DNA of 64,000 bases, taken from NCBI GenBank assembly GCA_964607765.1, contig CAZSNT010000033.1, positions 3,955 to 67,954 of the forward strand, written 5' to 3'. The DNA is from an uncultured Victivallales bacterium. GTDB lineage: Bacteria; Verrucomicrobiota; Lentisphaeria; Oligosphaerales; JABHEG01. Below, piece after piece: positions 1 through 64,000 of the stretch (positions are counted from its first letter, which is position 1; each line of letters begins with the position of its first letter). Under the pieces are notes generated by a model. That model worked only from the letters and a program-made list of their open reading frames with translations. It did no database searches and was not told the DNA's origin. The position numbers were made by a program, and so were the translations under genes.

Positions 1-206
1 TCGCCCGCGTCCGGATGATACGCGCCACCCAGAAGCTTGATCAGCGTGCTCTTGCCCGCGCCGTTCTCACCGACCAAGGCCAGCACCTCACCGGCACGAA
101 GGTCCAGCGACACGTCACGCAACGCATGCACACCGGGAAATGACTTGTCCATCCCCGACATACGCAGCAGCGGAGCCGAATTCCGTGTTTGCTCGCCCTG
201 TTTCAT
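1..206 (-). CDS. Sugar-type ABC transporter ATP-binding protein, N-terminal 68 aa only (gene continues past the left edge)
   Basis: Own reverse-strand translation from the ATG at 206-204 gives [68 protein letters not shown]. The Walker [10 protein letters not shown] and its context are typical of RbsA/MglA/XylG-like importer ATPases. It is absent from the ORF track because the window edge truncates it. Confidence 0.85.
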
Positions 207-328
207 CGCGCGCCGTGTGGTGTTGCGCCCCGGAGTGTCGTATCCCGTGTGCACGTGTAAAGTAACATGCGCCGCCTGTGTCTTCCCCTCATCGGGGGCA
301 ATCCACAACAGAAGACAGAGGGACAGCG

Positions 329-2512
329 ATGAGTAACGCGTTCCGCCCGGTCGCTATGGTTGCCATTACCGCGTACGCCTCTGTGCTGGGCCTCTGTTCG
401 GCCGCAGACGATATTCTCATCGCTGATTTCGAGGGTGCTGACTACGGCGATTGGACCGTCGAGGGCGAAGCGTTTGGCCCCGGGCCTGCCAAAGGCACAC
501 TGCCGCGACAGATGCGTGTCAGCGGCTACGAGGGCGAGGGGTTGGTCAACTCGTTCTTCAAGGGCGACGGAACGACGGGCAGACTGCTCTCCCCGGAGTT
601 CACCATTCAGCGCACGTACCTGAAGTTCCTGGTCGGCGGCGGCCAGCACCCCGGCAAGACCTGCATGAACCTGCTCGCCGACGGCAAAGCCGTACGCACC
701 GCAACGGGCCCGAACGATCGGCCGGGCGGCAGTGAAGCGCTTGACTGGGCGGTGTGGAACGTGTCGGAATTGAAGGCCAGGACTGTTCGGCTCGAGATTG
801 TGGACCAGGCCAAAGGCGGCTGGGGCCACATTAACATCGACCATATCCTGCAGACGGACACGAAACCGGAGATCCTCGAGATGAGCAAGAGAGAGAAGGT
901 ATTCACGGTAGACAGCAAGTACCTCATCATCCCGATCCGAAACCGCGACAAACGTGCCAAAGGCGGGACGCGGATCCATCTCTTCGCCGGCGACAGAGAG
1001 GTCCGAAGCTACGGACTGAACCTGGCCACCAAGGCGGACGGAGTGGACTGGTACGCGTATTTCACGATCGAAGCCTACAAGGGCAAACAGGCTCGTGTCG
1101 TGGTCGACAAGTGCACCGAAGGAGGCTTCGCCCTGATCAGCCAGTCCGACACCATCCCGGGCGAGGAGAACTTCCACAAGGAGCCGCACCGACCCCAGTT
1201 CCACTTCACTCAGAAGGTGGGCTGGAACAACGACCCCAACGGCATGGTGTATCACGGCGGCAAATGGCACCTGTTCTTCCAGCACAACCCGGTGGCACTG
1301 CCCTGGGGCAACATGACCTGGGGACACGCCACCAGCACGGACCTGCTGCACTGGGAACAGCACCGGAACAAGCTCTTCCCCGGCACTATGGCCAAGGGCG
1401 CCTGCTTCTCGGGCGGCGCCACGGTTGATAAACACAACACCGCCGGCTGGGGTAAGAACGCGCTGGTCGCGTTCTTCACCGACACCGGCCTCGGCGAAGC
1501 CATCGCATACAGCACGGACGCCGGCAAGACATTCACGTACTACGAGAAGAACCCCGTCGTGAAGCACAAAGGCCGGGATCCCAAAGTGATCTGGTACGCC
1601 TACGACAAGAACGACACACCGCTCAACGACAACGCCCAGGCGCTGGGCGGACATTGGGTCATGGTCGTTTTCGACGAGAACAAGGAGCACGGACGCAATG
1701 CCGCGTTCTATACCTCGACCAACATGAAGGAGTGGGCCCTGCAAAGCCACCTGCCGGGCTACTTCGAGTGCACGGAACTCTTCGAACTGCCCGTGGCCCC
1801 GTCGTCGCCTGACGGCTCCGCCGCGACACGCTGGGTCGTGTTCGCTGCGGACGCGAAGTACGCGGTCGGCACGTTCGACGGCAAGACATTCACCCCGGAA
1901 CACGAAGGCAAACATCAAGTGCATTGGGGGCCCTATTACGCGTCCCAGACGTTCGACAACGCCCCCGACCAACGCAGGATCCAGATCGGCTGGTTGAGGG
2001 TGAATTCGCCCGGCCCCTACAACCAGCACTTCAGCTTCCCGCACCGCCTTGCTCTGCGCACCACCGAAGACGGAATCCGCATGTTCGCCAACCCCGTCAG
2101 GGAGATAGAAGACCTGCGCACGAGAACCAACCGCGCCGAGGCCCGGGATCTCGTCGCCGACCAGCCGGTGGCAGTGCCTGTGGCCAGCGACCTGCTCGAC
2201 GTGCGTCTGACCGTGGCCGTCGGGGACGCGCACGCCATTGAACTGAAGCTCCCGGGGCGTTCAGTCAAGTACGACGTGCGTGCACAGAAACTCGGCCCGG
2301 CCCCGCTCAAGCCCGCCGACGGCAAGATTACCGTCCAAGTGTTGGCCGACCGCTCCCTCACCGAAACGGTCGGCAATGACGGACGCGTGTTCATCTCCGG
2401 CCCCGGCCCCGCGAGAATGGACGCCACCGAGGTGTCGGTCACAGCCCGGGGCGGCAACGCGAGACTCGTCGCCCTGGAAGCCCACGAACTCAAGTCGATC
2501 TGGCATGAATGA
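329..2512 (+). CDS. GH32 glycoside hydrolase (fructan/levan/sucrose beta-fructosidase type) with a ~290-aa N-terminal accessory region
   Basis: ORF 278..2512, with the start moved to ATG 329 ([26 protein letters not shown], signal-like). GH32 blocks are present: [26 protein letters not shown] (GRDPKVIW) and EC (YFECTELF). The C-terminal beta-sandwich ends ...LKSIWHE. Confidence 0.85.
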
Positions 2513-2716
2513 GCAATCAATGAAGCACGTCATGATGGTGTCAACACCACGATCCACAACCCGGGCACGGACAGGTTCCGCGTCGGTGCCAAAGTCGACG
2601 GGGGCTGGGAACGACTCCGCGGCGACGTGGCGGAGATCCTGGTCTACGACCGGGTGGTGGCATACGCTGACGTGGCACAGATCAACGACGCCTTGGGCAG
2701 CAAATGGGGCATCGGC
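2513..2716 (+). pseudogene. Relic of the C-terminal end of a LamG/concanavalin-like domain protein (no start codon, N-terminus missing)
   Basis: The codons directly after the TGA of the first GH32 read AINEARHDGVNTTIHNPGTDRFRVGAKVDGGWERLRGDVAEILVYDRVVAYADVAQINDALGSKWGIG. The ...F.VGA....G....RGDVAEILVYDR........I...L..KWGI pattern is the characteristic tail of LamG-domain proteins. Before GTG 2627 there is no in-frame ATG, GTG or TTG. Confidence 0.4.
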
Positions 2717-2752
2717 AGAGCCGACAAGAAAGGGAACAGGAAGGTGGCGACC

Positions 2753-4330
2753 ATGTCCGAAAAGGAGATCAACAGGGAACCCGATTACACGTCCAAAGTC
2801 CCCCAGTTCACCTATCCCGAGACACTCGCGGAACAGGAAGAGGCCCTGAAGACCAATCCGCTGCTGGCACGCTTCGCCGCGTCGCGCCGGGAAATCCTCG
2901 AGGATCCGCACCACCCGCGGTACCACTTCGTCAGCCCCGAGAACCGGCTCAACGATCCGAATGGGCTCTGCTTCTGGCAAGGCCGCTGGCACATGTTCTA
3001 CCAAGGCTACCCGCCGGAAGACCCCCGCCAGCATTGGGGCCACGCAGTCAGCGACGACCTCATCCACTGGCGTGATCTGCCCTACGCAATCTACCCGAAC
3101 CCGGAGGACAAGTGCTTCTCCGGTTCCGCAATGGTCGAGGACGACCGCGTGATCGCCATCTACCACGGAATCGCCGCGGGCACGATGGTCGCGGTCTCAG
3201 ATGACCCGCTCCTGCTCAACTGGCAGAAGGTGACCGGAGACGCTGTCATCCCCCTGCCCAAACCGGGACAGGCCCGCCTCCCCTACAACATCTTCGACCC
3301 GTGCATCTGGAAGCAGGGCGACACCTACTACGCCCTGACAGCCGGCACTCTCCCCGAGGGCCCCGGCAACAAGCCTGTGCGCGCTGAGTTCCTGCACCGC
3401 TCTGCGGACCTCGCAACCTGGGAGTACCTGCACCCGTTCCTCGAAGACGACCAATACGGCCTGATCGGCGACGACGGCGCCTGCCCCTACTTCTGGCCCA
3501 TCGGAGACCGCCACATCCTGCTGCACTTCAGTCACATGAGCGGCGGCAAGTATATCCTCGGCGACTACGACACCGAACGCGACAAGTTCGTCGTCACCTA
3601 CGGCAGTGATTTCAATTTCGGCCCCGTCGCCCCCAACGGCGTGCACGCGCCCTCCGCCTGCCCGGACGGCAAGGGCGGCGTGATCACGATCTTCAACATG
3701 AATCCCGGCAAAGGCACCAAAGGCTGGAACCAGATCATGTCCCTGCCGCGACTGCTCACACACCGCGGCGGCGACGACCTCGGCATCGAACCCACCGGCG
3801 ATATCGAGTCGCTCCGCACCGACCACAAGCACGTGGATGCCATGACGCTGCCCGCAAACCAGGAGGTAGTGCTCGACGGCATCAGCGGCAACTCCATGGA
3901 AATCGTGGCGGAGATTGACCCGAAGGGCGCGCAGATGCTCGAGATGAACGTGTTGCGCTCTCCGCAGAAGGAGGAATACACCCGGATCATCTTCCAGAAA
4001 AACCGCGGCTACGCGCGGCGGGACCGCGGCAGACGCCGCGAGAAGGACAGTCTCATCACAATCGACACAACCTACTCGTCCACGCTGCCCGACGCAGCCT
4101 CGCGCCCGCCCGAGATCGCGCCCGTCGACGCCGATCCGGGCGAACTGCTCAAGCTCCGCGTCTTCCTCGACCGCAGCGTCGTCGAGGTCTTCGTCAACGG
4201 CAAACAGTGCGTTGCCGTACGCCTCTACCCCGGCCGCGAGGACAGCCTCGGCGTCTCACTCCGCGCCCAAGGCCGCGATGCCACCCTCAAATCCCTCGAC
4301 GCCTGGCAGATGAAGAGCATTTACCACTAG
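2753..4330 (+). CDS. GH32 glycoside hydrolase, second copy, no obvious signal peptide
   Basis: ORF 2627..4330, with the start moved to ATG 2753, which follows AGGAAGGTGG. It contains YHFVSPENRLNDPNGLCFWQGRWHMFYQGYP (the GH32 NDPNG block). The C-terminus ...LDAWQMKSIYH parallels the first GH32. Confidence 0.85.
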   Translation: MSEKEINREPDYTSKVPQFTYPETLAEQEEALKTNPLLARFAASRREILEDPHHPRYHFVSPENRLNDPNGLCFWQGRWHMFYQGYPPEDPRQHWGHAVSDDLIHWRDLPYAIYPNPEDKCFSGSAMVEDDRVIAIYHGIAAGTMVAVSDDPLLLNWQKVTGDAVIPLPKPGQARLPYNIFDPCIWKQGDTYYALTAGTLPEGPGNKPVRAEFLHRSADLATWEYLHPFLEDDQYGLIGDDGACPYFWPIGDRHILLHFSHMSGGKYILGDYDTERDKFVVTYGSDFNFGPVAPNGVHAPSACPDGKGGVITIFNMNPGKGTKGWNQIMSLPRLLTHRGGDDLGIEPTGDIESLRTDHKHVDAMTLPANQEVVLDGISGNSMEIVAEIDPKGAQMLEMNVLRSPQKEEYTRIIFQKNRGYARRDRGRRREKDSLITIDTTYSSTLPDAASRPPEIAPVDADPGELLKLRVFLDRSVVEVFVNGKQCVAVRLYPGREDSLGVSLRAQGRDATLKSLDAWQMKSIYH

Positions 4331-4407
4331 CGCAACGCTCCGTGGTTGCGGCAGACACCGGAGCGCAACGCCAGGCAAGCGCCAGAACGAGACTGAGAGC
4401 AAAACCA

Positions 4408-4436
4408 CCCGAACCCCGAACCCTGAACACCCGAAC
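4408..4436. repeat. Heptamer tandem repeat CCCGAAC x4 (degenerate)
   Basis: cccgaac cccgaac cctgaac acccgaac lies in the convergent gap between GH32 and the oxidoreductase. It shares CCTGAACACC(C)GAAC with 21957-21979. Confidence 0.6.
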
Positions 4437-4466
4437 GCCGCACGCATCCCACACCCGTAGGCCCTA

Positions 4467-5564
4467 TCAGTCCGATGCCAGCGGCAGCGTGACTTCCGCA
4501 CCCGTGTGCCAGGACTTGTAGATCGCCAGGATCAACTCCACCGCCTTGCGCGCTTCCCGACCGGGCACCATGGGTGGACGTCCGGCCTTCACCGCCTCGC
4601 AGAAATCCTGGAGCTGGATCGTGTGACCATCGGACGACAATGCAGTGTTGTCCGAAGCAGTCGTGGGCCCGCCGCTCTCCTCCGCATCGGCCTGGGTCTC
4701 GTCAAACACCGCGGCGAGGTCGACCTGCTCCACCTTGTGCGCCCCGTCGGCCACCTTCCCGATGGAACACTTCAATGGCCCCGCGCCAATCACAATCGTG
4801 CCGTTGGCGCCGTGGATCTCTGTCCGACAGCCCTGCCCGGGCACGACGGACGTGGTGCCCGTGATATTCCCGAACGCGCCGTTCCTGAACTTGACCACGG
4901 ACGTGGACGTATCCTCCACCTCGATGTCGCGTTGCAGCGTGCCCGAATAGCTGAACACACTCGCCACGTCGCCCATCAGCCACAGCAGGCTGTCGATGCC
5001 GTGTACCGCCTGGTTCATCAGCGCGCCGCCGCCGTCCAAGCCCCACGTCCCACGCCAGCCGGCCGTCAGGTAATAGGCCGGCGACCGGTAGTATTTCTGT
5101 ACGCAGTCGCCCAGGACGAGCGGGCCCAGCATGCCCTTGTAGATCGCCTTCTTGGCGAGGATGTAGTCCTGCTGTGTCCGTTTCTGGAAAATGCAACCCA
5201 GCGTCACACTCGCAGACTCGCACGCCTCGATCATCGCGTCCATGTTCGCAAGCGTGATGTCGAGCGGCTTCTCGCACAGCACGTTCACGCCATGCTGCGC
5301 CGCTGCAATGGCGCCTTCATGGTGCAGGCCGGACGGCGTGCACACGCTCACCGCGTCCAACTCGGGCTCGGCAGCGAACATCGCCTCGTGGTCCGGGTAA
5401 AATGCCACGTCGTAACCATCGCTGCGCAGCTTCTCTTCCCGTGCCGGATCGACGTCACACACAGCCACAAGCTCCGCGCCGGGTGCATTCGTCGCCGCCT
5501 TCGCATGATGCGGCCCGATCACGCCGTAACCGATGATACCCCAATTCAGCTTCCCGTCGCGCAT
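4467..5564 (-). CDS. Gfo/Idh/MocA family NAD(P)-dependent oxidoreductase (cytoplasmic)
   Basis: ORF 4467..5936, trimmed to the ATG at 5564, which follows GGAGAGAGAG. The N-terminal Rossmann motif is MRDGKLNWGIIGYGVIGPHH, followed by ...VLCEKPL. The 124 codons upstream in the track run through the repeat array and are not coding. Confidence 0.85.
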   Translation of the reverse strand: MRDGKLNWGIIGYGVIGPHHAKAATNAPGAELVAVCDVDPAREEKLRSDGYDVAFYPDHEAMFAAEPELDAVSVCTPSGLHHEGAIAAAQHGVNVLCEKPLDITLANMDAMIEACESASVTLGCIFQKRTQQDYILAKKAIYKGMLGPLVLGDCVQKYYRSPAYYLTAGWRGTWGLDGGGALMNQAVHGIDSLLWLMGDVASVFSYSGTLQRDIEVEDTSTSVVKFRNGAFGNITGTTSVVPGQGCRTEIHGANGTIVIGAGPLKCSIGKVADGAHKVEQVDLAAVFDETQADAEESGGPTTASDNTALSSDGHTIQLQDFCEAVKAGRPPMVPGREARKAVELILAIYKSWHTGAEVTLPLASD

Positions 5565-5675
5565 ACTCTCTCTCCAGATGACCGGGTTGAAAACACACAA
5601 ACCTGCCAAACATGACCGAAAAAAGTAGCTGGGATCGGAGAGGACTGCAAGACAACGGACAGTCGCACCCCGAGA

Positions 5676-5912
5676 ATGTCCGGAAAACGCCACCGCGAGC
5701 CCCCAACCGTTTTCCGGACATCCAGCACCGTCAACGGAGATGCCCACAGGCCCGAAGCATGTCCGGAAAACACCACCGTCTGCCCACCACCCGTTTTCCG
5801 GACGAGAAGAGAGAGGCGCAGAAGAGGAGACACGAGGACCAACACGACAGTGGAAGTGACGCAGGACCGGAAAACGGGTGCCACCGACGGGAAACCAGAC
5901 CGTTTTCCGGAC
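5676..5912. repeat. Array of three hairpin units built from inverted GTCCGGAAAAC / GTTTTCCGGAC arms
   Basis: Unit 1 is ATGTCCGGAAAACG 5676-5689 paired with CGTTTTCCGGACAT 5708-5721 (14-bp perfect arms, 18-nt loop). Unit 2 is 5761-5771 with 5793-5803 (21-nt loop). Unit 3 is GACCGGAAAACGG 5865-5877 with CCGTTTTCCGGAC 5900-5912 (one mismatch, 22-nt loop). All three loops contain CCACCG. Confidence 0.9.
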
Positions 5913-6010
5913 AGGCGGCAGAGCCCCTCTCAACACGTCCCCCCAGAAAAACGCCTGGGCCTGCCGCGGACGCGCGCGCCGCGGCGTTGCCGGAGCGTGT
6001 CCGGCCGCCT

Positions 6011-7870
6011 CTACTGCCGTCCCCGAAGCTCAGCGAGTAGATCGGCCGCCCTCTTGTCCCCCGAAGCCGCCGCCTCCCGCAGACGCTCCCGTGTCCGCGA
6101 GCAGTTCCGCAACGCCCACACGATGCGCCCGCGGCTCCCCCTGTCGCTGTCCGAGAGAGCCATCTCGATGAGCTGGTCCACCAACGTGTCCGATCTGTCC
6201 CGCACCACGGACAGCCCGAAGTACACGGCGTTGTGCCGCACGGCGCGATCCGGATCGTGGCCAAGCGCCATGAGGGCCTTGATCGCCCGGGGCTCCTGAC
6301 GTCCTCTTGTGCACACGAAGTGTGACCCCAACTGCGTCGCTGCCACCCGCCGCACCTCGGGCTCCCCGTCTTTGGCCAGCCGTAAAAGACGCTCCAGTGC
6401 CGGCGCCGATCGGTTCTGTTCATTGCTCTGCAGTGCCGCCAGGAAACTCGTCCCCAGCTCGCGCACCTCAGGATCGCCGTCACGCGTGCACGCTTCGAAG
6501 GCTTCGTGGAATTCACTTCCAAACGCCCGGAACAGTCCGTGCCTGCGTACGGCGCGCAACGCTTCGCGCCGTACACCGCTGTCTTCCTTCAGCAAGAAGG
6601 CCCGAAGCCGCTCCGTATCGTCGTCGAGCAGCTCACGCTGCCGAGTTGCCGTCTGCTCAAGCGTCCACGCCTCGTAGTCCAACTCGCCACGAAGCGCCAA
6701 CTCCAAGCTGGCAGCTCGCTCCACCACACGAGGATCTGCATGGACCAGATAGGGAGTCAAGAACGCCGTCATTTCCTCGTGAACACCCTTAGTGCCCCAG
6801 AGAATGCGTCCCACATTCACGTGCTGCAGCGCCAGCTCCACCAGCCGCTCGAGGACGTCTTCCGGAACGGTAGGACGCAGCACCGACAGCCCGTAATACA
6901 CTGCGGTGGCGGCCAAATCCGGATGGTACGACGCCAACACAGCCAACTCGATCGCGTCAGAACGTTGCGGCGATTTACCCCAGAGATAGGATGTGCCGAT
7001 CGCTTTGAGGTACTCCTTCCTCCAGGAATCGCGACGTGTGGAGTCCGTGCCGCACAACCCCCGCCGGGTCAGCGCCATCTCCTCGGCAGGCGAGAGTCGG
7101 TCCCTCTTCTTCTGACGATACTCACGCCAGTACCGCGTGAGCTCCGCCCGCCCCTCCTTGCTCGCCGGGAAGTACCCGTCGAAGACCTCAATCCCTCCGC
7201 ATACGCCCTGAACAGCCGCCGTCACCTCCCGCGTCTCCGCCCACACGGTCCGCAACCGCTGCTCGACCTGCCGAACAGTCTCGATCGCCGCCCAGTCGGG
7301 AAGCGCAAGCCAGCGCGGCGCGGTTGGCGAGACGTACATCGTGCCCTCTGGATGCTTGTTGCGCCAATGCGGATAGAGGCCCGGCACGGTCCCTAGTTTG
7401 GCGGGTGAAGCCACGGACACCAGCCACGGCTCACGGGCCTCCTCCCCCTCTGCCGCAGCGCGCGCGGCGCGGTACAGTGACACCTTGGTGGTGAACTGCT
7501 GGTTCGGATCGCCCCACGCAGCATTCAGCAATCCCAGCCGCCAAGGGGGCGAGCAGACGATCGCTTCGCTCGCCGACGTCAAAACCACCAGGGGCGCACG
7601 TTTAAGCCCCTTCAGCATGGCCTTGCGCTGCCCCAGGCCGGACAGAGTCTCCTGCGCCCGCGAACGCCGACTCTCAATGAGACAAGCGGCGAACGCGTCC
7701 AGATTGCCCTCCAGCGCGGCCACAGCGTAGGCACGCGCAACTGCACTCACCGCCGCGACCTCGGCCGGAGGGGGGGCAGCAGCAGGGACGAACACGGAGA
7801 ACAACACGAACGCCGCTGTTGTGCGTGCCAGTCCGGCCTGGATGAACTCTCGTTGCCCAGCACTACCCAT
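6011..7870 (-). CDS. Hypothetical protein with a C-terminal HEAT/ARM-like repeat region and an N-terminal hydrophobic segment
   Basis: ORF 6011..7930, whose track start is a TTG. The preferred start is ATG 7870 (MGSAGQREFIQAGLARTTAAFVLFSVFVPAAA). The C-terminal half has repeated ...D.D..VR..A...LG... motifs (DGDPEVRELG, DGEPEVRRVAATQLG, HDPDRAVRHNAV). No catalytic motif was recognised. Confidence 0.55.
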   Translation of the reverse strand: MGSAGQREFIQAGLARTTAAFVLFSVFVPAAAPPPAEVAAVSAVARAYAVAALEGNLDAFAACLIESRRSRAQETLSGLGQRKAMLKGLKRAPLVVLTSASEAIVCSPPWRLGLLNAAWGDPNQQFTTKVSLYRAARAAAEGEEAREPWLVSVASPAKLGTVPGLYPHWRNKHPEGTMYVSPTAPRWLALPDWAAIETVRQVEQRLRTVWAETREVTAAVQGVCGGIEVFDGYFPASKEGRAELTRYWREYRQKKRDRLSPAEEMALTRRGLCGTDSTRRDSWRKEYLKAIGTSYLWGKSPQRSDAIELAVLASYHPDLAATAVYYGLSVLRPTVPEDVLERLVELALQHVNVGRILWGTKGVHEEMTAFLTPYLVHADPRVVERAASLELALRGELDYEAWTLEQTATRQRELLDDDTERLRAFLLKEDSGVRREALRAVRRHGLFRAFGSEFHEAFEACTRDGDPEVRELGTSFLAALQSNEQNRSAPALERLLRLAKDGEPEVRRVAATQLGSHFVCTRGRQEPRAIKALMALGHDPDRAVRHNAVYFGLSVVRDRSDTLVDQLIEMALSDSDRGSRGRIVWALRNCSRTRERLREAAASGDKRAADLLAELRGRQ

Positions 7871-7926
7871 CTCGCCACTCCTGTCTCTACTGTCTCTACC
7901 CGCGCCCCGAAGCACCACGCTGACCG

Positions 7927-9315
7927 TCAACGCAGTTCCACCTCGTGGATGGTCGGGACCTCGCTGGCCTCGAGAATGCTCAAGCGGAAATGCTGCGCCG
8001 TGACAGAATCAAAGGAGAGTTCTCTCCGCGCCCCAAGCGTCGTGCCCGCGACAATGGTCTGCCACTTGTCCCCTGCCTTGTACTGAAACTCGAACTGCTC
8101 AACGCGGTTCCACGCTCCCTCAACCACCACCACGCGCGAGATTGGCACCGGCTCGCCAAGGTCCACGGCCAACCAGCCACTCCGAGAGTCCTCGATACAG
8201 CCCCAACGCGTCTCAGGATCGCCGTCAAACGCCATCCCGGGTCCGTGCCCCGGAATGCTCTGCCACGTGCCGGACGCCGTGGCTGCTTTGCCCTGAGACA
8301 CTGCGGGCGGGGGAGGCGGCGGGAGCTTGAGTTCGCCCCGGATGTAGCGCCCCACCGTGCGCAGCGTTGCCACATCGATGTCGCGCAGCTTGCCCGCGTA
8401 ATTCGGACCGACATCGATCGAGAAAATGTTGCCGTACTTCACCGCGCCCAGGTAGTCACGATAGACCTTTTCCGGCGGGTGACACAGGGCGTCGTGTTTG
8501 GGCAACGAGTAGAACCACTGCGCCCCGCCTCGGTGCGGAGGCAGGATCGGGTACGTGAACTCGGCCACGAGGAAGCCCTTCTGCCCGTCTTCCATGCCCT
8601 TGCCGTGCCGGCGCAGATTCCGCCCGCCGATCGGCCCGGGCCGGCCGCGCTCGCGCAATGCAATACGCCCCGCCGGTGTCCCGTGGTTGAACCCGACAAA
8701 GCAGTTGGGCTGGAACCGATGAACCCACCTCACCGTCTCCTCGTGACTCAGTCCGCCATCATTCGTCGCGTGGTCCATCCAGAAGAACTCGATCGGCCCG
8801 TACCGCGTGCAGAGCTCCTCCAGCTGTGCTCTCTTGGACTCGGGATTCGCTCCAGACCGCGTGCCTTTCCGACCCGGCCAGCTCCAGTCACCCTCCGAGA
8901 AGTAGAGCGCAAGCTTGATGCCGTATGCATCACAGGACTTACGCAGCTTCGCCAGCACGTCGACCCCCAACGGGCTGTTCGTGACCTTCAGTTCTGTGGT
9001 CTTCGTGTCCCACAAGCAGAACCCATCGTGGTGTTTGGACAGGAACAGGATGTAGCCCATCCCCGCTTCCTTCGCCGTACGACACCACTGGTCCGTGTCG
9101 CAGTCCGTGGCTCTGAAGAAGTCCGGACCGTGCGGCTCAGTAGTCCACTCTTTGCCACCAAACGTACTGAACGACCAGCAGATGAACATACCGAACCGCA
9201 TAGCCTTGATCTGCTCCCCCCGCACCGAATCATCCAGCCTTGTTGGCGACTCCCCAACAACGTTTGGGACTGCCAGAACGACACCCACGATCGCTGCACA
9301 ACAGACTCGTTTCAT
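7927..9315 (-). CDS. GH29 alpha-L-fucosidase with a C-terminal F5/8 type C (discoidin/CBM32-like) domain
   Basis: ORF 7927..9357, with the start at ATG 9315 after GGAGGA (MKRVCCAAIVGVVLAVPNVVG signal). The GH29 block is GYILFLSKHHDGFCLWDT. The C-terminus ...AFDGDPETRWG...WLAVDLG...FRLSILE is typical of F5/8 type C domains. Confidence 0.85.
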   Translation of the reverse strand: MKRVCCAAIVGVVLAVPNVVGESPTRLDDSVRGEQIKAMRFGMFICWSFSTFGGKEWTTEPHGPDFFRATDCDTDQWCRTAKEAGMGYILFLSKHHDGFCLWDTKTTELKVTNSPLGVDVLAKLRKSCDAYGIKLALYFSEGDWSWPGRKGTRSGANPESKRAQLEELCTRYGPIEFFWMDHATNDGGLSHEETVRWVHRFQPNCFVGFNHGTPAGRIALRERGRPGPIGGRNLRRHGKGMEDGQKGFLVAEFTYPILPPHRGGAQWFYSLPKHDALCHPPEKVYRDYLGAVKYGNIFSIDVGPNYAGKLRDIDVATLRTVGRYIRGELKLPPPPPPAVSQGKAATASGTWQSIPGHGPGMAFDGDPETRWGCIEDSRSGWLAVDLGEPVPISRVVVVEGAWNRVEQFEFQYKAGDKWQTIVAGTTLGARRELSFDSVTAQHFRLSILEASEVPTIHEVELR

Positions 9316-9409
9316 AGCGTCCTCCATTTCTCGCGCCTGGCCTGTGGCCGCACCCACATGGAAATCTACGCAGACCGCCCTTACACTTCAACCCGGAACC
9401 GAATCCCCC

Positions 9410-9420
9410 GTTTTCCGGTC
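9410..9420 (+). repeat. Solitary one-mismatch copy of the abundant motif (GTTTTCCGGTC)
   Basis: It lies in the divergent gap between the fucosidase start (9315) and the next gene start (9455). Its reverse complement is GACCGGAAAAC, the same variant seen at 5865, 30287 and 54894-54986. Confidence 0.7.
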
Positions 9421-9454
9421 ATCAGTGAAGGCACCAGAGGGGCGCACACCCAAG

Positions 9455-11515
9455 ATGGGAACGCATCACACAAGCAGAGCCCTGATACTGTCGCTCTCGC
9501 TGGCGGGAGGCCTGACGGCTTGCCGCGCGCGGCAGCGAACAGCAACTGTGGAACGCACGGGCGCACGAGAGGAACGCGGAACCGTGGGAACCGTCACTGT
9601 CACACCGCAGGAATTCACCGGTGCCATCAACAACCCGTTGAAGGGATTCCGAAGCTACCATGCCAACGGCTACGGATTGCTGCATCGTCAGTATGTGCCC
9701 TGGAACGCGGTCGAGGCGTGTGCCGGGGACACCGTTGAGCGGGTCATCGCATACACCAACAGAATCGCACAGCGACACGGCAAGGCATTCGGCGAACTGA
9801 ACGTCAAACTCGTGCCGCGTGTGTTCCTGGACTGGGACGGAACCCGGGGCACGGCCGAGCGCCCCAAACAACACTGGCCGGCCGACATGCACGAATTCGA
9901 CTATGACAGCCCCGAGTTCCACCAACGACTGGTCAGGCTGATAGAGAAACTCGGACAAGCATGGGACAACGACCCCCGCGTTTTCGCGATCCAGATGGGG
10001 CTGATCGGGTACTGGGGCGAGCATCACAACCCCGCGCCCACGCGTGCAGAGCGCCGCCTGCTGGTGGATGCGTTCCGCAAAGCGTTCAAGAGCAAACCGA
10101 TCCTTGTGCGACACACTGACAAGGAGTTCATGGAAGCTGGCTTCGGGATCTACTATGACACCTTCGCCAACGTCGGCCGCGAGCCGCATATGGCGGACAA
10201 GCACGCCCACATCAAGGGACAGTTCCCCTGGCAGGCGATGCACGTCTACCCGAGCATCTGGAAGCGGTCCCCGATCGAAGGGGAAGTGGAGTACAATTGG
10301 CAGAAGCAACGGCCGGATGCCGACCCTGAAGGCACGTTCGGGCGCACCCCCGACGAGACAATGACCGAGCCCGCCTACCGCCGGTACATGATCGACAAGA
10401 TCCGCAGATACCACGCGAGCTACCTCGGCTGGATCTCCGGCTACTCGTCCGACCAGCCCGAGGTCCTCGCCGGTGCGGCTGCGCTGCAGAAAGCGTTCGG
10501 GTACCGCTTCGTGATCGAGTCCTTCACCTACACGCCCACCGTCCAACCGGGGGAAGACGTACTTGTCGAATTCACCGTGCGGAACACGGGAAGCGCGCCT
10601 TTCTACCTGAACTGGCCCGTAGCCGTGGCACTCCTCGACCCGGCGACACGACAACCCGTATGGTTCGCCCCGCTGCCGGACGTGGATATCCGGACGTGGC
10701 TGCCCGGCGAGGGCTGGGATGGCGAGACCTTCTCTTACGCCACGGGTCCCAAGACCTGGACTGCGAAGGCAACTGTGACCACGCCGGAGGACACCAGCCC
10801 TGGCGAGTACATCATTGCGCTCGCGATCCTCGACCGTGGAGGGGGGATGGCGCCAAGCGTGCGCTTCGCCATCAGCAACTACTTCTCTGGCGGCTGGCAT
10901 CCATTCGGCTACCTCGGCGTTGGTGTGCCTCCACGCGGGACAACGGTCGACGGGGTGGCCTTCGACAGTCCGGCGTTCGACCGCTCCCTGAGCTACCGCG
11001 TACCGACAGAGATCCTTGCCGTCCAATCGCCACCCGTCCCACAGATCGAGAAGCCGGAGCGTTGGGCACCGAATCCCGCCGTGGAGCTCATCAATCCCTG
11101 GAGGTACTGGTGCCTGGTACGACGAACAGACACGGTGCAGAAGAAGATCCGCCACGACGGACCGGTCAGCGGCCCCGCCGGCCGCAAGGCGATCGTCGTG
11201 CGCGGAGATTACGGACGCGGCTCGAACCTGAACTACGCGTTCTTCGACAACGGAAGGCTGGAACCGGGGCCTTACCGCTTCTCATGTCGAGTCAGAGGCA
11301 CTGAAGGACAGACCGCCCGGTTCGATGTGGCCGACGGCTGGCGCAGCGTCGCTGCGGCCACCGACCTGGCCCTCACGTCTGCCTGGCTGCAGCACGTCGT
11401 CGACTTCGAGATCAAGGCGCCGTTCAAGAGCGTCACGCGCCTCCGCTTCCACCTGCAGAACGACGTCAGTGGCGAATTCGGCCTCACCGACTACCATCTC
11501 CTCCGCAGGAACTGA
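9455..11515 (+). CDS. Putative exported glycoside hydrolase-like protein (DUF4832-like core), possibly a lipoprotein
   Basis: ORF 9095..11515, trimmed to ATG 9455 (MGTHHTSRALILSLSLAGGLTAC, signal/lipobox-like). NPLKGFRSY... and RVFAIQMGLIGYWGEHHNP resemble the GxIGxWGEWH block I recall from DUF4832/DUF4874 proteins. The family call rests on memory only. Confidence 0.55.
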   Translation: MGTHHTSRALILSLSLAGGLTACRARQRTATVERTGAREERGTVGTVTVTPQEFTGAINNPLKGFRSYHANGYGLLHRQYVPWNAVEACAGDTVERVIAYTNRIAQRHGKAFGELNVKLVPRVFLDWDGTRGTAERPKQHWPADMHEFDYDSPEFHQRLVRLIEKLGQAWDNDPRVFAIQMGLIGYWGEHHNPAPTRAERRLLVDAFRKAFKSKPILVRHTDKEFMEAGFGIYYDTFANVGREPHMADKHAHIKGQFPWQAMHVYPSIWKRSPIEGEVEYNWQKQRPDADPEGTFGRTPDETMTEPAYRRYMIDKIRRYHASYLGWISGYSSDQPEVLAGAAALQKAFGYRFVIESFTYTPTVQPGEDVLVEFTVRNTGSAPFYLNWPVAVALLDPATRQPVWFAPLPDVDIRTWLPGEGWDGETFSYATGPKTWTAKATVTTPEDTSPGEYIIALAILDRGGGMAPSVRFAISNYFSGGWHPFGYLGVGVPPRGTTVDGVAFDSPAFDRSLSYRVPTEILAVQSPPVPQIEKPERWAPNPAVELINPWRYWCLVRRTDTVQKKIRHDGPVSGPAGRKAIVVRGDYGRGSNLNYAFFDNGRLEPGPYRFSCRVRGTEGQTARFDVADGWRSVAAATDLALTSAWLQHVVDFEIKAPFKSVTRLRFHLQNDVSGEFGLTDYHLLRRN

Positions 11516-11568
11516 GGTCCGGCAGCGCGGCTTCCCGTTCAACCCCGGCCCCGCACGGCGCCCCACCG

Positions 11569-12396
11569 TCACGCAGCGGCACGCCACGGCACGGCTGCCG
11601 CCTTGCGCAACGCCGTGCAGGTAGTGCGGATCCCGCACAAGCGCGACGCCCGCTCCACGACACGACGAATGGTCCGGGTCGACACCGGGCATGCGCGACG
11701 GGGTGATGGAAGCAGCCATGCGACCTCGGCCCGTTCATCTGCGGCAATTCCGAGCGGAATTGGCTCGGAGCTCTGCTTGTCGTCCGGGCGGGCGCGGTGC
11801 CCGTTCCGTCCGGCATGCAATGCCCCTTTCGGTGCGGCCACCATGCGCAATTGCCCCGGCCGGAGCTTGGTCTGGTTCAGCATGTCGATCACCAACCGGT
11901 CCCGCTCCCCCCTGCACGCCCCCCTCAGCAGACGCACCTCCTCCTCTGTGGCCGGCGCGCGTGGCGCCGGTCGCGGCGCGTGCTGTATCCCGACCGTGAT
12001 CCCCAGGCGGAGCAGTCGGTCAAAAACGGCACGCAGCGCACACAGATGCAGCCGCTGCGTGCCATATCCCAGGCCAGCCCTCCTCAGCTCTGCCAGATAC
12101 TCGACAACATCGTCGGCGGTCAACTCGCCCGGCTTCGGGCACCCGACACTCCGCAGGAAACGGGCAACGCAACTGACGTACTTGGCAGCAGTGCTCGCGG
12201 CATAACCCCTGTCGGTGAGAACATCCCGCAGCGTTCCCAGGTCTGATCCGGCATTCAGACCAACCCCATCGGGCTTCTCCCGGGCCATCCTGCGACGCTG
12301 TACGGTGTCCAGACACCACTCCATCACATCGAAGACCGATCGAGCCACCATCGCCGGCAGTCCCAGCCCCACGAAATCCCCGCCAGCGCCAACCAT
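11569..12396 (-). pseudogene. Tyrosine recombinase/integrase-like gene, C-terminally truncated and degenerate
   Basis: ATG 12396 lies 7 nt after AAGGAG. The N-terminal SAM-like core-binding region is present (YAASTAAKYVSCVARFLRSVG...DVVEYLAELRR...GTQRLHLCALRAVFD). A box I-like LRPGQLRMV and STRTIRRVVERASRLCGI are also present. The ORF then ends in TCTALRKAAAVPWRAAA, without the HxxR...GH...Y catalytic end. Confidence 0.6.
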
Positions 12397-12496
12397 CACC
12401 ACACTCCTTGCTTTTTTAGACTTCTCTTTATTAGTACGTTAACGCCGTGTCTCTCGTTGTCAAGCGCTCCCTATCGTTCCGCCCGCACCTGGTGCT

Positions 12497-12754
12497 GTTC
12501 TCCGGACAACAGCCCGGCCATCGCATCATCTGATGCCCGGATAGCGGGTGGAACCGTTCCCCTCGTCGTACTTGTTTTCCGGACGGCCGCGCAACGGTGA
12601 CGGGCAGCCCGCACCCAGAGGCGTGAGCGGATCGTATTTGCCGCCACACTCGTTTTCCGGACACGCGCAGTTCGTGAACCGTTGTCGGAGGCCGGTGCAG
12701 GACGTCCGGAAAACACGGAGTGGGCGGGTTGCCGGCGGGGTCTGTTTTCCGGAC
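12497..12754. repeat. Motif array: three direct copies at a 77-78 bp period followed by one inverted pair
   Basis: The direct copies are GTTCTCCGGAC 12497-12507 (one mismatch) and GTTTTCCGGAC 12574-12584 and 12652-12662. They are followed by GTCCGGAAAAC 12704-12714 paired with GTTTTCCGGAC 12744-12754 (29-nt spacer). The array sits in a 668-bp divergent gap next to the truncated recombinase. Confidence 0.85.
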
Positions 12755-12831
12755 ACGCGGGTGGGTTGGCCGAGGAGAGTGTGCTGCGGGGGCAGGGAGG
12801 GGAGGAGCGCGGGGGCAAGGTGTGTGTCGCG

Positions 12832-12850
12832 GCAGGGCGCAGCGCCCTGC
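12832..12850. repeat. Perfect 19-bp GC-rich palindrome GCAGGGCGC-A-GCGCCCTGC
   Basis: 9-bp arms with a single central base, followed by TTCCTTGTG. It lies about 215 bp upstream of the start at 13065. Confidence 0.6.
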
Positions 12851-13064
12851 TTCCTTGTGCGCAACCCGCGCAGCCGCTATGCTATTGGCAGGACGGCGGC
12901 GGGCAGCGGCTGGCTCGACATGGGTGTTGCCAGGCGTTCTTGCCGCCGGTTCTCCGGGCGCCGGCAGCAGCTCTGAGACGGCACGGAGACCTGTCGGCCG
13001 AAGGCCCCCCGGAGTACCTGCCGGTCACACGCCGCGTCAGAAGCAACACTGGAGGTGTGGTTCC

Positions 13065-16007
13065 ATGCGCATGCCACTGAGCGGGTCAGCGATCGTGCTG
13101 GCCGTATTCCCCGTCCTTGTCGCAGCCGAGACGACGAAGCCGCGGAACCTGGCTCGGGAGGCCACGATCACGGCGACGTCGGAGTACAACGATCAGTACG
13201 CGGCGCGGTTCGTTGCGGACGGCATCATCCCGGACGCAGGGAAGCGCAACAGCGTCGGCAAAGAATGGGCCGTGAAGGGCTCTACGCACAAGTCCGGGGC
13301 TGATCTGACCATGCAATGGCAGGAGCCGGTTCAGATCGCCCAGATTGTCTACTACGGCCGCAGTTCGTTTGCCGTGGAGGCATGGCGCGAGTGTGAGGTG
13401 TACCTGGATGGCGCCGACGCGCCGTCCACCAAAGCGAGCCTCAAACCCGGCCATGGTCCGCAGCGAGTGACACTCGAGCGCCCTGCGACGGCCGCCAAGC
13501 TGCGCCTCAAGTTCATCGGGCACCACAGTTGTGTCAATCCGGGTGCCGCCGAGATCGAGGTCTGTGCCGAGCCGCCGGCCGACACGGCGTTGGGCAAATT
13601 CCTGCCCATGCCACCCATGCACGGCGCCCACGGCGAACCGCCGGTTGTTGTCCCGGCCATCAAGGAGTCGCCGGAACTGGCTGAGAAGCTCCGCTCAGGC
13701 AAGCTGGGGTTTTCACGGTTGCTCCTGGTCCAGCGCCATGCCTATCGTATCAGCCATGTTTACGTGTACCACGTGGAGTGTTTCAAGCCCGGCGGCGGCA
13801 TCTACATCTTCACCCCGGACGAGAATGGGGGAAAGAAGGAGAGGATCTTTGATGCCGGTCAAGGCGAGGTCATGGACTGTGCCCTCTCCTACGACGGCAC
13901 GGAGATCCTGTTCAGCTACAAGAAGCGCCACATTGGCGGCCTGAACCATATGATCACGGAAACGGATGGGCACTACCAGGTATACCGGATGAGTCTGGTC
14001 GACCGGCAACCCGTACTGCTGACCAGCCACTACTCCAACAACTTCAACCCTTGCTGGCTGCCGGACGGCCGAATCGCATTCCTTTCCGATCGGAAGCTCT
14101 CGTTCGCTTACTGTTTCACCAGTTCGTCGCCTCTGCTCTACCGGATGGACCGGGACGGCTCCAACGTCTTCAAGCTCTCGCACGGCTACCTGAACGACTT
14201 CACCCCAAGCGTACTTAACAACGGCAAAATCATCTACAGTCGCTGGGAATATGTAGACCGCCCGGCCTGCCCTATCCAAAGCCTATGGACACTCAATCCG
14301 GACGGCACGCGGTCCGAGGGTTTTTTCGGCAACCGTGTGTTGGAGCCCGGCACGTTCATGGAGGCCCGCGCCATTGGCAGCACAGGCAAAGTGCTTTGCG
14401 TAATGACGGGGCACAACGGCTGCTGTCGCGGCGCTCTCGGGATCATCGATCCGTCCAAGGGCGCCAACGCCCAGGAAGGCATCACCAATATCACCCCGGA
14501 GATCCACGTTCCGCCCGTGACCGGCAGGCCCGGACTGAAAGGGAACGCGTTGGTGAACCGCGGCCCGTATGAGAACCCCTTCCCGGTGGACGAGACGTAT
14601 TTCCTTGTGTCGAAGCTCGGCACGATAGTCCTGCGCGACTATGCGCGGACAGAGTGTGCGGTTGTGGCGCGCCCGGAAGGCAAGATGGGCTTCTACTCGC
14701 CCATCCCGATCCGAGAGGCCGAGCCGCCCCCGGTCATTCCGTCGACGTTGCCGGAAGGCGAGCAGGAGCCGTGGGGCACGGTGCTGATGCAGGACGTCTA
14801 CAATGGCCTGACACCGGATGTGGAGCGCGGCGAGATCAAGCAGATCGCGGTTGTCGAAGAAGTGGAGAAAGGGGACTACGCCCCACACAAAGGGATTTTC
14901 GGTTTCCAGTTCCCGCTGGTGTCCTGTGGCGCCACGTACGCTGCCAAGAAGCTGTGGGGTTACGCCACGGTCGAGGAAGACGGTTCGGCTCACTTCAAAG
15001 TCCCATCAGAAATCCCCATCTACTTCCTGGCCCTCGACAGGGAGGGACGCGCCGTGCAGAGGATGCGCACGCTGACGCACTTCCAGCGCGGCGAGGAACA
15101 AAGCTGCATCGGCTGTCACGCCGAGCGCAATTACGCAACCCCAACCGAACGAAACACGCGTTCCGTTGCCGCGCGCCGCCCTCCGCAGGAGCTCGTTCCC
15201 CCGGAGTGGGGACGACGCAAGTTCGATTATTCCTCGATCGTGCAGCCGGTGTGGGACAAATACTGCATTTCGTGCCACAACCCGCGCAGTCAGACGAAAG
15301 GCATCGACCTGACTGGCGACAAGACAGACTTTTGGTGTGTCTCGTACGAGTACCTCGCGAGGAAGGGAACACACGGCGAGAGGAACCCGTTCCAGCACGG
15401 TGTGCGCTCTCTCGCCGATGTTGGACAGAACCCCTACGTGAAGTGGATCTCAACCATCAACGGGGCGGGTGAGAACATCCTGATGATCAAGCCCCGCACC
15501 TGGGGCGCATACCCGAGCAGGCTCACGAAAGTGATCATGACGGGACACCCTGACCGCTCGAGACGGAAGCGCTTCAACATGGACGCGACCTCAATGCGTC
15601 GGGTGTTCGCCTGGATGGACCTCAATGTGCCTTACTACAAAGACTCGAAGACCAACCACCCGAGTCAGCGCGGCAGCAGGATGATGCGACCACAAGATCT
15701 GGATAAGGTGCTTGAGGATGTACGCAAACGGCGCTGCGCGGAGTGCCACGAGAAGACGCCGCGCAAGTTCTACACGCGCATCACGAACATCGAAGAGAAC
15801 CAATTCCTCTCCGCGCCGTTAGCCACCTCGGCAGGCGGAACGCAGCGATGCGGAACGGCCGTTTTCCGGACAAAGGACGATCCCGACTACCAGGCCATTC
15901 TGAAGACGTTCGAGCCCATTACGAAACTGATGGCGACCCGCCCCCGCCTCGACTTCCCTGACGCCGTTTACGTCCCGCACAGCCAGGCTTGCCCTGTCCG
16001 GTACTGA
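13065..16007 (+). CDS. Exported multidomain protein: F5/8 type C-like domain, TolB/PD40-like beta-propeller region and a C-terminal region with three CxxCH motifs
   Basis: ORF 12720..16007, trimmed to ATG 13065, 8 nt after GGAGGT (MRMPLSGSAIVLAVFPVLVAAE signal). The N-terminus has ...FVADGIIPD...VQIAQIVYYGR...LRLKF. The middle has repeated ...LSYDGTEILFSY..., ...WLPDGRIAFLSDR... and ...LNNGKIIYSRWEY... strands. CIGCH is at 15105-15119, CISCH at 15264-15278 and CAECH at 15735-15749. The second (VQPVWDKYCISCHNP...KGIDLTGD) resembles the planctomycete cytochrome-c-like (PSCyt) domain. Confidence 0.7.
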   Translation: MRMPLSGSAIVLAVFPVLVAAETTKPRNLAREATITATSEYNDQYAARFVADGIIPDAGKRNSVGKEWAVKGSTHKSGADLTMQWQEPVQIAQIVYYGRSSFAVEAWRECEVYLDGADAPSTKASLKPGHGPQRVTLERPATAAKLRLKFIGHHSCVNPGAAEIEVCAEPPADTALGKFLPMPPMHGAHGEPPVVVPAIKESPELAEKLRSGKLGFSRLLLVQRHAYRISHVYVYHVECFKPGGGIYIFTPDENGGKKERIFDAGQGEVMDCALSYDGTEILFSYKKRHIGGLNHMITETDGHYQVYRMSLVDRQPVLLTSHYSNNFNPCWLPDGRIAFLSDRKLSFAYCFTSSSPLLYRMDRDGSNVFKLSHGYLNDFTPSVLNNGKIIYSRWEYVDRPACPIQSLWTLNPDGTRSEGFFGNRVLEPGTFMEARAIGSTGKVLCVMTGHNGCCRGALGIIDPSKGANAQEGITNITPEIHVPPVTGRPGLKGNALVNRGPYENPFPVDETYFLVSKLGTIVLRDYARTECAVVARPEGKMGFYSPIPIREAEPPPVIPSTLPEGEQEPWGTVLMQDVYNGLTPDVERGEIKQIAVVEEVEKGDYAPHKGIFGFQFPLVSCGATYAAKKLWGYATVEEDGSAHFKVPSEIPIYFLALDREGRAVQRMRTLTHFQRGEEQSCIGCHAERNYATPTERNTRSVAARRPPQELVPPEWGRRKFDYSSIVQPVWDKYCISCHNPRSQTKGIDLTGDKTDFWCVSYEYLARKGTHGERNPFQHGVRSLADVGQNPYVKWISTINGAGENILMIKPRTWGAYPSRLTKVIMTGHPDRSRRKRFNMDATSMRRVFAWMDLNVPYYKDSKTNHPSQRGSRMMRPQDLDKVLEDVRKRRCAECHEKTPRKFYTRITNIEENQFLSAPLATSAGGTQRCGTAVFRTKDDPDYQAILKTFEPITKLMATRPRLDFPDAVYVPHSQACPVRY

Positions 16008-16021
16008 TCCGGAGGCGCAGC

Positions 16022-16376
16022 CATTGGTCGTTGCGCTGCACGCGTCATTGGTCACTGGTCATTGGCGGGGTCGCGGCGAAGTCAAGCAGCAGGTGAGCCG
16101 GAAAACGTGTCTGCAGCAGGTGGGCCGGCATGCGCGGAGGGGGCTGAGATCGCACCAATGTTCTCGTTCCCACGACTACGTGTTTTCCGGACATCCCAGG
16201 CACGAACGGGGCAGTCTATTGGGATAGCTTCGCGGCGACGGCCAATGACCGAAAACAGATGACTCCGCCGCGGTGTTTTCCGGACGTTCCAGGCGAGAAC
16301 GAGGCAGGCTGACTGACTGGCGGCGCGAGGGCGACCAATGACCGAGGAGCGGCGCCCACCCTGGTGTTTTCCGGAC
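16022..16376. repeat. Composite repeat region: three ~90-bp tandem units each ending in GTGTTTTCCGGAC, plus long-range inverted CATTGGTC / GACCAATG boxes
   Basis: GTTTTCCGGAC occurs at 16182-16192, 16275-16285 and 16366-16376, at spacings of 93 and 91 bp. Each is preceded by a CCAATG box (16155, 16241, 16333). Decayed left arms are GAGCCGGAAAAC at 16096 and GACCGAAAAC at 16247. Upstream, CATTGGTC is at 16022 and 16046 and GGTCATTGGC at 16057-16066. GGTCATTGGC is the exact reverse complement of GCCAATGACC 16241-16250, and GTCATTGGTC 16044-16053 is that of GACCAATGAC 16333-16342. The region lies in a convergent gap. Confidence 0.85.
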
Positions 16377-16422
16377 AAGACCAAACCGAGCCGCCGTTCC
16401 CCCGCGGCGCGCCCCCCGGGTC

Positions 16423-17352
16423 TCAGACCGAACCGTCTCCCAAGCGGCGGCATATTTCCGCAGCCAGTGTCCCGGCACGACGGCAGTAGTGGGCGTCGCC
16501 GAACAGCCAGACGTGGATCATCATGGTGTTCAGCCAATAATACAGCCGTCGGAACTCGAATCCGGGCCGCAGCCCGCTTCCCGCTGTATAGACCTTGGCG
16601 AACGTCGGGCCCACGGTACGGAAGCACTGCAGGTACGCCAGTTCGTGCTCAACGTCAGCATACTGCGCGCCCGGATCGATGAAGCCCGTCACTTGCCAGG
16701 AGCCGTTGCAGCGCGCGACCATAATGTTACCCGCCCACAGATCGCCATGGATCAGCGTTGGCCTGCCCTGGTCCCGAAACACGGTGGGCGCCGCTTCGAC
16801 CGCTCTGTCGATATCCACGAGCGCAGACGCGGGGAGCCGTCCCTGCACCTCGCCGCGCATGTCCTGCAGACGCGGCACGGCGATCGCCGCCCAGGTGTCT
16901 GTTCCCGGCCCATCCCCGATCGGGCCGAACGTGGCCCGGGTATGCGTGTGCAGTTCCAGCAGCGTCTCAGCCAGCTGCTCGTCAATGCGTCGTTGCGCCT
17001 CATCCTCAAGCATGACAGATGTCAGCGGCGTGCCCGGAAGACACTCCAGCAGCAGGGATCGGCAAGGGACGACGTCGTCCGGGTCGCCGATGGCATAGAC
17101 GGCCGGACAGCGCATCCGGCTGTGCTCACGCAGGTAGTCCAGGCGTCGTTCTTCACCGCGGAAATCGCCGTCGGGATTCATCTTCACCACGGCCCGGTAA
17201 GGTGCGTGGTCGAACTCCAGGCGAAGCACTGAGTTGATCATCCCGCCGCTCAGCCGAGCAACACGCTCGCACTGCACAGGCACGCCCAGCCAACGTTCGA
17301 GAAGGTGTTCCGCCTGTTCCGAGCTGATTGCAAGTCCGGTTGACAACATCAT
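16423..17352 (-). CDS. Fructosamine/ketosamine-3-kinase family protein (APH-like kinase fold)
   Basis: 309-aa ORF. It contains LIHGDLWAGNIMV (the HxDxxxxN catalytic loop) and FIDPGAQYADVEHELAYL, typical of the fructosamine kinase family. Confidence 0.8.
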   Translation of the reverse strand: MMLSTGLAISSEQAEHLLERWLGVPVQCERVARLSGGMINSVLRLEFDHAPYRAVVKMNPDGDFRGEERRLDYLREHSRMRCPAVYAIGDPDDVVPCRSLLLECLPGTPLTSVMLEDEAQRRIDEQLAETLLELHTHTRATFGPIGDGPGTDTWAAIAVPRLQDMRGEVQGRLPASALVDIDRAVEAAPTVFRDQGRPTLIHGDLWAGNIMVARCNGSWQVTGFIDPGAQYADVEHELAYLQCFRTVGPTFAKVYTAGSGLRPGFEFRRLYYWLNTMMIHVWLFGDAHYCRRAGTLAAEICRRLGDGSV

Positions 17353-17769
17353 GTTATGAGTTCGACGGTCTCTGTTTGCTGCGTCCGATCAGGTGTACCC
17401 TAGTCACCCGGGAATGCTCCTGCAATGCTCGAATCCTGATTGGTGGAACAACGGGCAACGTAATCCATTTCGTTGTCAGCATGCCATGGCAGCGAACTTC
17501 GACACACAGACTGCCACGCCTACAGCACCGGACTCTCAAGAGAAGAGACTGAGAAATGGACCTGCATTCTGCTGCTCACAAACTACTAACAACACACTAG
17601 GTTGCTGAATGCCGGCCGTTGGCCGCTTCGAATCCCACACAGAAAGACGGTGATATTGCCCTGCTTGCGGCAAAAACGTAATCGTTTACTGTTCACGACT
17701 TGAACGTCGTGCAGACAGCGGTATTCTCTACAAACGAAACACTGAATCCGGACCGGACAGGAGAAGACG

Positions 17770-18765
17770 ATGACTGCGAATGACTGTGCACCCGCACTGC
17801 CCGGCCTGGGGACAGGGCCCGGCAACGGACTGGAGGTGATCACACACTGCAGTGACGGACGCTTCACGGCAGGCAAAGGCGGCGTGCAGGTGGTCCTGCG
17901 CACGGCTGATCGGAAGGTCGAGTTTGTTGGTTTTGAGGACCACTCGCTGGCCTACGTCAACTCCGCGATGGGATACCCGGCCTATTACCCGCTGCATCCG
18001 GTGGCGGTCCGCAAGCCGATCAAAGCCGTATTGATGGATCTGGACGGTACCAGCGTGCACAGCGAAGCGTTTTGGATCTGGATCATCGAGCAGACGACCG
18101 CGTCGCTCCTCGGGGATCCCGGGTTCGAACTGGAACACGCCGACCTGCCCCACGTTTCCGGGCACAGTGTCTCGGAACATCTTCAGTACTGCATCGACAA
18201 GTATTGCCCCGCGAAGACGGTTGAGGAAGCGCGCACGTTCTACTTCGAACACACGCACCGCGAAATGGCCGAGATCATGGCCGGGCGAGGCAAGACGGAC
18301 GCATTCACTCCCGCGCCGGGCCTGAAGCCATTCCTGCTTTCGTTGAAGGACGCCGGGATCAAGATAGGCTTGGTCACATCCGGGCTCTACGAGAAGGCCT
18401 GGCCCGAGATCCTGTCGGCGTTCCGGCAGCTCGACCTGGGCGATCCCCTCGAGTTCTACGACGCGGTCATTACCGCCGGCTTCCCCATGCGGCAAGGTGT
18501 TGAGGCGGGGACTCTCGGCGAGCTGTCACCCAAGCCGCACCCTTGGCTCTATGCCGAGGTGTGTCGGGTCGGGCTCGGGATCCCGTTCGAGGAGCGCCAC
18601 CACGTGGTGGGCCTGGAAGACAGCGGCGCGGGGGTCTGCTCCATCCGTCTGGCAGGCTTCGCGGCCATCGGCGTATCAGGCGGAAACATCGAACAGAGCG
18701 GGACACGGCCGTTGTGCAGCCACTGGTGTGAGTCGTTCGAGGAAGTAGCCAGTGTTGTTTTATAG
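17770..18765 (+). CDS. HAD-superfamily hydrolase (phosphatase-like) with a ~85-aa N-terminal extension
   Basis: ATG 17770 follows GGAGAAG. HAD motif I is VLMDLDGTSVHSE (DxDGT) and the late motif is GLEDSGAGVCSIRLAGF. Confidence 0.75.
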   Translation: MTANDCAPALPGLGTGPGNGLEVITHCSDGRFTAGKGGVQVVLRTADRKVEFVGFEDHSLAYVNSAMGYPAYYPLHPVAVRKPIKAVLMDLDGTSVHSEAFWIWIIEQTTASLLGDPGFELEHADLPHVSGHSVSEHLQYCIDKYCPAKTVEEARTFYFEHTHREMAEIMAGRGKTDAFTPAPGLKPFLLSLKDAGIKIGLVTSGLYEKAWPEILSAFRQLDLGDPLEFYDAVITAGFPMRQGVEAGTLGELSPKPHPWLYAEVCRVGLGIPFEERHHVVGLEDSGAGVCSIRLAGFAAIGVSGGNIEQSGTRPLCSHWCESFEEVASVVL

Positions 18766-18887
18766 CGACGGTTCCGGTCGACGGCGACCGACTGCGGTCG
18801 ATACCTGTCGGTTCCTTTCGGGGCCTGTCACGTCCCGTCACTGACACGAGCACCAGAGACCAAGGCCAGCTTCGAGGAGGACATATC

Positions 18888-21827
18888 GTGAGCAAGTCGT
18901 CAAAGGTCATTCCGGGAACGGCGCCGATGTCGGCCGAGGAGCGCGCGGGCACGGGCCGCCCTGCCCCCGCCGGCCCTGCCCAGTGCCATTTCATCTCGAA
19001 CACGCACTGGGACCGGGAATGGCGCTACTCCATGCAGCGGACGCGTCACATGCTCGTCACCATGCTGGACATGCTGCTGGATATCTTCGAGAGGGAGCCG
19101 CGTTTCCAGTCCTTCCACATGGATTCGCAGTCCATCCCCATCCAGGATTACCTGGAGATTCGACCGGAGAAGACCGAGACGGTCCGCAAGCACATCCAGG
19201 ATGGGCGTCTTCTGGTCGGCCCCTGGTACGTACTGCCTGACGAGTTCTGTGTAGGCGGCGAGTCACTGGTCCGCAATCTGCTCCTCGGCCACCGAATTGC
19301 CCGGGAGTTGGGTGCGGTGAGCAAGACGGGCTACTCGCCGTTTTCCTGGGGCCAGATCTCGCAGATGCCCCAAATCTACAGCGGCTTCGGCATCCCGTTC
19401 GCGGCGTTCTACCGCGGCATCAACACGCTGGTGTCGCCCAACTCCGAGTTTATCTGGGAGGGGCCCGACGGCACGCGGATTGTGGGCTCGCGCCTTGCCT
19501 GTCGGCCGCGCTACAATGTGTGGTACATCCTCCAGCGTCCGGCCTTCTGGGGGTTGGACAACGAGGGCGAGCGACTCATGGCGTGGCGGAACGGGCACGG
19601 CCCGTTCTGTTTCGCAGACACGCTTCTCGGCGAGCTTGACGCGCAGTACACGCATCCGCGTTTCGAATACCACGAGGACACCATTGCGGAGCGCGCCCGG
19701 CAGACGCTGCGCGAGCAGGACGGCGAGTGGACCACGCCGCACCGTTTCTGGTCAGCCGGCCACGACTCGTCCTGCCCCGACATTCGCGAGGTCCGCATGA
19801 TAGCCGAGTGCGACGAGGCCCTGGGCGAGGACGCCAATGTGTTCCACAGCACGTTTGCCGACTTCCAGGCGAAAGTCTGCGAGGGAGTCGGAGACGATCT
19901 GCCCGTGGCCCACGGCGAGATGCGTCACTTCTTCACCAAGGGCAGTTCGTCCGTACTTTTCGGCTGGATCTCTTCCGCACACATGGAGATCAAGCAGGAC
20001 AACGCGGCCACGGAACGCGCTCTGGGCGTGGTTGCCGAACCGCTGGCCGTGTGCGCGTCGCTGTTGGGCGCGCCCTACCCTCGCGCCTTCCTCGACCATG
20101 CCTGGCAATCGCTTCTGCAGAACCACGGGCACGACTCCATCGGCGCCTGCAGCCGCGACGTGGTCCCGGCTGACATGCTGTTCCGTTCACGCCAGGCACG
20201 CGAGATCAGCTCCTGCGTGACCGAGCGTGCGCTCATGGACATTGCCGGGGCCGTCGACCTGTCGGCGCACGGCCCCGATGAAGTCGCTGTCGTGGCCTGG
20301 AACCCGACCCCGGTCCGGCGCTCGGAAACCGTGGAGTTGCTGCTCAACGTTCCGGCTGAAATGCCGGGTGGCGACATCGACCTGGTCGACGAGAACGGGA
20401 CGGCGGTGACAGTCCAGCCGATCGACTCGGTCGACTCCGCGTACCGGATCGTGCAATCGCCCAACGACTGCGCCAACATGTTCGAAGTGCGACGGCAGCG
20501 GATCCTGGCCGAACTGCCCGAGTTGCCCGGAACGGGCTACCGCACCTTCTTTGTGACACCGCGCGAGGAGCCGCGCCGCGGCGTCAAGCACTCCCTGCTG
20601 ACCGGCCCCCAAAGCATGGCGAACGAGTTCCTGGCCGTGACTGTCAACGGGAACGGTACGTTCAGCGTTGAAGACAGAAAGACAGGGCGCTCCTGGGATG
20701 GCCTGGGGTACTTCCGCGACTGCAGCGAGATCGGCAATCCGTGGGAGCACATCACGGTGCCTGAGGACGAGGTCCTGACCACACTCAACGAACGGGCGCG
20801 GGTGGCCCTCGTACGCGACGGTGAGTTGGCGACCAGCTTCCGGGTCGAGCTGAACTGGGAGCTTCCCAAGCGCCGATCGGAGAACGAGAAACACCGCAGC
20901 ACGGAAACCGTGCCCTGCCGGATTGTCAACACCGTCACGCTGCGCCGTCACCAGCCGTGGGTTGAGATCGTCACGGAGCTGGACAACACGGCAGAGGACC
21001 ACTACCTGCAAGTGTCGTTCCCCACGGGCGTGACTGCCGACACCGTCCAGGCGCAGACGCCGTTCGACGTGGTGACCAGACCGATCGAGCGGGTGGATCC
21101 CTCACTGTTCGCCGAAAAGCCGCAGACCGAGCACCCGATGGACCGGTTCGTCGACGTCAGCGACGGCGATGCGGGCGTCGCGCTCTTGAACGAGGGCCTC
21201 AAAGCGTACGAAGCCCACGACGACCCGGCGCAAACGCTGAGCCTGACGCTGCTGCGCTGTTTCCCGCTGCGCATCTGCATCACGAACCTGGAGATGACGG
21301 ACTACAGCAAGCAGGACAAGGGCTCGCAGTGCCCGGGGCCGCACCGGTTCCGCTACGCCTTCATACCGCACAGCGGCGACTGGCAACAGGCCGGGCTGTG
21401 GCAGCAGGCCGAGCGCTTCGCCAACCCGCCTCGCGTCGCCCAGATCGGGCCCACCAGGCACGGGCACCTGCCCCTGACGCGCAGCTTCCTCGAGCTCGAA
21501 CCGCAAGCCTTGCACGTGAGCGCGGTGAAGCAAAGCGAGGACGGACAGGGCTGGGTCGTGCGCCTGCTCAATCCGACGGACGCCGCGATCGCTGGGCGGA
21601 TCCGCCTGAACGGCGGGTGCGCGGAGCCGGATGGTTCGAAGTCGCCTGTGGAACGCCAGCAAGCGGAGTTCGCATTGCCGGCCAACGAGGGCCGGGCGTG
21701 GACACAGGTCCGTCGTGTCACGCTCGAAGAAGTGCCGGAGGAGACGCTTGACATGGACGCGGCAGGCTGGACGGCGATCAAGCTGAGCCCCAAGAAGATC
21801 CTGACGCTTGAATTCAGCAGCAACTGA
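18888..21827 (+). CDS. GH38 alpha-mannosidase (MngB-like), no signal peptide
   Basis: GTG 18888 lies 6 nt after GAGGAGGA. It contains HFISNTHWDREWRYS, GPWYVLPDEF and GYSPFSWGQISQMPQIYSGFGI, which match my memory of the E. coli MngB-type GH38 N-terminal region. The 979-aa length fits GH38. Confidence 0.85.
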   Translation: MSKSSKVIPGTAPMSAEERAGTGRPAPAGPAQCHFISNTHWDREWRYSMQRTRHMLVTMLDMLLDIFEREPRFQSFHMDSQSIPIQDYLEIRPEKTETVRKHIQDGRLLVGPWYVLPDEFCVGGESLVRNLLLGHRIARELGAVSKTGYSPFSWGQISQMPQIYSGFGIPFAAFYRGINTLVSPNSEFIWEGPDGTRIVGSRLACRPRYNVWYILQRPAFWGLDNEGERLMAWRNGHGPFCFADTLLGELDAQYTHPRFEYHEDTIAERARQTLREQDGEWTTPHRFWSAGHDSSCPDIREVRMIAECDEALGEDANVFHSTFADFQAKVCEGVGDDLPVAHGEMRHFFTKGSSSVLFGWISSAHMEIKQDNAATERALGVVAEPLAVCASLLGAPYPRAFLDHAWQSLLQNHGHDSIGACSRDVVPADMLFRSRQAREISSCVTERALMDIAGAVDLSAHGPDEVAVVAWNPTPVRRSETVELLLNVPAEMPGGDIDLVDENGTAVTVQPIDSVDSAYRIVQSPNDCANMFEVRRQRILAELPELPGTGYRTFFVTPREEPRRGVKHSLLTGPQSMANEFLAVTVNGNGTFSVEDRKTGRSWDGLGYFRDCSEIGNPWEHITVPEDEVLTTLNERARVALVRDGELATSFRVELNWELPKRRSENEKHRSTETVPCRIVNTVTLRRHQPWVEIVTELDNTAEDHYLQVSFPTGVTADTVQAQTPFDVVTRPIERVDPSLFAEKPQTEHPMDRFVDVSDGDAGVALLNEGLKAYEAHDDPAQTLSLTLLRCFPLRICITNLEMTDYSKQDKGSQCPGPHRFRYAFIPHSGDWQQAGLWQQAERFANPPRVAQIGPTRHGHLPLTRSFLELEPQALHVSAVKQSEDGQGWVVRLLNPTDAAIAGRIRLNGGCAEPDGSKSPVERQQAEFALPANEGRAWTQVRRVTLEEVPEETLDMDAAGWTAIKLSPKKILTLEFSSN

Positions 21828-21944
21828 TACCGGCGGGACGATCGACTGCAGTCGTCAGCAATCGGACGCAACCGACAGCGATCAACTTCCGGAGTAGGAC
21901 CAGCGACTTACGGTTTGCGACTGGCGGGTGCCGTGTTCCATGCC

Positions 21945-21979
21945 GTTTTCCGGACACCTGAACACCGAACACCGAACAC
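21945..21979 (+). repeat. GTTTTCCGGACA copy fused to a CYGAACA heptamer x3 repeat, just upstream of a sulfatase start
   Basis: GTTTTCCGGAC is at 21945-21955 and is followed by cctgaaca ccgaaca ccgaaca (21957-21978). The ATG of the next gene is at 21991. Confidence 0.8.
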
Positions 21980-21990
21980 TGGAAGCCACG

Positions 21991-23469
21991 ATGCCCCAAC
22001 CAAACATCCTGCTGATTCTGACCGACCAACACCGCCTGTCGGCCTTGGGCGCCTACGGCCCGACGCCGTGCCAGACCCCGAACATCGACCGGCTGGCCGC
22101 GGAGGGCACGCTGATCGAACAGGCCTACACCACGTGCCCGGTCTGTACACCGGCGCGCGGCAGCGTCCTCACGGGGCTCTACCCGCACGCGCACGGGATG
22201 CGCCTTAACGAGGACTGTCACCAATTGGCGGCGCAACGCCTGCGGTGTCGCCCCGACCTGCTGTCGCGGCGTCTGACCGCTCAAGGCTACAGTGTCGGCT
22301 ACAACGGCAAGTGGCACCTCGGCGACCGCACCAGGCGCATCACACCGGATCTGGAAGCGCCCTCAGTGCTGCCCACCGACGCGGGGTTCGAGGGCTTTGA
22401 CTACGGCGGCCACGGCGACGGGGGCCACGGGTACGACGACTACAAGCAGTACCTGGCCGGCAACGGTTGGGAGCACGAGTCTGACCATGACGTCGAGATC
22501 CCCATGCCGTCTCTGCCGCGGTGGGGGCGGCTGCGCGGTCCTGCTGAGTCGACTGTCGCGCACTACATCACCAGCAACTCGATTGATCTGCTCGAAGCGT
22601 TCCGCGAGCGGGAGAAGCCGTGGTTTCTCTGGCACAACTTCTGGGGGCCGCACGAGCCGCACTACGCCCCGGCCGAGTTCGTCGACATGTACCGGGACGT
22701 GCGAATTCCGCCGTGGCCGAACTTCACGATGCCCCAGGTCGACCCGAATCTCCCGCAACAGGCGAAGCGTCACCCGCGCTACGCGGACATGAAGTGGGAG
22801 TATTACGAGGAATTGCTCCGGTACTACTATGCGCTGACCACGCACATCGATGCGGAGATCGGGCGGTTGCTCGCGTATCTCGACGACAGCGGCCAGCGCG
22901 ACAACACGGTCATCATCTTCTCCGCAGACCACGGTGAGACGCTGGGCAGCCACGCCGGGCTCGGTGACAAGGGCTGGCACCATTTCGAGGAAATCCAACG
23001 CATTCCGTTCATTGTCTGGATGCCCGAATCACTACGCCCGGGCGCCATGGCTCCCGGACAGCGAATCGACGACGCGCTGGTCTCGCTGGTGGACATCTAT
23101 CCGACCTGCCTGGAACTGGCCGGGTGTCCGGAAAACGGACCAGACACGCACGGGCGCTCGCTGCTGCCGCTGCTGGCGGATCCCAACACGGAGTGGCGTG
23201 ACGTGGTCGGCTGCGAGTTCTGGGGGCTGAACGCGGTCAACGGCACCATGGCGTCTGTCCGACGCGGCAACTGGAAGTACGGCTGGAATGCGAACTCCGC
23301 AGACGAGCTCTACGACCTCGAATCGGATCCCCACGAATTACGGGACCTCGCCGCCTGTCCCGAGCACACCACGACCCTCCGGGAGATGCGTGAAACGATG
23401 GCCGAGTGGATGGCGGACACCAACATGCAAGGCGCCATCCGCAGACACTACGAACTGACGAGCAGATGA
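21991..23469 (+). CDS. Cys-type sulfatase (formylglycine-dependent), no signal peptide
   Basis: The start is at ATG 21991 (MPQPNILLILTDQHR). The active-site signature is CPVCTPARGSVLTG (CxPxR). It also contains IIFSADHGE. Confidence 0.9.
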   Translation: MPQPNILLILTDQHRLSALGAYGPTPCQTPNIDRLAAEGTLIEQAYTTCPVCTPARGSVLTGLYPHAHGMRLNEDCHQLAAQRLRCRPDLLSRRLTAQGYSVGYNGKWHLGDRTRRITPDLEAPSVLPTDAGFEGFDYGGHGDGGHGYDDYKQYLAGNGWEHESDHDVEIPMPSLPRWGRLRGPAESTVAHYITSNSIDLLEAFREREKPWFLWHNFWGPHEPHYAPAEFVDMYRDVRIPPWPNFTMPQVDPNLPQQAKRHPRYADMKWEYYEELLRYYYALTTHIDAEIGRLLAYLDDSGQRDNTVIIFSADHGETLGSHAGLGDKGWHHFEEIQRIPFIVWMPESLRPGAMAPGQRIDDALVSLVDIYPTCLELAGCPENGPDTHGRSLLPLLADPNTEWRDVVGCEFWGLNAVNGTMASVRRGNWKYGWNANSADELYDLESDPHELRDLAACPEHTTTLREMRETMAEWMADTNMQGAIRRHYELTSR

Positions 23470-23470
23470 C

Positions 23471-24967
23471 ATGGCAGCCAATCGACCGAACGTCCTTCTC
23501 CTCTTTTCGGACCAGCACAACGCCGCAACCCTCGGCTGCGAGGGGCACCCGGATGTGCGGACTCCGCACCTGGATGCGTTGGCCGCCGAGGGCACGCGGT
23601 TCGAGAGGGCCTACTGCCAGGACGCGATCTGTCTGCCGTCGCGCTGCTCGATGTTTTCCGGACTTTACCCGCGCACCCTCGGCTGCCTGACCAATGGCGA
23701 CCACACACCGCTGATGGACGGTGTCGTGTCCATGCAGGAGGCCTTCCGGCGAAATGGCTACGCCACGGCGGCGTTCGGGAAACGGCATCTGGTGTCGGGT
23801 TGCGATGCCGGCTGGGACGTGGCCGCGAGCCACATGCACGGCGAGTCGCCGAACGACAACTACGTCGCCTGGATCGAGGAACGCGGGCTGGCTGCGGAGT
23901 TCGCACACGACTGGGCCGCGGAGTTCGGGCGCGGCCCGAAGGGGGGCAGCTTCCGGGACACCGAGATCCCGTTTGCCGTCATGGGCACGCGTGAATCGCG
24001 ACTTCCGGGAAACGCAACCATGGAGGCGTTTTCCGGACAACGCACGGTCGAATACCTGCGTGAACGGGCCACGGACGGCGAGCCGTTCTTCTGCTTCTCG
24101 TCCTTCTACCGGCCGCACCAGCCCTACACGCCCCTGCCCTCTTACTGGGCACGGTTCGACCGGAGCCGCTGGGGGGCGGGGCGGAACAACGGCGATGCCA
24201 TCGCCATGCCGCCAAACCTGCGGCAGAATCCCGGCGAGCTCCCGCCCATGTTCCAGGGGCTCTTCCAAGGCCGAAACCGGGTCTGGCGTACGGACCTGGC
24301 CAGAGCGGACGAACAACTCTATCGCAACTATGTCTCTGCCTACTACGCGCTGGTGGAAGAGATCGACGATCACGTCGGGGCAATCCTGAACGTGCTGGAG
24401 CAGACCGGGTTGCGCGAGAACACGATCGTGGTCTACACGACGGATCACGGCGACTTCGTGGGACGTCACGGCATGATCGAAAAGTGCGCTCCGGGCCACA
24501 ATGTCTACGAAGAGACGCTGCGCGTGCCGTTGCTCGTGAGCTGGCCGACTCAACTGCAGGCGGGAGCAGTCTGTGACGGGCTGGCCGAGCTCGTCGATGT
24601 GTATCCGACACTCCTCGATCTGTGCGGACTCCGCACACCGGAGCTGGCCCAGCCGCTGCAGGGCCAATCGCTTGCCGGCGCGCTGCGCGGCGACGCGCCG
24701 GTCGATCGGGAGTTCACGGTGTCGGAGAACTGGGGCCAGGCGACCATCGTCACGCGAGACCACAAGTTGGGCGTGTGGCGTGAGCCGCCTGCGGGCGGGG
24801 GCCCCGACAGCCGCGCGTTCGGCGACATGCTGTTTGACCGGAAAACAGACCCGGGAGAAGCGAGCAACCGTTACGGCGATCCGGCCTATGCTGAAGTGCA
24901 GGCGAAACTGCGGCAGAAGCTCGACCAATGGTCTGCGCGGACACCGACTGCCGAGAGAGTGTCATGA
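23471..24967 (+). CDS. Cys-type sulfatase, no signal peptide
   Basis: The ATG lies 1 nt after the previous stop. It starts MAANRPNVLLLFSDQHN, carries the CLPSRCSMFSGLYP signature and contains VVYTTDHGDF. It is a paralogue of 31922..33400. Confidence 0.9.
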   Translation: MAANRPNVLLLFSDQHNAATLGCEGHPDVRTPHLDALAAEGTRFERAYCQDAICLPSRCSMFSGLYPRTLGCLTNGDHTPLMDGVVSMQEAFRRNGYATAAFGKRHLVSGCDAGWDVAASHMHGESPNDNYVAWIEERGLAAEFAHDWAAEFGRGPKGGSFRDTEIPFAVMGTRESRLPGNATMEAFSGQRTVEYLRERATDGEPFFCFSSFYRPHQPYTPLPSYWARFDRSRWGAGRNNGDAIAMPPNLRQNPGELPPMFQGLFQGRNRVWRTDLARADEQLYRNYVSAYYALVEEIDDHVGAILNVLEQTGLRENTIVVYTTDHGDFVGRHGMIEKCAPGHNVYEETLRVPLLVSWPTQLQAGAVCDGLAELVDVYPTLLDLCGLRTPELAQPLQGQSLAGALRGDAPVDREFTVSENWGQATIVTRDHKLGVWREPPAGGGPDSRAFGDMLFDRKTDPGEASNRYGDPAYAEVQAKLRQKLDQWSARTPTAERVS

Positions 24968-26265
24968 GGAAGCTGACTGCAAGCTGTTTGGGAGTACTGA
25001 TGGCCGTATCATCTCTTTGCGCTGCGGACGAACGGATCGACTGCTCCACCTTGACGGGCAAGGTGATGTGCGGGTATCAGGGGTGGTTCCGGACCCCCGA
25101 TGACGGCACGGGAGGGGGTTGGACGCACTACGGCAAAGGCGGCAAGTTTGAGCCCGGTGCCTGCAGCATCGATTTCTGGCCGAACGTGTCCGAGTTGGAT
25201 GCCGACGAGACGTTCGTGACGGCGTTTCGCCACGCGGACGGCACGCCGGCCCGGGTTTTCAGCTCGGTAACGCCCAAGACCGCCATGCGCCACTTCCTCT
25301 GGATGCGGGAGTACGGGATCGACGGCGTCTTTGTTCAGCGCTTTGCCAGCCCTGTGTGCGACATCGGGCGTGGGTGGGAGCAACGCCGAAAGAACACCGA
25401 CAGAGTACTCGAGAACTGCCGGGCGGGAGCCAACGCCCACGGCAGAGCCTACGCCGTGATGTACGATCTCTCCGGAATGCCGAACGGTAAGATGGACAAG
25501 GTGATGGTCGACTGGCGGCATCTCGAGAATGACTTGGGGATCACCACACTCGCCGATGACCGTGCCTACCTGCACCATCGTGGCAAGCCGGTCGTCGCCG
25601 TCTGGGGCGTGGGGTTCGGCGGCAAGGACCGCAAGTACACGCTGGACGAGTGTTCCGATCTCATCGCTTCCCTCAAGGACCGGGGCCTGACCGTCATGCT
25701 CGGCGTACCCACCGGTTGGCGTACTCTCGACCGGGACTCGACCAAAGACGCGCGACTGCACAAAGCGATCCGGCAAGCAGACATCATCTCACCGTGGACC
25801 GTCGGGCGCTACCGGGACGGAAGAGGCGTGAAGCGGCATGCAGGCCGACGCTGGAAGGGCGACATCACCTGGTGTCGGGACGCCGGCCTGGAGTACCTGC
25901 CCGTCGTCTTCCCCGGGTTCAGCTGGGTCAACCTGAAGGGAGAGCCCGAAGACCGGCAGATACATCGTCGCGACGGGTTGTTCCTCTGGAGCCAGTACTG
26001 CGAACTCCGCAAACTCGGAGCGACCATGGTCTACCAGGCCATGTTCGACGAAGTGGATGAAGGCACGCAGATCCTCAAGATCAGCAATGATCCCCCGGTC
26101 GGGGAGAGTGTTTTCCGGACATACGAGGGGTTGCCCGAGGACCACTACCTGTGGTTGGTCGGTCAGGCGACTCGCATGATCCGTGGCGAGATCGATCGCG
26201 CTCCGAAGCGCGAGGGATTCGATGAGGTCAACAAGAGATTCAGTGACAAAGCAACGACCCCGTAG
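24964..26265 (+). CDS. Exported uncharacterised glycoside-hydrolase-like protein (paralogue of the core of 38244..40649)
   Basis: ATG 24964 overlaps the previous stop (ATGA). MRKLTASCLGVLMAVSSLCAA is a signal. The conserved blocks KVMCGYQGWF, GIDGVFVQRF, ISPWTVGRY, FPGFSW and AMFDEVDEGT align along the whole length with the centre of the 38244 protein. I cannot name the family with confidence. Confidence 0.6.
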   Translation: MRKLTASCLGVLMAVSSLCAADERIDCSTLTGKVMCGYQGWFRTPDDGTGGGWTHYGKGGKFEPGACSIDFWPNVSELDADETFVTAFRHADGTPARVFSSVTPKTAMRHFLWMREYGIDGVFVQRFASPVCDIGRGWEQRRKNTDRVLENCRAGANAHGRAYAVMYDLSGMPNGKMDKVMVDWRHLENDLGITTLADDRAYLHHRGKPVVAVWGVGFGGKDRKYTLDECSDLIASLKDRGLTVMLGVPTGWRTLDRDSTKDARLHKAIRQADIISPWTVGRYRDGRGVKRHAGRRWKGDITWCRDAGLEYLPVVFPGFSWVNLKGEPEDRQIHRRDGLFLWSQYCELRKLGATMVYQAMFDEVDEGTQILKISNDPPVGESVFRTYEGLPEDHYLWLVGQATRMIRGEIDRAPKREGFDEVNKRFSDKATTP

Positions 26266-26401
26266 GCCGGGTCTTCCGCCGGAAGGCTTGAAGAATGGGG
26301 GAGAACCAAAGGACGATCCTAACCATCGGCAAGCAAGAGAATTCGACAGGAATACGTGCTGTCAACTTTGACAGAGCCTGAACGGGGGACAGGAGATGAT
26401 C

Positions 26402-27379
26402 ATGAGAGAGTGCAGTGCCGGGCGGTGTTTGCTGTCGTTGTTTCTTTCGGGGGTTGTTTTGTCTGCAGCGGCTGCTCCGAAGGCCAAGAAAACCAAGCGG
26501 CAGCAAGCCATTGACAAGTTCAACCAAGTCCACGAGGTGGACGCGAACGTCGTGGTGGAGTTCAGGGAGATCGTGGGCGATATCAAGCCTGCTGCCGCTC
26601 CGGCGCAGCCGCGCAAAGTGCTGGTCTACGGGGTGAGCCACGGGCCGCACCGATTCGTAATTCCCACGGCCAGAGTGATCATGGGCCTGCTCGGCGAAGA
26701 GACCGGTGCCTACACAGCAGTGATCAGCGACGACCTTGCCAACTTCGAGCCCAACGCCCTGAAGCAATTCGACGCGGTTTGCTTCGCCAACACGACCGGC
26801 GAAGTGTTCTACCGTCCGATCGCCAGACATCTGTTCGACGAACTCACGGTGGCCGAGAAGAAGGAGCAGGTCGCCAACGCCGGACGACTGGTGAAGAACC
26901 TGACCGACTACGTCATGGACGGCGGCGGGTTCTTCGGGATTCACGCGGCCACGGATACGCTGAAGAAGTCACCAGCCTACGGCGAGATGGTCGGCGGTTA
27001 CTTCGACGGGCATCCGTGGTCGGCGAGCCAGACGGTTTTCATACAGGTGGAACAGCCGGAGCATCCGCTCTGCAGGGGCGTTTTCCGGACAGAAGGCTTC
27101 TCCATCAAGGACGAGATCTACCAGATGAAGGCGCCGTATTCGCGGGACAAGGTCACTGTTCTCCTGTCGCTGGATCTGGAGAAATGCGAGAAGCCGAAGA
27201 AGCCCGTCAAACGCGGGGCGACGGACTTCCCGATCAGTTGGGTCAAGCCGCATGGTAAGGGCCGCGTGTTCTACTCGGTGCTGGGCCACGGCAAAGCCAC
27301 GTTCCACAATCGCCTGGTGGTTCAGCACTGGCTGAACGGGCTGCAATATGTCATGGGAGATACACCGCATGCAGACTGA
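26402..27379 (+). CDS. ThuA-like (trehalose-utilisation, class I glutamine amidotransferase-like fold) domain protein, exported
   Basis: The start is probably ATG 26402, 6 nt after AGGAG, with signal MRECSAGRCLLSLFLSGVVLSAAAA. It contains KVLVYGVSHGPHRF, GGGFFGIHAATD, GGYFDGHPW and GKGRVFYSVLGHG, typical of ThuA-domain proteins. Confidence 0.8.
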   Translation: MRECSAGRCLLSLFLSGVVLSAAAAPKAKKTKRQQAIDKFNQVHEVDANVVVEFREIVGDIKPAAAPAQPRKVLVYGVSHGPHRFVIPTARVIMGLLGEETGAYTAVISDDLANFEPNALKQFDAVCFANTTGEVFYRPIARHLFDELTVAEKKEQVANAGRLVKNLTDYVMDGGGFFGIHAATDTLKKSPAYGEMVGGYFDGHPWSASQTVFIQVEQPEHPLCRGVFRTEGFSIKDEIYQMKAPYSRDKVTVLLSLDLEKCEKPKKPVKRGATDFPISWVKPHGKGRVFYSVLGHGKATFHNRLVVQHWLNGLQYVMGDTPHAD

Positions 27380-28763
27380 TGTTTTCCGGACAGTTGCGAC
27401 CAAAGCGGCAGTGGGCGTTGTCTTGCTCTGCAGCGCCGCCCCGGTTCTTGGCTCAGACAAGCCGAACGTCATCGTGATCATGGCCGACGACCTCGGTGCC
27501 GAGGGTTTGGGTTGCTACGGCAGCACGATCTACACCACGCCCAACCTGGACCGAATGGCTGAAGAGGGCGTACGGTTCGACAATGCCTACGCCACACCGC
27601 TGTGCACACCGACCCGGGTCATGATCATGAGCGGGCTCTACGCGAACCGAACCGGGTTCCGCGCTCTGATCGGCAAGGGCAAAGGCGTGCGCATGCCGGC
27701 GGAGATCAAGACATTCGGGCACATCTTCCGAGAGGCCGGCTACCAGACCGGCATTGCCGGCAAGTGGCAGCTCGGCAAGTTTGACGAGCACCCCGGACAG
27801 CCGGTCGAGCATGGCTTTGACGAATACTGCATGTGGACCTGGTTCTACGGTGGGAAGAAGTCCAGCCGCTTCTACAGCCCCCAAATCTACCAGGCCGGGA
27901 AAGTCATCAACGGCGCCGAAAGTGATTTCGGGCCGGATTACTTCAATGACTTCGTTCTGGACTTCATCGACCGAAACAAAGACAGGCCGTTCTTCTTCTA
28001 CTACCCGATGGTCCTTGTCCATTCGCCCTTCATTCACCCTCCGAAGCTGGAAGCACTTGCGCGCAGCAAGTACACAGACGACCTGGACAAGAAGACCGTC
28101 GCGTTCGGCCACATGATCACGTACATGGATCACATCGTGGGCAATATCCTGACGCGGCTCCGGAAGCACGGCATCGAGAAGAACACTTTGGTGCTGTTCA
28201 CCGCGGACAACGGAACGCACAAGTCGATCACCAGCAAACTCCCCGGGATGTCTCTGAAGGGCGGCAAGGGATCCATGACCGAGGCCGGCACTCGCGTGCC
28301 TTTCATCGCCTGGTGGCCAGAGACCATTCAGCCAGGTGTCCGTAACGAGTTTCTCTGTCTGGTCGATGTCCTGCCCACGATTGCCTCGGTCGCTGGAATC
28401 GAGCTGGACTGGAAGTTCGACGGAATGGACTTGTCCCACAATCTGATTGGGACGGAGGGCCCAGACCGGGAGCGGATTCTGATGTCCTACAAGCAGGGCT
28501 TCTTCGCGAGAGACAAGCGCTTCCGGCTCCACGAGGATGGCACGCTCCATGACATCCCGGTGACCTCTGACAAGGAGCGTTACAGCGAGAAGACGTGCAC
28601 CACTCCCGAGCGCGATCCCCAGCAGAAGTTGCTTCAGGGAGCTCTGGACGAGCTCATGGCGATCCCGCAGGAGTACGGGCAGACGGCCACCGCCGGGCCC
28701 GAACGCGAATCGCCAAAGACAGGGAAGCCCAGGAAGAAGCGAGGGAAGAGAGAGAAGATATGA
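27369..28763 (+). CDS. Cys-type sulfatase, exported, polybasic C-terminal tail
   Basis: The preferred start is ATG 27369 ([28 protein letters not shown] signal), which overlaps the ThuA stop by 11 nt. The signature is [15 protein letters not shown] and it contains LFTADNGT. The protein ends ...[15 protein letters not shown]. Confidence 0.85.
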
Positions 28764-30187
28764 GCCGACAATGGACAACGAACACGGTTGCGGGGGTGAT
28801 CGCGGGCGTAGTAGTGCTTCTGGGCGCGTCCGCAGTGGCTCAGGCGGCCCCGAATCCCGGACGCATGAATGTCCTGTTCCTGGTGGTTGACGACTTGAAC
28901 ACGTGGCTGCTCGGGGACACAAACCGATACTCGGGAAAGGTCGTGGCGCCGAGCATCCGAAGACTGGCCGACAGCGGGGTTTTGTTCAATCGCGCCTACA
29001 CCGCCAGTCCGTTCTGCTGCCCGTCGCGGACCGCTCTGCTGTCCGGAGTCAGTCCCATGGAATCGGGAATCTACGGCAACGGTTTGGACGTGGCGGGGAG
29101 CGTTGCGCTCAAGACCGCCACGTCCTTCCCGAAGCTGTTCAGGCAGGCGGGATACACCACTGCTTCCTACGGCAAGATCAGCCACGGATGGAGTTCGGGC
29201 GACGCCTGGGACGACCACATCCCCCACAAACGCGACCCCGTCCCGCCAGATGCCCCCCTCACGCCTGTCGGGAGAGGCGAACAGGACTGGGGACCCACGC
29301 ATCTGGCGGAGGAGGAGATGGGCGACACTACGTACGCAGACGCCGCGATCAAGCAGTTGCAGAAGAAGCACGACAAGCCGTTCCTCATCGCCTGTGGCCT
29401 GTTCCACCCGCACATGCCTTGGTACGTGCCACAGAAGTACTTCGACATGTTCCCCATGGAAGAGGTCACCACCCCGCCACTGAAGGAGGGAGACCTGGAC
29501 GACGTGCCGGCCCTCGCCCGCGAGTTGACCAAAGGCAAGAGCAATTTCGTTGCCGCCGTACGTGAGAAGGGCTTGCTCAAACAGGGCGTCCAGGCGTACC
29601 TCGCGACAACGGCCTACTCGGACGCACAGATGGGGCGTGTGCTCGACGCGCTGGACAAGAGTCCGTACCGGGACAACACGCTTGTCGTGTTGATCAGTGA
29701 TCACGGGTTCCACCTGGCCGAGAAGGACCATTGGCAGAAAGGCACGCTCTGGGAGGAAGCCACCCATTGTCTGATGATGTTCCGGGTCCCGGGCATGACC
29801 GAGGCCGGGGGCGTGTCCGAACGCTTCGTTTCGCTACAGGACATCTATTCGACGCTCGCCGAGATCTGTGGTCTCACAGCCCCCGACTATGTGGCCGGAC
29901 GGTCGCTCGTGCCCTTGCTCAGGGAGCCGGATGCCGAATGGAAAAGTACGGCTATTTCCGCGCTGGCCAGCCGCTACGTCAGCATCCGGAACGAGAGATT
30001 CCGCTACACCCGCTACAGTGACGACCAGGAAGAGCTGTACGACTGCGGGAAAGACCCGAGCGAGTGGACGAATCAGATCGGCAACCCGGAGTACGCGTCT
30101 GTGCTCAAGACGCTTCGGGCGGCCGTGCCGGCCCACACGGACATGGTGCCCGCTCTCCCCCGCAAGCAGAAGAAGAGGAAGAAGTGA
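28760..30187 (+). CDS. Cys-type sulfatase, exported, polybasic C-terminal tail
   Basis: ATG 28760 overlaps the previous stop (ATGA). The signal is [29 protein letters not shown]. The signature is [14 protein letters not shown] and it contains VLISDHGF. The protein ends ...[11 protein letters not shown]. Confidence 0.9.
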
Positions 30188-30214
30188 TGTCTCCAATCGC
30201 TTGACGATGTCGAC

Positions 30215-30264
30215 GACGATAGCGGATGACGAGTGCAAGCGCCCGATCGTTCGCCGCTATCGTC
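30215..30264. repeat. 11-bp inverted repeat GACGATAGCGG / CCGCTATCGTC with a 28-nt spacer
   Basis: The arms are at 30215-30225 and 30254-30264, with a further direct copy CCGCTATC at 30267. It sits between two sulfatase genes and could be a terminator stem or an operator. No T-tract follows. Confidence 0.5.
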
Positions 30265-30307
30265 ACCGCTATCCTCAACCGACAGAGACCGGAAAACGGA
30301 GAAGACA

Positions 30308-31789
30308 ATGACAGTCATGAACAGAACAGGTTTCCTGGTATTGGCATCAACGATTGGCCTGGCCGCCAGTGTGTGGGCGCAGCCACAGCGCCCCAACATC
30401 GTGCTCGTGATGGCCGATGACCAGGGCTGGGGCCAGGTAGGGTACTACGATCACCCGCGTCTGAAGACCCCGCACCTCGATGCGATGTCTGAGGCGGGTA
30501 TCCGTTTCGACCGCTTCTATGCGGCGGGTCCCGTCTGCTCGCCCACACGCGCGTCGGTGTTGACCGGCAGAACCCACAACCGAACCGGCGTGCCGTCGCA
30601 CGGCCACCGCCTCTGCCTTCAGGAGAAGACGCTCCCCCAAGCTCTCAAGAAGGCAGGCTACGCCACGGGGCATTTCGGCAAATGGCATCTCAATGGCGTG
30701 CGCGGCGCCGGGGCGCCAATTCTCGCGGACGATGCGAACCACCCCGGCCGATACGGTTTCGATGAGTGGCTGTCGGTCACCAATTTCTTTGATCTGAATC
30801 CGCTCATGAGTCGGAACGGCGAGTTCGAGGAGTTCAAGGGCGATTCCTCGGCCATCATTGTCGCCGAGGCGCTCACGTTCATGGCGCGGCAGAGGAAGGC
30901 CAAGTCTCCTTTCCTCGCCGTGATCTGGTACGGGTCTCCTCACAGCCCGATGAAGGCTCTGGACGAAGATCGCAAGGGACTCACTGGCGACAAACTCGGC
31001 CATCACCTCGGTGAGATTGTGGGCATTGACCGCAGCATCGGCGCCCTCAGACGGGGGTTGCGTGAGTTGGGGATCGAGAGGGACACGCTGGTCTGGTACT
31101 GCAGCGACAACGGCGGACTCAACATCGACCCCGACGCCTGCGGCGGTCTGCGAGGGAACAAGGGCAGTGTTTTCGAAGGCGGTATCCGTGTGCCGGGCAT
31201 CGTCGAATGGCCGGGTCACATCAAGCCGGCGATCACCGCTTTCCCCGCGTCCACCATGGACATCATGCCCACCATCGTCGACCTGCTCGCCCTGCCCGAC
31301 GACTCCCAGCTGACCGTGCGGGACGGTGAGAGCATCGCGGCGCTCTTCGCAGGAGCGATCCCCAAGAGAGAGCGGCCCATACCGTTCCGCTTCCAGAAGA
31401 AGGCGGCCCTCATCGAAGGCGACTACAAGCTGTTGAGCCTGAATGCCGGCAAGGACACTGAATGGAAGCTGTATGACCTGAAGAGTGATCCCGGCGAGAC
31501 GAAGGACCTGGCCGAGGATCTTCCTGAGCTCTTTGAGAGAATGAAATCGGCAGCAAAGGCCGCCATCGGCTCGATCGACGCGAGCGCACTAGGAAAGGAC
31601 TATCCGGAAGGGAAGGTCCTCCAGCCCGTGCGCAACGAGTTCTGGTACAAGCTGGAAGCGTACCGCCCGCATTTCGAGGATTTCTTCAAGCGCCCGGAAT
31701 ACGCGGGCTACAAGCAGAAGGCAATGGGACAAGGCAAGCCGAAGAAGGCAGGCAAGAAAGGCGGCAGGGAGGCGAAGAAGGCGCTGTAG
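30308..31789 (+). CDS. Cys-type sulfatase, exported, polybasic C-terminal tail
   Basis: ATG 30308 follows ACGGAGAAG, and the variant motif GACCGGAAAAC lies at 30287-30297 just upstream. The signal is MTVMNRTGFLVLASTIGLAASVWA. The signature is PVCSPTRASVLTGR and it contains WYCSDNGG. The protein ends ...GKPKKAGKKGGREAKKAL. Confidence 0.9.
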   Translation: MTVMNRTGFLVLASTIGLAASVWAQPQRPNIVLVMADDQGWGQVGYYDHPRLKTPHLDAMSEAGIRFDRFYAAGPVCSPTRASVLTGRTHNRTGVPSHGHRLCLQEKTLPQALKKAGYATGHFGKWHLNGVRGAGAPILADDANHPGRYGFDEWLSVTNFFDLNPLMSRNGEFEEFKGDSSAIIVAEALTFMARQRKAKSPFLAVIWYGSPHSPMKALDEDRKGLTGDKLGHHLGEIVGIDRSIGALRRGLRELGIERDTLVWYCSDNGGLNIDPDACGGLRGNKGSVFEGGIRVPGIVEWPGHIKPAITAFPASTMDIMPTIVDLLALPDDSQLTVRDGESIAALFAGAIPKRERPIPFRFQKKAALIEGDYKLLSLNAGKDTEWKLYDLKSDPGETKDLAEDLPELFERMKSAAKAAIGSIDASALGKDYPEGKVLQPVRNEFWYKLEAYRPHFEDFFKRPEYAGYKQKAMGQGKPKKAGKKGGREAKKAL

Positions 31790-31921
31790 AGGACTCAGAA
31801 CACGAAACACCATGACTCCGGAAGCCGCCGCCGCCGCCCGACAGTTGCCGATGGCTACCGATGGCTGCCGGAAACAGCCGACCGCCGCCGACTGGACTGT
31901 AAGTAGCAGAAGCGAGTACAG

Positions 31922-33400
31922 ATGACAACGAAACCCAACGTCCTTCTCCTTTTCTCCGATCAGCACCATGCGGATGCCATGAGTTGCGTCGGCACTACCA
32001 TTGTGCAGACGCCGACCTTCGACAGGCTGGCGGCCGAAGGAGTCCGGTTTGCCCGGGCCTACTGTCAGGATGCTATCTGCGTGCCTTCGCGGGTCTCCAT
32101 GATGAGCGGCCTCTACCCCCGAACAACCGGCTGCCTCGACAACCCCAACTGCCCGATCGACCCCGGGCAGTACGTCATGCTGCAGCGCCTCCTGCAGAAC
32201 AACGGGTATCGGACGGGATGCTTCGGCAAGCGGCATCTTCCGCACAGGAACGGCGGACAGATGTGCATGGGGTGGGACCGAAGCGCCACCACCATCAACC
32301 CGAAGCTCGACCCCTCCGACGAGAACTACTGGGACTGGCTGAAGGAGACCGGTCGCTACAAGGCATATTCGGAAACCGCCGGTGAGAACGTCCACAATTC
32401 CGACCTGTTCTGTCTCGTGTCGCACCTGGAGCCGGATGAAAGGGACGCTGCCTACACGGCTGACAAGGCCATCGAGTTCCTCCATGAGAACCAGGATCAG
32501 CCGTTCTTCTGCTGGGCATCGTTCCACGGTCCTCACCAGGCCTATGTGCCGCCGCAGAAGTGGATCGACATGTATCCCTACGACTCGATTCCACTGCCTG
32601 AGAACATCAGCGAACCGGTGGAGAATCTCCCGCCGGAGCTCCAGGGCTGGCGCCGCAACGAGAACCAACCGTGGAATCTGGGCACGGCCGCCAGGGACCA
32701 CGCGCTCTATCGGACCTACATCTCGCACTACTTCGCGCAGGTGACCGAGGTCGATCACTACGCCGGCCGGATCATCGACGAACTGGAGAGCCTGGGGCTG
32801 CGGGACAACACGATCGTCATCTACGCTTCCGACCATGGCGATTTCATGGGCCGGCACGGAATGGCCGAGAAATGCGCGCTTGGGCACAACGTGTACGAGG
32901 ACACGTTGCGCGTGCCGCTCATCGTCTCGTGGCCCGCCCGGTTTGACCGAGGCCGTGTCAGTGCGGAACTCGTGGAGTTGCTGGACGTTTACCCCACTTT
33001 GGTCGACTTGCTGGATCTCGAACTCCCGGCTGACACGCAGAGCCTGCAGGGGGTCTCGCTCAAGCCGATCCTCGAGGGCGACGACGCCCCGATCAGAGAA
33101 TACGCAGTCTCCGAGAACTGGTCGCAGGTCAGCATTGTCACAGACAAGTACAAGCTCGGGATCTGGGTCGATCCCGGCCCCATCGATCGGTACAGCATCC
33201 GCGATTTCCGGGGTCGGCATCCCGACATGCTCTTCGATCTGGAGGCCGACCCCCTCGAAGTCAGCAACCTGATCGACAGTCCCGCCCACGCAGATGTCCG
33301 GAAAACACTGTACGGCTACTACGAGCAGTGGTGCGAGAAAACGCCCGACACAGGCCGGACTGCCATCATCGATGCCTGGCTCCAGGGCCCAGCCGAGTAA
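31922..33400 (+). CDS. Cys-type sulfatase, no signal peptide
   Basis: It starts MTTKPNVLLLFSDQHH, carries the CVPSRVSMMSGLYP signature and contains VIYASDHGDF. It is a close paralogue of 23471..24967. Confidence 0.9.
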   Translation: MTTKPNVLLLFSDQHHADAMSCVGTTIVQTPTFDRLAAEGVRFARAYCQDAICVPSRVSMMSGLYPRTTGCLDNPNCPIDPGQYVMLQRLLQNNGYRTGCFGKRHLPHRNGGQMCMGWDRSATTINPKLDPSDENYWDWLKETGRYKAYSETAGENVHNSDLFCLVSHLEPDERDAAYTADKAIEFLHENQDQPFFCWASFHGPHQAYVPPQKWIDMYPYDSIPLPENISEPVENLPPELQGWRRNENQPWNLGTAARDHALYRTYISHYFAQVTEVDHYAGRIIDELESLGLRDNTIVIYASDHGDFMGRHGMAEKCALGHNVYEDTLRVPLIVSWPARFDRGRVSAELVELLDVYPTLVDLLDLELPADTQSLQGVSLKPILEGDDAPIREYAVSENWSQVSIVTDKYKLGIWVDPGPIDRYSIRDFRGRHPDMLFDLEADPLEVSNLIDSPAHADVRKTLYGYYEQWCEKTPDTGRTAIIDAWLQGPAE

Positions 33401-33410
33401 GGGAAACAGC

Positions 33411-34949
33411 ATGTGTGAGTCCGCTCGCTCGAACCACAGACCGAACCTGCTCTTCATCATGACCGACCAGCAGCGTTGGGACGCGTTGAGCCTGGCCGGC
33501 AATGCCATCCTCCACACGCCGAGCATGGACCGTATCGGGCGTGAAGGGGCGTACTTCGAGCTGTGCAACTCGCCCTGCCCGGTGTGCGGTCCGGCCCGCA
33601 GCAGCATGCTGGCAGGATGCACGGTGGAGAACACACAGGTACGCACGAACATGGATGCAGACGTGGCGGGCCGCATGCCCATGCCGAGCTATGACGAGAT
33701 CCTCGCCGACCAAGGCTACGCCACGGAGTATTACGGCAAATGGCACGCTCCCCTCGGCCGGGCTCTGAAGTACGACAACACCGTCACCCCTGCCGGCGTC
33801 GCCAGGTGGGAGCATGGCCCGGGCATGAGCCCCGACTACCAGGACTACCTCAACCAGCACATGCCGCGCACGAGCCTGTCGGGCATGACGGGTATGCAGG
33901 AGCAGACCCTCGATCTGCGCCCCTACCGCACGAACCCACTCGACACCCGCCACGGCCTCGAGCCGGGCGTGGACATGCCCGTGGTACAGCCCGACCAGCA
34001 CGGCGTGTCGACTGTCCCCGCTGAGCACACGATCACGGCTTACCAGGCGAAGTCGACTATGGACGCCCTCGAACGCCTCGCCTGCCAGGGTCGGCCCTTC
34101 TCGCTGCACTGCTCGTTCCACTGTCCCCACTCGCCGATCACACCGTCCGAACCGTATGCCTCCATGTACAAGGCCGAAGACATGCCGGTGCCAGCCAGTA
34201 TCGGCGATCCCATGGACAACTCGCCCTACTTCCACGAGAACGGGCGTTCGCGGTTCACGCAGTACGCCGATGCAACCCGGATCGGCCACATGATCGCCAA
34301 CTACTACGCATCCGTCAAGGAGATCGACGTTTGGGTGGGTAGGATTCTCGACAGACTGGATGAGCTGGGTTTGGCCGACAACACCATGGTCATCTTCACC
34401 TCGGACCACGGCGAAATGCTCGGCGCCCACGGCATGCGCGAGAAGAACATCTTCTACGAGGAATCCGTGCACGTTCCGTTGCTTGTCCGATTCCCGGGCC
34501 GTATCGCCGCCGGGACAGTTGTCCCCGCCCCCCTCTCGCAGATGGACCTGTTCGCCACCATCCTCGACTACCTCGACGCGGGCTCTCATGACTCCGATGG
34601 CGAAAGCCTGCGTCGATACATCGAGGCGGACGCGCCCGGTGACGATGCCTACGCAGTGAGCGAGTGGAACTGGCGCGGCCCGGTCCAGCCCAACCTGATG
34701 ATCCGCACCAAACGCTGGAAGTTCTTCTGCCCCAACCGCGCCGACTCCGAGGTCATGAACGTCCTCTACGACCTCGAAGCCGACCCCCACGAGATGAACA
34801 ACCTGCTCGGCAACAACCCCGAAGCAGAGCAATCGCGCCACCAGGCCGAGCACCTCAAGTCCCTGCTGGTCCAATGGCTGGAAAGAACTGCTTCGCCCCA
34901 TCTCGGTGAAGTGAGAAGCCGCGACGCTGTGGCCAAATCAAGGGACTGA
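33411..34949 (+). CDS. Cys-type sulfatase, no signal peptide
   Basis: ORF 33294..34949, trimmed to ATG 33411 (MCESARSNHRPNLLFIMTDQQRWD). The signature is CPVCGPARSSMLAG and it contains VIFTSDHGE. Confidence 0.9.
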   Translation: MCESARSNHRPNLLFIMTDQQRWDALSLAGNAILHTPSMDRIGREGAYFELCNSPCPVCGPARSSMLAGCTVENTQVRTNMDADVAGRMPMPSYDEILADQGYATEYYGKWHAPLGRALKYDNTVTPAGVARWEHGPGMSPDYQDYLNQHMPRTSLSGMTGMQEQTLDLRPYRTNPLDTRHGLEPGVDMPVVQPDQHGVSTVPAEHTITAYQAKSTMDALERLACQGRPFSLHCSFHCPHSPITPSEPYASMYKAEDMPVPASIGDPMDNSPYFHENGRSRFTQYADATRIGHMIANYYASVKEIDVWVGRILDRLDELGLADNTMVIFTSDHGEMLGAHGMREKNIFYEESVHVPLLVRFPGRIAAGTVVPAPLSQMDLFATILDYLDAGSHDSDGESLRRYIEADAPGDDAYAVSEWNWRGPVQPNLMIRTKRWKFFCPNRADSEVMNVLYDLEADPHEMNNLLGNNPEAEQSRHQAEHLKSLLVQWLERTASPHLGEVRSRDAVAKSRD

Positions 34950-34951
34950 CC

Positions 34952-35146
34952 ATGAAGCGATTGACACTGCTACTGGCATACTTCAACCTGGACGACGCCC
35001 GTTTTGCCAGGCGCAGCAACGGCGGCGATCTACGCCTGGGTTTCAGCGGAACCAAGACCGATCCCGTGATCGCCGAAGTGCTGGTAAAACCACGACCGAA
35101 CGGACGCGGACGCAAGAATGGCACGCTGCACGGTGAGGAGAGGTGA
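34952..35146 (+). pseudogene. Fragment (last ~45 aa) of the recurrent ~150-aa accessory module
   Basis: The 64-aa ORF ...LLLAYFNLDDARFARRSNGGDLRLGFSGTKTDPVIAEVLVKPR... aligns with ...WRTVVFNIDDARFAGRCHGADLRLGFNGAKTDPVIAEVTVKPRR at the end of 36176..38152. DNA similarity to 38030-38150 is obvious by eye. The first ~100 aa of the module are missing. Confidence 0.55.
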
Positions 35147-35149
35147 CCG

Positions 35150-36085
35150 ATGTCGCACAAGCAACAACCAGACTCCCTGGACTCCCCCGGCGACGCAGGA
35201 AGTGAAGGTATGGATTTCCGCAGCTTGGTGTCCGCCATCCGCCAGGTGCATGCGCACTGTACTGCGCAGGCCAGAGGCGCGGTGAACGTCTGTCTGACTC
35301 TTCGCAACTGGACTGTCGGTTGCTACATCCGTGAATACGAACAGAGAGGCGCTGACCGCGCGCAGTATGGTGCCAATCTGCTCGACAGGCTGGCCACGTC
35401 ACTTCATGGCGCGCTCGACAAGTGCTACACGGCAAGGTACTTGCGCATCTGTAGACGGTTGTACGAGGTGTACCCGCAAATTAGGAAATCGGTGATTTCC
35501 GAATTCAGCGCCAGGACGAAAGGGAAATCGGCGATTTCCAAATTGCCGGAGCATTCGGCAGACAGTGACTGCCAAATCGACACGTCTGCTCCGGTCTCGG
35601 TGTCTCTTCCCGCCGACAGACTGGTCAGGCATCTCTCCTTCACTGCGCTTGCGGAGCTCGTCAAAATCGACGCCCCCCTGAAGCGCGCATTCTACGAGGT
35701 CGAGTGCATCCGCGGCAACTGGTCGGTCCGCGCACTCAAGCGGCAGATCGCCACTCTCTACTTCGAGCGTTCCGGCTTGTCCACAGACAAAGAGAAGCTG
35801 GCAGCCATGACGCAGAGAGGCGCCGAAATCGAAGAGCCGAAACTCGCCATTCGCGACCCGTACGTCTTCGAGTTCCTCGGGCTTCGGCCCCAGGACGCCG
35901 TGGCGGAAAGCGACCTGGAGGCGGCGCTCGTCGAGAACTTGCGGGAGTTCCTGCTCGAGATGGGGCACGGTTTCTGCCTCGAGGCCCAGCAGAAGAGCAT
36001 TGTCATCGGCAACACTCGCGGCTTCGTCGATCTGGTGTCATGGAAGCGGAATGACGACTATGTCGACGTACGGCTGAGAGATTAG
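35150..36085 (+). pseudogene. DUF1016 / YhcG-like PD-(D/E)xK nuclease family gene, C-terminally truncated
   Basis: NVCLTLRNWTVGCYIREYEQRGADRAQYG, APLKRAFYEVECIRGNWSVRALKRQI, IRDPYVFEFLGL and LREFLLEMGHGFCLEAQQK match my recollection of DUF1016 proteins. The ORF stops at ...GFVDLVSWKRNDDYVDVRLRD, right after the first acidic motif and before the expected E-x-K core and C-terminal part. Confidence 0.65.
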
Positions 36086-36087
36086 GA

Positions 36088-36154
36088 CGAAAGATGAAGG
36101 CGAAAGATGAAGGGGGACCACTCCGAGGCCCTGATCTTTCGCCCTGATCTTCAC
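36088..36154. repeat. Imperfect long hairpin made of tandem CGAAAGATGAAGG x2 and inverted CCCTGATCTTYSR x2
   Basis: The left arm is cgaaagatgaagg cgaaagatgaaggggg (36088-36116). The right arm is gccctgatctttcg ccctgatcttcac (28-54). The inner 13 positions pair with 2 mismatches and the outer arm pairs less well. It ends 7 nt before the GGAAGGAG RBS of the next sulfatase. Confidence 0.6.
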
Positions 36155-36175
36155 AACCCCGGAAGGAGCGACGAA

Positions 36176-38152
36176 ATGAGAACAGACCACACGCTTGCAG
36201 CCGCCGTCCTGATCTCTGCTGCCGGTGTCTTTACACCATTGGGCGCCTCAGGTGCGGCGGTGCGGCCAAATGTGATGTTCATCGTCTGCGATGACCTGAA
36301 CACGCACGTATCCACGTCGGGGTATCCCCACATCTCCACGCCGGCCTTTGATTCGCTGGCTGCCTCGGGCATGACCTTCCACCGCGCGTATTGCCAGTAT
36401 CCGGTGTGCGGCCCGTCGCGGGCGTCGTTCCTCAGCGGGCTGTACCCGCAGTCGACCGGCGTGATCAGCAACAAGGCGGACATCCGTCGCACGCGCCCGG
36501 GAACAGTGACCATGCCCGAACGTTTCAAGCAAGCCGGCTACTGGACGGCACGGGTGGGCAAGGTCTACCACTCGCCACACACGAACCCCGGCGAACGGGC
36601 GTGGTGTGAGACCCCGGAACGGTTCAAGAACGACCCAATGCCGACCGAGATCGAGGCCCGCAAGCAGTTCGAGGCCAAACACGGCCCCGTCACCGATCGG
36701 GGCAACGGCAAAGCCTGGCGCGAGTTCCGCTACTCGTACGCGACACAGTTACGCGATCAGCACGTCGGCTACGGCCCGAGCGGCCTGCGGGACGAGCAGC
36801 ACAAGGACGGCAAGAACGCCCGGCAGGTCGCCGAGTGGTTAGGGAAGAAGGCGCACGGCAGCAAGCCCTTCTTCATCGCCTGCGGCATTCACAAGCCCCA
36901 TGTTCCCTTCCTGGCCCCGGACAAGTACTTCGACATGTACCCGCGCGAAAGTCTGACATACATCCCGACGCCGCCTGCATTCTGGAACCAAGCGCCGAAG
37001 TCGGCAGTATCTGGCCGCTACAAGGGGTTCGGGTTCGAGCTGGGCGTCGAGAACGACAGCCTGCGACGCGAGTACATGCAGGCCTATCACGCCTGCATCA
37101 GCTTCGTCGACGCGCAGATCGGCCTGGTCCTCGACGCCCTCAAGCGCACCGGACATTGGGAGGACACCATCATTGTCCTCACCTCGGACCATGGCTACCA
37201 CCTCGGCGAGCACTTCATGTGGGGCAAAGTCACGCTGTTCGAAGTGTGCGATCGCGTGCCGCTGGTCATTCGCGTGCCCCGGTCGCTGAAGGCCGGCGCA
37301 ACCACGGCCGGGGCATCCAGCCAGGGGCTGGTCGAGCTGGTGGATCTGTACCCGACCCTGGCGGAGTTGTGCGGCGTGAAGGCGCCCTCCGACCTCCAGG
37401 GCCGCAGCTTGGTGCCCATGCTGCGCGATCCGAAGACCAAGGGCAAGGAGGTCGTTTCCACCGTCGTCAGCCGCGGCGCCAAGCTCGGAAAGGCAATCCG
37501 CACGGCTCGCTGGCGCTACGCCCGGTACCCGGACAACACCGAGGAACTCTACGACTTGGAGAACGACCCGCGCGAGTGGAAGAACCTCGTGACGTCGCCT
37601 GAGCGCGCGCCCGTGCTGGAGAACATGCGAAAGAAGCTCGCGGAGATGGATGCACGCGCCGCCGCGCAGAAGACCGCCCCCCTCCCGAACTGGGCGCAGA
37701 TCGACAGCCCCAAGCTGGTGCCGGGCCCGGGCGTCCGCATGGTCCCGCACACGGAGGCCGGGGATTCCGCGCGGATGTCGCCCATCGAGATCAAGGGGCG
37801 TTCCGCCTGGAAAGCGGAGAAGCGGGCCAAAGGCAAACCCACCTACGCCTACTTCCGGCTTGAGGACGAGAATCTCCGCAACGGCAAGCAACCCCGCGTG
37901 CAGGTCTCTATCACGCTCCTGGACAAAGGCAACGCCAGCACCGCCATCCAGTATGACCCGAGCGACGGCAAACCGTTCAAGGTGCTGAGGAGAATCGAAC
38001 TGGGATCCTCGGGCCAATGGCGGACTGTGGTCTTCAACATCGACGACGCCCGGTTCGCTGGACGTTGCCACGGTGCCGACCTGCGCCTGGGCTTCAACGG
38101 CGCGAAAACAGATCCCGTGATCGCCGAGGTGACAGTCAAACCGCGCAGATAG
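36176..38152 (+). CDS. Cys-type sulfatase, exported, fused to a C-terminal ~150-aa uncharacterised module
   Basis: ATG 36176 lies 7 nt after GGAAGGAG. The signal is MRTDHTLAAAVLISAAGVFTPLGASGA. The signature is PVCGPSRASFLSGLYP and it contains VLTSDHGY. Residues encoded by about 37685-38149 form the recurrent module (...TYAYFRLEDENLRNGKQPRVQVSITLLD...IQYDPSD...WRTVVFNIDDARFAGRCHGADLRLGF...). Confidence 0.85.
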   Translation: MRTDHTLAAAVLISAAGVFTPLGASGAAVRPNVMFIVCDDLNTHVSTSGYPHISTPAFDSLAASGMTFHRAYCQYPVCGPSRASFLSGLYPQSTGVISNKADIRRTRPGTVTMPERFKQAGYWTARVGKVYHSPHTNPGERAWCETPERFKNDPMPTEIEARKQFEAKHGPVTDRGNGKAWREFRYSYATQLRDQHVGYGPSGLRDEQHKDGKNARQVAEWLGKKAHGSKPFFIACGIHKPHVPFLAPDKYFDMYPRESLTYIPTPPAFWNQAPKSAVSGRYKGFGFELGVENDSLRREYMQAYHACISFVDAQIGLVLDALKRTGHWEDTIIVLTSDHGYHLGEHFMWGKVTLFEVCDRVPLVIRVPRSLKAGATTAGASSQGLVELVDLYPTLAELCGVKAPSDLQGRSLVPMLRDPKTKGKEVVSTVVSRGAKLGKAIRTARWRYARYPDNTEELYDLENDPREWKNLVTSPERAPVLENMRKKLAEMDARAAAQKTAPLPNWAQIDSPKLVPGPGVRMVPHTEAGDSARMSPIEIKGRSAWKAEKRAKGKPTYAYFRLEDENLRNGKQPRVQVSITLLDKGNASTAIQYDPSDGKPFKVLRRIELGSSGQWRTVVFNIDDARFAGRCHGADLRLGFNGAKTDPVIAEVTVKPRR

Positions 38153-38164
38153 GCCGTCTTTGCC

Positions 38165-38210
38165 TCGACAGGCATCGACAGGCATCGACAGACATCGATA
38201 GGTATCGACA
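38165..38210. repeat. 10-bp tandem repeat TCGACAGGCA x4.6
   Basis: tcgacaggca tcgacaggca tcgacagaca tcgataggta tcgaca lies between the stop at 38152 and the RBS at 38231. The period of one helical turn would place every copy on the same DNA face. Confidence 0.85.
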
Positions 38211-38243
38211 TCCGGCACTGGAGCGGTGCCAAAGGAGCCCCAC

Positions 38244-40649
38244 GTGAAAACACATCTCATCCTCGTCGCAATCTCGCTGGCTCTGGCCTTCGCCACCAGT
38301 TGCGGCCATTCCGCCGTCAACCGCGCCGGCACAGACGTTCAACCCGCGTTTACGGGCCCCGATATCTCCGTCCGGCTGGACGCGAACCCGGCCCTGGCGC
38401 GCGGCGTGGCCTACCTGTCCACGCATGACGAGTCCAGGAACGGCTTTGTGACGCGGCAGGGCAGCGGCGGCTGGCAGGAACAGAGGATGATGTACTTCGC
38501 CGCTACAGACGAACGCTTCAAGCAGGGGCGGACGCCTCTCGTCAAAGTCCACATCGCCTACTTCGACGAGGGCCGGGGCCTGGTCGTGATCAAGTACGAC
38601 TCGAGCGACAAGCATGTCAACCCCGGCAAGAACGCCGGTGTATGGAAGAGCGAGAAGGCGATCGTGTTGACCGACTCGCAACAGTGGCGCACGGCCGAGA
38701 TCATACTCCGCGACGCCCATTTCGCCAACCGTTGCAACGGCGGCGACTTCCGGCTCGAGGGCGCCCCGGTCATCGTCCGCGTTCTGCGCATCGTGGCCGC
38801 CTCGCCGGAGGACCAGGAGCGTAACCGCGTCGCCCTGCGCAACGCACCGCCCCCGCTCGAGGCCAAGATCCAGCCCTTTGCCCTGAGCATGGCCGAAGTC
38901 CTGGCCAAGCTCCGTCCCTACCGCGGCCCCAGCGAGCCGGGCACTGACACCACCACTCTGACCAACAAGGTGATGTGTGGCTACCAGGGATGGTTCAGCA
39001 CGCCGGGGGACGGCTCCGGTCAAGGCTGGACCCACTACAGCGGCGCGATCGGGTTCAAGCCAGGAAGCTGTTCCATCGACCTCTGGCCCGACGTGTCCGA
39101 ACTCGATCCCGACGAGAAGTACGAGACGTATTTTCGACATCGCGACGGCAGCACGGCGCACGTCTACAGCCCCATGAACCGCAAGAGTGTCGTCCGTCAC
39201 TGCCGCTGGATGGCCGAGGCCGGCATCGACGGCGTCTTCGTGCAGCGCTTCGCAAGCGTTGCCGGAAACGCCAAAGCAGTCTACAAGAACAACACCGTGC
39301 TCATGAACGTGCGCGAAGGCGCCAATCGCCACGGCCGCGCCTACGCACTCATGTACGACCTGTCCGGCGGCCGAGGCGCCGCCGACAGGATCATTGCCGA
39401 CTGGAAGTCGCTCGTGGACGGCATGGGGCTGAGCAAGGACCCCAAGGACCGCGCCTACCAACATCACAACGGCAAGCCCGTGGTCGCACTCTGGGGCCTC
39501 TTCGCCGAGCGCGACTACTGCCTGCCCGTGTACGAACGCCTCCTCGACTTCTTCAAGAACGACCCGAAGTACGGCGGTTGCACCGTCAAGGTCGGCGTCA
39601 ACAACAACTGGCGCGTCGGCAAGAGCGCCAACCACGACCGCGTCCGCCGCATCATCCAGCAGGCGGACATCGTGTCGCCCTGGACGGTCGGCCGTTACGC
39701 CACGCCCGAGGGAGCCGACCGGCACATGCGAACCCACAACGTGCCGGACCAGAAGTGGTGCGACGCCCACGGCAAGGACTACATGCCGGTCATTTTCCCC
39801 GGCTTCAGTTGGCACAACATGCGCCACGGCCAGTCTGCCCTCGGCGCTACACCACGCCTGCAGGGCCGCTTCCTCTGGCGCCAGATCACCGCCGCCAAAG
39901 CCGCCGGCGCACGCATGCTCTACATCGCCATGTTCGACGAGGTCGACGAGGGCACGGCCATGTTCAAGTGCACCAACGACCCGCCCGTCGGCGCCAGCCC
40001 GTTCCTCGACTACGAAGGACTGCCGAGCGACTACTACCTATGGCTGGCAGGCCAAGCCCGGCTCCTGCTCGAGGGCAAACTCGAACCCACACGGCGTCCC
40101 CCTGCGCGTCCCGGCCTGGTCATCGACTACAAGTCCGAAGACGGCACGGGTCTGCCCGAGGGTCTCGACGAGATCTCCGTCGTGCTGCGCAATCCGCAGC
40201 ACTGCCGCGGCCTGCGCCTCAAACCGCACGGCGCCGAATCCCGCAACATCCCCGCTGTCAAGGGCGGTCGTCCCGCCTGGGTCAGCACCCCCAAACGCGG
40301 CCCGGACGAAGGCCGCATGATGTACATCAAAGTCGAGTACGCCGGATTCCGCAACGGCCGAACCCCGCATGTCCGGCTCACCATCGACTACTTCGACAGC
40401 GGCGAGGGCGAGGTCCGCGTCGTCTACGACTCCAGCGACAAGACCTGGGGCACCGTCCCCAGCCGTCCCGGCGCCTGGAAAGAAGCCGGCCGCTTCATCC
40501 TGGGTGCCTCCAACACCTGGAAGACCGCCACCTTCGATATCCCCGACGCGCTCTTTGTCGGCCGCTGCAACGGTTGCGACATCCGCCTCGAGTTCCCCGC
40601 CACTGCCGACCTCGCCCTCGGCGCCGTGCGACTAAAGAAGATACCGTGA
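38244..40649 (+). CDS. Exported (lipoprotein-like) protein: accessory module, uncharacterised GH-like catalytic core, second accessory module
   Basis: GTG 38244 lies 6 nt after AAAGGAG (VKTHLILVAISLALAFATSCG). The N-terminal module is at about 38355-38798. The core (KVMCGYQGWF...GIDGVFVQRF...VSPWTVGRY...FPGFSW...AMFDEVDEGT) is paralogous to 24964..26265. The C-terminal module is at about 40173-40646 (...MMYIKVEYAGFRNGRTPHVRLTIDYFDSGEGEVRVVYDSSD...WKTATFDIPDALFVGRCNGCDIRLEF...). Confidence 0.7.
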   Translation: MKTHLILVAISLALAFATSCGHSAVNRAGTDVQPAFTGPDISVRLDANPALARGVAYLSTHDESRNGFVTRQGSGGWQEQRMMYFAATDERFKQGRTPLVKVHIAYFDEGRGLVVIKYDSSDKHVNPGKNAGVWKSEKAIVLTDSQQWRTAEIILRDAHFANRCNGGDFRLEGAPVIVRVLRIVAASPEDQERNRVALRNAPPPLEAKIQPFALSMAEVLAKLRPYRGPSEPGTDTTTLTNKVMCGYQGWFSTPGDGSGQGWTHYSGAIGFKPGSCSIDLWPDVSELDPDEKYETYFRHRDGSTAHVYSPMNRKSVVRHCRWMAEAGIDGVFVQRFASVAGNAKAVYKNNTVLMNVREGANRHGRAYALMYDLSGGRGAADRIIADWKSLVDGMGLSKDPKDRAYQHHNGKPVVALWGLFAERDYCLPVYERLLDFFKNDPKYGGCTVKVGVNNNWRVGKSANHDRVRRIIQQADIVSPWTVGRYATPEGADRHMRTHNVPDQKWCDAHGKDYMPVIFPGFSWHNMRHGQSALGATPRLQGRFLWRQITAAKAAGARMLYIAMFDEVDEGTAMFKCTNDPPVGASPFLDYEGLPSDYYLWLAGQARLLLEGKLEPTRRPPARPGLVIDYKSEDGTGLPEGLDEISVVLRNPQHCRGLRLKPHGAESRNIPAVKGGRPAWVSTPKRGPDEGRMMYIKVEYAGFRNGRTPHVRLTIDYFDSGEGEVRVVYDSSDKTWGTVPSRPGAWKEAGRFILGASNTWKTATFDIPDALFVGRCNGCDIRLEFPATADLALGAVRLKKIP

Positions 40650-40680
40650 TGACATCGACGGGCGGAAGAGAGAACACGTG

Positions 40681-40691
40681 GTCCGGAAAAC
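40681..40691 (-). repeat. Solitary exact copy of the abundant motif (GTCCGGAAAAC on the + strand)
   Basis: It lies in an intergenic region, 29 nt upstream of the operator-like palindrome at 40720. Confidence 0.8.
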
Positions 40692-40719
40692 GACATGCGG
40701 CTTGTCACACGTCTCCTTC

Positions 40720-40733
40720 CGTAAACGTTTACG
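40720..40733. promoter_or_regulatory. Perfect 14-bp palindrome CGTAAACGTTTACG, LacI-family operator-like (O1)
   Basis: It is self-complementary with a central CG and AAACG/CGTTT half-sites, the architecture known for LacI/GalR/PurR/CcpA-type operators. It ends 7 nt before the -35 box. A LacI-family gene lies downstream in the same gene string. Confidence 0.6.
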
Positions 40734-40740
40734 TCTGCGA

Positions 40741-40769
40741 TTGATTGCTTCGGAAATGCCGCGTATAAT
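40741..40769 (+). promoter_or_regulatory. Sigma-70-like promoter TTGATT-N17-TATAAT
   Basis: The -35 TTGATT is at 40741-40746, the spacer is 17 nt, and the -10 is a perfect TATAAT at 40764-40769. It lies 60 bp upstream of ATG 40829. Applying the E. coli consensus to this phylum is an assumption. Confidence 0.55.
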
Positions 40770-40779
40770 TGACGTGAGT

Positions 40780-40793
40780 CGTAAAGGTTTGCG
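40780..40793. promoter_or_regulatory. Second operator-like site CGTAAAGGTTTGCG (O2, 12/14 identical to O1)
   Basis: It starts 11 nt downstream of the -10 box. Both sites are followed by TCTG, giving an 18-nt direct repeat CGTAAASGTTTRCGTCTG, centre to centre 60 bp. Confidence 0.5.
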
Positions 40794-40828
40794 TCTGGAT
40801 GCATGACAGGGCGGCAAGAGAACCAGCA

Positions 40829-43711
40829 ATGACCAAATTGATCAGCACCTTCGCCTTGATCCTCACCGTGTCGGCCGCGTTCGCCGACAAGCCCAATCTG
40901 GTGCTCTTCTACGCCGATGACTTGGGTTGGGGCGATCTGAGCGTGTACAACAAGGAACCCGGTTACTTCCGACACACGCCGAACATCGACCGGATCTTCG
41001 AGCACGGTGTTCGGCTCGAGAACTACATGACGCACTGCGTTTGCTCGCCCTCGCGCGCCGGATTGCTGACCGGAAAACACTATGCGACGGTGTCGGCCGG
41101 CCCGGCCACGGGCGGCACGCTGCCGAACGACATCCGGAACATAGCGAAGGACTTCCGGGCCGCCGGCTACAGGACCGGCGCGTTCGGCAAGTGGCACAAC
41201 GGCATGCCCAATTTCCCGGCAGACGGCAACGGCCAGGCGTTCGACTACAACAAGGACAGGGTCTGGAATGAGTTGCACCGTCAACACACCTGCGATCTGA
41301 CCAACGGCATCTTCGACAACCACAAGGGCTGGGAGTGGGGCGACGGCGTGAATGCCTACGGGTTCGACCGCTGGGTGGGCTATTACAACGGCGGCGGGGA
41401 CCTCTTCGACCGGTATGTCAACTGGCACCACGACATCGATTGGTGGCATGACCGACGGTACGTCCCGGACGAGAAGGGGTACACCACCGACCTGATCACG
41501 ACGCACGCCGTCGCGTTCATCGAACAGAGCAAGGGCAAGCCCTTCTTCTGCTACATCCCCCACGAAGCCGTGCATGCGCCGCTGCAGGTCAAACTGGCCG
41601 ATCTGAAGGCGCTGTGCAGGCGGTTCCCCGGCGAGTGGGAGTACGTGCGCAACGTCGTCAGCCCCAGAAGCGGGCGCCGAATCGAGGACGCGGAGGAGAT
41701 CCGCTGCGAGGGCGGCGCCGAGTTCGACGCCGGCAAGATCGATCCGGAGAAGAAGCGTTTCCAACCGTTGATCTACGCCACCTACCTCTACTCGCTGGAC
41801 GCGAGCGTGGGCCGCGTGATGCAGAGAATCGAGGAACTGGGTCTCGCGAGCAACACGATCTTCCTCTTCACTGCGGACAACGGTGCCACGTCGGGCGGCT
41901 GCAACCTGCCGTTCCGGGGCAGCAAGCACACGCTCTGGGATGGGGGCGTCCACGTGCCTGCTGCGGTCTGGTGGCCAAGGAACTTCGATGCGAACACCGC
42001 ACCGTATACGCCGGGGAACAACCGATACACCGGGTTCATCGGTTACCTCGATCTGTACCCGACGCTGCTGTCCATGGCCGGCCAGTCCTGCCTGGCGCAG
42101 GGCCTTGACGGGATGGACTGCTGGAAGAACCTGAAGGACAACACCAATCCCCGGCCCGGCATGGAGAACGCCTATCACTGGATGTGGAGTGACCACGGGA
42201 TGATCCGCACGAACGGCTGGAAGTTGTTCTACTCCGAGAGCGCCAAGCGGGTCGAGCTGTACGATCTCGCGGCGGACGTCGGAGAGGAGACAAACGTCGC
42301 TGCCGCCCACCCGGAAGTACGCGACACGCTGATCGGTATGCACAGGAAGTGGCTCGCCGACAATGGGTATGCCGTGTCGTACCTGCCGGTTGACAAGACC
42401 CGTGTCGGAGCGCCAGCCCCGAAGGGCGACGTGTTGGAGATCAGGGCCACGCAGACGCGGGACTTGGGGAACGCGCACAATGAGGGCGTGTACCTGCGTC
42501 TGGCCAAGAGCGATGGCTGGGGTGAGAAGCTCGGCGGCTACGTCGAGTGCGGCGATCAGCTTGAGTACGATATCTACGTCTGCGAAGACAGCGACATCTC
42601 GCAGGGCATCTCCTACTGTGCCGGCGCGGGCTGGAAACCGTTCCTCAACCCGCGGAACGGTCTGAACCAGGACGGCGCGTCCCCGCAGCTGCTCGAGCAC
42701 CGGAAGGGTACCTGGACGCGTCAGGCGGTCGGCATCGGCAATATGTGTCCGCGCGCCATGGTGGTCAGCTACGTCGCCTTGCAGAGCCGGAAGGCCGGGA
42801 CTCACCACTTCTATCTGGACAACGTGGTTGTGCGCCGCAGCGACGGCACGATCCGGAACGTTGTCTGGGCGTCGCGGAACGACTCGGGGCCGCTGATCGT
42901 GCGGCATCGGAACAGGAACTACAACAAGCTCGCGGACGCGCTCGGCGCAAAGGGCTTCCCGTTCAGCGCGATCGACATCACGGCGACTCAGGTCGATGCG
43001 GTCACACAGGCCAAGCCCAAGGAGGCACGACAGCCTGCCGACGAGGGCGCTTCGTGGACGCCGCTGTTCAACGGGAAAGACCTCTCGGGGTGGTCCGTGC
43101 AGTGCCGCCCGAAAGACCGGGACAAGGGCTACTGGCGAGTAGACGCGGGCTCAATCCTGGTCGATTCGGTCGGTCACAGGGACCACAACTACATCTGGCT
43201 GATGAGCGACGGCGAGTACTCCGACTTCCGGCTGAAGCTCAAGTTCCAGATCCACAAGGGCATCAGTGGCAACAGCGGCGTGCAGATCCGCAGTCGCTAC
43301 GACACTGCTGCCGGCTGGCTGGACGGTCCCCAACTGGATATCCATCCCCCGAATCCAATGCGGGCGGGGTTGATCTATGACGAGACCCGGGGCACGAAGC
43401 GCTGGATCTGCCCCTCGCTGGAGAAAGGGAACCACAGGATCCCCGCGGCCAAGACAAACCCGAAAGTGAAGCTTGTCTACGGTGAGGGGACCTGGAACGA
43501 GATGGAGATCGTCGCGCAGGGCACGCACATCACGTGCATCGTCAACGGCGAAGTCGCGTCCGACTACGACGGTGCAGGTGTGCTGGATGATGCGGACCAC
43601 CGGGACCACAACGTCGGGCTGCGGGGACATGTCGCCCTGCAGTTGCATTCGCGAAGCGAGCTGAAGGCTCGTTTCAGGGACATCCGCATCCAGGAGAGGA
43701 CGAGTAAATGA
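40829..43711 (+). CDS. Exported Cys-type sulfatase fused to a central beta-sandwich-like region and a C-terminal DUF1080 (3-keto-disaccharide hydrolase family) domain
   Basis: The preferred start is ATG 40829 ([19 protein letters not shown] signal). The signature is [15 protein letters not shown] and it contains LFTADNGA. The C-terminus [12 protein letters not shown]...[11 protein letters not shown]...[12 protein letters not shown]...GNSGVQIRS...[19 protein letters not shown]...GHVALQLH...FRDIRIQE is the DUF1080 pattern. Confidence 0.85.
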
Positions 43712-43868
43712 GAACGCACCCTCACCGGAGCCGGAACGGGTCGGCGGGAGAATGAAGCGTTATGTTATCGCCACAGAAACAGGCTGCATCTTCGAACCCG
43801 GACTACAGCGGAATGGCCTCAGGATAGGGGCGGTGTGGACGCTCTGCACGCGGGACCAATCTCGCTCA

Positions 43869-43900
43869 CCCACGGCACAAGGCCGTGGGGGTCGTTCGCA
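43869..43900 (+). promoter_or_regulatory. GC hairpin (CCCACGGC-acaag-GCCGTGGG) running into the box GGCCGTGGGGGTCGTTCGCA
   Basis: The box at 43881-43900 is near-identical to 45357-45377. It lies 76 bp upstream of the Tat-oxidoreductase ATG. Confidence 0.5.
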
Positions 43901-43975
43901 AACATTCCAGCAACCCAGCAATCCAACAATCCAACTGGGCATGAGACTGCTGTGACTGAGAACAGGAGTACGAGC

Positions 43976-45274
43976 ATGAATACGTCCCGCCGGGAGTTCA
44001 TCCAACGGGCAACCACGTGGGCGGGTGCCGCGGCAGCGCCGGTCATCCTCCCTTCGTCTGCCTGGGGGGCAGCCGGAACCGTGGCGCCAAGCAACCGTCT
44101 GAACATCGGCCTCGTCGGCATGGGCAAGATGATGTGGGGGCACATGAACGGCTTCCTTGGCCGGAAGGATGTGCAGATCATCGCTATCAGCGACGTGGAG
44201 ACAAAGCGCCTGGACAAGTGTGCTGAGAAGATCAACAGTACCTACTCGGAACGCTTCGGCAAGGACTACAAGGGCGTTCAGATTTGCCGAGACTTCCGCG
44301 AGCTTAACGCCCGCCCAGACATCGACGGCGTGGCCATCGCCACCCCGACCAACTGGCACGCCATCCAGTCTATCGATGCCATGAAGAACGGGAAGGACGT
44401 CTACTGCGAGAAGCCGCTGACCTTAACCATTCAGGAAGCGGAGGCCATCAAGCTCGCCGCGCGGCGCTACAACCGAATCTTCCAGACGGGCAGCCAGCAG
44501 CGCTCCGATTTCAAGTTCCGCTTCGCCTGTGAACTCGTGCGCAACGGTGCGATCGGCAAGATCAAGATCGTGCACGTGAACTGTGGCGGCCCCGCCCGCG
44601 ACTGTTACCTGCCCGCGCAGCCCACGCCCGAGACTCTCGACTGGGACCGCTGGCTGGGGCCTGCTGCCATGCGTCCGTACAACGAGAAGCTCTGTCCGCT
44701 GGACGACCACAAAGGCTGGCCGCGATGGCGTGACTACTGGGACTACTGCGGCGGCGGCATGTACGACTTCGGCGCGCATCACTTCGACATCGCACAGTGG
44801 GGGCTCGGCATGGACGGGACAGGCCCCGTCCAGATCATCCCGAAGGAAGCCAGTGAGCACAAGCTCCTGACCTACGTCTACGAGAACGGCGTCCCGATGA
44901 CGCATGGAGGCGCCAAAGGCGGCGGATCGATTCAATTCGTCGGCGAGAAGGGCACCGTGAATGTGGGACGCGGCTTCCTCAAGACGGACCCGGAAGACCT
45001 CATGAAGGTGAAATGGGGCCCGGCAGACACCCGTCTGTACGAAAGCCGCGACCACAAGGGGAACTGGCTCGACGGCATGCGCACGCGCCGTCCCTGCATC
45101 TGCACGGCGGGAGTAGGCTGCAGCACCATCACGGTCTGCAGCTTGGGGAACATCGTCTACCGCCTGAAACGCACACTGAAGTGGGACCCGGCACGGGTGC
45201 AGTTCGTCAACGACCCGGCCGCTGACCGCCTGCTTGGAAGGAGCATGCGGGCACCGTGGACTCTCACTGTTTAG
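43976..45274 (+). CDS. Gfo/Idh/MocA family oxidoreductase with a twin-arginine (Tat) signal
   Basis: ATG 43976 lies 6 nt after ACAGGAG. MNTSRREFIQRATTWAGAAAAPVILPSSAWG has the SRRxFI Tat motif. It contains the Rossmann motif LNIGLVGMGKMMWGH and ...VYCEKPL. Confidence 0.85.
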   Translation: MNTSRREFIQRATTWAGAAAAPVILPSSAWGAAGTVAPSNRLNIGLVGMGKMMWGHMNGFLGRKDVQIIAISDVETKRLDKCAEKINSTYSERFGKDYKGVQICRDFRELNARPDIDGVAIATPTNWHAIQSIDAMKNGKDVYCEKPLTLTIQEAEAIKLAARRYNRIFQTGSQQRSDFKFRFACELVRNGAIGKIKIVHVNCGGPARDCYLPAQPTPETLDWDRWLGPAAMRPYNEKLCPLDDHKGWPRWRDYWDYCGGGMYDFGAHHFDIAQWGLGMDGTGPVQIIPKEASEHKLLTYVYENGVPMTHGGAKGGGSIQFVGEKGTVNVGRGFLKTDPEDLMKVKWGPADTRLYESRDHKGNWLDGMRTRRPCICTAGVGCSTITVCSLGNIVYRLKRTLKWDPARVQFVNDPAADRLLGRSMRAPWTLTV

Positions 45275-45328
45275 ACCAGAATGGTGCCGGGATGAGGCCA
45301 AGAAACTGCTGCACGTGGCCCTGCGACC

Positions 45329-45377
45329 CCACCCACCTTGCGTGGGTGGTGAGCGAGGCCGCGGGGGTCGTTTCGCA
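45329..45377 (+). promoter_or_regulatory. GC hairpin (CCACCCAC-cttgc-GTGGGTGG) followed by the box GGCCGCGGGGGTCGTTTCGCA
   Basis: The hairpin is at 45329-45349 (8-bp stem, 5-nt loop) with no T-tract. The box is at 45357-45377, 55 bp upstream of ATG 45432. Compare 43869-43900. Confidence 0.5.
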
Positions 45378-45431
45378 GCTTACCCTACCCTCATTCATGC
45401 CTGGACCACGCTAGTAACAGGAAGCTCGACA

Positions 45432-48400
45432 ATGAAGAGATACCTGCACATCTATACCGTCCTTCTGTTTGTCTGCGGCGCGGCGAGCGGGGCGCCGGAG
45501 GGACTCAAGCCGCCATCCGAAGCGGACATTGCGAAGATGGAAGCCGCCATGCCGGCCAAGCCGACCGTCAAGCCGACCAAACCGCGCAAGCTCCTCATTT
45601 TCTCGCAGTGCGAAGGGTTCAAACACTCCTCCATCCCGTTCGGGGAGAAGGCGTTCGAGATCATGGGCAGGAAGGCCGGCGCGTTCACTACCGTCGTGGC
45701 GGATGACTGCGCCATCCTGGAATCGCCCGAGTTCGACACATTCGACGCGATCCTGATGAACAACTGCACCATGCGTCTGCCCCTGCTGAACATCGACACA
45801 AAGGGCATGGACGAGGAACAGAAGGCCGCCGCGGACGAGCGTGAGGCCAAGGCGCAGAAGCGCTTCCTGGATTTCATCCGCAACGGCAAGGGCCTTATCG
45901 GTGTCCACGCGGCAACCGACTGCCTCTACAAATGGGAAGAGTACGGCGAGGCCGTGGGCGCCTACTTCTGGGGGCATCCATGGAGCGAAGACGTCGGCGT
46001 GAAGCTCGACGATCCCGGACATCCACTGCTTAAAGCCTTCAACGGCCTGCCATTCATCGTGGGCGATGAGATCTACCAGTTCCGCGAGCCGTATTCACGT
46101 GACACACACCGCGTCCTGCTCAGCATCGACCCGGCAGAGACCAACATGAACAAGGACTCGATCCGGCGCGAAGACGGCGACTTCGGGGTCGCGTGGATCC
46201 GGGAATACGGGAAAGGCCGCGTCTTCTACTTCTCGCTCGGCCACCGGCATGAGATCTTCTGGAACGCGCCACTGATGCAATGCTATCTGGACGGCATCCA
46301 GTACGCGTTCGGGGACCTGAGGGCGGACGCAACACCCAGTGCTCAGCTCAGTCCCGAGTACCTGGCGGAATCGGCTGCCGCAGCGCTGGCCACCGGGCTG
46401 GAGAGTGTCTTTGCCGAACTGAAACGCTACACGCTGGGCGAGGACGAGAGTGTCCCCAAGCAAGTTGCGGCCCTTGTCGTCGAGCATCAGGGAACGGCGG
46501 GACCGGTCCGAAGCCAGGTCGCACGGCTGTTCGCAGCATTGGCCGCGAACACCGAGGCGACGCCCGACTCCCGGGTATTCGCCTGCAGACAGTTGCGCCT
46601 GATCGGCGGCGAAGCGGCCGTGCCGATTCTCGTCGGACTCCTGAAAGATGACGCTCTCCGCCACCCGGCACGCATGGCGCTCGAGGCCATCCCGGGAGCT
46701 GCCGTCGACACCGCGTTGCTCAGAGCACTCCCGAACAGCAACGGCCTGGCCAAAGCCGCCCTGATCGAGTCGCTCGGAGCAAGAGGCGCAACCGCAGCAT
46801 CCTCGGCACTGACCGAGAGCCTGCGCAGTGCAGAGCCCGTGGTTGCGGAGTCCGCAGCCAACGCGCTGGGCCGGATTGGCGGGAAGCAGGCGGCTGACGC
46901 GCTGCTGGCTGTGCGCGCAAGCGTGCCCGATACGCTGAGGCCCGCCGTCGACCGCGCCATCCTCGCGTGTGCGGAGTCCGCGCGTCTGGCGGGCCATGCG
47001 ACAGCCGCGGCGCCATGCTACGCTGCATTGGCGGCGCCCGACGCTGCCCCGCACATCCGCGCCGCAGCCGTGTATGGCCAGGCCATGATGAAAGGCGCGC
47101 CTGCCGCAACCGAAGTGGCCGAGGCGCTGCGGTCCGAACCCCGGGAGATCGCGCAAGCCGGTGCGCGGCTTGTCCGAGCTCTTCCCGGGGAAACGGTCGT
47201 CACACAGACATGCCAGGGCCTCGCCACGCTCTCCCCTGCCACTCAGGCTCTGGCGCTCGATGCTTTGGCTGCCCGCGGTGACCGCCGGGCGCAGGATGCC
47301 GTGCTGGCGCTCATCACGACTGAAAACGCGAGCGTCCAAGCAGCCGCTCTGCGCGCTTTGGAAGCCCTTGGCGATGCCAAGTCAGTAATGCCCGTTGCCG
47401 CTCTGGCCGCCGACGAGGAGGCCGACAAGAAGGTGCGGGAGGCGGCACGTCAGGCGCTCGAGCGCATGAACGGGCCCGGGGTCGACCAGGTCCTGATCGA
47501 CGCCATGGCCGAGGCGGGAACTGCGGCCAAGATCGAGTACGTCAAAGCGCTGGGCACGCGCAAAGCGCGAGCCGCCCTACCCGCGCTCTATGACAGCGTT
47601 CTGGCAGAGGACAGGACGCTCGCGAAGGAGTCCTGCAAAGCGATCGCGGTCTTGTGTGAAACATCCGAGCTGCCGAAGATCGTCGACCTCATCATCGAGA
47701 CGTCGAGCAGCAGCGTCAGGACGCAGCTCGAAAACACACTTGTGAACGTGGCACGACGTACGGATGGTGAGACCGCGAAGGTCGCCGCCGCCCTTGCGGG
47801 TCTTGAGCGGAATCCCCCGAAACCGGCCCGCATCTCTCTGCTCGCGGCCCTCGGTAAGATTGGGGCCGCACCGGCGCTGCCCGTCTTGGAGACGGCTTTG
47901 AAGGACGCTGACGTGGAGATCCAACGGGCGGCTGTGAAGGCGCTGGCGGACAGCTGGCCGACTGCCGACCCCATTCTCTCGTTACGGAAAATCAGCCGCG
48001 AGGCGGAGGATCTGGTTCTCCGCGTGCTGTCGCTGCGTGGGTACGCACGCATGCTGGCGCTGCCCAGCGATCGGCCCATGTCAGAGACTCTCAAACTCTA
48101 CAATGAAGCGTTGGAGCTGGCGAAAGGCGACCAGGAGAAACGCACACTGATCACCGGTTTGGGCGAGCTGGCTCATCCCGATGCCCTCACCGCCGTGAGA
48201 CGGTTCCTGGACGACGAGGCCGTGCAGGAAGAAGCCCTGATGAGCGCGCTCAGTATCATGCAGAACGTCGGCGGCAAAGGCATGACATTCGATGCGTGTG
48301 TGAAACCCAAGACCGGGTCGAACGCAATCGATGGCAACCCGAAGACCCGCTGGACCAGCGGCAAGCGCATGACGGGCGGCGAGTGGTTCCAGGTCACACT

Positions 48401-49073
48401 GCCGTACGAGACACAGATAAGGGAGATCTTCCTGGACGCCGGCCAGGAGGGGCGCGATCAGCCCCGCGGTTGGGAAGTCTACGTGTCGCGTGATGGCGAG
48501 AACTGGGGCGAGCCGGTCGCTACCGGAGACGATCCGAAGAAGAAGGCCTTTACGATCACGTTCCCCCCAAGAGACGGCCGCTGCGTGAAGATCGTGCAGA
48601 CCGGCACGGCAGGTCTCTTCTGGTCCGTCAACGAGATCCGCATCAACGGCCTGCCGGACCTCAAAGAGCTCTCTGAAATCCCCTCGGACAGCTGGAAAGT
48701 CTCAGCTGCGCGCTCCGCTAAAGACGCGCCGCCGGAGAACGCCATCGACGGCGACAGAGAGAAGCGCTGGGGCACGGGCGGCGGCATGAAGCCCACCGAC
48801 TGGTTCATGATCGACATGGGCGAGGAGCGCACCGTACACAAGATCGTCATGGACGCTGCCAAGTCCGGAAGCGACTACCCGCGTGAGTACCGCATCTACA
48901 GCTCCCTCGACGGCGAGGAGTGGTTCGGTCCGATCGGGGCTGGAAAAGGCGAGAAGGCGCTCGTCACGGCAGTCTGCCTGCCAACCAAGGCGCGGCACAT
49001 CAAGATCACCCAGTTGGGAGACGAAGAGAAGAAGTGGTGGTCGATGTACGACCTCCAGATCATTGGAGAGTAG
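45432..49073 (+). CDS. Exported giant protein: ThuA-like domain, long HEAT-repeat region, two F5/8 type C (discoidin) domains
   Basis: The start is ATG 45432 (MKRYLHIYTVLLFVCGAASGA signal). The ThuA blocks are KLLIFSQCEGFKHSS, GKGLIGVHAATD, GAYFWGHPW and GKGRVFYFSLGH. The middle has many ...ALGxxGxxxAxxxL... HEAT-like repeats. The C-terminus has AIDGNPKTRWTSG...WFQVTL and AIDGDREKRWGTGG...WFMIDMG. Confidence 0.8.
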   Translation: MKRYLHIYTVLLFVCGAASGAPEGLKPPSEADIAKMEAAMPAKPTVKPTKPRKLLIFSQCEGFKHSSIPFGEKAFEIMGRKAGAFTTVVADDCAILESPEFDTFDAILMNNCTMRLPLLNIDTKGMDEEQKAAADEREAKAQKRFLDFIRNGKGLIGVHAATDCLYKWEEYGEAVGAYFWGHPWSEDVGVKLDDPGHPLLKAFNGLPFIVGDEIYQFREPYSRDTHRVLLSIDPAETNMNKDSIRREDGDFGVAWIREYGKGRVFYFSLGHRHEIFWNAPLMQCYLDGIQYAFGDLRADATPSAQLSPEYLAESAAAALATGLESVFAELKRYTLGEDESVPKQVAALVVEHQGTAGPVRSQVARLFAALAANTEATPDSRVFACRQLRLIGGEAAVPILVGLLKDDALRHPARMALEAIPGAAVDTALLRALPNSNGLAKAALIESLGARGATAASSALTESLRSAEPVVAESAANALGRIGGKQAADALLAVRASVPDTLRPAVDRAILACAESARLAGHATAAAPCYAALAAPDAAPHIRAAAVYGQAMMKGAPAATEVAEALRSEPREIAQAGARLVRALPGETVVTQTCQGLATLSPATQALALDALAARGDRRAQDAVLALITTENASVQAAALRALEALGDAKSVMPVAALAADEEADKKVREAARQALERMNGPGVDQVLIDAMAEAGTAAKIEYVKALGTRKARAALPALYDSVLAEDRTLAKESCKAIAVLCETSELPKIVDLIIETSSSSVRTQLENTLVNVARRTDGETAKVAAALAGLERNPPKPARISLLAALGKIGAAPALPVLETALKDADVEIQRAAVKALADSWPTADPILSLRKISREAEDLVLRVLSLRGYARMLALPSDRPMSETLKLYNEALELAKGDQEKRTLITGLGELAHPDALTAVRRFLDDEAVQEEALMSALSIMQNVGGKGMTFDACVKPKTGSNAIDGNPKTRWTSGKRMTGGEWFQVTLPYETQIREIFLDAGQEGRDQPRGWEVYVSRDGENWGEPVATGDDPKKKAFTITFPPRDGRCVKIVQTGTAGLFWSVNEIRINGLPDLKELSEIPSDSWKVSAARSAKDAPPENAIDGDREKRWGTGGGMKPTDWFMIDMGEERTVHKIVMDAAKSGSDYPREYRIYSSLDGEEWFGPIGAGKGEKALVTAVCLPTKARHIKITQLGDEEKKWWSMYDLQIIGE

Positions 49074-49092
49074 TATCCCCTGAACACTGACC

Positions 49093-50172
49093 ATGAGCCT
49101 ATCAATCCAGGAATTTGCGCGTCTTGCGAACACATCCGTAGCCACGGTCTCGCGGGCGCTTAACAACAAGCCGGGCGTGAGTGCCGCGCGGCGCCGGAGC
49201 ATCTGCGCCCTGGCCGAACGGCTCGGCTATCAGCCGAACCAGTTCGCCCGGAACCTGCAGGCGCAGCGCAGCAACACGCTCGGGTTCGTGTCCGCGAACC
49301 TGGACAACAAGACACATCAGGCGCTGTTGCGGCCGCTGGAAGCCGCTGCACGGGACCGTGGTTACGAGATGCTCGTGGCCGACTCGCGCCTGGACGCAGG
49401 TCGCGAGCGCACCAACATCGAGGCCTTGCTGCGCTTCAGGGTGGAAGGGTTCGTGCTGTGCCCGGTCTCTGATGACGACAGTGCGGCGGATACGGCTTTC
49501 ATCCGTGACCTGCAGCTGCGCCACGTCCCGTTTGTGGTGGCCGGGCGCGTGCCGGATCTCCTCCTCGACTCTGTTTCCAACGACGAAGAGGACGCGGCAC
49601 GGGCACTCACCCGACATCTGCTCGAGCTTGGGCACACGCGCTTCGGCGTCATCGACGGCGTCAGGACCAGCCGCGTCGGCACTGAACGACTCCAGGGAAT
49701 AGTCGAGGGACTCGGAGCCGCCGGGCTCCACTCACCCGGGGACACTTTGGGCACGCCGACACTCCGAACAACTCAGGCGCAGGAGCCGCAGGACGAAGTG
49801 GTTGGTGAGACCGTCCTTGAATGGCTCCGTCAGGATCTGCCGCCCACTGCGCTGGTCTGTCTCCAGAACCACCTCGCGATGCGGCTGCCACGGCCGCTCG
49901 GACGCGCCGGCCTCGTTATTCCGAGCGATGTCTCGCTGGCCACGTTCGACGACAGCGACTGGTGCCGGTTTGCCGACCCCTCGATCACCGCGGTCGCGCC
50001 GCGGCCGGAGATGCTGGCCCGCAAGCTGTTCCAGGCGCTGATGGCGCGCATCGACGATCCGGACGCAGCACCAGCCATTCATACCGTGCCCCAACGCCTG
50101 CATGTGCGTGAATCAACGGCAGCTGCCCCCGGCGTGCCGAAGGCTCAATCGGACGCTTTTTCCCGCCTGTAG
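49093..50172 (+). CDS. LacI-family transcriptional regulator
   Basis: The HTH is MSLSIQEFARLANTSVATVSRALNNKPGVSAARRRSICALAERLGYQPNQFARNL, followed by a periplasmic-binding-protein-like sugar-binding fold. It starts 20 bp after the previous gene. Confidence 0.9.
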   Translation: MSLSIQEFARLANTSVATVSRALNNKPGVSAARRRSICALAERLGYQPNQFARNLQAQRSNTLGFVSANLDNKTHQALLRPLEAAARDRGYEMLVADSRLDAGRERTNIEALLRFRVEGFVLCPVSDDDSAADTAFIRDLQLRHVPFVVAGRVPDLLLDSVSNDEEDAARALTRHLLELGHTRFGVIDGVRTSRVGTERLQGIVEGLGAAGLHSPGDTLGTPTLRTTQAQEPQDEVVGETVLEWLRQDLPPTALVCLQNHLAMRLPRPLGRAGLVIPSDVSLATFDDSDWCRFADPSITAVAPRPEMLARKLFQALMARIDDPDAAPAIHTVPQRLHVRESTAAAPGVPKAQSDAFSRL

Positions 50173-51005
50173 ACACGTACCCAATCGATCTCCATGCCGG
50201 CCGGATAATGGGCGGGATTGGTCGGCCCCGAGCCGTTCACCCACTTGCCGCCGATCTGCATGGAGAGGATGAAGTAGAACGGCTGATCGAACGGCCACTG
50301 TTTCTCGCCTTTCGCCGGTACACGCGGGTAGGTGTGCGTGGGCTTGCCGTTCACCGTGAAGACGATCTTGTCCGCGTCCCACTCGCAACCGTACGTGTTC
50401 CAGTCATCACGCTTGATCCCGGCCGTGCCGCCCTTCCGCGGCGTGTTCGTCTTGTCGACCTTCACCGTGTACTCGGAATGCACGGTCTGATAGACCTTGT
50501 GATCGAAATTCAGGTGCTCCATCAGGTCGATCTCGCCGTTGGCCGGCCAGCCCTTGTCTGCTCCCATCATCCAGAGCGCCGGCCAGGCGCCCTGCGCGCT
50601 CTTGAAACGGGTACGGATCTGGACCTTGCCGTACTGGAAAGCGAACTTCCCCCTGCTCGTCACACCAGCCGTCAGGAAGGGGGCCGGGTCGTCATCCTGC
50701 CTGTCGTTGGCAATCCCGCGGAGGTGCAGCACACTGTTGCCGATCTGCAGCAGACGCGGATCAGCCGACATGGTGTTCTTCCAGTCTGGTTTCCCGCGTG
50801 TACAGCGCGTCCACTTGGAGCCGTCCAGCTTGTCTCCGGCAAACTCATCCTGCCACACCAGCTCCCAACCGGGCAGGCCGGCATCCCCTGATGCAGCGGC
50901 CGTTGATTCACTGTTCGCCCCGGCGCTACTGCCGGCATGCACACCTGAAGTAAGGACCACCCAAACCGTCGACATGACAACAATCCTCTCCATTGCCCTG
51001 CTCAT
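50145..51005 (-). CDS. GH16 glycoside hydrolase, exported
   Basis: It contains WELVWQDEF, WPALWMMG and the catalytic ExDxxE motif in NGEIDLMEH, and ends near ...DWVRVYR. ATG 51005 overlaps the upstream stop (ATGA). Confidence 0.85.
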   Translation of the reverse strand: MSRAMERIVVMSTVWVVLTSGVHAGSSAGANSESTAAASGDAGLPGWELVWQDEFAGDKLDGSKWTRCTRGKPDWKNTMSADPRLLQIGNSVLHLRGIANDRQDDDPAPFLTAGVTSRGKFAFQYGKVQIRTRFKSAQGAWPALWMMGADKGWPANGEIDLMEHLNFDHKVYQTVHSEYTVKVDKTNTPRKGGTAGIKRDDWNTYGCEWDADKIVFTVNGKPTHTYPRVPAKGEKQWPFDQPFYFILSMQIGGKWVNGSGPTNPAHYPAGMEIDWVRVYRREKASD

Positions 51006-52879
51006 TGTGACTGCTCCTTCGCCAACACAAAGACCTCGGCCGGGGACAGACCGCGAGCCCAGACCGACACCTCGTCGAGCGCCCCGACGAACGGCTTGAC
51101 CTGGAGTGCATCAAACGCCTTCCGGCTGTAGCCCAACCCGCCGAAACTCAGACGCACGGACTGGTTGAACCGCAACGTGCGATCCGCTCCCTCCAGACGC
51201 GTCTGCACGGGGTTGCCGTCCACGTACAGTATGACCTCCGACAGCCGACAGCCATCGGCCGGCATCACGGCCGCAAGATGGTGCCACTCGTCGTCATTGA
51301 GTCCTGCGGAGTCCGCAACAGCCCTCTGAGTCTTCGATACCTGCACTTCGGGTTTGCCACCGTTCAGGTTCAGGTTCAGGAAACCGTCAAGTTTGCCGCC
51401 CCAAATCGACCCGGTGTTGACGAGGACGTGATTCTGCGTGGACTTGGTCTTGAGCCACAGTGCGTAGGACACCGCACGGTCGCTGTGGTGCGGGCCCATG
51501 GCAAACACGGCCATGCGGCTGTCTTTGCCGAACTGCGCCGCTCGGCCGCGTACGCCGTCAACCGGCACCAACCCGCTGCAGAGCGCGCTGTAGTGCTTGC
51601 CGAACGCCCCCGCGTTCGGCGACACGCGCGTGCACTTCACCCCACGCAGCATGACGCCCGTGCCATCCTTTGTCTTGCCGCGCAAGCCCACGATCGGGTG
51701 CTGTTGCAGCGGCATGTCCTGGTCGAACGCAAAGTGGTACAGCCTGGCCGACGGATCCAGAAAGGACAGCTCCCCCGTGGCTTCGAACGCGGTATTGGCA
51801 CCAGTCTTGTCGATAGTCAGCTGGCCGATCCGCTTGTATTCGCCGTCGGACGGCTTGCTGCCCGTCTGATTGTGGCAGACGATGTCAATCCGATCGTCGG
51901 CAACGTCGACTGTCAGGAAGTTATTGAAGACATTGCCGCGACTGACGAGCTGGATGAGATCAGACTCGGGATCCTTGGTAACCGTGTTGGCATGGACTTC
52001 GCCCGCGAAGTAAATATCGACGCGGTGTTTGCGCAGCGTCTGCCAGAATTCACAGCTCGTGTCGCCGTCCATCATCATGCCGCTGCTGTTGACCTTGCGC
52101 ACCGGATGGATGACCGGTAGATGCGCCTGCACGAAGATGTGCCTGACACCGGCATCTTTGCGCGCCTCGCCCAGCACGTGCTCGAGCCACTCCAGGTGTT
52201 TTCCGGCCACCGTGCCTGTGACTGCGCCTTGGTCACCGATGACCTTGCTCGGGCCCTCCTGATGGAAAACATCGACAGTGACGAACAACACGTTCTTGTG
52301 GCGGACTGCGTAAGAGGTGGACTCGTAGGGCGTTCCCAGCGGGCGTGACGGAGCGCTGCCGATCGGTGCCCTGTACAGGAAACGTCCACCGTCCGAAGCG
52401 GTGTTGAACTCCTTTGCGAAGGCGGCTCGGAACTGGGGCTGGCAGCGGGCGACTGCGGACCCGGCCGGCCACGGGTTGTCACCGAGTTCGTGGTCGCCGA
52501 CAGCCATCAGGAGCATCGGGTAGCCGCCTTTGCGGAAGGACCTCACCATCCCCGAGTAGCACAGATGCCCCGCCTTCAGGATCGACTGTTCGGGAGACAG
52601 GCCAGGCTCGAACTTCTTGATGAACTTCGGCGTATCCCAGTGCCCGCCGTTGCTGTCGCCCGGCAGCAGAATCAGATCGCCGCCGAACGTCTCGCGCAAC
52701 ATGGTGACGTTGGCGACATCCTGTTCGACCGCCGCCGCGAACCAGTCAGGGTTCTTCGCGCTCTGCGTGTATTTCTCCGCCGAGTGCCAGTCGGCCAATG
52801 CAATGAACCGCCACGAGTCTCCGGCCCAAGCGTGGACACTGAACAGCAGGGCCAAGAACCACGGCATCTGTCTCGTCAT
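51002..52879 (-). CDS. Exported calcineurin-like metallophosphoesterase fused to a C-terminal LamG/concanavalin-like domain
   Basis: ORF 51002..53236, trimmed to ATG 52879 (MTRQMPWFLALLFSVHAWAG signal). The phosphoesterase motifs are ALADWHS, LLPGDSNGGHWD, AVGDHELGD, VQAHLP and AGEVHAN. The C-terminus ...DEWHHLAAV...LYVDGNPV...FVGALDEVSVWARGLSPAEV is LamG-like. Confidence 0.7.
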   Translation of the reverse strand: MTRQMPWFLALLFSVHAWAGDSWRFIALADWHSAEKYTQSAKNPDWFAAAVEQDVANVTMLRETFGGDLILLPGDSNGGHWDTPKFIKKFEPGLSPEQSILKAGHLCYSGMVRSFRKGGYPMLLMAVGDHELGDNPWPAGSAVARCQPQFRAAFAKEFNTASDGGRFLYRAPIGSAPSRPLGTPYESTSYAVRHKNVLFVTVDVFHQEGPSKVIGDQGAVTGTVAGKHLEWLEHVLGEARKDAGVRHIFVQAHLPVIHPVRKVNSSGMMMDGDTSCEFWQTLRKHRVDIYFAGEVHANTVTKDPESDLIQLVSRGNVFNNFLTVDVADDRIDIVCHNQTGSKPSDGEYKRIGQLTIDKTGANTAFEATGELSFLDPSARLYHFAFDQDMPLQQHPIVGLRGKTKDGTGVMLRGVKCTRVSPNAGAFGKHYSALCSGLVPVDGVRGRAAQFGKDSRMAVFAMGPHHSDRAVSYALWLKTKSTQNHVLVNTGSIWGGKLDGFLNLNLNGGKPEVQVSKTQRAVADSAGLNDDEWHHLAAVMPADGCRLSEVILYVDGNPVQTRLEGADRTLRFNQSVRLSFGGLGYSRKAFDALQVKPFVGALDEVSVWARGLSPAEVFVLAKEQSQ

Positions 52880-52919
52880 TCTCACGGAGCTCTCCTTGTT
52901 GGTCGCTGGGGTTCTCCCC

Positions 52920-54776
52920 TCATCTCCCCGATCGACTGCCCGCCTCTGCCGCGCGGAGTTCATACATGCACGCGCCAATCCGACGGGCGGCCTCGACCGT
53001 TTCCCGGTACGGCGTATCGCAAATGTCCACAAAGCCGATCTGGTAGTTCTCGCCGTCACCCCGCCCCGTGACGCTTTGCTCCCGGTACTGGAACCAGTGG
53101 GCCCCGACAATATGCGGGTGCTTGAGCGCCTGAGCGAGGTAGTGTTCGTAGGCGTAGCCGCGTTGCCGTTGATTGGCCACGCCCCGCAGCCCGGTGTGCA
53201 GCATGCCGCGGTCGAGCGCCCCAAAGTGGAATTCACCGATGATCAGCGGCACGTCAACGCCCTCGAGCATGCGCAGATCGGACGGCGAGAAGCGGTACCG
53301 GTTGACGCTGAGAACATCGCAATACCTGACTGCGGCCGCGACTATATGCCGTTTGTTCCCGTAAGGCTGGTCGTGGCCGTGCAGGCGGCTGCCCAGGTAG
53401 AGCTTGTGCGGCGCGACCTTCCTGACTTCTTCCCGGACCGTTCGGTAGTAGAGATCAGCATCCATCTTGCCGCGCCACTTGATTTCGTTGTCGACAAAAT
53501 AGCCGATGCACCAGGGATCTTCCGCGCTCCTGCCCTTCTCCGCGAGCAGGCGTTTGTGAAGGAGCTCTCTCAGCTTCTGCGGACTCCGCAAGAGCCCTTC
53601 CAGCGTGTCTGAACCCCAGCCCGCGTAGTGGATGGCCACGACATAGGGTGTCTTTCTGAGTTCGCAGATCGCCGGGTCGGACCAGTTGGCGATGGTGTTC
53701 ATTCCCCAGCTTCGGAGGCGCTGATGGGCCGCTTCGCTCGCTTCCGTTTCCCACTGTTCACCGTACTTCACGGAGAGATTGGCTTTGGCGAAGTCCACGT
53801 GCCCACGCTCGTGGAACGACGCAGGGATGCGCTCGAAATAGTGCTCCCGTTCGTGAACGCGCGTTCCCGCCCGGAAGTGAACGCCGGTGACGCCGTGCGA
53901 CCAGAACAAGCAGCCTTCGGGATCGACCAGCCACCACATGCCGTCACGCTTCTCGGTGCGGAAGTGCCCGGTCGCGGCCAGCTTCGGTCCCCCCAGCCAC
54001 CCGCCGTACCGGCTTCGGTCACCGGGGCCCGGATGCCGCTGCCGGTCCTCCTCCTCCCGGCGACGAGCCGCTGCCAGGTCGGACCTGGCAGTGATTTTTC
54101 CGGGCCAAGACGCGTGCTTGAACTGCCCGAATGCATCCACAAACGGGAAGAAAGCCTGCTCGGCTTCAGCGGGAAGAGGCGCGTACCTGCCCACGCCGCG
54201 AACACCCGCAATCTGGACGCTCTGTCCCACGGAGACGCCGTCCAGGTCACGGATGAGCAACTCTCTCACACGCGCCGCGTCGAACTCCGTCCAGTGTGAC
54301 AAGTGTCCGCCGGGCAGGCCGCGCATGCCGGTGAACATGTCTTTGCGCTGATCGGGGACCTCTTTCCGCAGGACATGGATCAGCATCGTGCAGGTCTCGC
54401 CGGCTGGCACATGCAGGAAACTGTTGACCCACTTGCTGTCCCCCAGACTCCCGAGAAGCGTGACGGGTTCGGCACCGACATTGCGGATGTCGACCGCAAC
54501 AGCCACGCAGGCGCTCGCGTCCCAGGCCCCATCGGCCGGCCGGATTCCGACCCCGCCCCCCGGCTCCCTGAACGTCACCCTCAGTTCACTGTCGCTGGCG
54601 CACTCCGCGCCAAACGCCCTGACCCGGCATCCGTCCTTCCCCGGCTGCAGCAGCGTCCGGCTCGAAGCCCGGGCGCCGCAGAGCCCGACGTGCTGCCCCC
54701 CCGCACATTCGGCCATCGCCGCACACATGAGCAGTCCTCTCACTAGCAGCCATTGTACTTCCATCCGTCTCAGCAT
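52920..54776 (-). CDS. Exported clan GH-A (TIM-barrel) glycoside hydrolase with an N-terminal beta-sandwich region; family uncertain (GH50-like by memory)
   Basis: The start is probably ATG 54776 or 54764 (MLRRMEVQWLLVRGLLMCAAMA). FVDNEIKW (an NE acid/base-type motif) and LIIGEFHFGA (a nucleophile-type motif) have the spacing expected of clan GH-A. AHWFQYREQSVTGRGDGENYQIGFVD is the tail block. Confidence 0.55.
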   Translation of the reverse strand: MLRRMEVQWLLVRGLLMCAAMAECAGGQHVGLCGARASSRTLLQPGKDGCRVRAFGAECASDSELRVTFREPGGGVGIRPADGAWDASACVAVAVDIRNVGAEPVTLLGSLGDSKWVNSFLHVPAGETCTMLIHVLRKEVPDQRKDMFTGMRGLPGGHLSHWTEFDAARVRELLIRDLDGVSVGQSVQIAGVRGVGRYAPLPAEAEQAFFPFVDAFGQFKHASWPGKITARSDLAAARRREEEDRQRHPGPGDRSRYGGWLGGPKLAATGHFRTEKRDGMWWLVDPEGCLFWSHGVTGVHFRAGTRVHEREHYFERIPASFHERGHVDFAKANLSVKYGEQWETEASEAAHQRLRSWGMNTIANWSDPAICELRKTPYVVAIHYAGWGSDTLEGLLRSPQKLRELLHKRLLAEKGRSAEDPWCIGYFVDNEIKWRGKMDADLYYRTVREEVRKVAPHKLYLGSRLHGHDQPYGNKRHIVAAAVRYCDVLSVNRYRFSPSDLRMLEGVDVPLIIGEFHFGALDRGMLHTGLRGVANQRQRGYAYEHYLAQALKHPHIVGAHWFQYREQSVTGRGDGENYQIGFVDICDTPYRETVEAARRIGACMYELRAAEAGSRSGR

Positions 54777-54893
54777 ACGTCCGATTCCCGTCTGATTCGA
54801 GCACGGTCGAGCAAGAGGCAGACGAACTGCCGACACCTACAATAGCAGGTGCGACGCCCGTTGTCAGCGCAACCGAGCGAGCACGCACCCCGT

Positions 54894-55114
54894 GACCGGA
54901 AAACACCACCAACACCACGACGACACCACCGACGACCGGAAAACACCCACCGACGACCGGAAAACAGCCACCCACGACCGGAAAACGCCGCCACGCAGCC
55001 CAGCCCCCGTGCCGGACGAGGATCGGCCTGCCGGCGCAGCTGTTTTCCGGACATCTCGCCCCTGGCGCAGCTGTTTTCCGGACATCTCGACCCTGTCGCC
55101 GCTGTTTTCCGGAC
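54894..55114. repeat. Motif array: four direct GACCGGAAAAC copies facing three direct GTTTTCCGGAC copies
   Basis: GACCGGAAAAC is at 54894, 54934, 54955 and 54976 (spacing 40, 21, 21 bp), each followed by a CCACC-like tract. GTTTTCCGGAC is at 55042, 55073 and 55104 within a 31-bp tandem unit GCAGCTGTTTTCCGGACATCTCG. The array lies in the divergent gap between starts 54776 (-) and 55234 (+). Confidence 0.9.
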
Positions 55115-55233
55115 GTGCGACGGGGCCCCGGCATACACCCCTCAAGGGAGAGCGGCACTTCCCAGACCAACATCTTGCGCTTCGATTCCCGCTGACTATC
55201 TTGCCGGAGTGGAACGAACCAAGGAGGACGACG

Positions 55234-56550
55234 ATGATCACCCGGTTGCTCTGCACGTCCCTGGCGCTCGCCGCGGCACACGCCGCCGTTGCACAGGACC
55301 AGGAGAAGCCCGCCATGTCACTGTTGCGGAACGGTGTATTCGAGGAAATCGACGCAACGAACGCGCCGGCGGGATGGAAGGTCAGCGATTGGAGTCCCCA
55401 GAAGACCCGGCGCCCGATCAAAGCGGTTGTGGCGAGCGATGGTGCAGGCGCGGGCAAGGCAGCGGTCAGGATTGTCTCCGAGAATGACGGGGGGAATCTG
55501 GTGCTGTGGCAGGACATCAGGCGTCCCGGCGTGGGTACGTATGTTCTCACGGTTGCGTGCAAGCCGGATATCGGGGCTAGCGCCTACGCGTCCCTGGTGG
55601 CGCTCAAAGGCAGGGAGAACCTGGTCTACGAGAACACACGACGTGTCACAGATGCCGACGCGTGGACCGTCCTTGAGCTACGTGCCACAGCGCCGCCCGA
55701 GACCCAGCTCCTGCGTGTTATCCTGCGTACTGACCGTGGCGCGTCCTTCGCCAACGCCGTGGTGACACTGCACGGCGCTGACGGCAGCGCGATCAACACG
55801 CGCCGTGAGCCGAGCAGCGGCACCGCGCTGAAGCAGGCGCGCAGTGACCTGATGTATGATCCGGACGCCGACGCTGCTCGGAAAGCGGCCATGTCGCCTG
55901 AGGAACTTGCTTGGGAGAAGCTGCTGGAGAAGTGTCTGGGCGGCTTCTACCTGCCCCGCTACAAGCTGGCAAAGGAGCGTGGCAGCACGACGGCTTGGGA
56001 CTTTGTCGAAGACGACCCCGCGCTGCCCCGTGTGCTTCTCATCGGGGACTCCATCAGCCGCGGCTACACGGTCGCGACGCGCAAAGCGCTCGCCGGCAAG
56101 GTCAACGTGCACCGGGCGCCCGAGAACTGCGGACCGACCAGCAACGGCCTCCGCAAGCTGGACATCTGGCTCGGTGACGGCAAGTGGGACCTGATCCACT
56201 TCAACTTCGGTATCCACGACCAGCGCAGCAAGCCGGAGGACTACGCGAAACGGCTTGAGAGCATCGTCGAGCGACTGCAGAAGACCGAAGCAAAGCTCGT
56301 GTTCGCCACGTCGACCCCCATCCCGAAAGGTGCGGAGAAGTACCGGCATGGCGCCTGTGCGGAGCTCAACACGGCCGCCGGAGCCATCATGGCGCGATAC
56401 GGTGTTCCTCTCAACGATCTGTACGCGCTCATGCTCCCGCTGCTGAGCGAGTACCAGAACGCGGGCGACTGCCACTTCAGAGGCGAAGGGTACGAGGTCA
56501 TGGGCAGGCAAGTCGCCAGGAGCATCCTCGAGGCGCTCGAGCTCGAGTGA
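55234..56550 (+). CDS. Exported SGNH/GDSL-type esterase with an N-terminal CBM-like beta-sandwich domain
   Basis: ATG 55234 lies 5 nt after AAGGAGGA. The signal is MITRLLCTSLALAAAHAAVA. SGNH block I is VLLIGDSISRGY, followed by FNFGIHD and GDCHF (DxxH). Confidence 0.75.
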   Translation: MITRLLCTSLALAAAHAAVAQDQEKPAMSLLRNGVFEEIDATNAPAGWKVSDWSPQKTRRPIKAVVASDGAGAGKAAVRIVSENDGGNLVLWQDIRRPGVGTYVLTVACKPDIGASAYASLVALKGRENLVYENTRRVTDADAWTVLELRATAPPETQLLRVILRTDRGASFANAVVTLHGADGSAINTRREPSSGTALKQARSDLMYDPDADAARKAAMSPEELAWEKLLEKCLGGFYLPRYKLAKERGSTTAWDFVEDDPALPRVLLIGDSISRGYTVATRKALAGKVNVHRAPENCGPTSNGLRKLDIWLGDGKWDLIHFNFGIHDQRSKPEDYAKRLESIVERLQKTEAKLVFATSTPIPKGAEKYRHGACAELNTAAGAIMARYGVPLNDLYALMLPLLSEYQNAGDCHFRGEGYEVMGRQVARSILEALELE

Positions 56551-56831
56551 TTCACGGTGCGGACGGGGCGCGTAGCTGATCGCGGGTCAGCCGCAGCGCA
56601 GCGCCGTTCCGGGGTGGCCGCCTGACAATTGTCGTTCCTTCCCTTGCATCCTCGGTCACTCTCCCGTATTTTCAGTTCCGTAGGCGGAAACAACTCCCTG
56701 TTGCCCCAACACAGCGGTGCGGCAGGCGTACCTGGGACGTTCGTCACGCGGTCTGTCCTGGATGCAGTTCGGGATTTGTGAGGGGGATGAGCCCCCGGTG
56801 AGAGCGCGCGGGACGGAAGCAGGAGAGGAAT

Positions 56832-58115
56832 ATGAGGAGCTACAGGTCACTGATGTGGCTGGTCTGTGGAGTGTTGCTCTGTGCCGGCCTTACCGGGCCG
56901 GAAGCGTTGGCCAAATCAACCGCGCAGGGAATGGCCGAGGGCGCCACCGTACTGGCCACGATGCGGCTCAAGGAGGATCCGAAGAACGAGGGCGGGAAGG
57001 CGCTCCTGCGTTTCGCGCTCTTTGTCGATCCGGAGAACGAGGGAGCGCTGCTGCTGCAGGCGAAGCTGGAGCGGAACCACGACCTGAAAGATGTCGCACT
57101 TGCTGACGGCGGCCGGAAGTATGTCGGCAACCTGAAGCGAATCATCCGCAAGACGCGCTCCACCTCCAAGCGACTGCTGCTTTACAAGGTGATCGAGACA
57201 ATCCTCCCCGACGACACTGAAGCCCTCTTGGAGCTGACCCGGGCCAAGAACAAGGGCATCGACACGAGCTTCGATTCCCTGTACAGCTCCATCAGCGGCG
57301 GGAGCAAGCCTGAGCCCGACAGCGAAAAGCCGAAAGAGAAGCCTGATACGACGGGCAAGCCGGACCCGCGCAAGGTGCTGAAGGACGTTACCCTCTCGAG
57401 CAGTTACCTGTCGACCAGCAGCCCGGTTGATACGATCAACTATCTGAGCCGCGCGGTGCATCCACACGGCATCACAGTCGCCATCGCCGCCAGCAAGCTC
57501 CCCGTCCGCACGTACTTTGACAGCTCGACCGGCGCCCCGCGGTATTACAGCAACGTCAACCTGCCGCCTCAACCCACGGTGTACCGCAGCGCGTCGAGCA
57601 CGGCAGAGGTTTCGGCTGAAGAGATGCTGAGACGGGTGTGCCTGACGTTTCAGCTGGGGTACAAGTTCGAGCCGGGCAAGGTCGTGATCACAGACCCCGA
57701 CGACGCCGGCGCCGTCGAGACGATCGGGCTGGTGCGCAAAGCGACGGCACTGTCTTCCGCCTTCAGCGAAGAAGCGTCGAAGAGCGTACGCGAGTACCGG
57801 GGCAAGCTCATCGCCATAAGCGGTGACATATCGGGCATCGGCAAGAGCATGTCGACTCCCTACGTGCATTTGGAGAAAGACAGAGTGCGGGTGACTTTTG
57901 CCCGCAGCGTGGCCAAAGACAAGATCGCTCAGCTCAAGGCCGCGTACGAGGACTTCAATGATCGTGACGGCGCATCTTCCTACAGCTCCAGCTATGAGCG
58001 TTGCCTGCAGTTCTTCGGCTCGGCCCGGTGCAAAGGACTGTCGTCCGGGCGCGTTGTGCTGACAGACTGCGAGGACTTCTCGTGGCACACGATGTATCGC
58101 CGCAAGAGTGATTGA
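56832..58115 (+). CDS. Hypothetical exported protein
   Basis: The ATG follows GGAGAGGAAT. The signal is MRSYRSLMWLVCGVLLCAGLTGPEALA. No motif was recognised, and it has a low-complexity PEPDSEKPKEKPDTTGKPDP linker. Confidence 0.5.
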   Translation: MRSYRSLMWLVCGVLLCAGLTGPEALAKSTAQGMAEGATVLATMRLKEDPKNEGGKALLRFALFVDPENEGALLLQAKLERNHDLKDVALADGGRKYVGNLKRIIRKTRSTSKRLLLYKVIETILPDDTEALLELTRAKNKGIDTSFDSLYSSISGGSKPEPDSEKPKEKPDTTGKPDPRKVLKDVTLSSSYLSTSSPVDTINYLSRAVHPHGITVAIAASKLPVRTYFDSSTGAPRYYSNVNLPPQPTVYRSASSTAEVSAEEMLRRVCLTFQLGYKFEPGKVVITDPDDAGAVETIGLVRKATALSSAFSEEASKSVREYRGKLIAISGDISGIGKSMSTPYVHLEKDRVRVTFARSVAKDKIAQLKAAYEDFNDRDGASSYSSSYERCLQFFGSARCKGLSSGRVVLTDCEDFSWHTMYRRKSD

Positions 58116-58150
58116 CGCACACCGTGCCCGCCCCCCGGGCTCTACGAGCA

Positions 58151-60544
58151 ATGACGGATATCGTACTCGACACTGTCTCGCCGCGCACCGTTCAACTCCT
58201 GACCCGTGACTGGCTGTTCCGCCCCGGGCCGTTGAGGAACGCTCACGAAGCGTTCTGCGACGACGGCGATTGGGAGCCGGTACAGCTTCCGCATGACGCG
58301 TCGGTGGGCGGGGAATTCGACTACGGACAATCCGGCGGCAACAACGGTTGGCTGCCGTTCGGCCAGGGCGCGTACCGCAAGCACTTCGCACTCCCGCCTG
58401 AAGCTGAAGGCAAACGTGTTCTGATCGAATTCGAGGGCGTCTATCGTGCGGCCGAAGTCTGGGTTAACGGGCAGTACCTGGGCCGGCATTTGAACGGTTA
58501 CCTGGGTTTCGAACACGACCTGACCGAACACGTTGTCTGCGGCGGCGGGAACGTGCTCACCGTATACTACGACAACCGCGTGAAAGGCACGTCGCGCTGG
58601 TACACGGGTGAGGGCATTTACCGCGATGTGCGCCTGAAGATTGTCGAGCCGCTGCACGTTCCGCTGCACGGGACAACCGTGACGACGCCTGTGATCACCG
58701 CCGAGCGCGCGCTGGTCTGCGTCGAGACAGAGGTCGCGAACCTGGGCGCGAAGCGGCGCACGTGCCGGCTCGCCACGGCGCTCATCGGGCCGACGGGCGA
58801 AGAAGCGGCACATACCGCGGCCATCGCCCCCGTGGCCGCGGGCGAGTGCCGCACGTTCCGGCAGCAGATCGAGGTCCCCTGCCCCGCCCTGTGGGACCTG
58901 GCCAATCCGAATCTCTACACGGCCGTCTCCACCGTGCGGTGCGGCGACCGGGACGTCGATGTTTACACAACCAGGTTCGGTATTCGTGAGATCCGCATGA
59001 CCCCCGAACGCGGTCTGCTCCTGAACGGGCAGAAAGTCGTGGCGAAGGGCGGCAACCTGCACCACGACCTGGGTTGCCTGGGCAGTGCCGTTCTGAAGAG
59101 CGAATGCGAACGGCACATTGCCGAGCTCAAAGCCATCGGCTGTAACTCCTTCCGGCTCAGCCACAACCCGCACGCACCCGCGTTACTGGACGCCTGCGAT
59201 GAGATGGGCATCCTCATCTTCAACGAGGCCTACGACAAGTGGACGTCTCAGTTCTACGGCGGTGAGGCATCGTTCGAGAGCCAATGGGAAGCCGACTTGG
59301 AGCACTTCATCCGCCGTGACCGGAACCACCCTTGCGTCTACATCTGGAGCATGGGCAACGAGGTGCTCAAACAGCAGGGGCGGCATGAGCCAGAGTTCGA
59401 GACGCGCGACGCGGCGGCCGACTATGGCGTGGGGCTCGTTCGACGCATGGTTGCGCTCACGCGTCGTCTTGATCCCAGCCGCAAAGTGACCGTTGGGCTG
59501 TTCCCGGCCCGGGAGAAGTTCATCAAGGAGTGGGAGCACTGGGACGACGTCGACACGTTCAGGGACTCAGCGCCGGCCGAGATGGCGTTCGAGGTCGACG
59601 TGGTGAGCTGGAACTACACCGAGAACATGTTCGCCATCGACCACGCGAACTACCCGCAGTTCATGTTCATCGCGTCGGAAAGCGCGGGTAACATCGGGTT
59701 CGGCGCCCGCACGCCGTCCTGGACGGAGATTGACACGGACTACGTGATTGGCCACTACCACTGGTCGGGCTACGATTACCTGGGCGAATCCGCGAAGCCG
59801 ACCAAAGTCTGGGGGCGTGCTCTCATCGACGTGTCCGGGTGGGTCACACCGCTCGGCCGCTACTACGAGAGCTGCTACCGGGAAGATCCAAGCGTTCACA
59901 TCATGGTCTACGAAACCGACGCGGAGCAGTGGGAGCGGTTCAACGCGCGAGGGCGCGGCCGTTGGCACTGGTACCCGATGGCCGACCACTGGACCTGGGG
60001 TGACCGGAAAGAGGCCAAGCTCAGTACGTTCACGAACGCCGAAGAAGTCGAGCTCTTCCTGAACGGGCGGTCTCTCGGCATCCAACGATTCGCTGATTGC
60101 CGAGGCAGGATCATGGACTGGGAACTGCCTTACGAGCCGGGCACGGTGACAGCTGTCGCACGCACGGGCGGCAAGCAGGTAGCCGAGCACACGCTGGCCA
60201 CCGCGGGCGCACCGGTCGGCTTGCGTCTGACCCCGCACAAATCGGCACTTCGCGCCGACGGGCTGGATACTGTCTGCATCGAAGCCGCTGTTGTCGATGC
60301 TGACGGTCGGCTTGTTCCCGTCTGCCGCGTTCCGGTCAGCTTCCGGGTCGAGGGAGCAGGCACGAACGCGGGGGTGGCGAATGGCGACATCGTCAGCGAC
60401 GAGCGCTGGCAGGGCGATTCACGCTCAACGTGGTACGGCCGCTGCATCCTGCTCGTGCGTGCGGGGCACGATGCGGGCCGGGTGACGGTCACGGCGGGAA
60501 CCGAGGGATTACCTGCCGGCACGTGCACGCTGCCTGCAGTGTGA
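58151..60544 (+). CDS. GH2 glycoside hydrolase (beta-galactosidase/beta-glucuronidase-like), no signal peptide
   Basis: The preferred start is ATG 58151. It contains LTRDWLFRPG, VLIEFEGVYRAAEVWVNGQYLG, NSFRLSHNPHAPALLDACDEMGILIFNEA and HPCVYIWSMGNEV, the GH2 sugar-binding and TIM-barrel blocks. Confidence 0.85.
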   Translation: MTDIVLDTVSPRTVQLLTRDWLFRPGPLRNAHEAFCDDGDWEPVQLPHDASVGGEFDYGQSGGNNGWLPFGQGAYRKHFALPPEAEGKRVLIEFEGVYRAAEVWVNGQYLGRHLNGYLGFEHDLTEHVVCGGGNVLTVYYDNRVKGTSRWYTGEGIYRDVRLKIVEPLHVPLHGTTVTTPVITAERALVCVETEVANLGAKRRTCRLATALIGPTGEEAAHTAAIAPVAAGECRTFRQQIEVPCPALWDLANPNLYTAVSTVRCGDRDVDVYTTRFGIREIRMTPERGLLLNGQKVVAKGGNLHHDLGCLGSAVLKSECERHIAELKAIGCNSFRLSHNPHAPALLDACDEMGILIFNEAYDKWTSQFYGGEASFESQWEADLEHFIRRDRNHPCVYIWSMGNEVLKQQGRHEPEFETRDAAADYGVGLVRRMVALTRRLDPSRKVTVGLFPAREKFIKEWEHWDDVDTFRDSAPAEMAFEVDVVSWNYTENMFAIDHANYPQFMFIASESAGNIGFGARTPSWTEIDTDYVIGHYHWSGYDYLGESAKPTKVWGRALIDVSGWVTPLGRYYESCYREDPSVHIMVYETDAEQWERFNARGRGRWHWYPMADHWTWGDRKEAKLSTFTNAEEVELFLNGRSLGIQRFADCRGRIMDWELPYEPGTVTAVARTGGKQVAEHTLATAGAPVGLRLTPHKSALRADGLDTVCIEAAVVDADGRLVPVCRVPVSFRVEGAGTNAGVANGDIVSDERWQGDSRSTWYGRCILLVRAGHDAGRVTVTAGTEGLPAGTCTLPAV

Positions 60545-60659
60545 GACAGCGAAGAACCGGTGTGCCGTTGGCATCCCGCGCCTCACCATCTGCCACCCCC
60601 GTTGGTGTCCAGTGCGCCGGGCGTCATCGGCAGCTCCTTTCAACACGGCGACACCCCCC

Positions 60660-61529
60660 TCACTGCGTTCCCTCTTCTCTCTCCCCGGTCTCCTGGGCCG
60701 TGTTGACCACAGGGGGACGTGCGGCCAGTTGGGTCATGGTGATGCGCAGGTTCGGGTGCTGCTGAAGGAGCGACCCGGGAAACTCCTGCGTGACCGGCCC
60801 CAGGAACGCGCGCCGCCAGAGCCCGGCGTGCCAGTTGCGCATGAACGTGCAATGGAACGCCTTCGATTTGAGCATCTCGTACATGCCGATGCTCACCGCG
60901 CGCGACGGCAACACCTCGTAGTTGCCGTTGACGCCGCCCATGAGCATCTGCGCCGCTGACATGGGGCTGACCGTCAGCTTCCGCGTCTTGCTGTTCCTGA
61001 ACGAGTCCAAGTCGTCCGGCTCGCCCAACATGGCCGGCGGATCGTTGAACGCGACGTGTCCGGTGATGCCGAACCCGGCCCAGCAGATGTCGGCTCCCCC
61101 GATCCGGTCGATCAGCCTCGTGACCTCCTCCGGCGCAGCGGGGTCGGGGAAGATGACGTTCTCGGGCAGCGGCCGCTTGTCCGGATCGAGCCGGGCGAAG
61201 AACGTCTCCTCCATGAACCGGCGGAAGCTGAGCGGGTGGCTGACGGGGATGAGTTGGTCGTTCTCGTCGAGATACTCGTCCATATTGACAGTGCGCAGAT
61301 TGCGGCAGGACAAGCCACGGCGAACGACTTCCTCGGCAAAGTACGCGTAGTCGAGCGGCCCCACGGGGGCAATGACCGTCAGCAGTTCGTCCCGCTCCGC
61401 TTTGGCCGCCAGAAGGTCTGCGAACTCCGCTGCGACGCGACGATTGAGCTCGCGGGTATCCGGGACCACCGTGACTCTCTCTCTGAGGCCCCCCGGCAGA
61501 TGATCAACGGCGACACCGTAGATGCTCAT
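60660..61529 (-). CDS. Glucosamine-6-phosphate deaminase / 6-phosphogluconolactonase (NagB-like) family protein
   Basis: This is the last 289 aa of track ORF 60660..62288. The start is ATG 61529, or alternatively 61544. It contains LLTVIAPVGPLDYAYF, LRTVNMDEY and GITGHVAFNDP, characteristic of the NagB/Pgl fold. Confidence 0.7.
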   Translation of the reverse strand: MSIYGVAVDHLPGGLRERVTVVPDTRELNRRVAAEFADLLAAKAERDELLTVIAPVGPLDYAYFAEEVVRRGLSCRNLRTVNMDEYLDENDQLIPVSHPLSFRRFMEETFFARLDPDKRPLPENVIFPDPAAPEEVTRLIDRIGGADICWAGFGITGHVAFNDPPAMLGEPDDLDSFRNSKTRKLTVSPMSAAQMLMGGVNGNYEVLPSRAVSIGMYEMLKSKAFHCTFMRNWHAGLWRRAFLGPVTQEFPGSLLQQHPNLRITMTQLAARPPVVNTAQETGEREEGTQ

Positions 61530-61620
61530 GTCATGGATCTCCATTCCCGAGGTCCTCGGCGGCAGGGGACTGACCGTCAGAGTGCCTGGTCCGTGCACGG
61601 CGAATGCCGTAGCTCGGGTC

Positions 61621-63057
61621 TCACTTCTTCTTGGGCTTGTCGGCGCTGGCGGGAATGCTCCAGCCGGCGGCGCCCTCCACCAGCGGCGCCTCCTTCTCAG
61701 GCAGGCCTTTCGCAAGCCTCGCTTTGGTCGCTGCATGGGCGGGGTCGTCTGCCAGGTTGTGCCACTCGTCGGGATCGTCCCGATGTGAGTAGAGCTCCTC
61801 GCCGCCGTCGAAGTACCGGGTATACCGCCAGCGCCGACTGCGCACGGTGTAGTTTCCGCGGCCCCAGGAGCAGACGGATGGCCGCGGTACAGGTACGCTC
61901 GGGTCTCTGAGTTGCGGCACCAGGCTGAATCCGTCGGTGCCTTCACGCGGTGTGAGCCCGGCCAGTTCGGCCAGAGTCGGGTAGATATTGATGAGCGACA
62001 CGCCGTCGCTGACGGTGCGTCCTCTGATCGGCTTCTTCTCGCGGGCGTCCCAGATGATGAACGGAACGCGCGTGGTCTCTTCCCAGAGCGCGAACTTGCG
62101 GAAATGCCGTTTCTCGCCCATCCCGTATCCGTGGTCCGACCACAGCACAACGACCGTGTTGTCCGCGTAGGGGCTGGCCGCCAGCGCGTCCAGCACGCGT
62201 CCGACGTTGAAGTCTGCCCACGAAATACAGGCCAGGTACGCTCGTCGAACTTTTGTCCAGGCCTTGTCCTTTTTGAATCGTTCGTCATCCCTGATCTTAG
62301 CCATGGATCGCCCGACCCACGGGATGTCGTCGTGGTCGTCGGGATTGATGCGGGGCGGCTTCACATCGTGGGGGTAGAGATCGAAGAACTGCTTGGGGCA
62401 GACGAACGGGAGGTGGGGTCTGACAATACCCACGGCGAGGAAGAACGGCCTGTCGTGTTGGCGCGAAAGGACGTCCACCCCGTAAGATGCAACCTGGTAG
62501 TCGGGGTGGCTCCCGAGCGGGCTTGTGGTGGGGCAGAACGACATTCTCCACTTCTTGTTCACCTGGTACCCGGCTTCCACATCAAGCTCCAGCTTTGCAG
62601 GCGTGGGCTTGTGATAGTCCGTCCATTCCTCCGGGGCCGCCTTTGACCTGTGATGGATCTTACCGGCGCCAAAGGTCACGTAGCCATTCTCTTTGAGGAA
62701 CTGTGCGAGCGGAACGTAGGGTGTCTCCTTTCTCAGCTTGCTGTGGAAACCGTCCTTGTCGTAGAAGGCGTAGAGCCCGGAGTTGAACGGTTCGACGCCA
62801 TACAGCAGCGCGTTGCGGCTGGGCGAGCACCCGGGCGCGGGACAGTGCGCGTTGGTGAAGTTCACGCCCTTCTCGGCCAGCTTGTCCATGTTCGGAGTGA
62901 CGGCTTGCGGGTGGCCGCCCAGAAAGCCCGTCCAGTCGTTCATGTCATCGATGGCAATGAAGAGGATGTTGGGTTTCGCGGCGCCCTGGACCAGCAGGGG
63001 CAGCAATGCAGCAAGCACCAAGACCGCGACGATGAAGGCTGAGTGTCCGCTTCTCAC
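61621..63057 (-). CDS. Cys-type sulfatase, exported, short polybasic C-terminus
   Basis: The start is at GTG 63057, overlapping the upstream stop (GTGA): (V)RSGHSAFIVAVLVLAALLPLLVQGAAKPNILFIAIDDMND. The signature is PGCSPSRNALLYG and it contains VVLWSDHGY. The protein ends ...SADKPKKK. Confidence 0.85.
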   Translation of the reverse strand: MRSGHSAFIVAVLVLAALLPLLVQGAAKPNILFIAIDDMNDWTGFLGGHPQAVTPNMDKLAEKGVNFTNAHCPAPGCSPSRNALLYGVEPFNSGLYAFYDKDGFHSKLRKETPYVPLAQFLKENGYVTFGAGKIHHRSKAAPEEWTDYHKPTPAKLELDVEAGYQVNKKWRMSFCPTTSPLGSHPDYQVASYGVDVLSRQHDRPFFLAVGIVRPHLPFVCPKQFFDLYPHDVKPPRINPDDHDDIPWVGRSMAKIRDDERFKKDKAWTKVRRAYLACISWADFNVGRVLDALAASPYADNTVVVLWSDHGYGMGEKRHFRKFALWEETTRVPFIIWDAREKKPIRGRTVSDGVSLINIYPTLAELAGLTPREGTDGFSLVPQLRDPSVPVPRPSVCSWGRGNYTVRSRRWRYTRYFDGGEELYSHRDDPDEWHNLADDPAHAATKARLAKGLPEKEAPLVEGAAGWSIPASADKPKKK

Positions 63058-64000
63058 TTTTTGGTGCCTTTCCTGTTTCGTTTCATTCTCTTCTGCCACT
63101 CGGGTGTGTGGATAAGCCCGAGGAACCGCGGTTCGATCAGTGTTGCATCCCAGCGCGTGCGAACCTGTTCCAGCATGGCTACGACTTCGGGTCTGGAAGC
63201 GGCCAGGTTCTTTGTCTCGGCAATGTCCGCGGACAGGTCGTAGAGCTGCGGCGGGCCGCCCTTCCACGGAATGACCAGTTTGTGGTTGTCCCGCCGCACG
63301 GCGAACCGGCTCTGGTCAAACTTGCGGATAGTGATCGTGCGGTGCGCCGGGTCCGCACTCTCTCCGGTCAGGAACGGGATCAGGTTGACACCGTCCAGAT
63401 AGCCCTTGCGTGCAGCACTCGCACCCGCCACTTCCACAGCAGTGGCACAGATATCCAGCGAGATAACGGGATGGTCATAGGTGACGCCTTGCGGGATTGT
63501 CCCGGGCCACTGCACGGCGAACGGCACGCGGATTCCCCCCTCCCAGACGTCGGATTTGCCGCCGCGAAGCGGCCGGTTGTTCGACCCGTTCTTGCCGACG
63601 GGGCCGCCGTTGTCGGAGAGGAAGAACAGCAGTGTCTGATCGGTCAGTTCGAGTTCGCCCAACTTGGCCAGGAGCCGGCCGACGCCGTCGTCCAGGGCGC
63701 TGACCATGGCCGCGTAGGTCTTGCGCTTCCTGTCTTTGATGTCCGGAAAACGCGCCAGGTACTCCTCGGTCGCCTGCAGCGGGCCGTGCGGCGCATTGTA
63801 GGAGAGGAAGAGGAAGAAGGGCTTGTCTCTGTTACGCTCGACAAAGCGCACGGCTTCGTCCGAAAACTCGTCCGTCAGGTACTTGCTGATCTTGACCGGC
63901 TCGTGGTCGCGCAGGATCCAGGTCCGATAGCTCTCGTTTTCGTTCCTTGCGGCGTAGCTGTCTCTGATGGTCAGCTCCTTCGGGAAGTACTGATGGCCGC
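63054..64000 (-). CDS. Cys-type sulfatase, C-terminal ~315 aa (gene continues past the right edge), polybasic C-terminus
   Basis: The frame stays open to position 64000 (...HQYFPKELTIRDSYAARNENESYRTWILRDHEPVKISKYLTDEFSDEAVRFVERNRDKPFFLFLSYNAPH...). It contains FFLSDNGG and ends ...EWQKRMKRNRKGTKK. Confidence 0.85.
   Translation of the reverse strand, partial: GHQYFPKELTIRDSYAARNENESYRTWILRDHEPVKISKYLTDEFSDEAVRFVERNRDKPFFLFLSYNAPHGPLQATEEYLARFPDIKDRKRKTYAAMVSALDDGVGRLLAKLGELELTDQTLLFFLSDNGGPVGKNGSNNRPLRGGKSDVWEGGIRVPFAVQWPGTIPQGVTYDHPVISLDICATAVEVAGASAARKGYLDGVNLIPFLTGESADPAHRTITIRKFDQSRFAVRRDNHKLVIPWKGGPPQLYDLSADIAETKNLAASRPEVVAMLEQVRTRWDATLIEPRFLGLIHTPEWQKRMKRNRKGTKK

What the first reader, a model, noticed from the sequence alone, without database searches (positions are those of the whole stretch)
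54894..55114. Divergent promoter gap holds 4 direct half-sites facing 3 inverted half-sites of the abundant motif
Four CGACCGGAAAAC copies lie at spacings of 40, 21 and 21 bp, each followed by a CCACC-rich tract. After about 55 bp come three copies of the 31-bp tandem unit GCAGCTGTTTTCCGGACATCTCG in the opposite orientation. The region is a large segmented palindrome able to form alternative hairpins or cruciforms. It could also load a protein cooperatively at roughly 2- and 3-helical-turn spacing. It separates the GH-A / phosphoesterase-LamG / GH16 string (minus strand) from the SGNH esterase gene (plus strand). It may therefore act as a shared regulatory or insulating element.
Basis: seen in the sequence. 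Interest (0 to 1): 0.6.

Follow-up and report, generated by a model that had tools for sequence, protein, structure and literature searches.

The report
Clustered copies of a dispersed 12-base repeat
The seven facing "half-sites" are real, but they are one local cluster of a 12-13-base word, (T)G(T/A)CCGGAAAAC(R), that is scattered singly, in inverted pairs and in tandem arrays through this uncultured Lentisphaerae-type genome and a few other lineages, so it looks like a REP/BIME-style dispersed repeat with an unknown binding partner, not a switch dedicated to the two flanking genes.

Summary
Four direct copies (period 21) face three inverted copies (period 31) in the 457-bp divergent gap 54777-55233. 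The gap is identical in an independent assembly. The core CCGGAAAAC occurs 37 times in the window against 0.5 expected, and the only conserved information is t-G-(T/a)-CCGGAAAAC-(A/G).

The word is not specific to this gap. It also forms clusters between same-direction genes, in another divergent gap and in a convergent gap, and about 11 copies lie inside genes, written in rare codons. The same word forms alternating arrays of up to 8-11 copies in a Lentisphaeria MAG, next to ilvC, glmM and recD2 as well as CAZyme genes, often at contig ends. It also forms REP-like hairpin families in other metagenome lineages. It is absent from about 118 kb of other relatives.

Within arrays only the word is conserved. 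Spacers drift, but in one MAG their length is held. There is no Rfam hit, no terminator, no fixed promoter partner and no plasmid or phage match.

Best reading, confidence about 0.5: a lineage-restricted dispersed repeat with REP/BIME/REPIN-like architecture, whose word is a recognition site for an unidentified protein. This cluster was built by tandem duplication. A global-regulator reading and an uptake-sequence-like reading remain open. Interest is moderate.

The parts
54893..54905 (+). Motif copy 1, direct: TGACCGGAAAACA
54933..54945 (+). Motif copy 2, direct: CGACCGGAAAACA, in a 21-nt tandem unit
54954..54966 (+). Motif copy 3, direct: CGACCGGAAAACA, in a 21-nt tandem unit
54975..54987 (+). 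Motif copy 4, direct: CGACCGGAAAACG, in a 21-nt tandem unit
54894..54986 (+). Tandem array of period 21 nt, 4.6 units. One unit (about 54914-54933) has lost the motif. The spacers are C/A-rich (CCACC).
   Evidence: TRF
54988..55039 (.). Non-repeated central spacer between the two opposed arrays (55 nt between the 11-mers)
55033..55125 (+). Tandem array of period 31 nt, three units. Units 1 and 2 are 97% identical. Unit 3 has diverged except for GCTGTTTTCCGGAC.
55040..55052 (-). Motif copy 5, inverted: + strand reads TGTTTTCCGGACA
55071..55083 (-). Motif copy 6, inverted: + strand reads TGTTTTCCGGACA
55102..55114 (-). Motif copy 7, inverted: + strand reads TGTTTTCCGGACG
54839..54867 (-). Sigma-70-like promoter candidate for the GH gene: CTGACA-17-TATTGT with a TG extension. 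It lies immediately gene-proximal to the array.
   Evidence: consensus match only
55175..55202 (+). Weak promoter-like TTGCGC-N16-TATCTT upstream of the esterase gene's ribosome-binding site (aaggagg, 55221-55227) and its ATG at 55234
   Evidence: Read directly from the sequence; it falls below the scan threshold
52920..54776 (-). Flanking gene: secreted beta-agarase-like glycoside hydrolase of 618 aa with signal peptide MLRRMEVQWLL...
55234..56550 (+). Flanking gene: secreted GDSL/SGNH esterase of 438 aa
5678..5912 (.). Sister cluster: three inverted doublets of the same word with loops of 20, 21 and 26 nt, lying between two minus-strand genes
12572..12754 (.). Sister cluster: four copies in another divergent gap, next to a truncated recombinase-like ORF
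16096..16376 (.). Sister cluster: four copies in a convergent gap. Three lie in units of about 92 nt in which only the word is conserved.

Best explanation
The seven copies are one local cluster of a lineage-restricted, genome-dispersed short repeat. Its only conserved part is the 12-13-nt word (T)G(T/A)CCGGAAAAC(A/G).

The family has the architecture of REP/BIME/REPIN-type elements: singlets, inverted doublets with a preferred spacing, and tandem clusters that break assemblies. The word behaves as a sequence-specific recognition site, most probably for a protein encoded only in the lineages that carry it.

At this locus the cluster was built by tandem duplication of a 21-nt unit and a 31-nt unit. 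After that, only the word was kept.

Shown by the data: the word's over-representation, its sharpness, its dispersal, its conservation against drifting spacers, its patchy lineage distribution, and the duplication origin of this cluster.

Inferred: a protein binds the word. When occupied, the seven sites would form a multivalent nucleoprotein block filling the roughly 240 bp between the two divergent core promoters. That block could influence or insulate the promoters as a side effect, not as a dedicated operator.
For: - Over-representation: 37 copies against 0.5 expected.
- Sharpness: the logo carries information only at positions -3 to +9, and nothing else is conserved within +/-60 nt. Exact cores number 37, while one-mismatch cores number 21 against 13 expected. 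This is as sharp as Pseudomonas REPs, which show 1053 exact against 196 one-off copies (PMC3116915).
- Dispersal within the window: clusters lie in tandem, divergent and convergent gaps, and there are singles as well.
- Other genomes: the same word pair recurs in 14 contigs of Lentisphaeria MAG Zod_Metabat.847 and 2 contigs of Lentisphaerae SI037_bin151. The Zod arrays alternate in orientation, reach 8-11 copies, and often sit at contig ends. They flank housekeeping genes (ilvC/glmM, recD2) as well as CAZyme genes.
- Lineage-specific hairpin families built on the same 11-mer turn up in metagenomes: six TARA contigs and three soil contigs.
- Preferred doublet spacing: in Zod the converging gap is 28-31 nt in 16 of 20 cases and the diverging gap is 16-20 nt in 17 of 20. 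TARA copies all have a 26-nt gap.
- Only the word is conserved. It is invariant in the target's 21-nt and 31-nt units and in the units of about 92 nt, while the rest drifts. Zod spacers compared between loci are near saturation, 0.495 identity against a null of 0.461.
- Patchy distribution: there are 0 copies in about 95 kb of ilvC loci from six other Lentisphaerae-like genomes and 0 in a 22.6-kb locus around a GH homologue.
- TRF shows a recent duplication, with the 31-nt units matching at 94%.
Against: - About 30% of copies (11 of 37) lie inside genes. They were created by substitution and use rare codons: GTT 0.11, ACA 0.14, GGA 0.10, TTT 0.11. Classical REPs are about 99% extragenic (PMC3116915), and transposition cannot make in-frame copies.
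- The 13-mer has no palindromic core of its own, unlike REPs.
- No RAYT/HUH transposase was seen in any held sequence. The screen was crude and only fragments of these genomes are held.
- Gene ends facing the clusters are about 2:1 in favour of 5' ends (my tally). This is more typical of regulatory sites than of REPs.
- The binding protein is hypothetical.
Confidence: 0.5

Rival explanations
1. Operator or UAS arrays of a global transcription factor or nucleoid-associated protein. The word is the monomer site of an abundant regulator. In this gap, seven phased sites load it cooperatively and co-regulate or insulate the GH operon and the esterase gene. This is essentially the first reader's view, widened to a genome-wide regulon.
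For: - The clusters favour gaps that contain gene starts: 3 of 4 divergent gaps, 5 of about 15 tandem gaps and 1 of 5 convergent gaps in the window. The overall tally is about 27 five-prime ends against 13 three-prime ends.
- The array sits exactly between the two core promoters.
- Local spacing is 21 and 31 nt, about 2 and 3 helical turns.
- In the Zod MAG spacing is fixed while spacer sequence is unconstrained.
- Complementarity does not extend beyond the word, so it is the double-stranded word and not a hairpin that matters.
- Six of the 11 in-gene copies lie within 350 nt upstream of the next gene start.
Against: - Binding sites for transcription factors are normally degenerate. Here there is almost no excess of one-mismatch variants.
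- Arrays of 8-11 exact sites that break assemblies are unusual for operators.
- Four copies lie in a convergent gap.
- Orientation relative to the downstream gene is inconsistent.
- Large promoter gaps lack the word, for example 17352-17770 and 56550-56832.
- The word is absent from related genomes that carry similar genes.
- Helical phasing is not general across arrays.
Confidence: 0.25
2. A DNA-uptake-sequence-like or other genome-wide 'self' word, analogous to DUS/USS or Chi. The word would accumulate by molecular drive or selection wherever it is tolerated, both in genes and between them. Inverted pairs and arrays would arise secondarily in non-coding DNA.
For: - Density is 0.58 per kb in the window, close to what I recall for DUS/USS (about 0.8-0.9 per kb).
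- Both strands are used about equally, 17 against 20 copies.
- The word is very sharp.
- 11 of 37 copies lie inside unrelated genes in several frames and are written with rare codons. Six encode V-F-R-T as GTT TTC CGG ACA. The position in the sulfatase D-x-x-x-D-P-G-E motif indicates substitution, not insertion (my knowledge of the family).
- Inverted intergenic pairs occur, as with Neisseria DUS.
- The word is shared by several related lineages and absent from others.
Against: - Tandem arrays of 4-11 copies are not a DUS/USS trait.
- Only about 30% of copies are in coding DNA, against 47-70% for USS (PMC2346458).
- In the TARA and SI037 lineages the word occurs only inside hairpin or cluster elements, with no singles in about 57 kb and 16 kb respectively.
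- In the Zod MAG most in-gene cores lack the G(T/A) extension.
- In-gene copies in the window are regionally clumped, six within 23.1-27.1 kb.
- No competence genes or receptor could be examined.
Confidence: 0.12
3. A structure-based element. The opposed arrays would extrude as a cruciform or fold in a transcript into alternative hairpins that attenuate, terminate or stabilise RNA.
For: The fold is better than shuffles on both strands: z = -4.2 for DNA, and z = -3.0 and -5.0 for RNA. In the TARA and soil families the stems extend 5-14 nt beyond the word.
Against: - In the window and the Zod MAG, complementarity ends with the word, extending 0-3 nt.
- The innermost arms are 55 nt apart.
- There is no T-run terminator and no Rfam match even at E <= 5.
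- Stems are invariant, so no covariation exists to test.
- Single copies and direct repeats cannot pair.
- The promoter candidates lie outside the array and point away from it, so the array is probably not transcribed from them.
Confidence: 0.05

Closest known systems
REP / BIME elements and REPINs (REP doublets forming hairpins; E. coli, Pseudomonas; PMC3116915)
   Same: Both are short, highly over-represented and very sharp words. Both occur as singlets, as inverted doublets with a characteristic spacing, and as tandem clusters of up to about 12 copies. Both are mostly extragenic, lineage-specific and prone to breaking assemblies. In both, the spacer is less conserved than the repeat.
   Different: The word here is only 12-13 nt and has no palindromic core of its own. 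About 30% of copies are inside genes, against about 1% for REPs. Clusters are common in divergent promoter gaps. The same word is shared by lineages of 56-70% GC whose spacers and spacings differ. No RAYT gene has been seen, though this was not properly testable.
Neisseria DUS and Pasteurellaceae USS (DNA uptake sequences; PMC2346458)
   Same: Both are 9-12-nt words at roughly 0.5-1 copy per kb. Both use the two strands equally and are very sharp. Both occur inside genes in several frames as well as between genes. Intergenic copies often form inverted pairs. Related taxa share the word.
   Different: Tandem arrays of 4-11 copies are not known for DUS/USS. The coding fraction is lower here. Some lineages carry the word only inside hairpin elements. 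No link to competence has been established.
Neisseria intergenic mosaic elements (NIMEs: RS units bounded by 20-bp dRS3 repeats). Comparison is from my own knowledge and was not tested here.
   Same: Both are intergenic arrays in which a short invariant repeat alternates with variable intervening segments, at many loci in the genome.
   Different: dRS3 is a 20-bp repeat with terminal inverted ends and serves as a phage/IS integration target. The intervening units are 50-150 bp. No such integration is evident here.
Plasmid iterons and multi-site operator arrays (for example phased activator sites)
   Same: Direct repeats at a period of about 21 bp face inverted copies, lie between divergent promoters, and have a spacing compatible with binding on one face of the helix.
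   Different: There is no replication or partition gene nearby. The same word is dispersed genome-wide, including in coding DNA and a convergent gap. The phasing is not maintained in other arrays.

Membership tests
REP/REPIN | A short sequence that is strongly over-represented, with few degenerate variants | tested here: met
   37 exact cores against 0.46 expected; 21 one-mismatch cores against 13.2 expected. SBW25 for comparison: 1053 exact against about 196 one-off.
REP/REPIN | Almost exclusively extragenic | tested here: not met
   About 11 of 37 copies are inside genes, against 14 of 1067 in SBW25. Non-coding density is still roughly 20-fold higher than coding density.
REP/REPIN | Each REP contains an imperfect palindromic core | tested here: not met
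   The 13-mer TGTCCGGAAAACA is not self-complementary apart from TCCGGA. The palindrome GTCCGGAC is not enriched, 1 copy against 2.9 expected.
REP/REPIN | Predominantly inverted doublets with a characteristic spacing, able to form hairpins | tested here: met
   Across all lineages, neighbouring copies are 44 converging, 28 diverging and 10 direct. Converging gaps are 28-31 nt in Zod and 26 nt in TARA. In the window itself the gaps are broader: 20, 21, 26, 29 and 55 nt.
REP/REPIN | Higher-order tandem clusters of near-identical units | tested here: met
   The target has 21-nt and 31-nt arrays. L020 has 68-nt units with 8 copies and L008 has 11 copies.
REP/REPIN | A cognate RAYT (Y1/HUH transposase) gene flanked by the repeats | not testable with these tools
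   Only fragments of the genomes are held. A crude HUH...Y regex screen of all held DNA found none.
DNA uptake sequence (DUS/USS) | A word at about 1 copy per kb on both strands, both in and between genes, imposed at the DNA level | tested here: met
   0.58 per kb, with 17 copies on the + strand and 20 on the - strand. In-gene copies occur in several frames and use rare codons.
DNA uptake sequence (DUS/USS) | Roughly even, non-arrayed distribution over the genome, with about half or more of the copies in coding DNA | tested here: not met
   21 of 37 copies are in four arrays or clusters, and 30% are in coding DNA against 47-70% for USS. This rests on a single 64-kb window.
DNA uptake sequence (DUS/USS) | Uptake specificity, meaning a competence machinery with a sequence-specific receptor | not testable with these tools
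   There are no competence genes in the window, and the whole genome is not available.
LacI-type or other local operator of the flanking genes | A dyad-symmetric site of 14-20 bp confined to the regulated promoters | tested here: not met
   The word is asymmetric. It occurs in a convergent gap, inside genes and next to unrelated genes in other MAGs. A LacI gene is present at 49093-50172, but no matching palindrome is present.
Sigma-factor (for example ECF) promoter element | A fixed-distance partner box and a consistent orientation toward the gene | tested here: not met
   No conserved column lies within +/-60 nt outside the word, and orientation is mixed.
Intrinsic terminator or known RNA family | A GC-rich hairpin followed by a T-run, or a match to an Rfam covariance model | tested here: not met
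   0 terminator-like sites. 0 Rfam matches at gathering threshold in the window and 0 at E <= 5 in the gap.
Plasmid iterons, transposon ends or phage att sites | Association with a rep, transposase or integrase gene, or similarity to mobile-element DNA | tested here: not met
   There are no significant plasmid or phage matches and no word pair in viral contigs. The only recombinase-like ORF (11569-12402) is truncated and lies 42 kb away.

The most novel reading that the evidence does not exclude
The word could be a genome-wide recognition code of a new kind in the PVC superphylum. One form would be a DNA-uptake-type sequence, which would be the first outside the Neisseriaceae and Pasteurellaceae. 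Another would be the site of a lineage-specific chromosome-organising or silencing protein. Either way its presence would be favoured even inside genes at the cost of rare codons, and the intergenic arrays such as this one would act as high-avidity landing pads.
Probability: 0.15. Interest if true: 0.8.

Novelty: new variant of a known kind. Interest (0 to 1): 0.45.

Why it matters
Dispersed short repeats are well described in Proteobacteria but hardly at all in Lentisphaerae and the wider PVC group. Here a single invariant 12-13-nt word is shared by several uncultured lineages with different GC content and element architecture, and it is absent from others. That pattern implies a conserved but patchily distributed recognition protein that is still unknown.

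There are practical consequences. The arrays fragment MAG assemblies. ORF callers can be misled, because one ATG 'start' at 33294 is part of the word. Motif-discovery pipelines could mistake the word for a regulon signal in polysaccharide-utilisation loci.

If the in-gene, rare-codon copies reflect a genome-wide drive or selection, this would be an uptake-sequence-like phenomenon in a new phylum.

Tried and rejected
- Known RNA families and terminators: Rfam gave nothing for the window or the gap, and no terminator was found.
- ECF or sigma promoter element: rejected, because there is no partner box within +/-60 nt and orientation is mixed.
- LacI operator for the nearby regulator: rejected, because the word is asymmetric and dispersed.
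- Integron attC: the arms do not fit the RYYYAAC/GTTRRRY core sites, and pairs of 44-50 nt are too short. This rests on my knowledge of the family.
- CRISPR: rejected, because the 'spacers' within an array are near-identical.
- Tn7/Mu-like transposon ends (4 sites facing 3): rejected, because the conserved part is only 12-13 nt and occurs everywhere.
- Link to the neighbouring recombinase-like ORF at 11569-12402: the ORF is truncated and lacks the catalytic C-terminus.
- A-tract curvature or helical phasing as a general property: rejected, because spacings in other arrays are not multiples of 10.5.
- Literature search for the word, and for Lentisphaerae together with REP or DUS: only primer coincidences or nothing.
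- Plasmid, phage and viral similarity: none.
- RAYT/HUH screen: none found, but the screen was crude.
- Orthologous-gap comparison: the nearest homologues of the flanking GH are 63% identical or less and are not syntenic. Three look-ups returned no DNA. The one locus retrieved has no copy of the word.
- The palindromic sub-word GTCCGGAC is not enriched.
- Genome and metagenome scans also returned unrelated chance or terminator hairpins containing the same 11-mer, for example aaaaaagctcctGTCCGGAAAAC...GTTTTCCGGACaggagctttttt in contigs of about 50% GC. These were set aside.

Full report
**1. The observation.**
The core CCGGAAAAC lies on the + strand at 54896, 54936, 54957 and 54978. It lies on the - strand at 55042, 55073 and 55104.

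The repeat finder groups the first four copies as a 21-nt family with spacings of 40, 21 and 21. It groups the last three as a 31-nt family with spacings of 31 and 31. TRF scores them as period 21 x 4.6 copies (54894-54986) and period 31 x 2.6 copies (55033-55114, 94% matches). The 40-nt interval is therefore two 21-nt units, one of which has lost the word.

Fifty-five nucleotides separate the two opposed arrays. The 457-nt gap, and the whole 16,248-nt Logan contig from SRR8146442, are identical to the window. The structure is therefore not an artefact of one assembly.

**2. The surroundings.**
GC3 frame analysis and Pfam searches show that the window is a sulfated-glycan degradation island. 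It holds at least 12 sulfatases, two GH32 genes, and GH29, GH38, GH16, GH2 and ThuA/HEAT proteins, plus a LacI-family regulator at 49093-50172.

The gap runs from 54777 to 55233. On the minus strand it is bounded by a secreted beta-agarase-like GH (52920-54776). That gene has no Pfam hit, and its homologues are annotated as beta-agarase or carry PF17992/PF02449. On the plus strand it is bounded by a secreted GDSL/SGNH esterase (55234-56550).

A sigma-70-like candidate promoter, CTGACA-17-TATTGT, lies at 54867-54839 on the minus strand. It sits about 20 nt from the first motif copy. On the other side I read a weak TTGCGC-N16-TATCTT at 55175-55202, followed by a ribosome-binding site and the ATG. 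The array therefore fills the space between the two core promoters.

**3. The word.**
CCGGAAAAC occurs 37 times in 64 kb against 0.5 expected. Aligning all copies gives t-G-(T/a)-CCGGAAAAC-(A/G), and no other informative column lies within +/-60 nt.

The word is very sharp. There are 37 exact cores, but only 21 one-mismatch cores against 13 expected. Of the 39 occurrences of GGAAAAC in the window, 37 are inside the full word.

The word is asymmetric. The palindrome obtained by deleting AAA (GTCCGGAC) is not enriched.

**4. Where the copies are.**
Besides the target, the window holds these clusters:
- three inverted doublets at 5680-5910, between two minus-strand genes;
- four copies at 12574-12752, in a divergent gap;
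- four copies at 16098-16374, in a convergent gap;
- single copies in or at the edges of several short intergenic gaps.

About 11 copies lie inside genes. They fall in unrelated proteins and in different frames. Six encode V-F-R-T as GTT TTC CGG ACA. The codons used are rare in this genome: GTT 0.11, ACA 0.14, GGA 0.10, TTT 0.11. One copy replaces the x-x-x residues of the sulfatase D-x-x-x-D-P-G-E motif without changing its length, which indicates substitution and not insertion (my knowledge of the family). A DNA-level pressure for the word therefore exists even in coding DNA.

Copy density is roughly 20-fold higher in non-coding DNA. Several large gaps have no copy, for example 17352-17770 and 56550-56832.

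**5. Other genomes.**
Scanning one genome per species for GTCCGGAAAAC-N10-40-GTTTTCCGGAC returned 25 loci. Fourteen come from a single Lentisphaeria MAG (Zod_Metabat.847, GC about 0.70) and two from Lentisphaerae SI037_bin151. The rest are singletons in unrelated taxa. The window's own genome is not in that set.

In the Zod MAG the word forms alternating arrays of up to 8-11 copies, frequently at contig ends. This is the signature of a multi-copy repeat. Those arrays flank a ROK regulator, a GH95, sulfatases and esterases. They also flank ilvC/glmM, recD2 and an efflux gene. The family is therefore not tied to glycan genes.

The metagenome scan added lineage-specific hairpin families built on the same 11-mer. 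Six TARA contigs share TGCCAGTTTGAG-GTCCGGAAAAC-GTCCAC-N14-GTGGAC-GTTTTCCGGAC. Three soil contigs carry a longer nested hairpin.

By contrast, about 95 kb of ilvC loci from six other Lentisphaerae-like genomes contain no copy at all, and neither does a 22.6-kb locus around a GH homologue. The word is lineage-restricted and patchy. It is absent from plasmid, phage and viral collections.

**6. What is conserved.**
Within the target's tandem units the word columns are invariant while the rest drifts. In the units of about 92 nt in the convergent gap, only the word survives.

In the Zod MAG the gap between converging copies is 28-31 nt in 16 of 20 cases. The gap between diverging copies is 16-20 nt in 17 of 20. 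Yet spacers from different loci are almost saturated, with 0.495 identity against a null of 0.461 and only 8% of pairs above 60% identity. Other lineages have their own preferred gaps: 26 nt in TARA, 29-31 nt in soil, and 20-29 nt in the window.

Complementarity does not extend beyond the 11-mer in window and Zod pairs (0-3 nt). It does extend in the TARA and soil families (5-14 nt).

What persists is therefore the word itself, plus a spacing in some lineages. This argues for sequence-specific recognition and against whole-element copying or hairpin stability alone.

**7. Structure-based readings.**
Folding 54880-55130 gives nested pairing of the motif copies with z = -4.2 for DNA and z = -3.0 and -5.0 for RNA. 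This is the expected result of placing inverted copies of a 12-mer in a sequence. There is no T-run terminator and no Rfam family. The innermost arms are 55 nt apart. I rate a cruciform or RNA-switch mechanism as unlikely.

**8. Comparison with known systems.**
REPs and REPINs in Pseudomonas fluorescens SBW25 (PMC3116915) share several traits with this family:
- comparable sharpness, with 1053 exact against about 196 one-off copies;
- a dominance of inverted doublets (61% of REPs are doublets, and 93% of doublets are inverted) at characteristic spacings;
- tandem clusters of up to 12 copies.

They differ in that REPs have a palindromic core, only 14 of 1067 overlap genes, and they are associated with RAYT genes. 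Here two of those defining features are not met and the RAYT association could not be tested. A crude screen for it was negative.

Uptake sequences share the density, the strand symmetry, the sharpness, the in-gene copies and the inverted intergenic pairs (PMC2346458). They do not form arrays, however. In the TARA and SI037 lineages the word occurs only inside hairpin or cluster elements.

A global-regulator reading fits the roughly 2:1 bias toward gene starts and the location between promoters. It fits poorly with the lack of degeneracy, the assembly-breaking arrays, the convergent-gap cluster and the inconsistent orientation.

**9. Verdict.**
The finding is real, and its description is accurate. 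Its interpretation as a shared regulatory or insulating element of this particular gene pair is only partly supported.

The best-supported account, at confidence about 0.5, is a local cluster of a lineage-restricted dispersed repeat with REP/BIME/REPIN-like architecture. The cluster was generated by tandem duplication. Its invariant 12-13-nt word is a recognition site for an as yet unidentified protein, and any effect on the two promoters is a by-product of occupancy.

The in-gene, rare-codon copies remain unexplained by that model. They keep an uptake-sequence-like or genome-wide binding-code reading alive at about 0.15. I classify the finding as a new variant of a known kind, of moderate interest.

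Noticed in passing
window 23128-27080 (also 15861, 33298, 41070, 52198, 63743): In-gene copies of the word are written with rare codons. Six encode V-F-R-T as GTT TTC CGG ACA in unrelated proteins. Two coincide with the sulfatase F-S-G and L-T-G-K signature. Six copies crowd into 4 kb.
   Followed up: partly
window 33294-33306: The ATG that opens the longest ORF of the sulfatase gene 33294-34949 is part of the word (ATGTCCGGAAAAC) and overlaps the previous gene by about 100 nt. It is probably a false start, as with Neisseria ORFs that 'start' with the DUS.
   Followed up: no
window 11569-12402 (minus strand): A tyrosine-recombinase-like ORF matches only the N-terminal SAM-like domain (PF13495) and lacks the catalytic C-terminus. 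It is probably a remnant. It lies next to the motif cluster at 12574-12752.
   Followed up: partly
window 35150-36085: A DUF1016/YhcG PDDEXK-nuclease gene is embedded in a run of sulfatase genes, which is an odd passenger in a catabolic island.
   Followed up: no
L032, L042, L044, L049, L053, L062 (TARA_B110001450 contigs): A separate REP-like family of about 65 nt, TGCCAGTTTGAG-GTCCGGAAAAC-GTCCAC-N14-GTGGAC-GTTTTCCGGAC-GCCWG..., has conserved flanks and stems and variable loops. It lies mostly at contig ends and uses the same 11-mer.
   Followed up: partly
L037, L038, L040, L050, L054, L057, L060 (contigs of about 50% GC): An identical long terminator-like hairpin, aaaaaagctcctGTCCGGAAAACagaaaaaactGTTTTCCGGACaggagctttttt, recurs in many samples. 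It contains the same 11-mer but is clearly a different element, with A and T runs on both sides.
   Followed up: no
L018 2444-2577 and L019 25-76: The two contigs end and begin with the same array unit, so they probably abut. The array broke the assembly and is longer than what either contig shows.
   Followed up: no
window 51002-53236 versus 52920-54776: The longest ORF of the LamG protein overlaps the upstream GH gene by about 316 nt. The gene call on the Logan contig gives 625 aa instead of 744 aa, so the true start is further downstream and the genes do not overlap.
   Followed up: partly
window 54886-54995 and 5689-5790: On the strand where the word reads CCGGAAAAC, it is often followed by C/A-rich CCACC tracts (RCCACC...). 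The Zod MAG has poly-C or poly-G tracts in the same place. This weak strand-asymmetric compositional feature of the spacers is unexplained.
   Followed up: no
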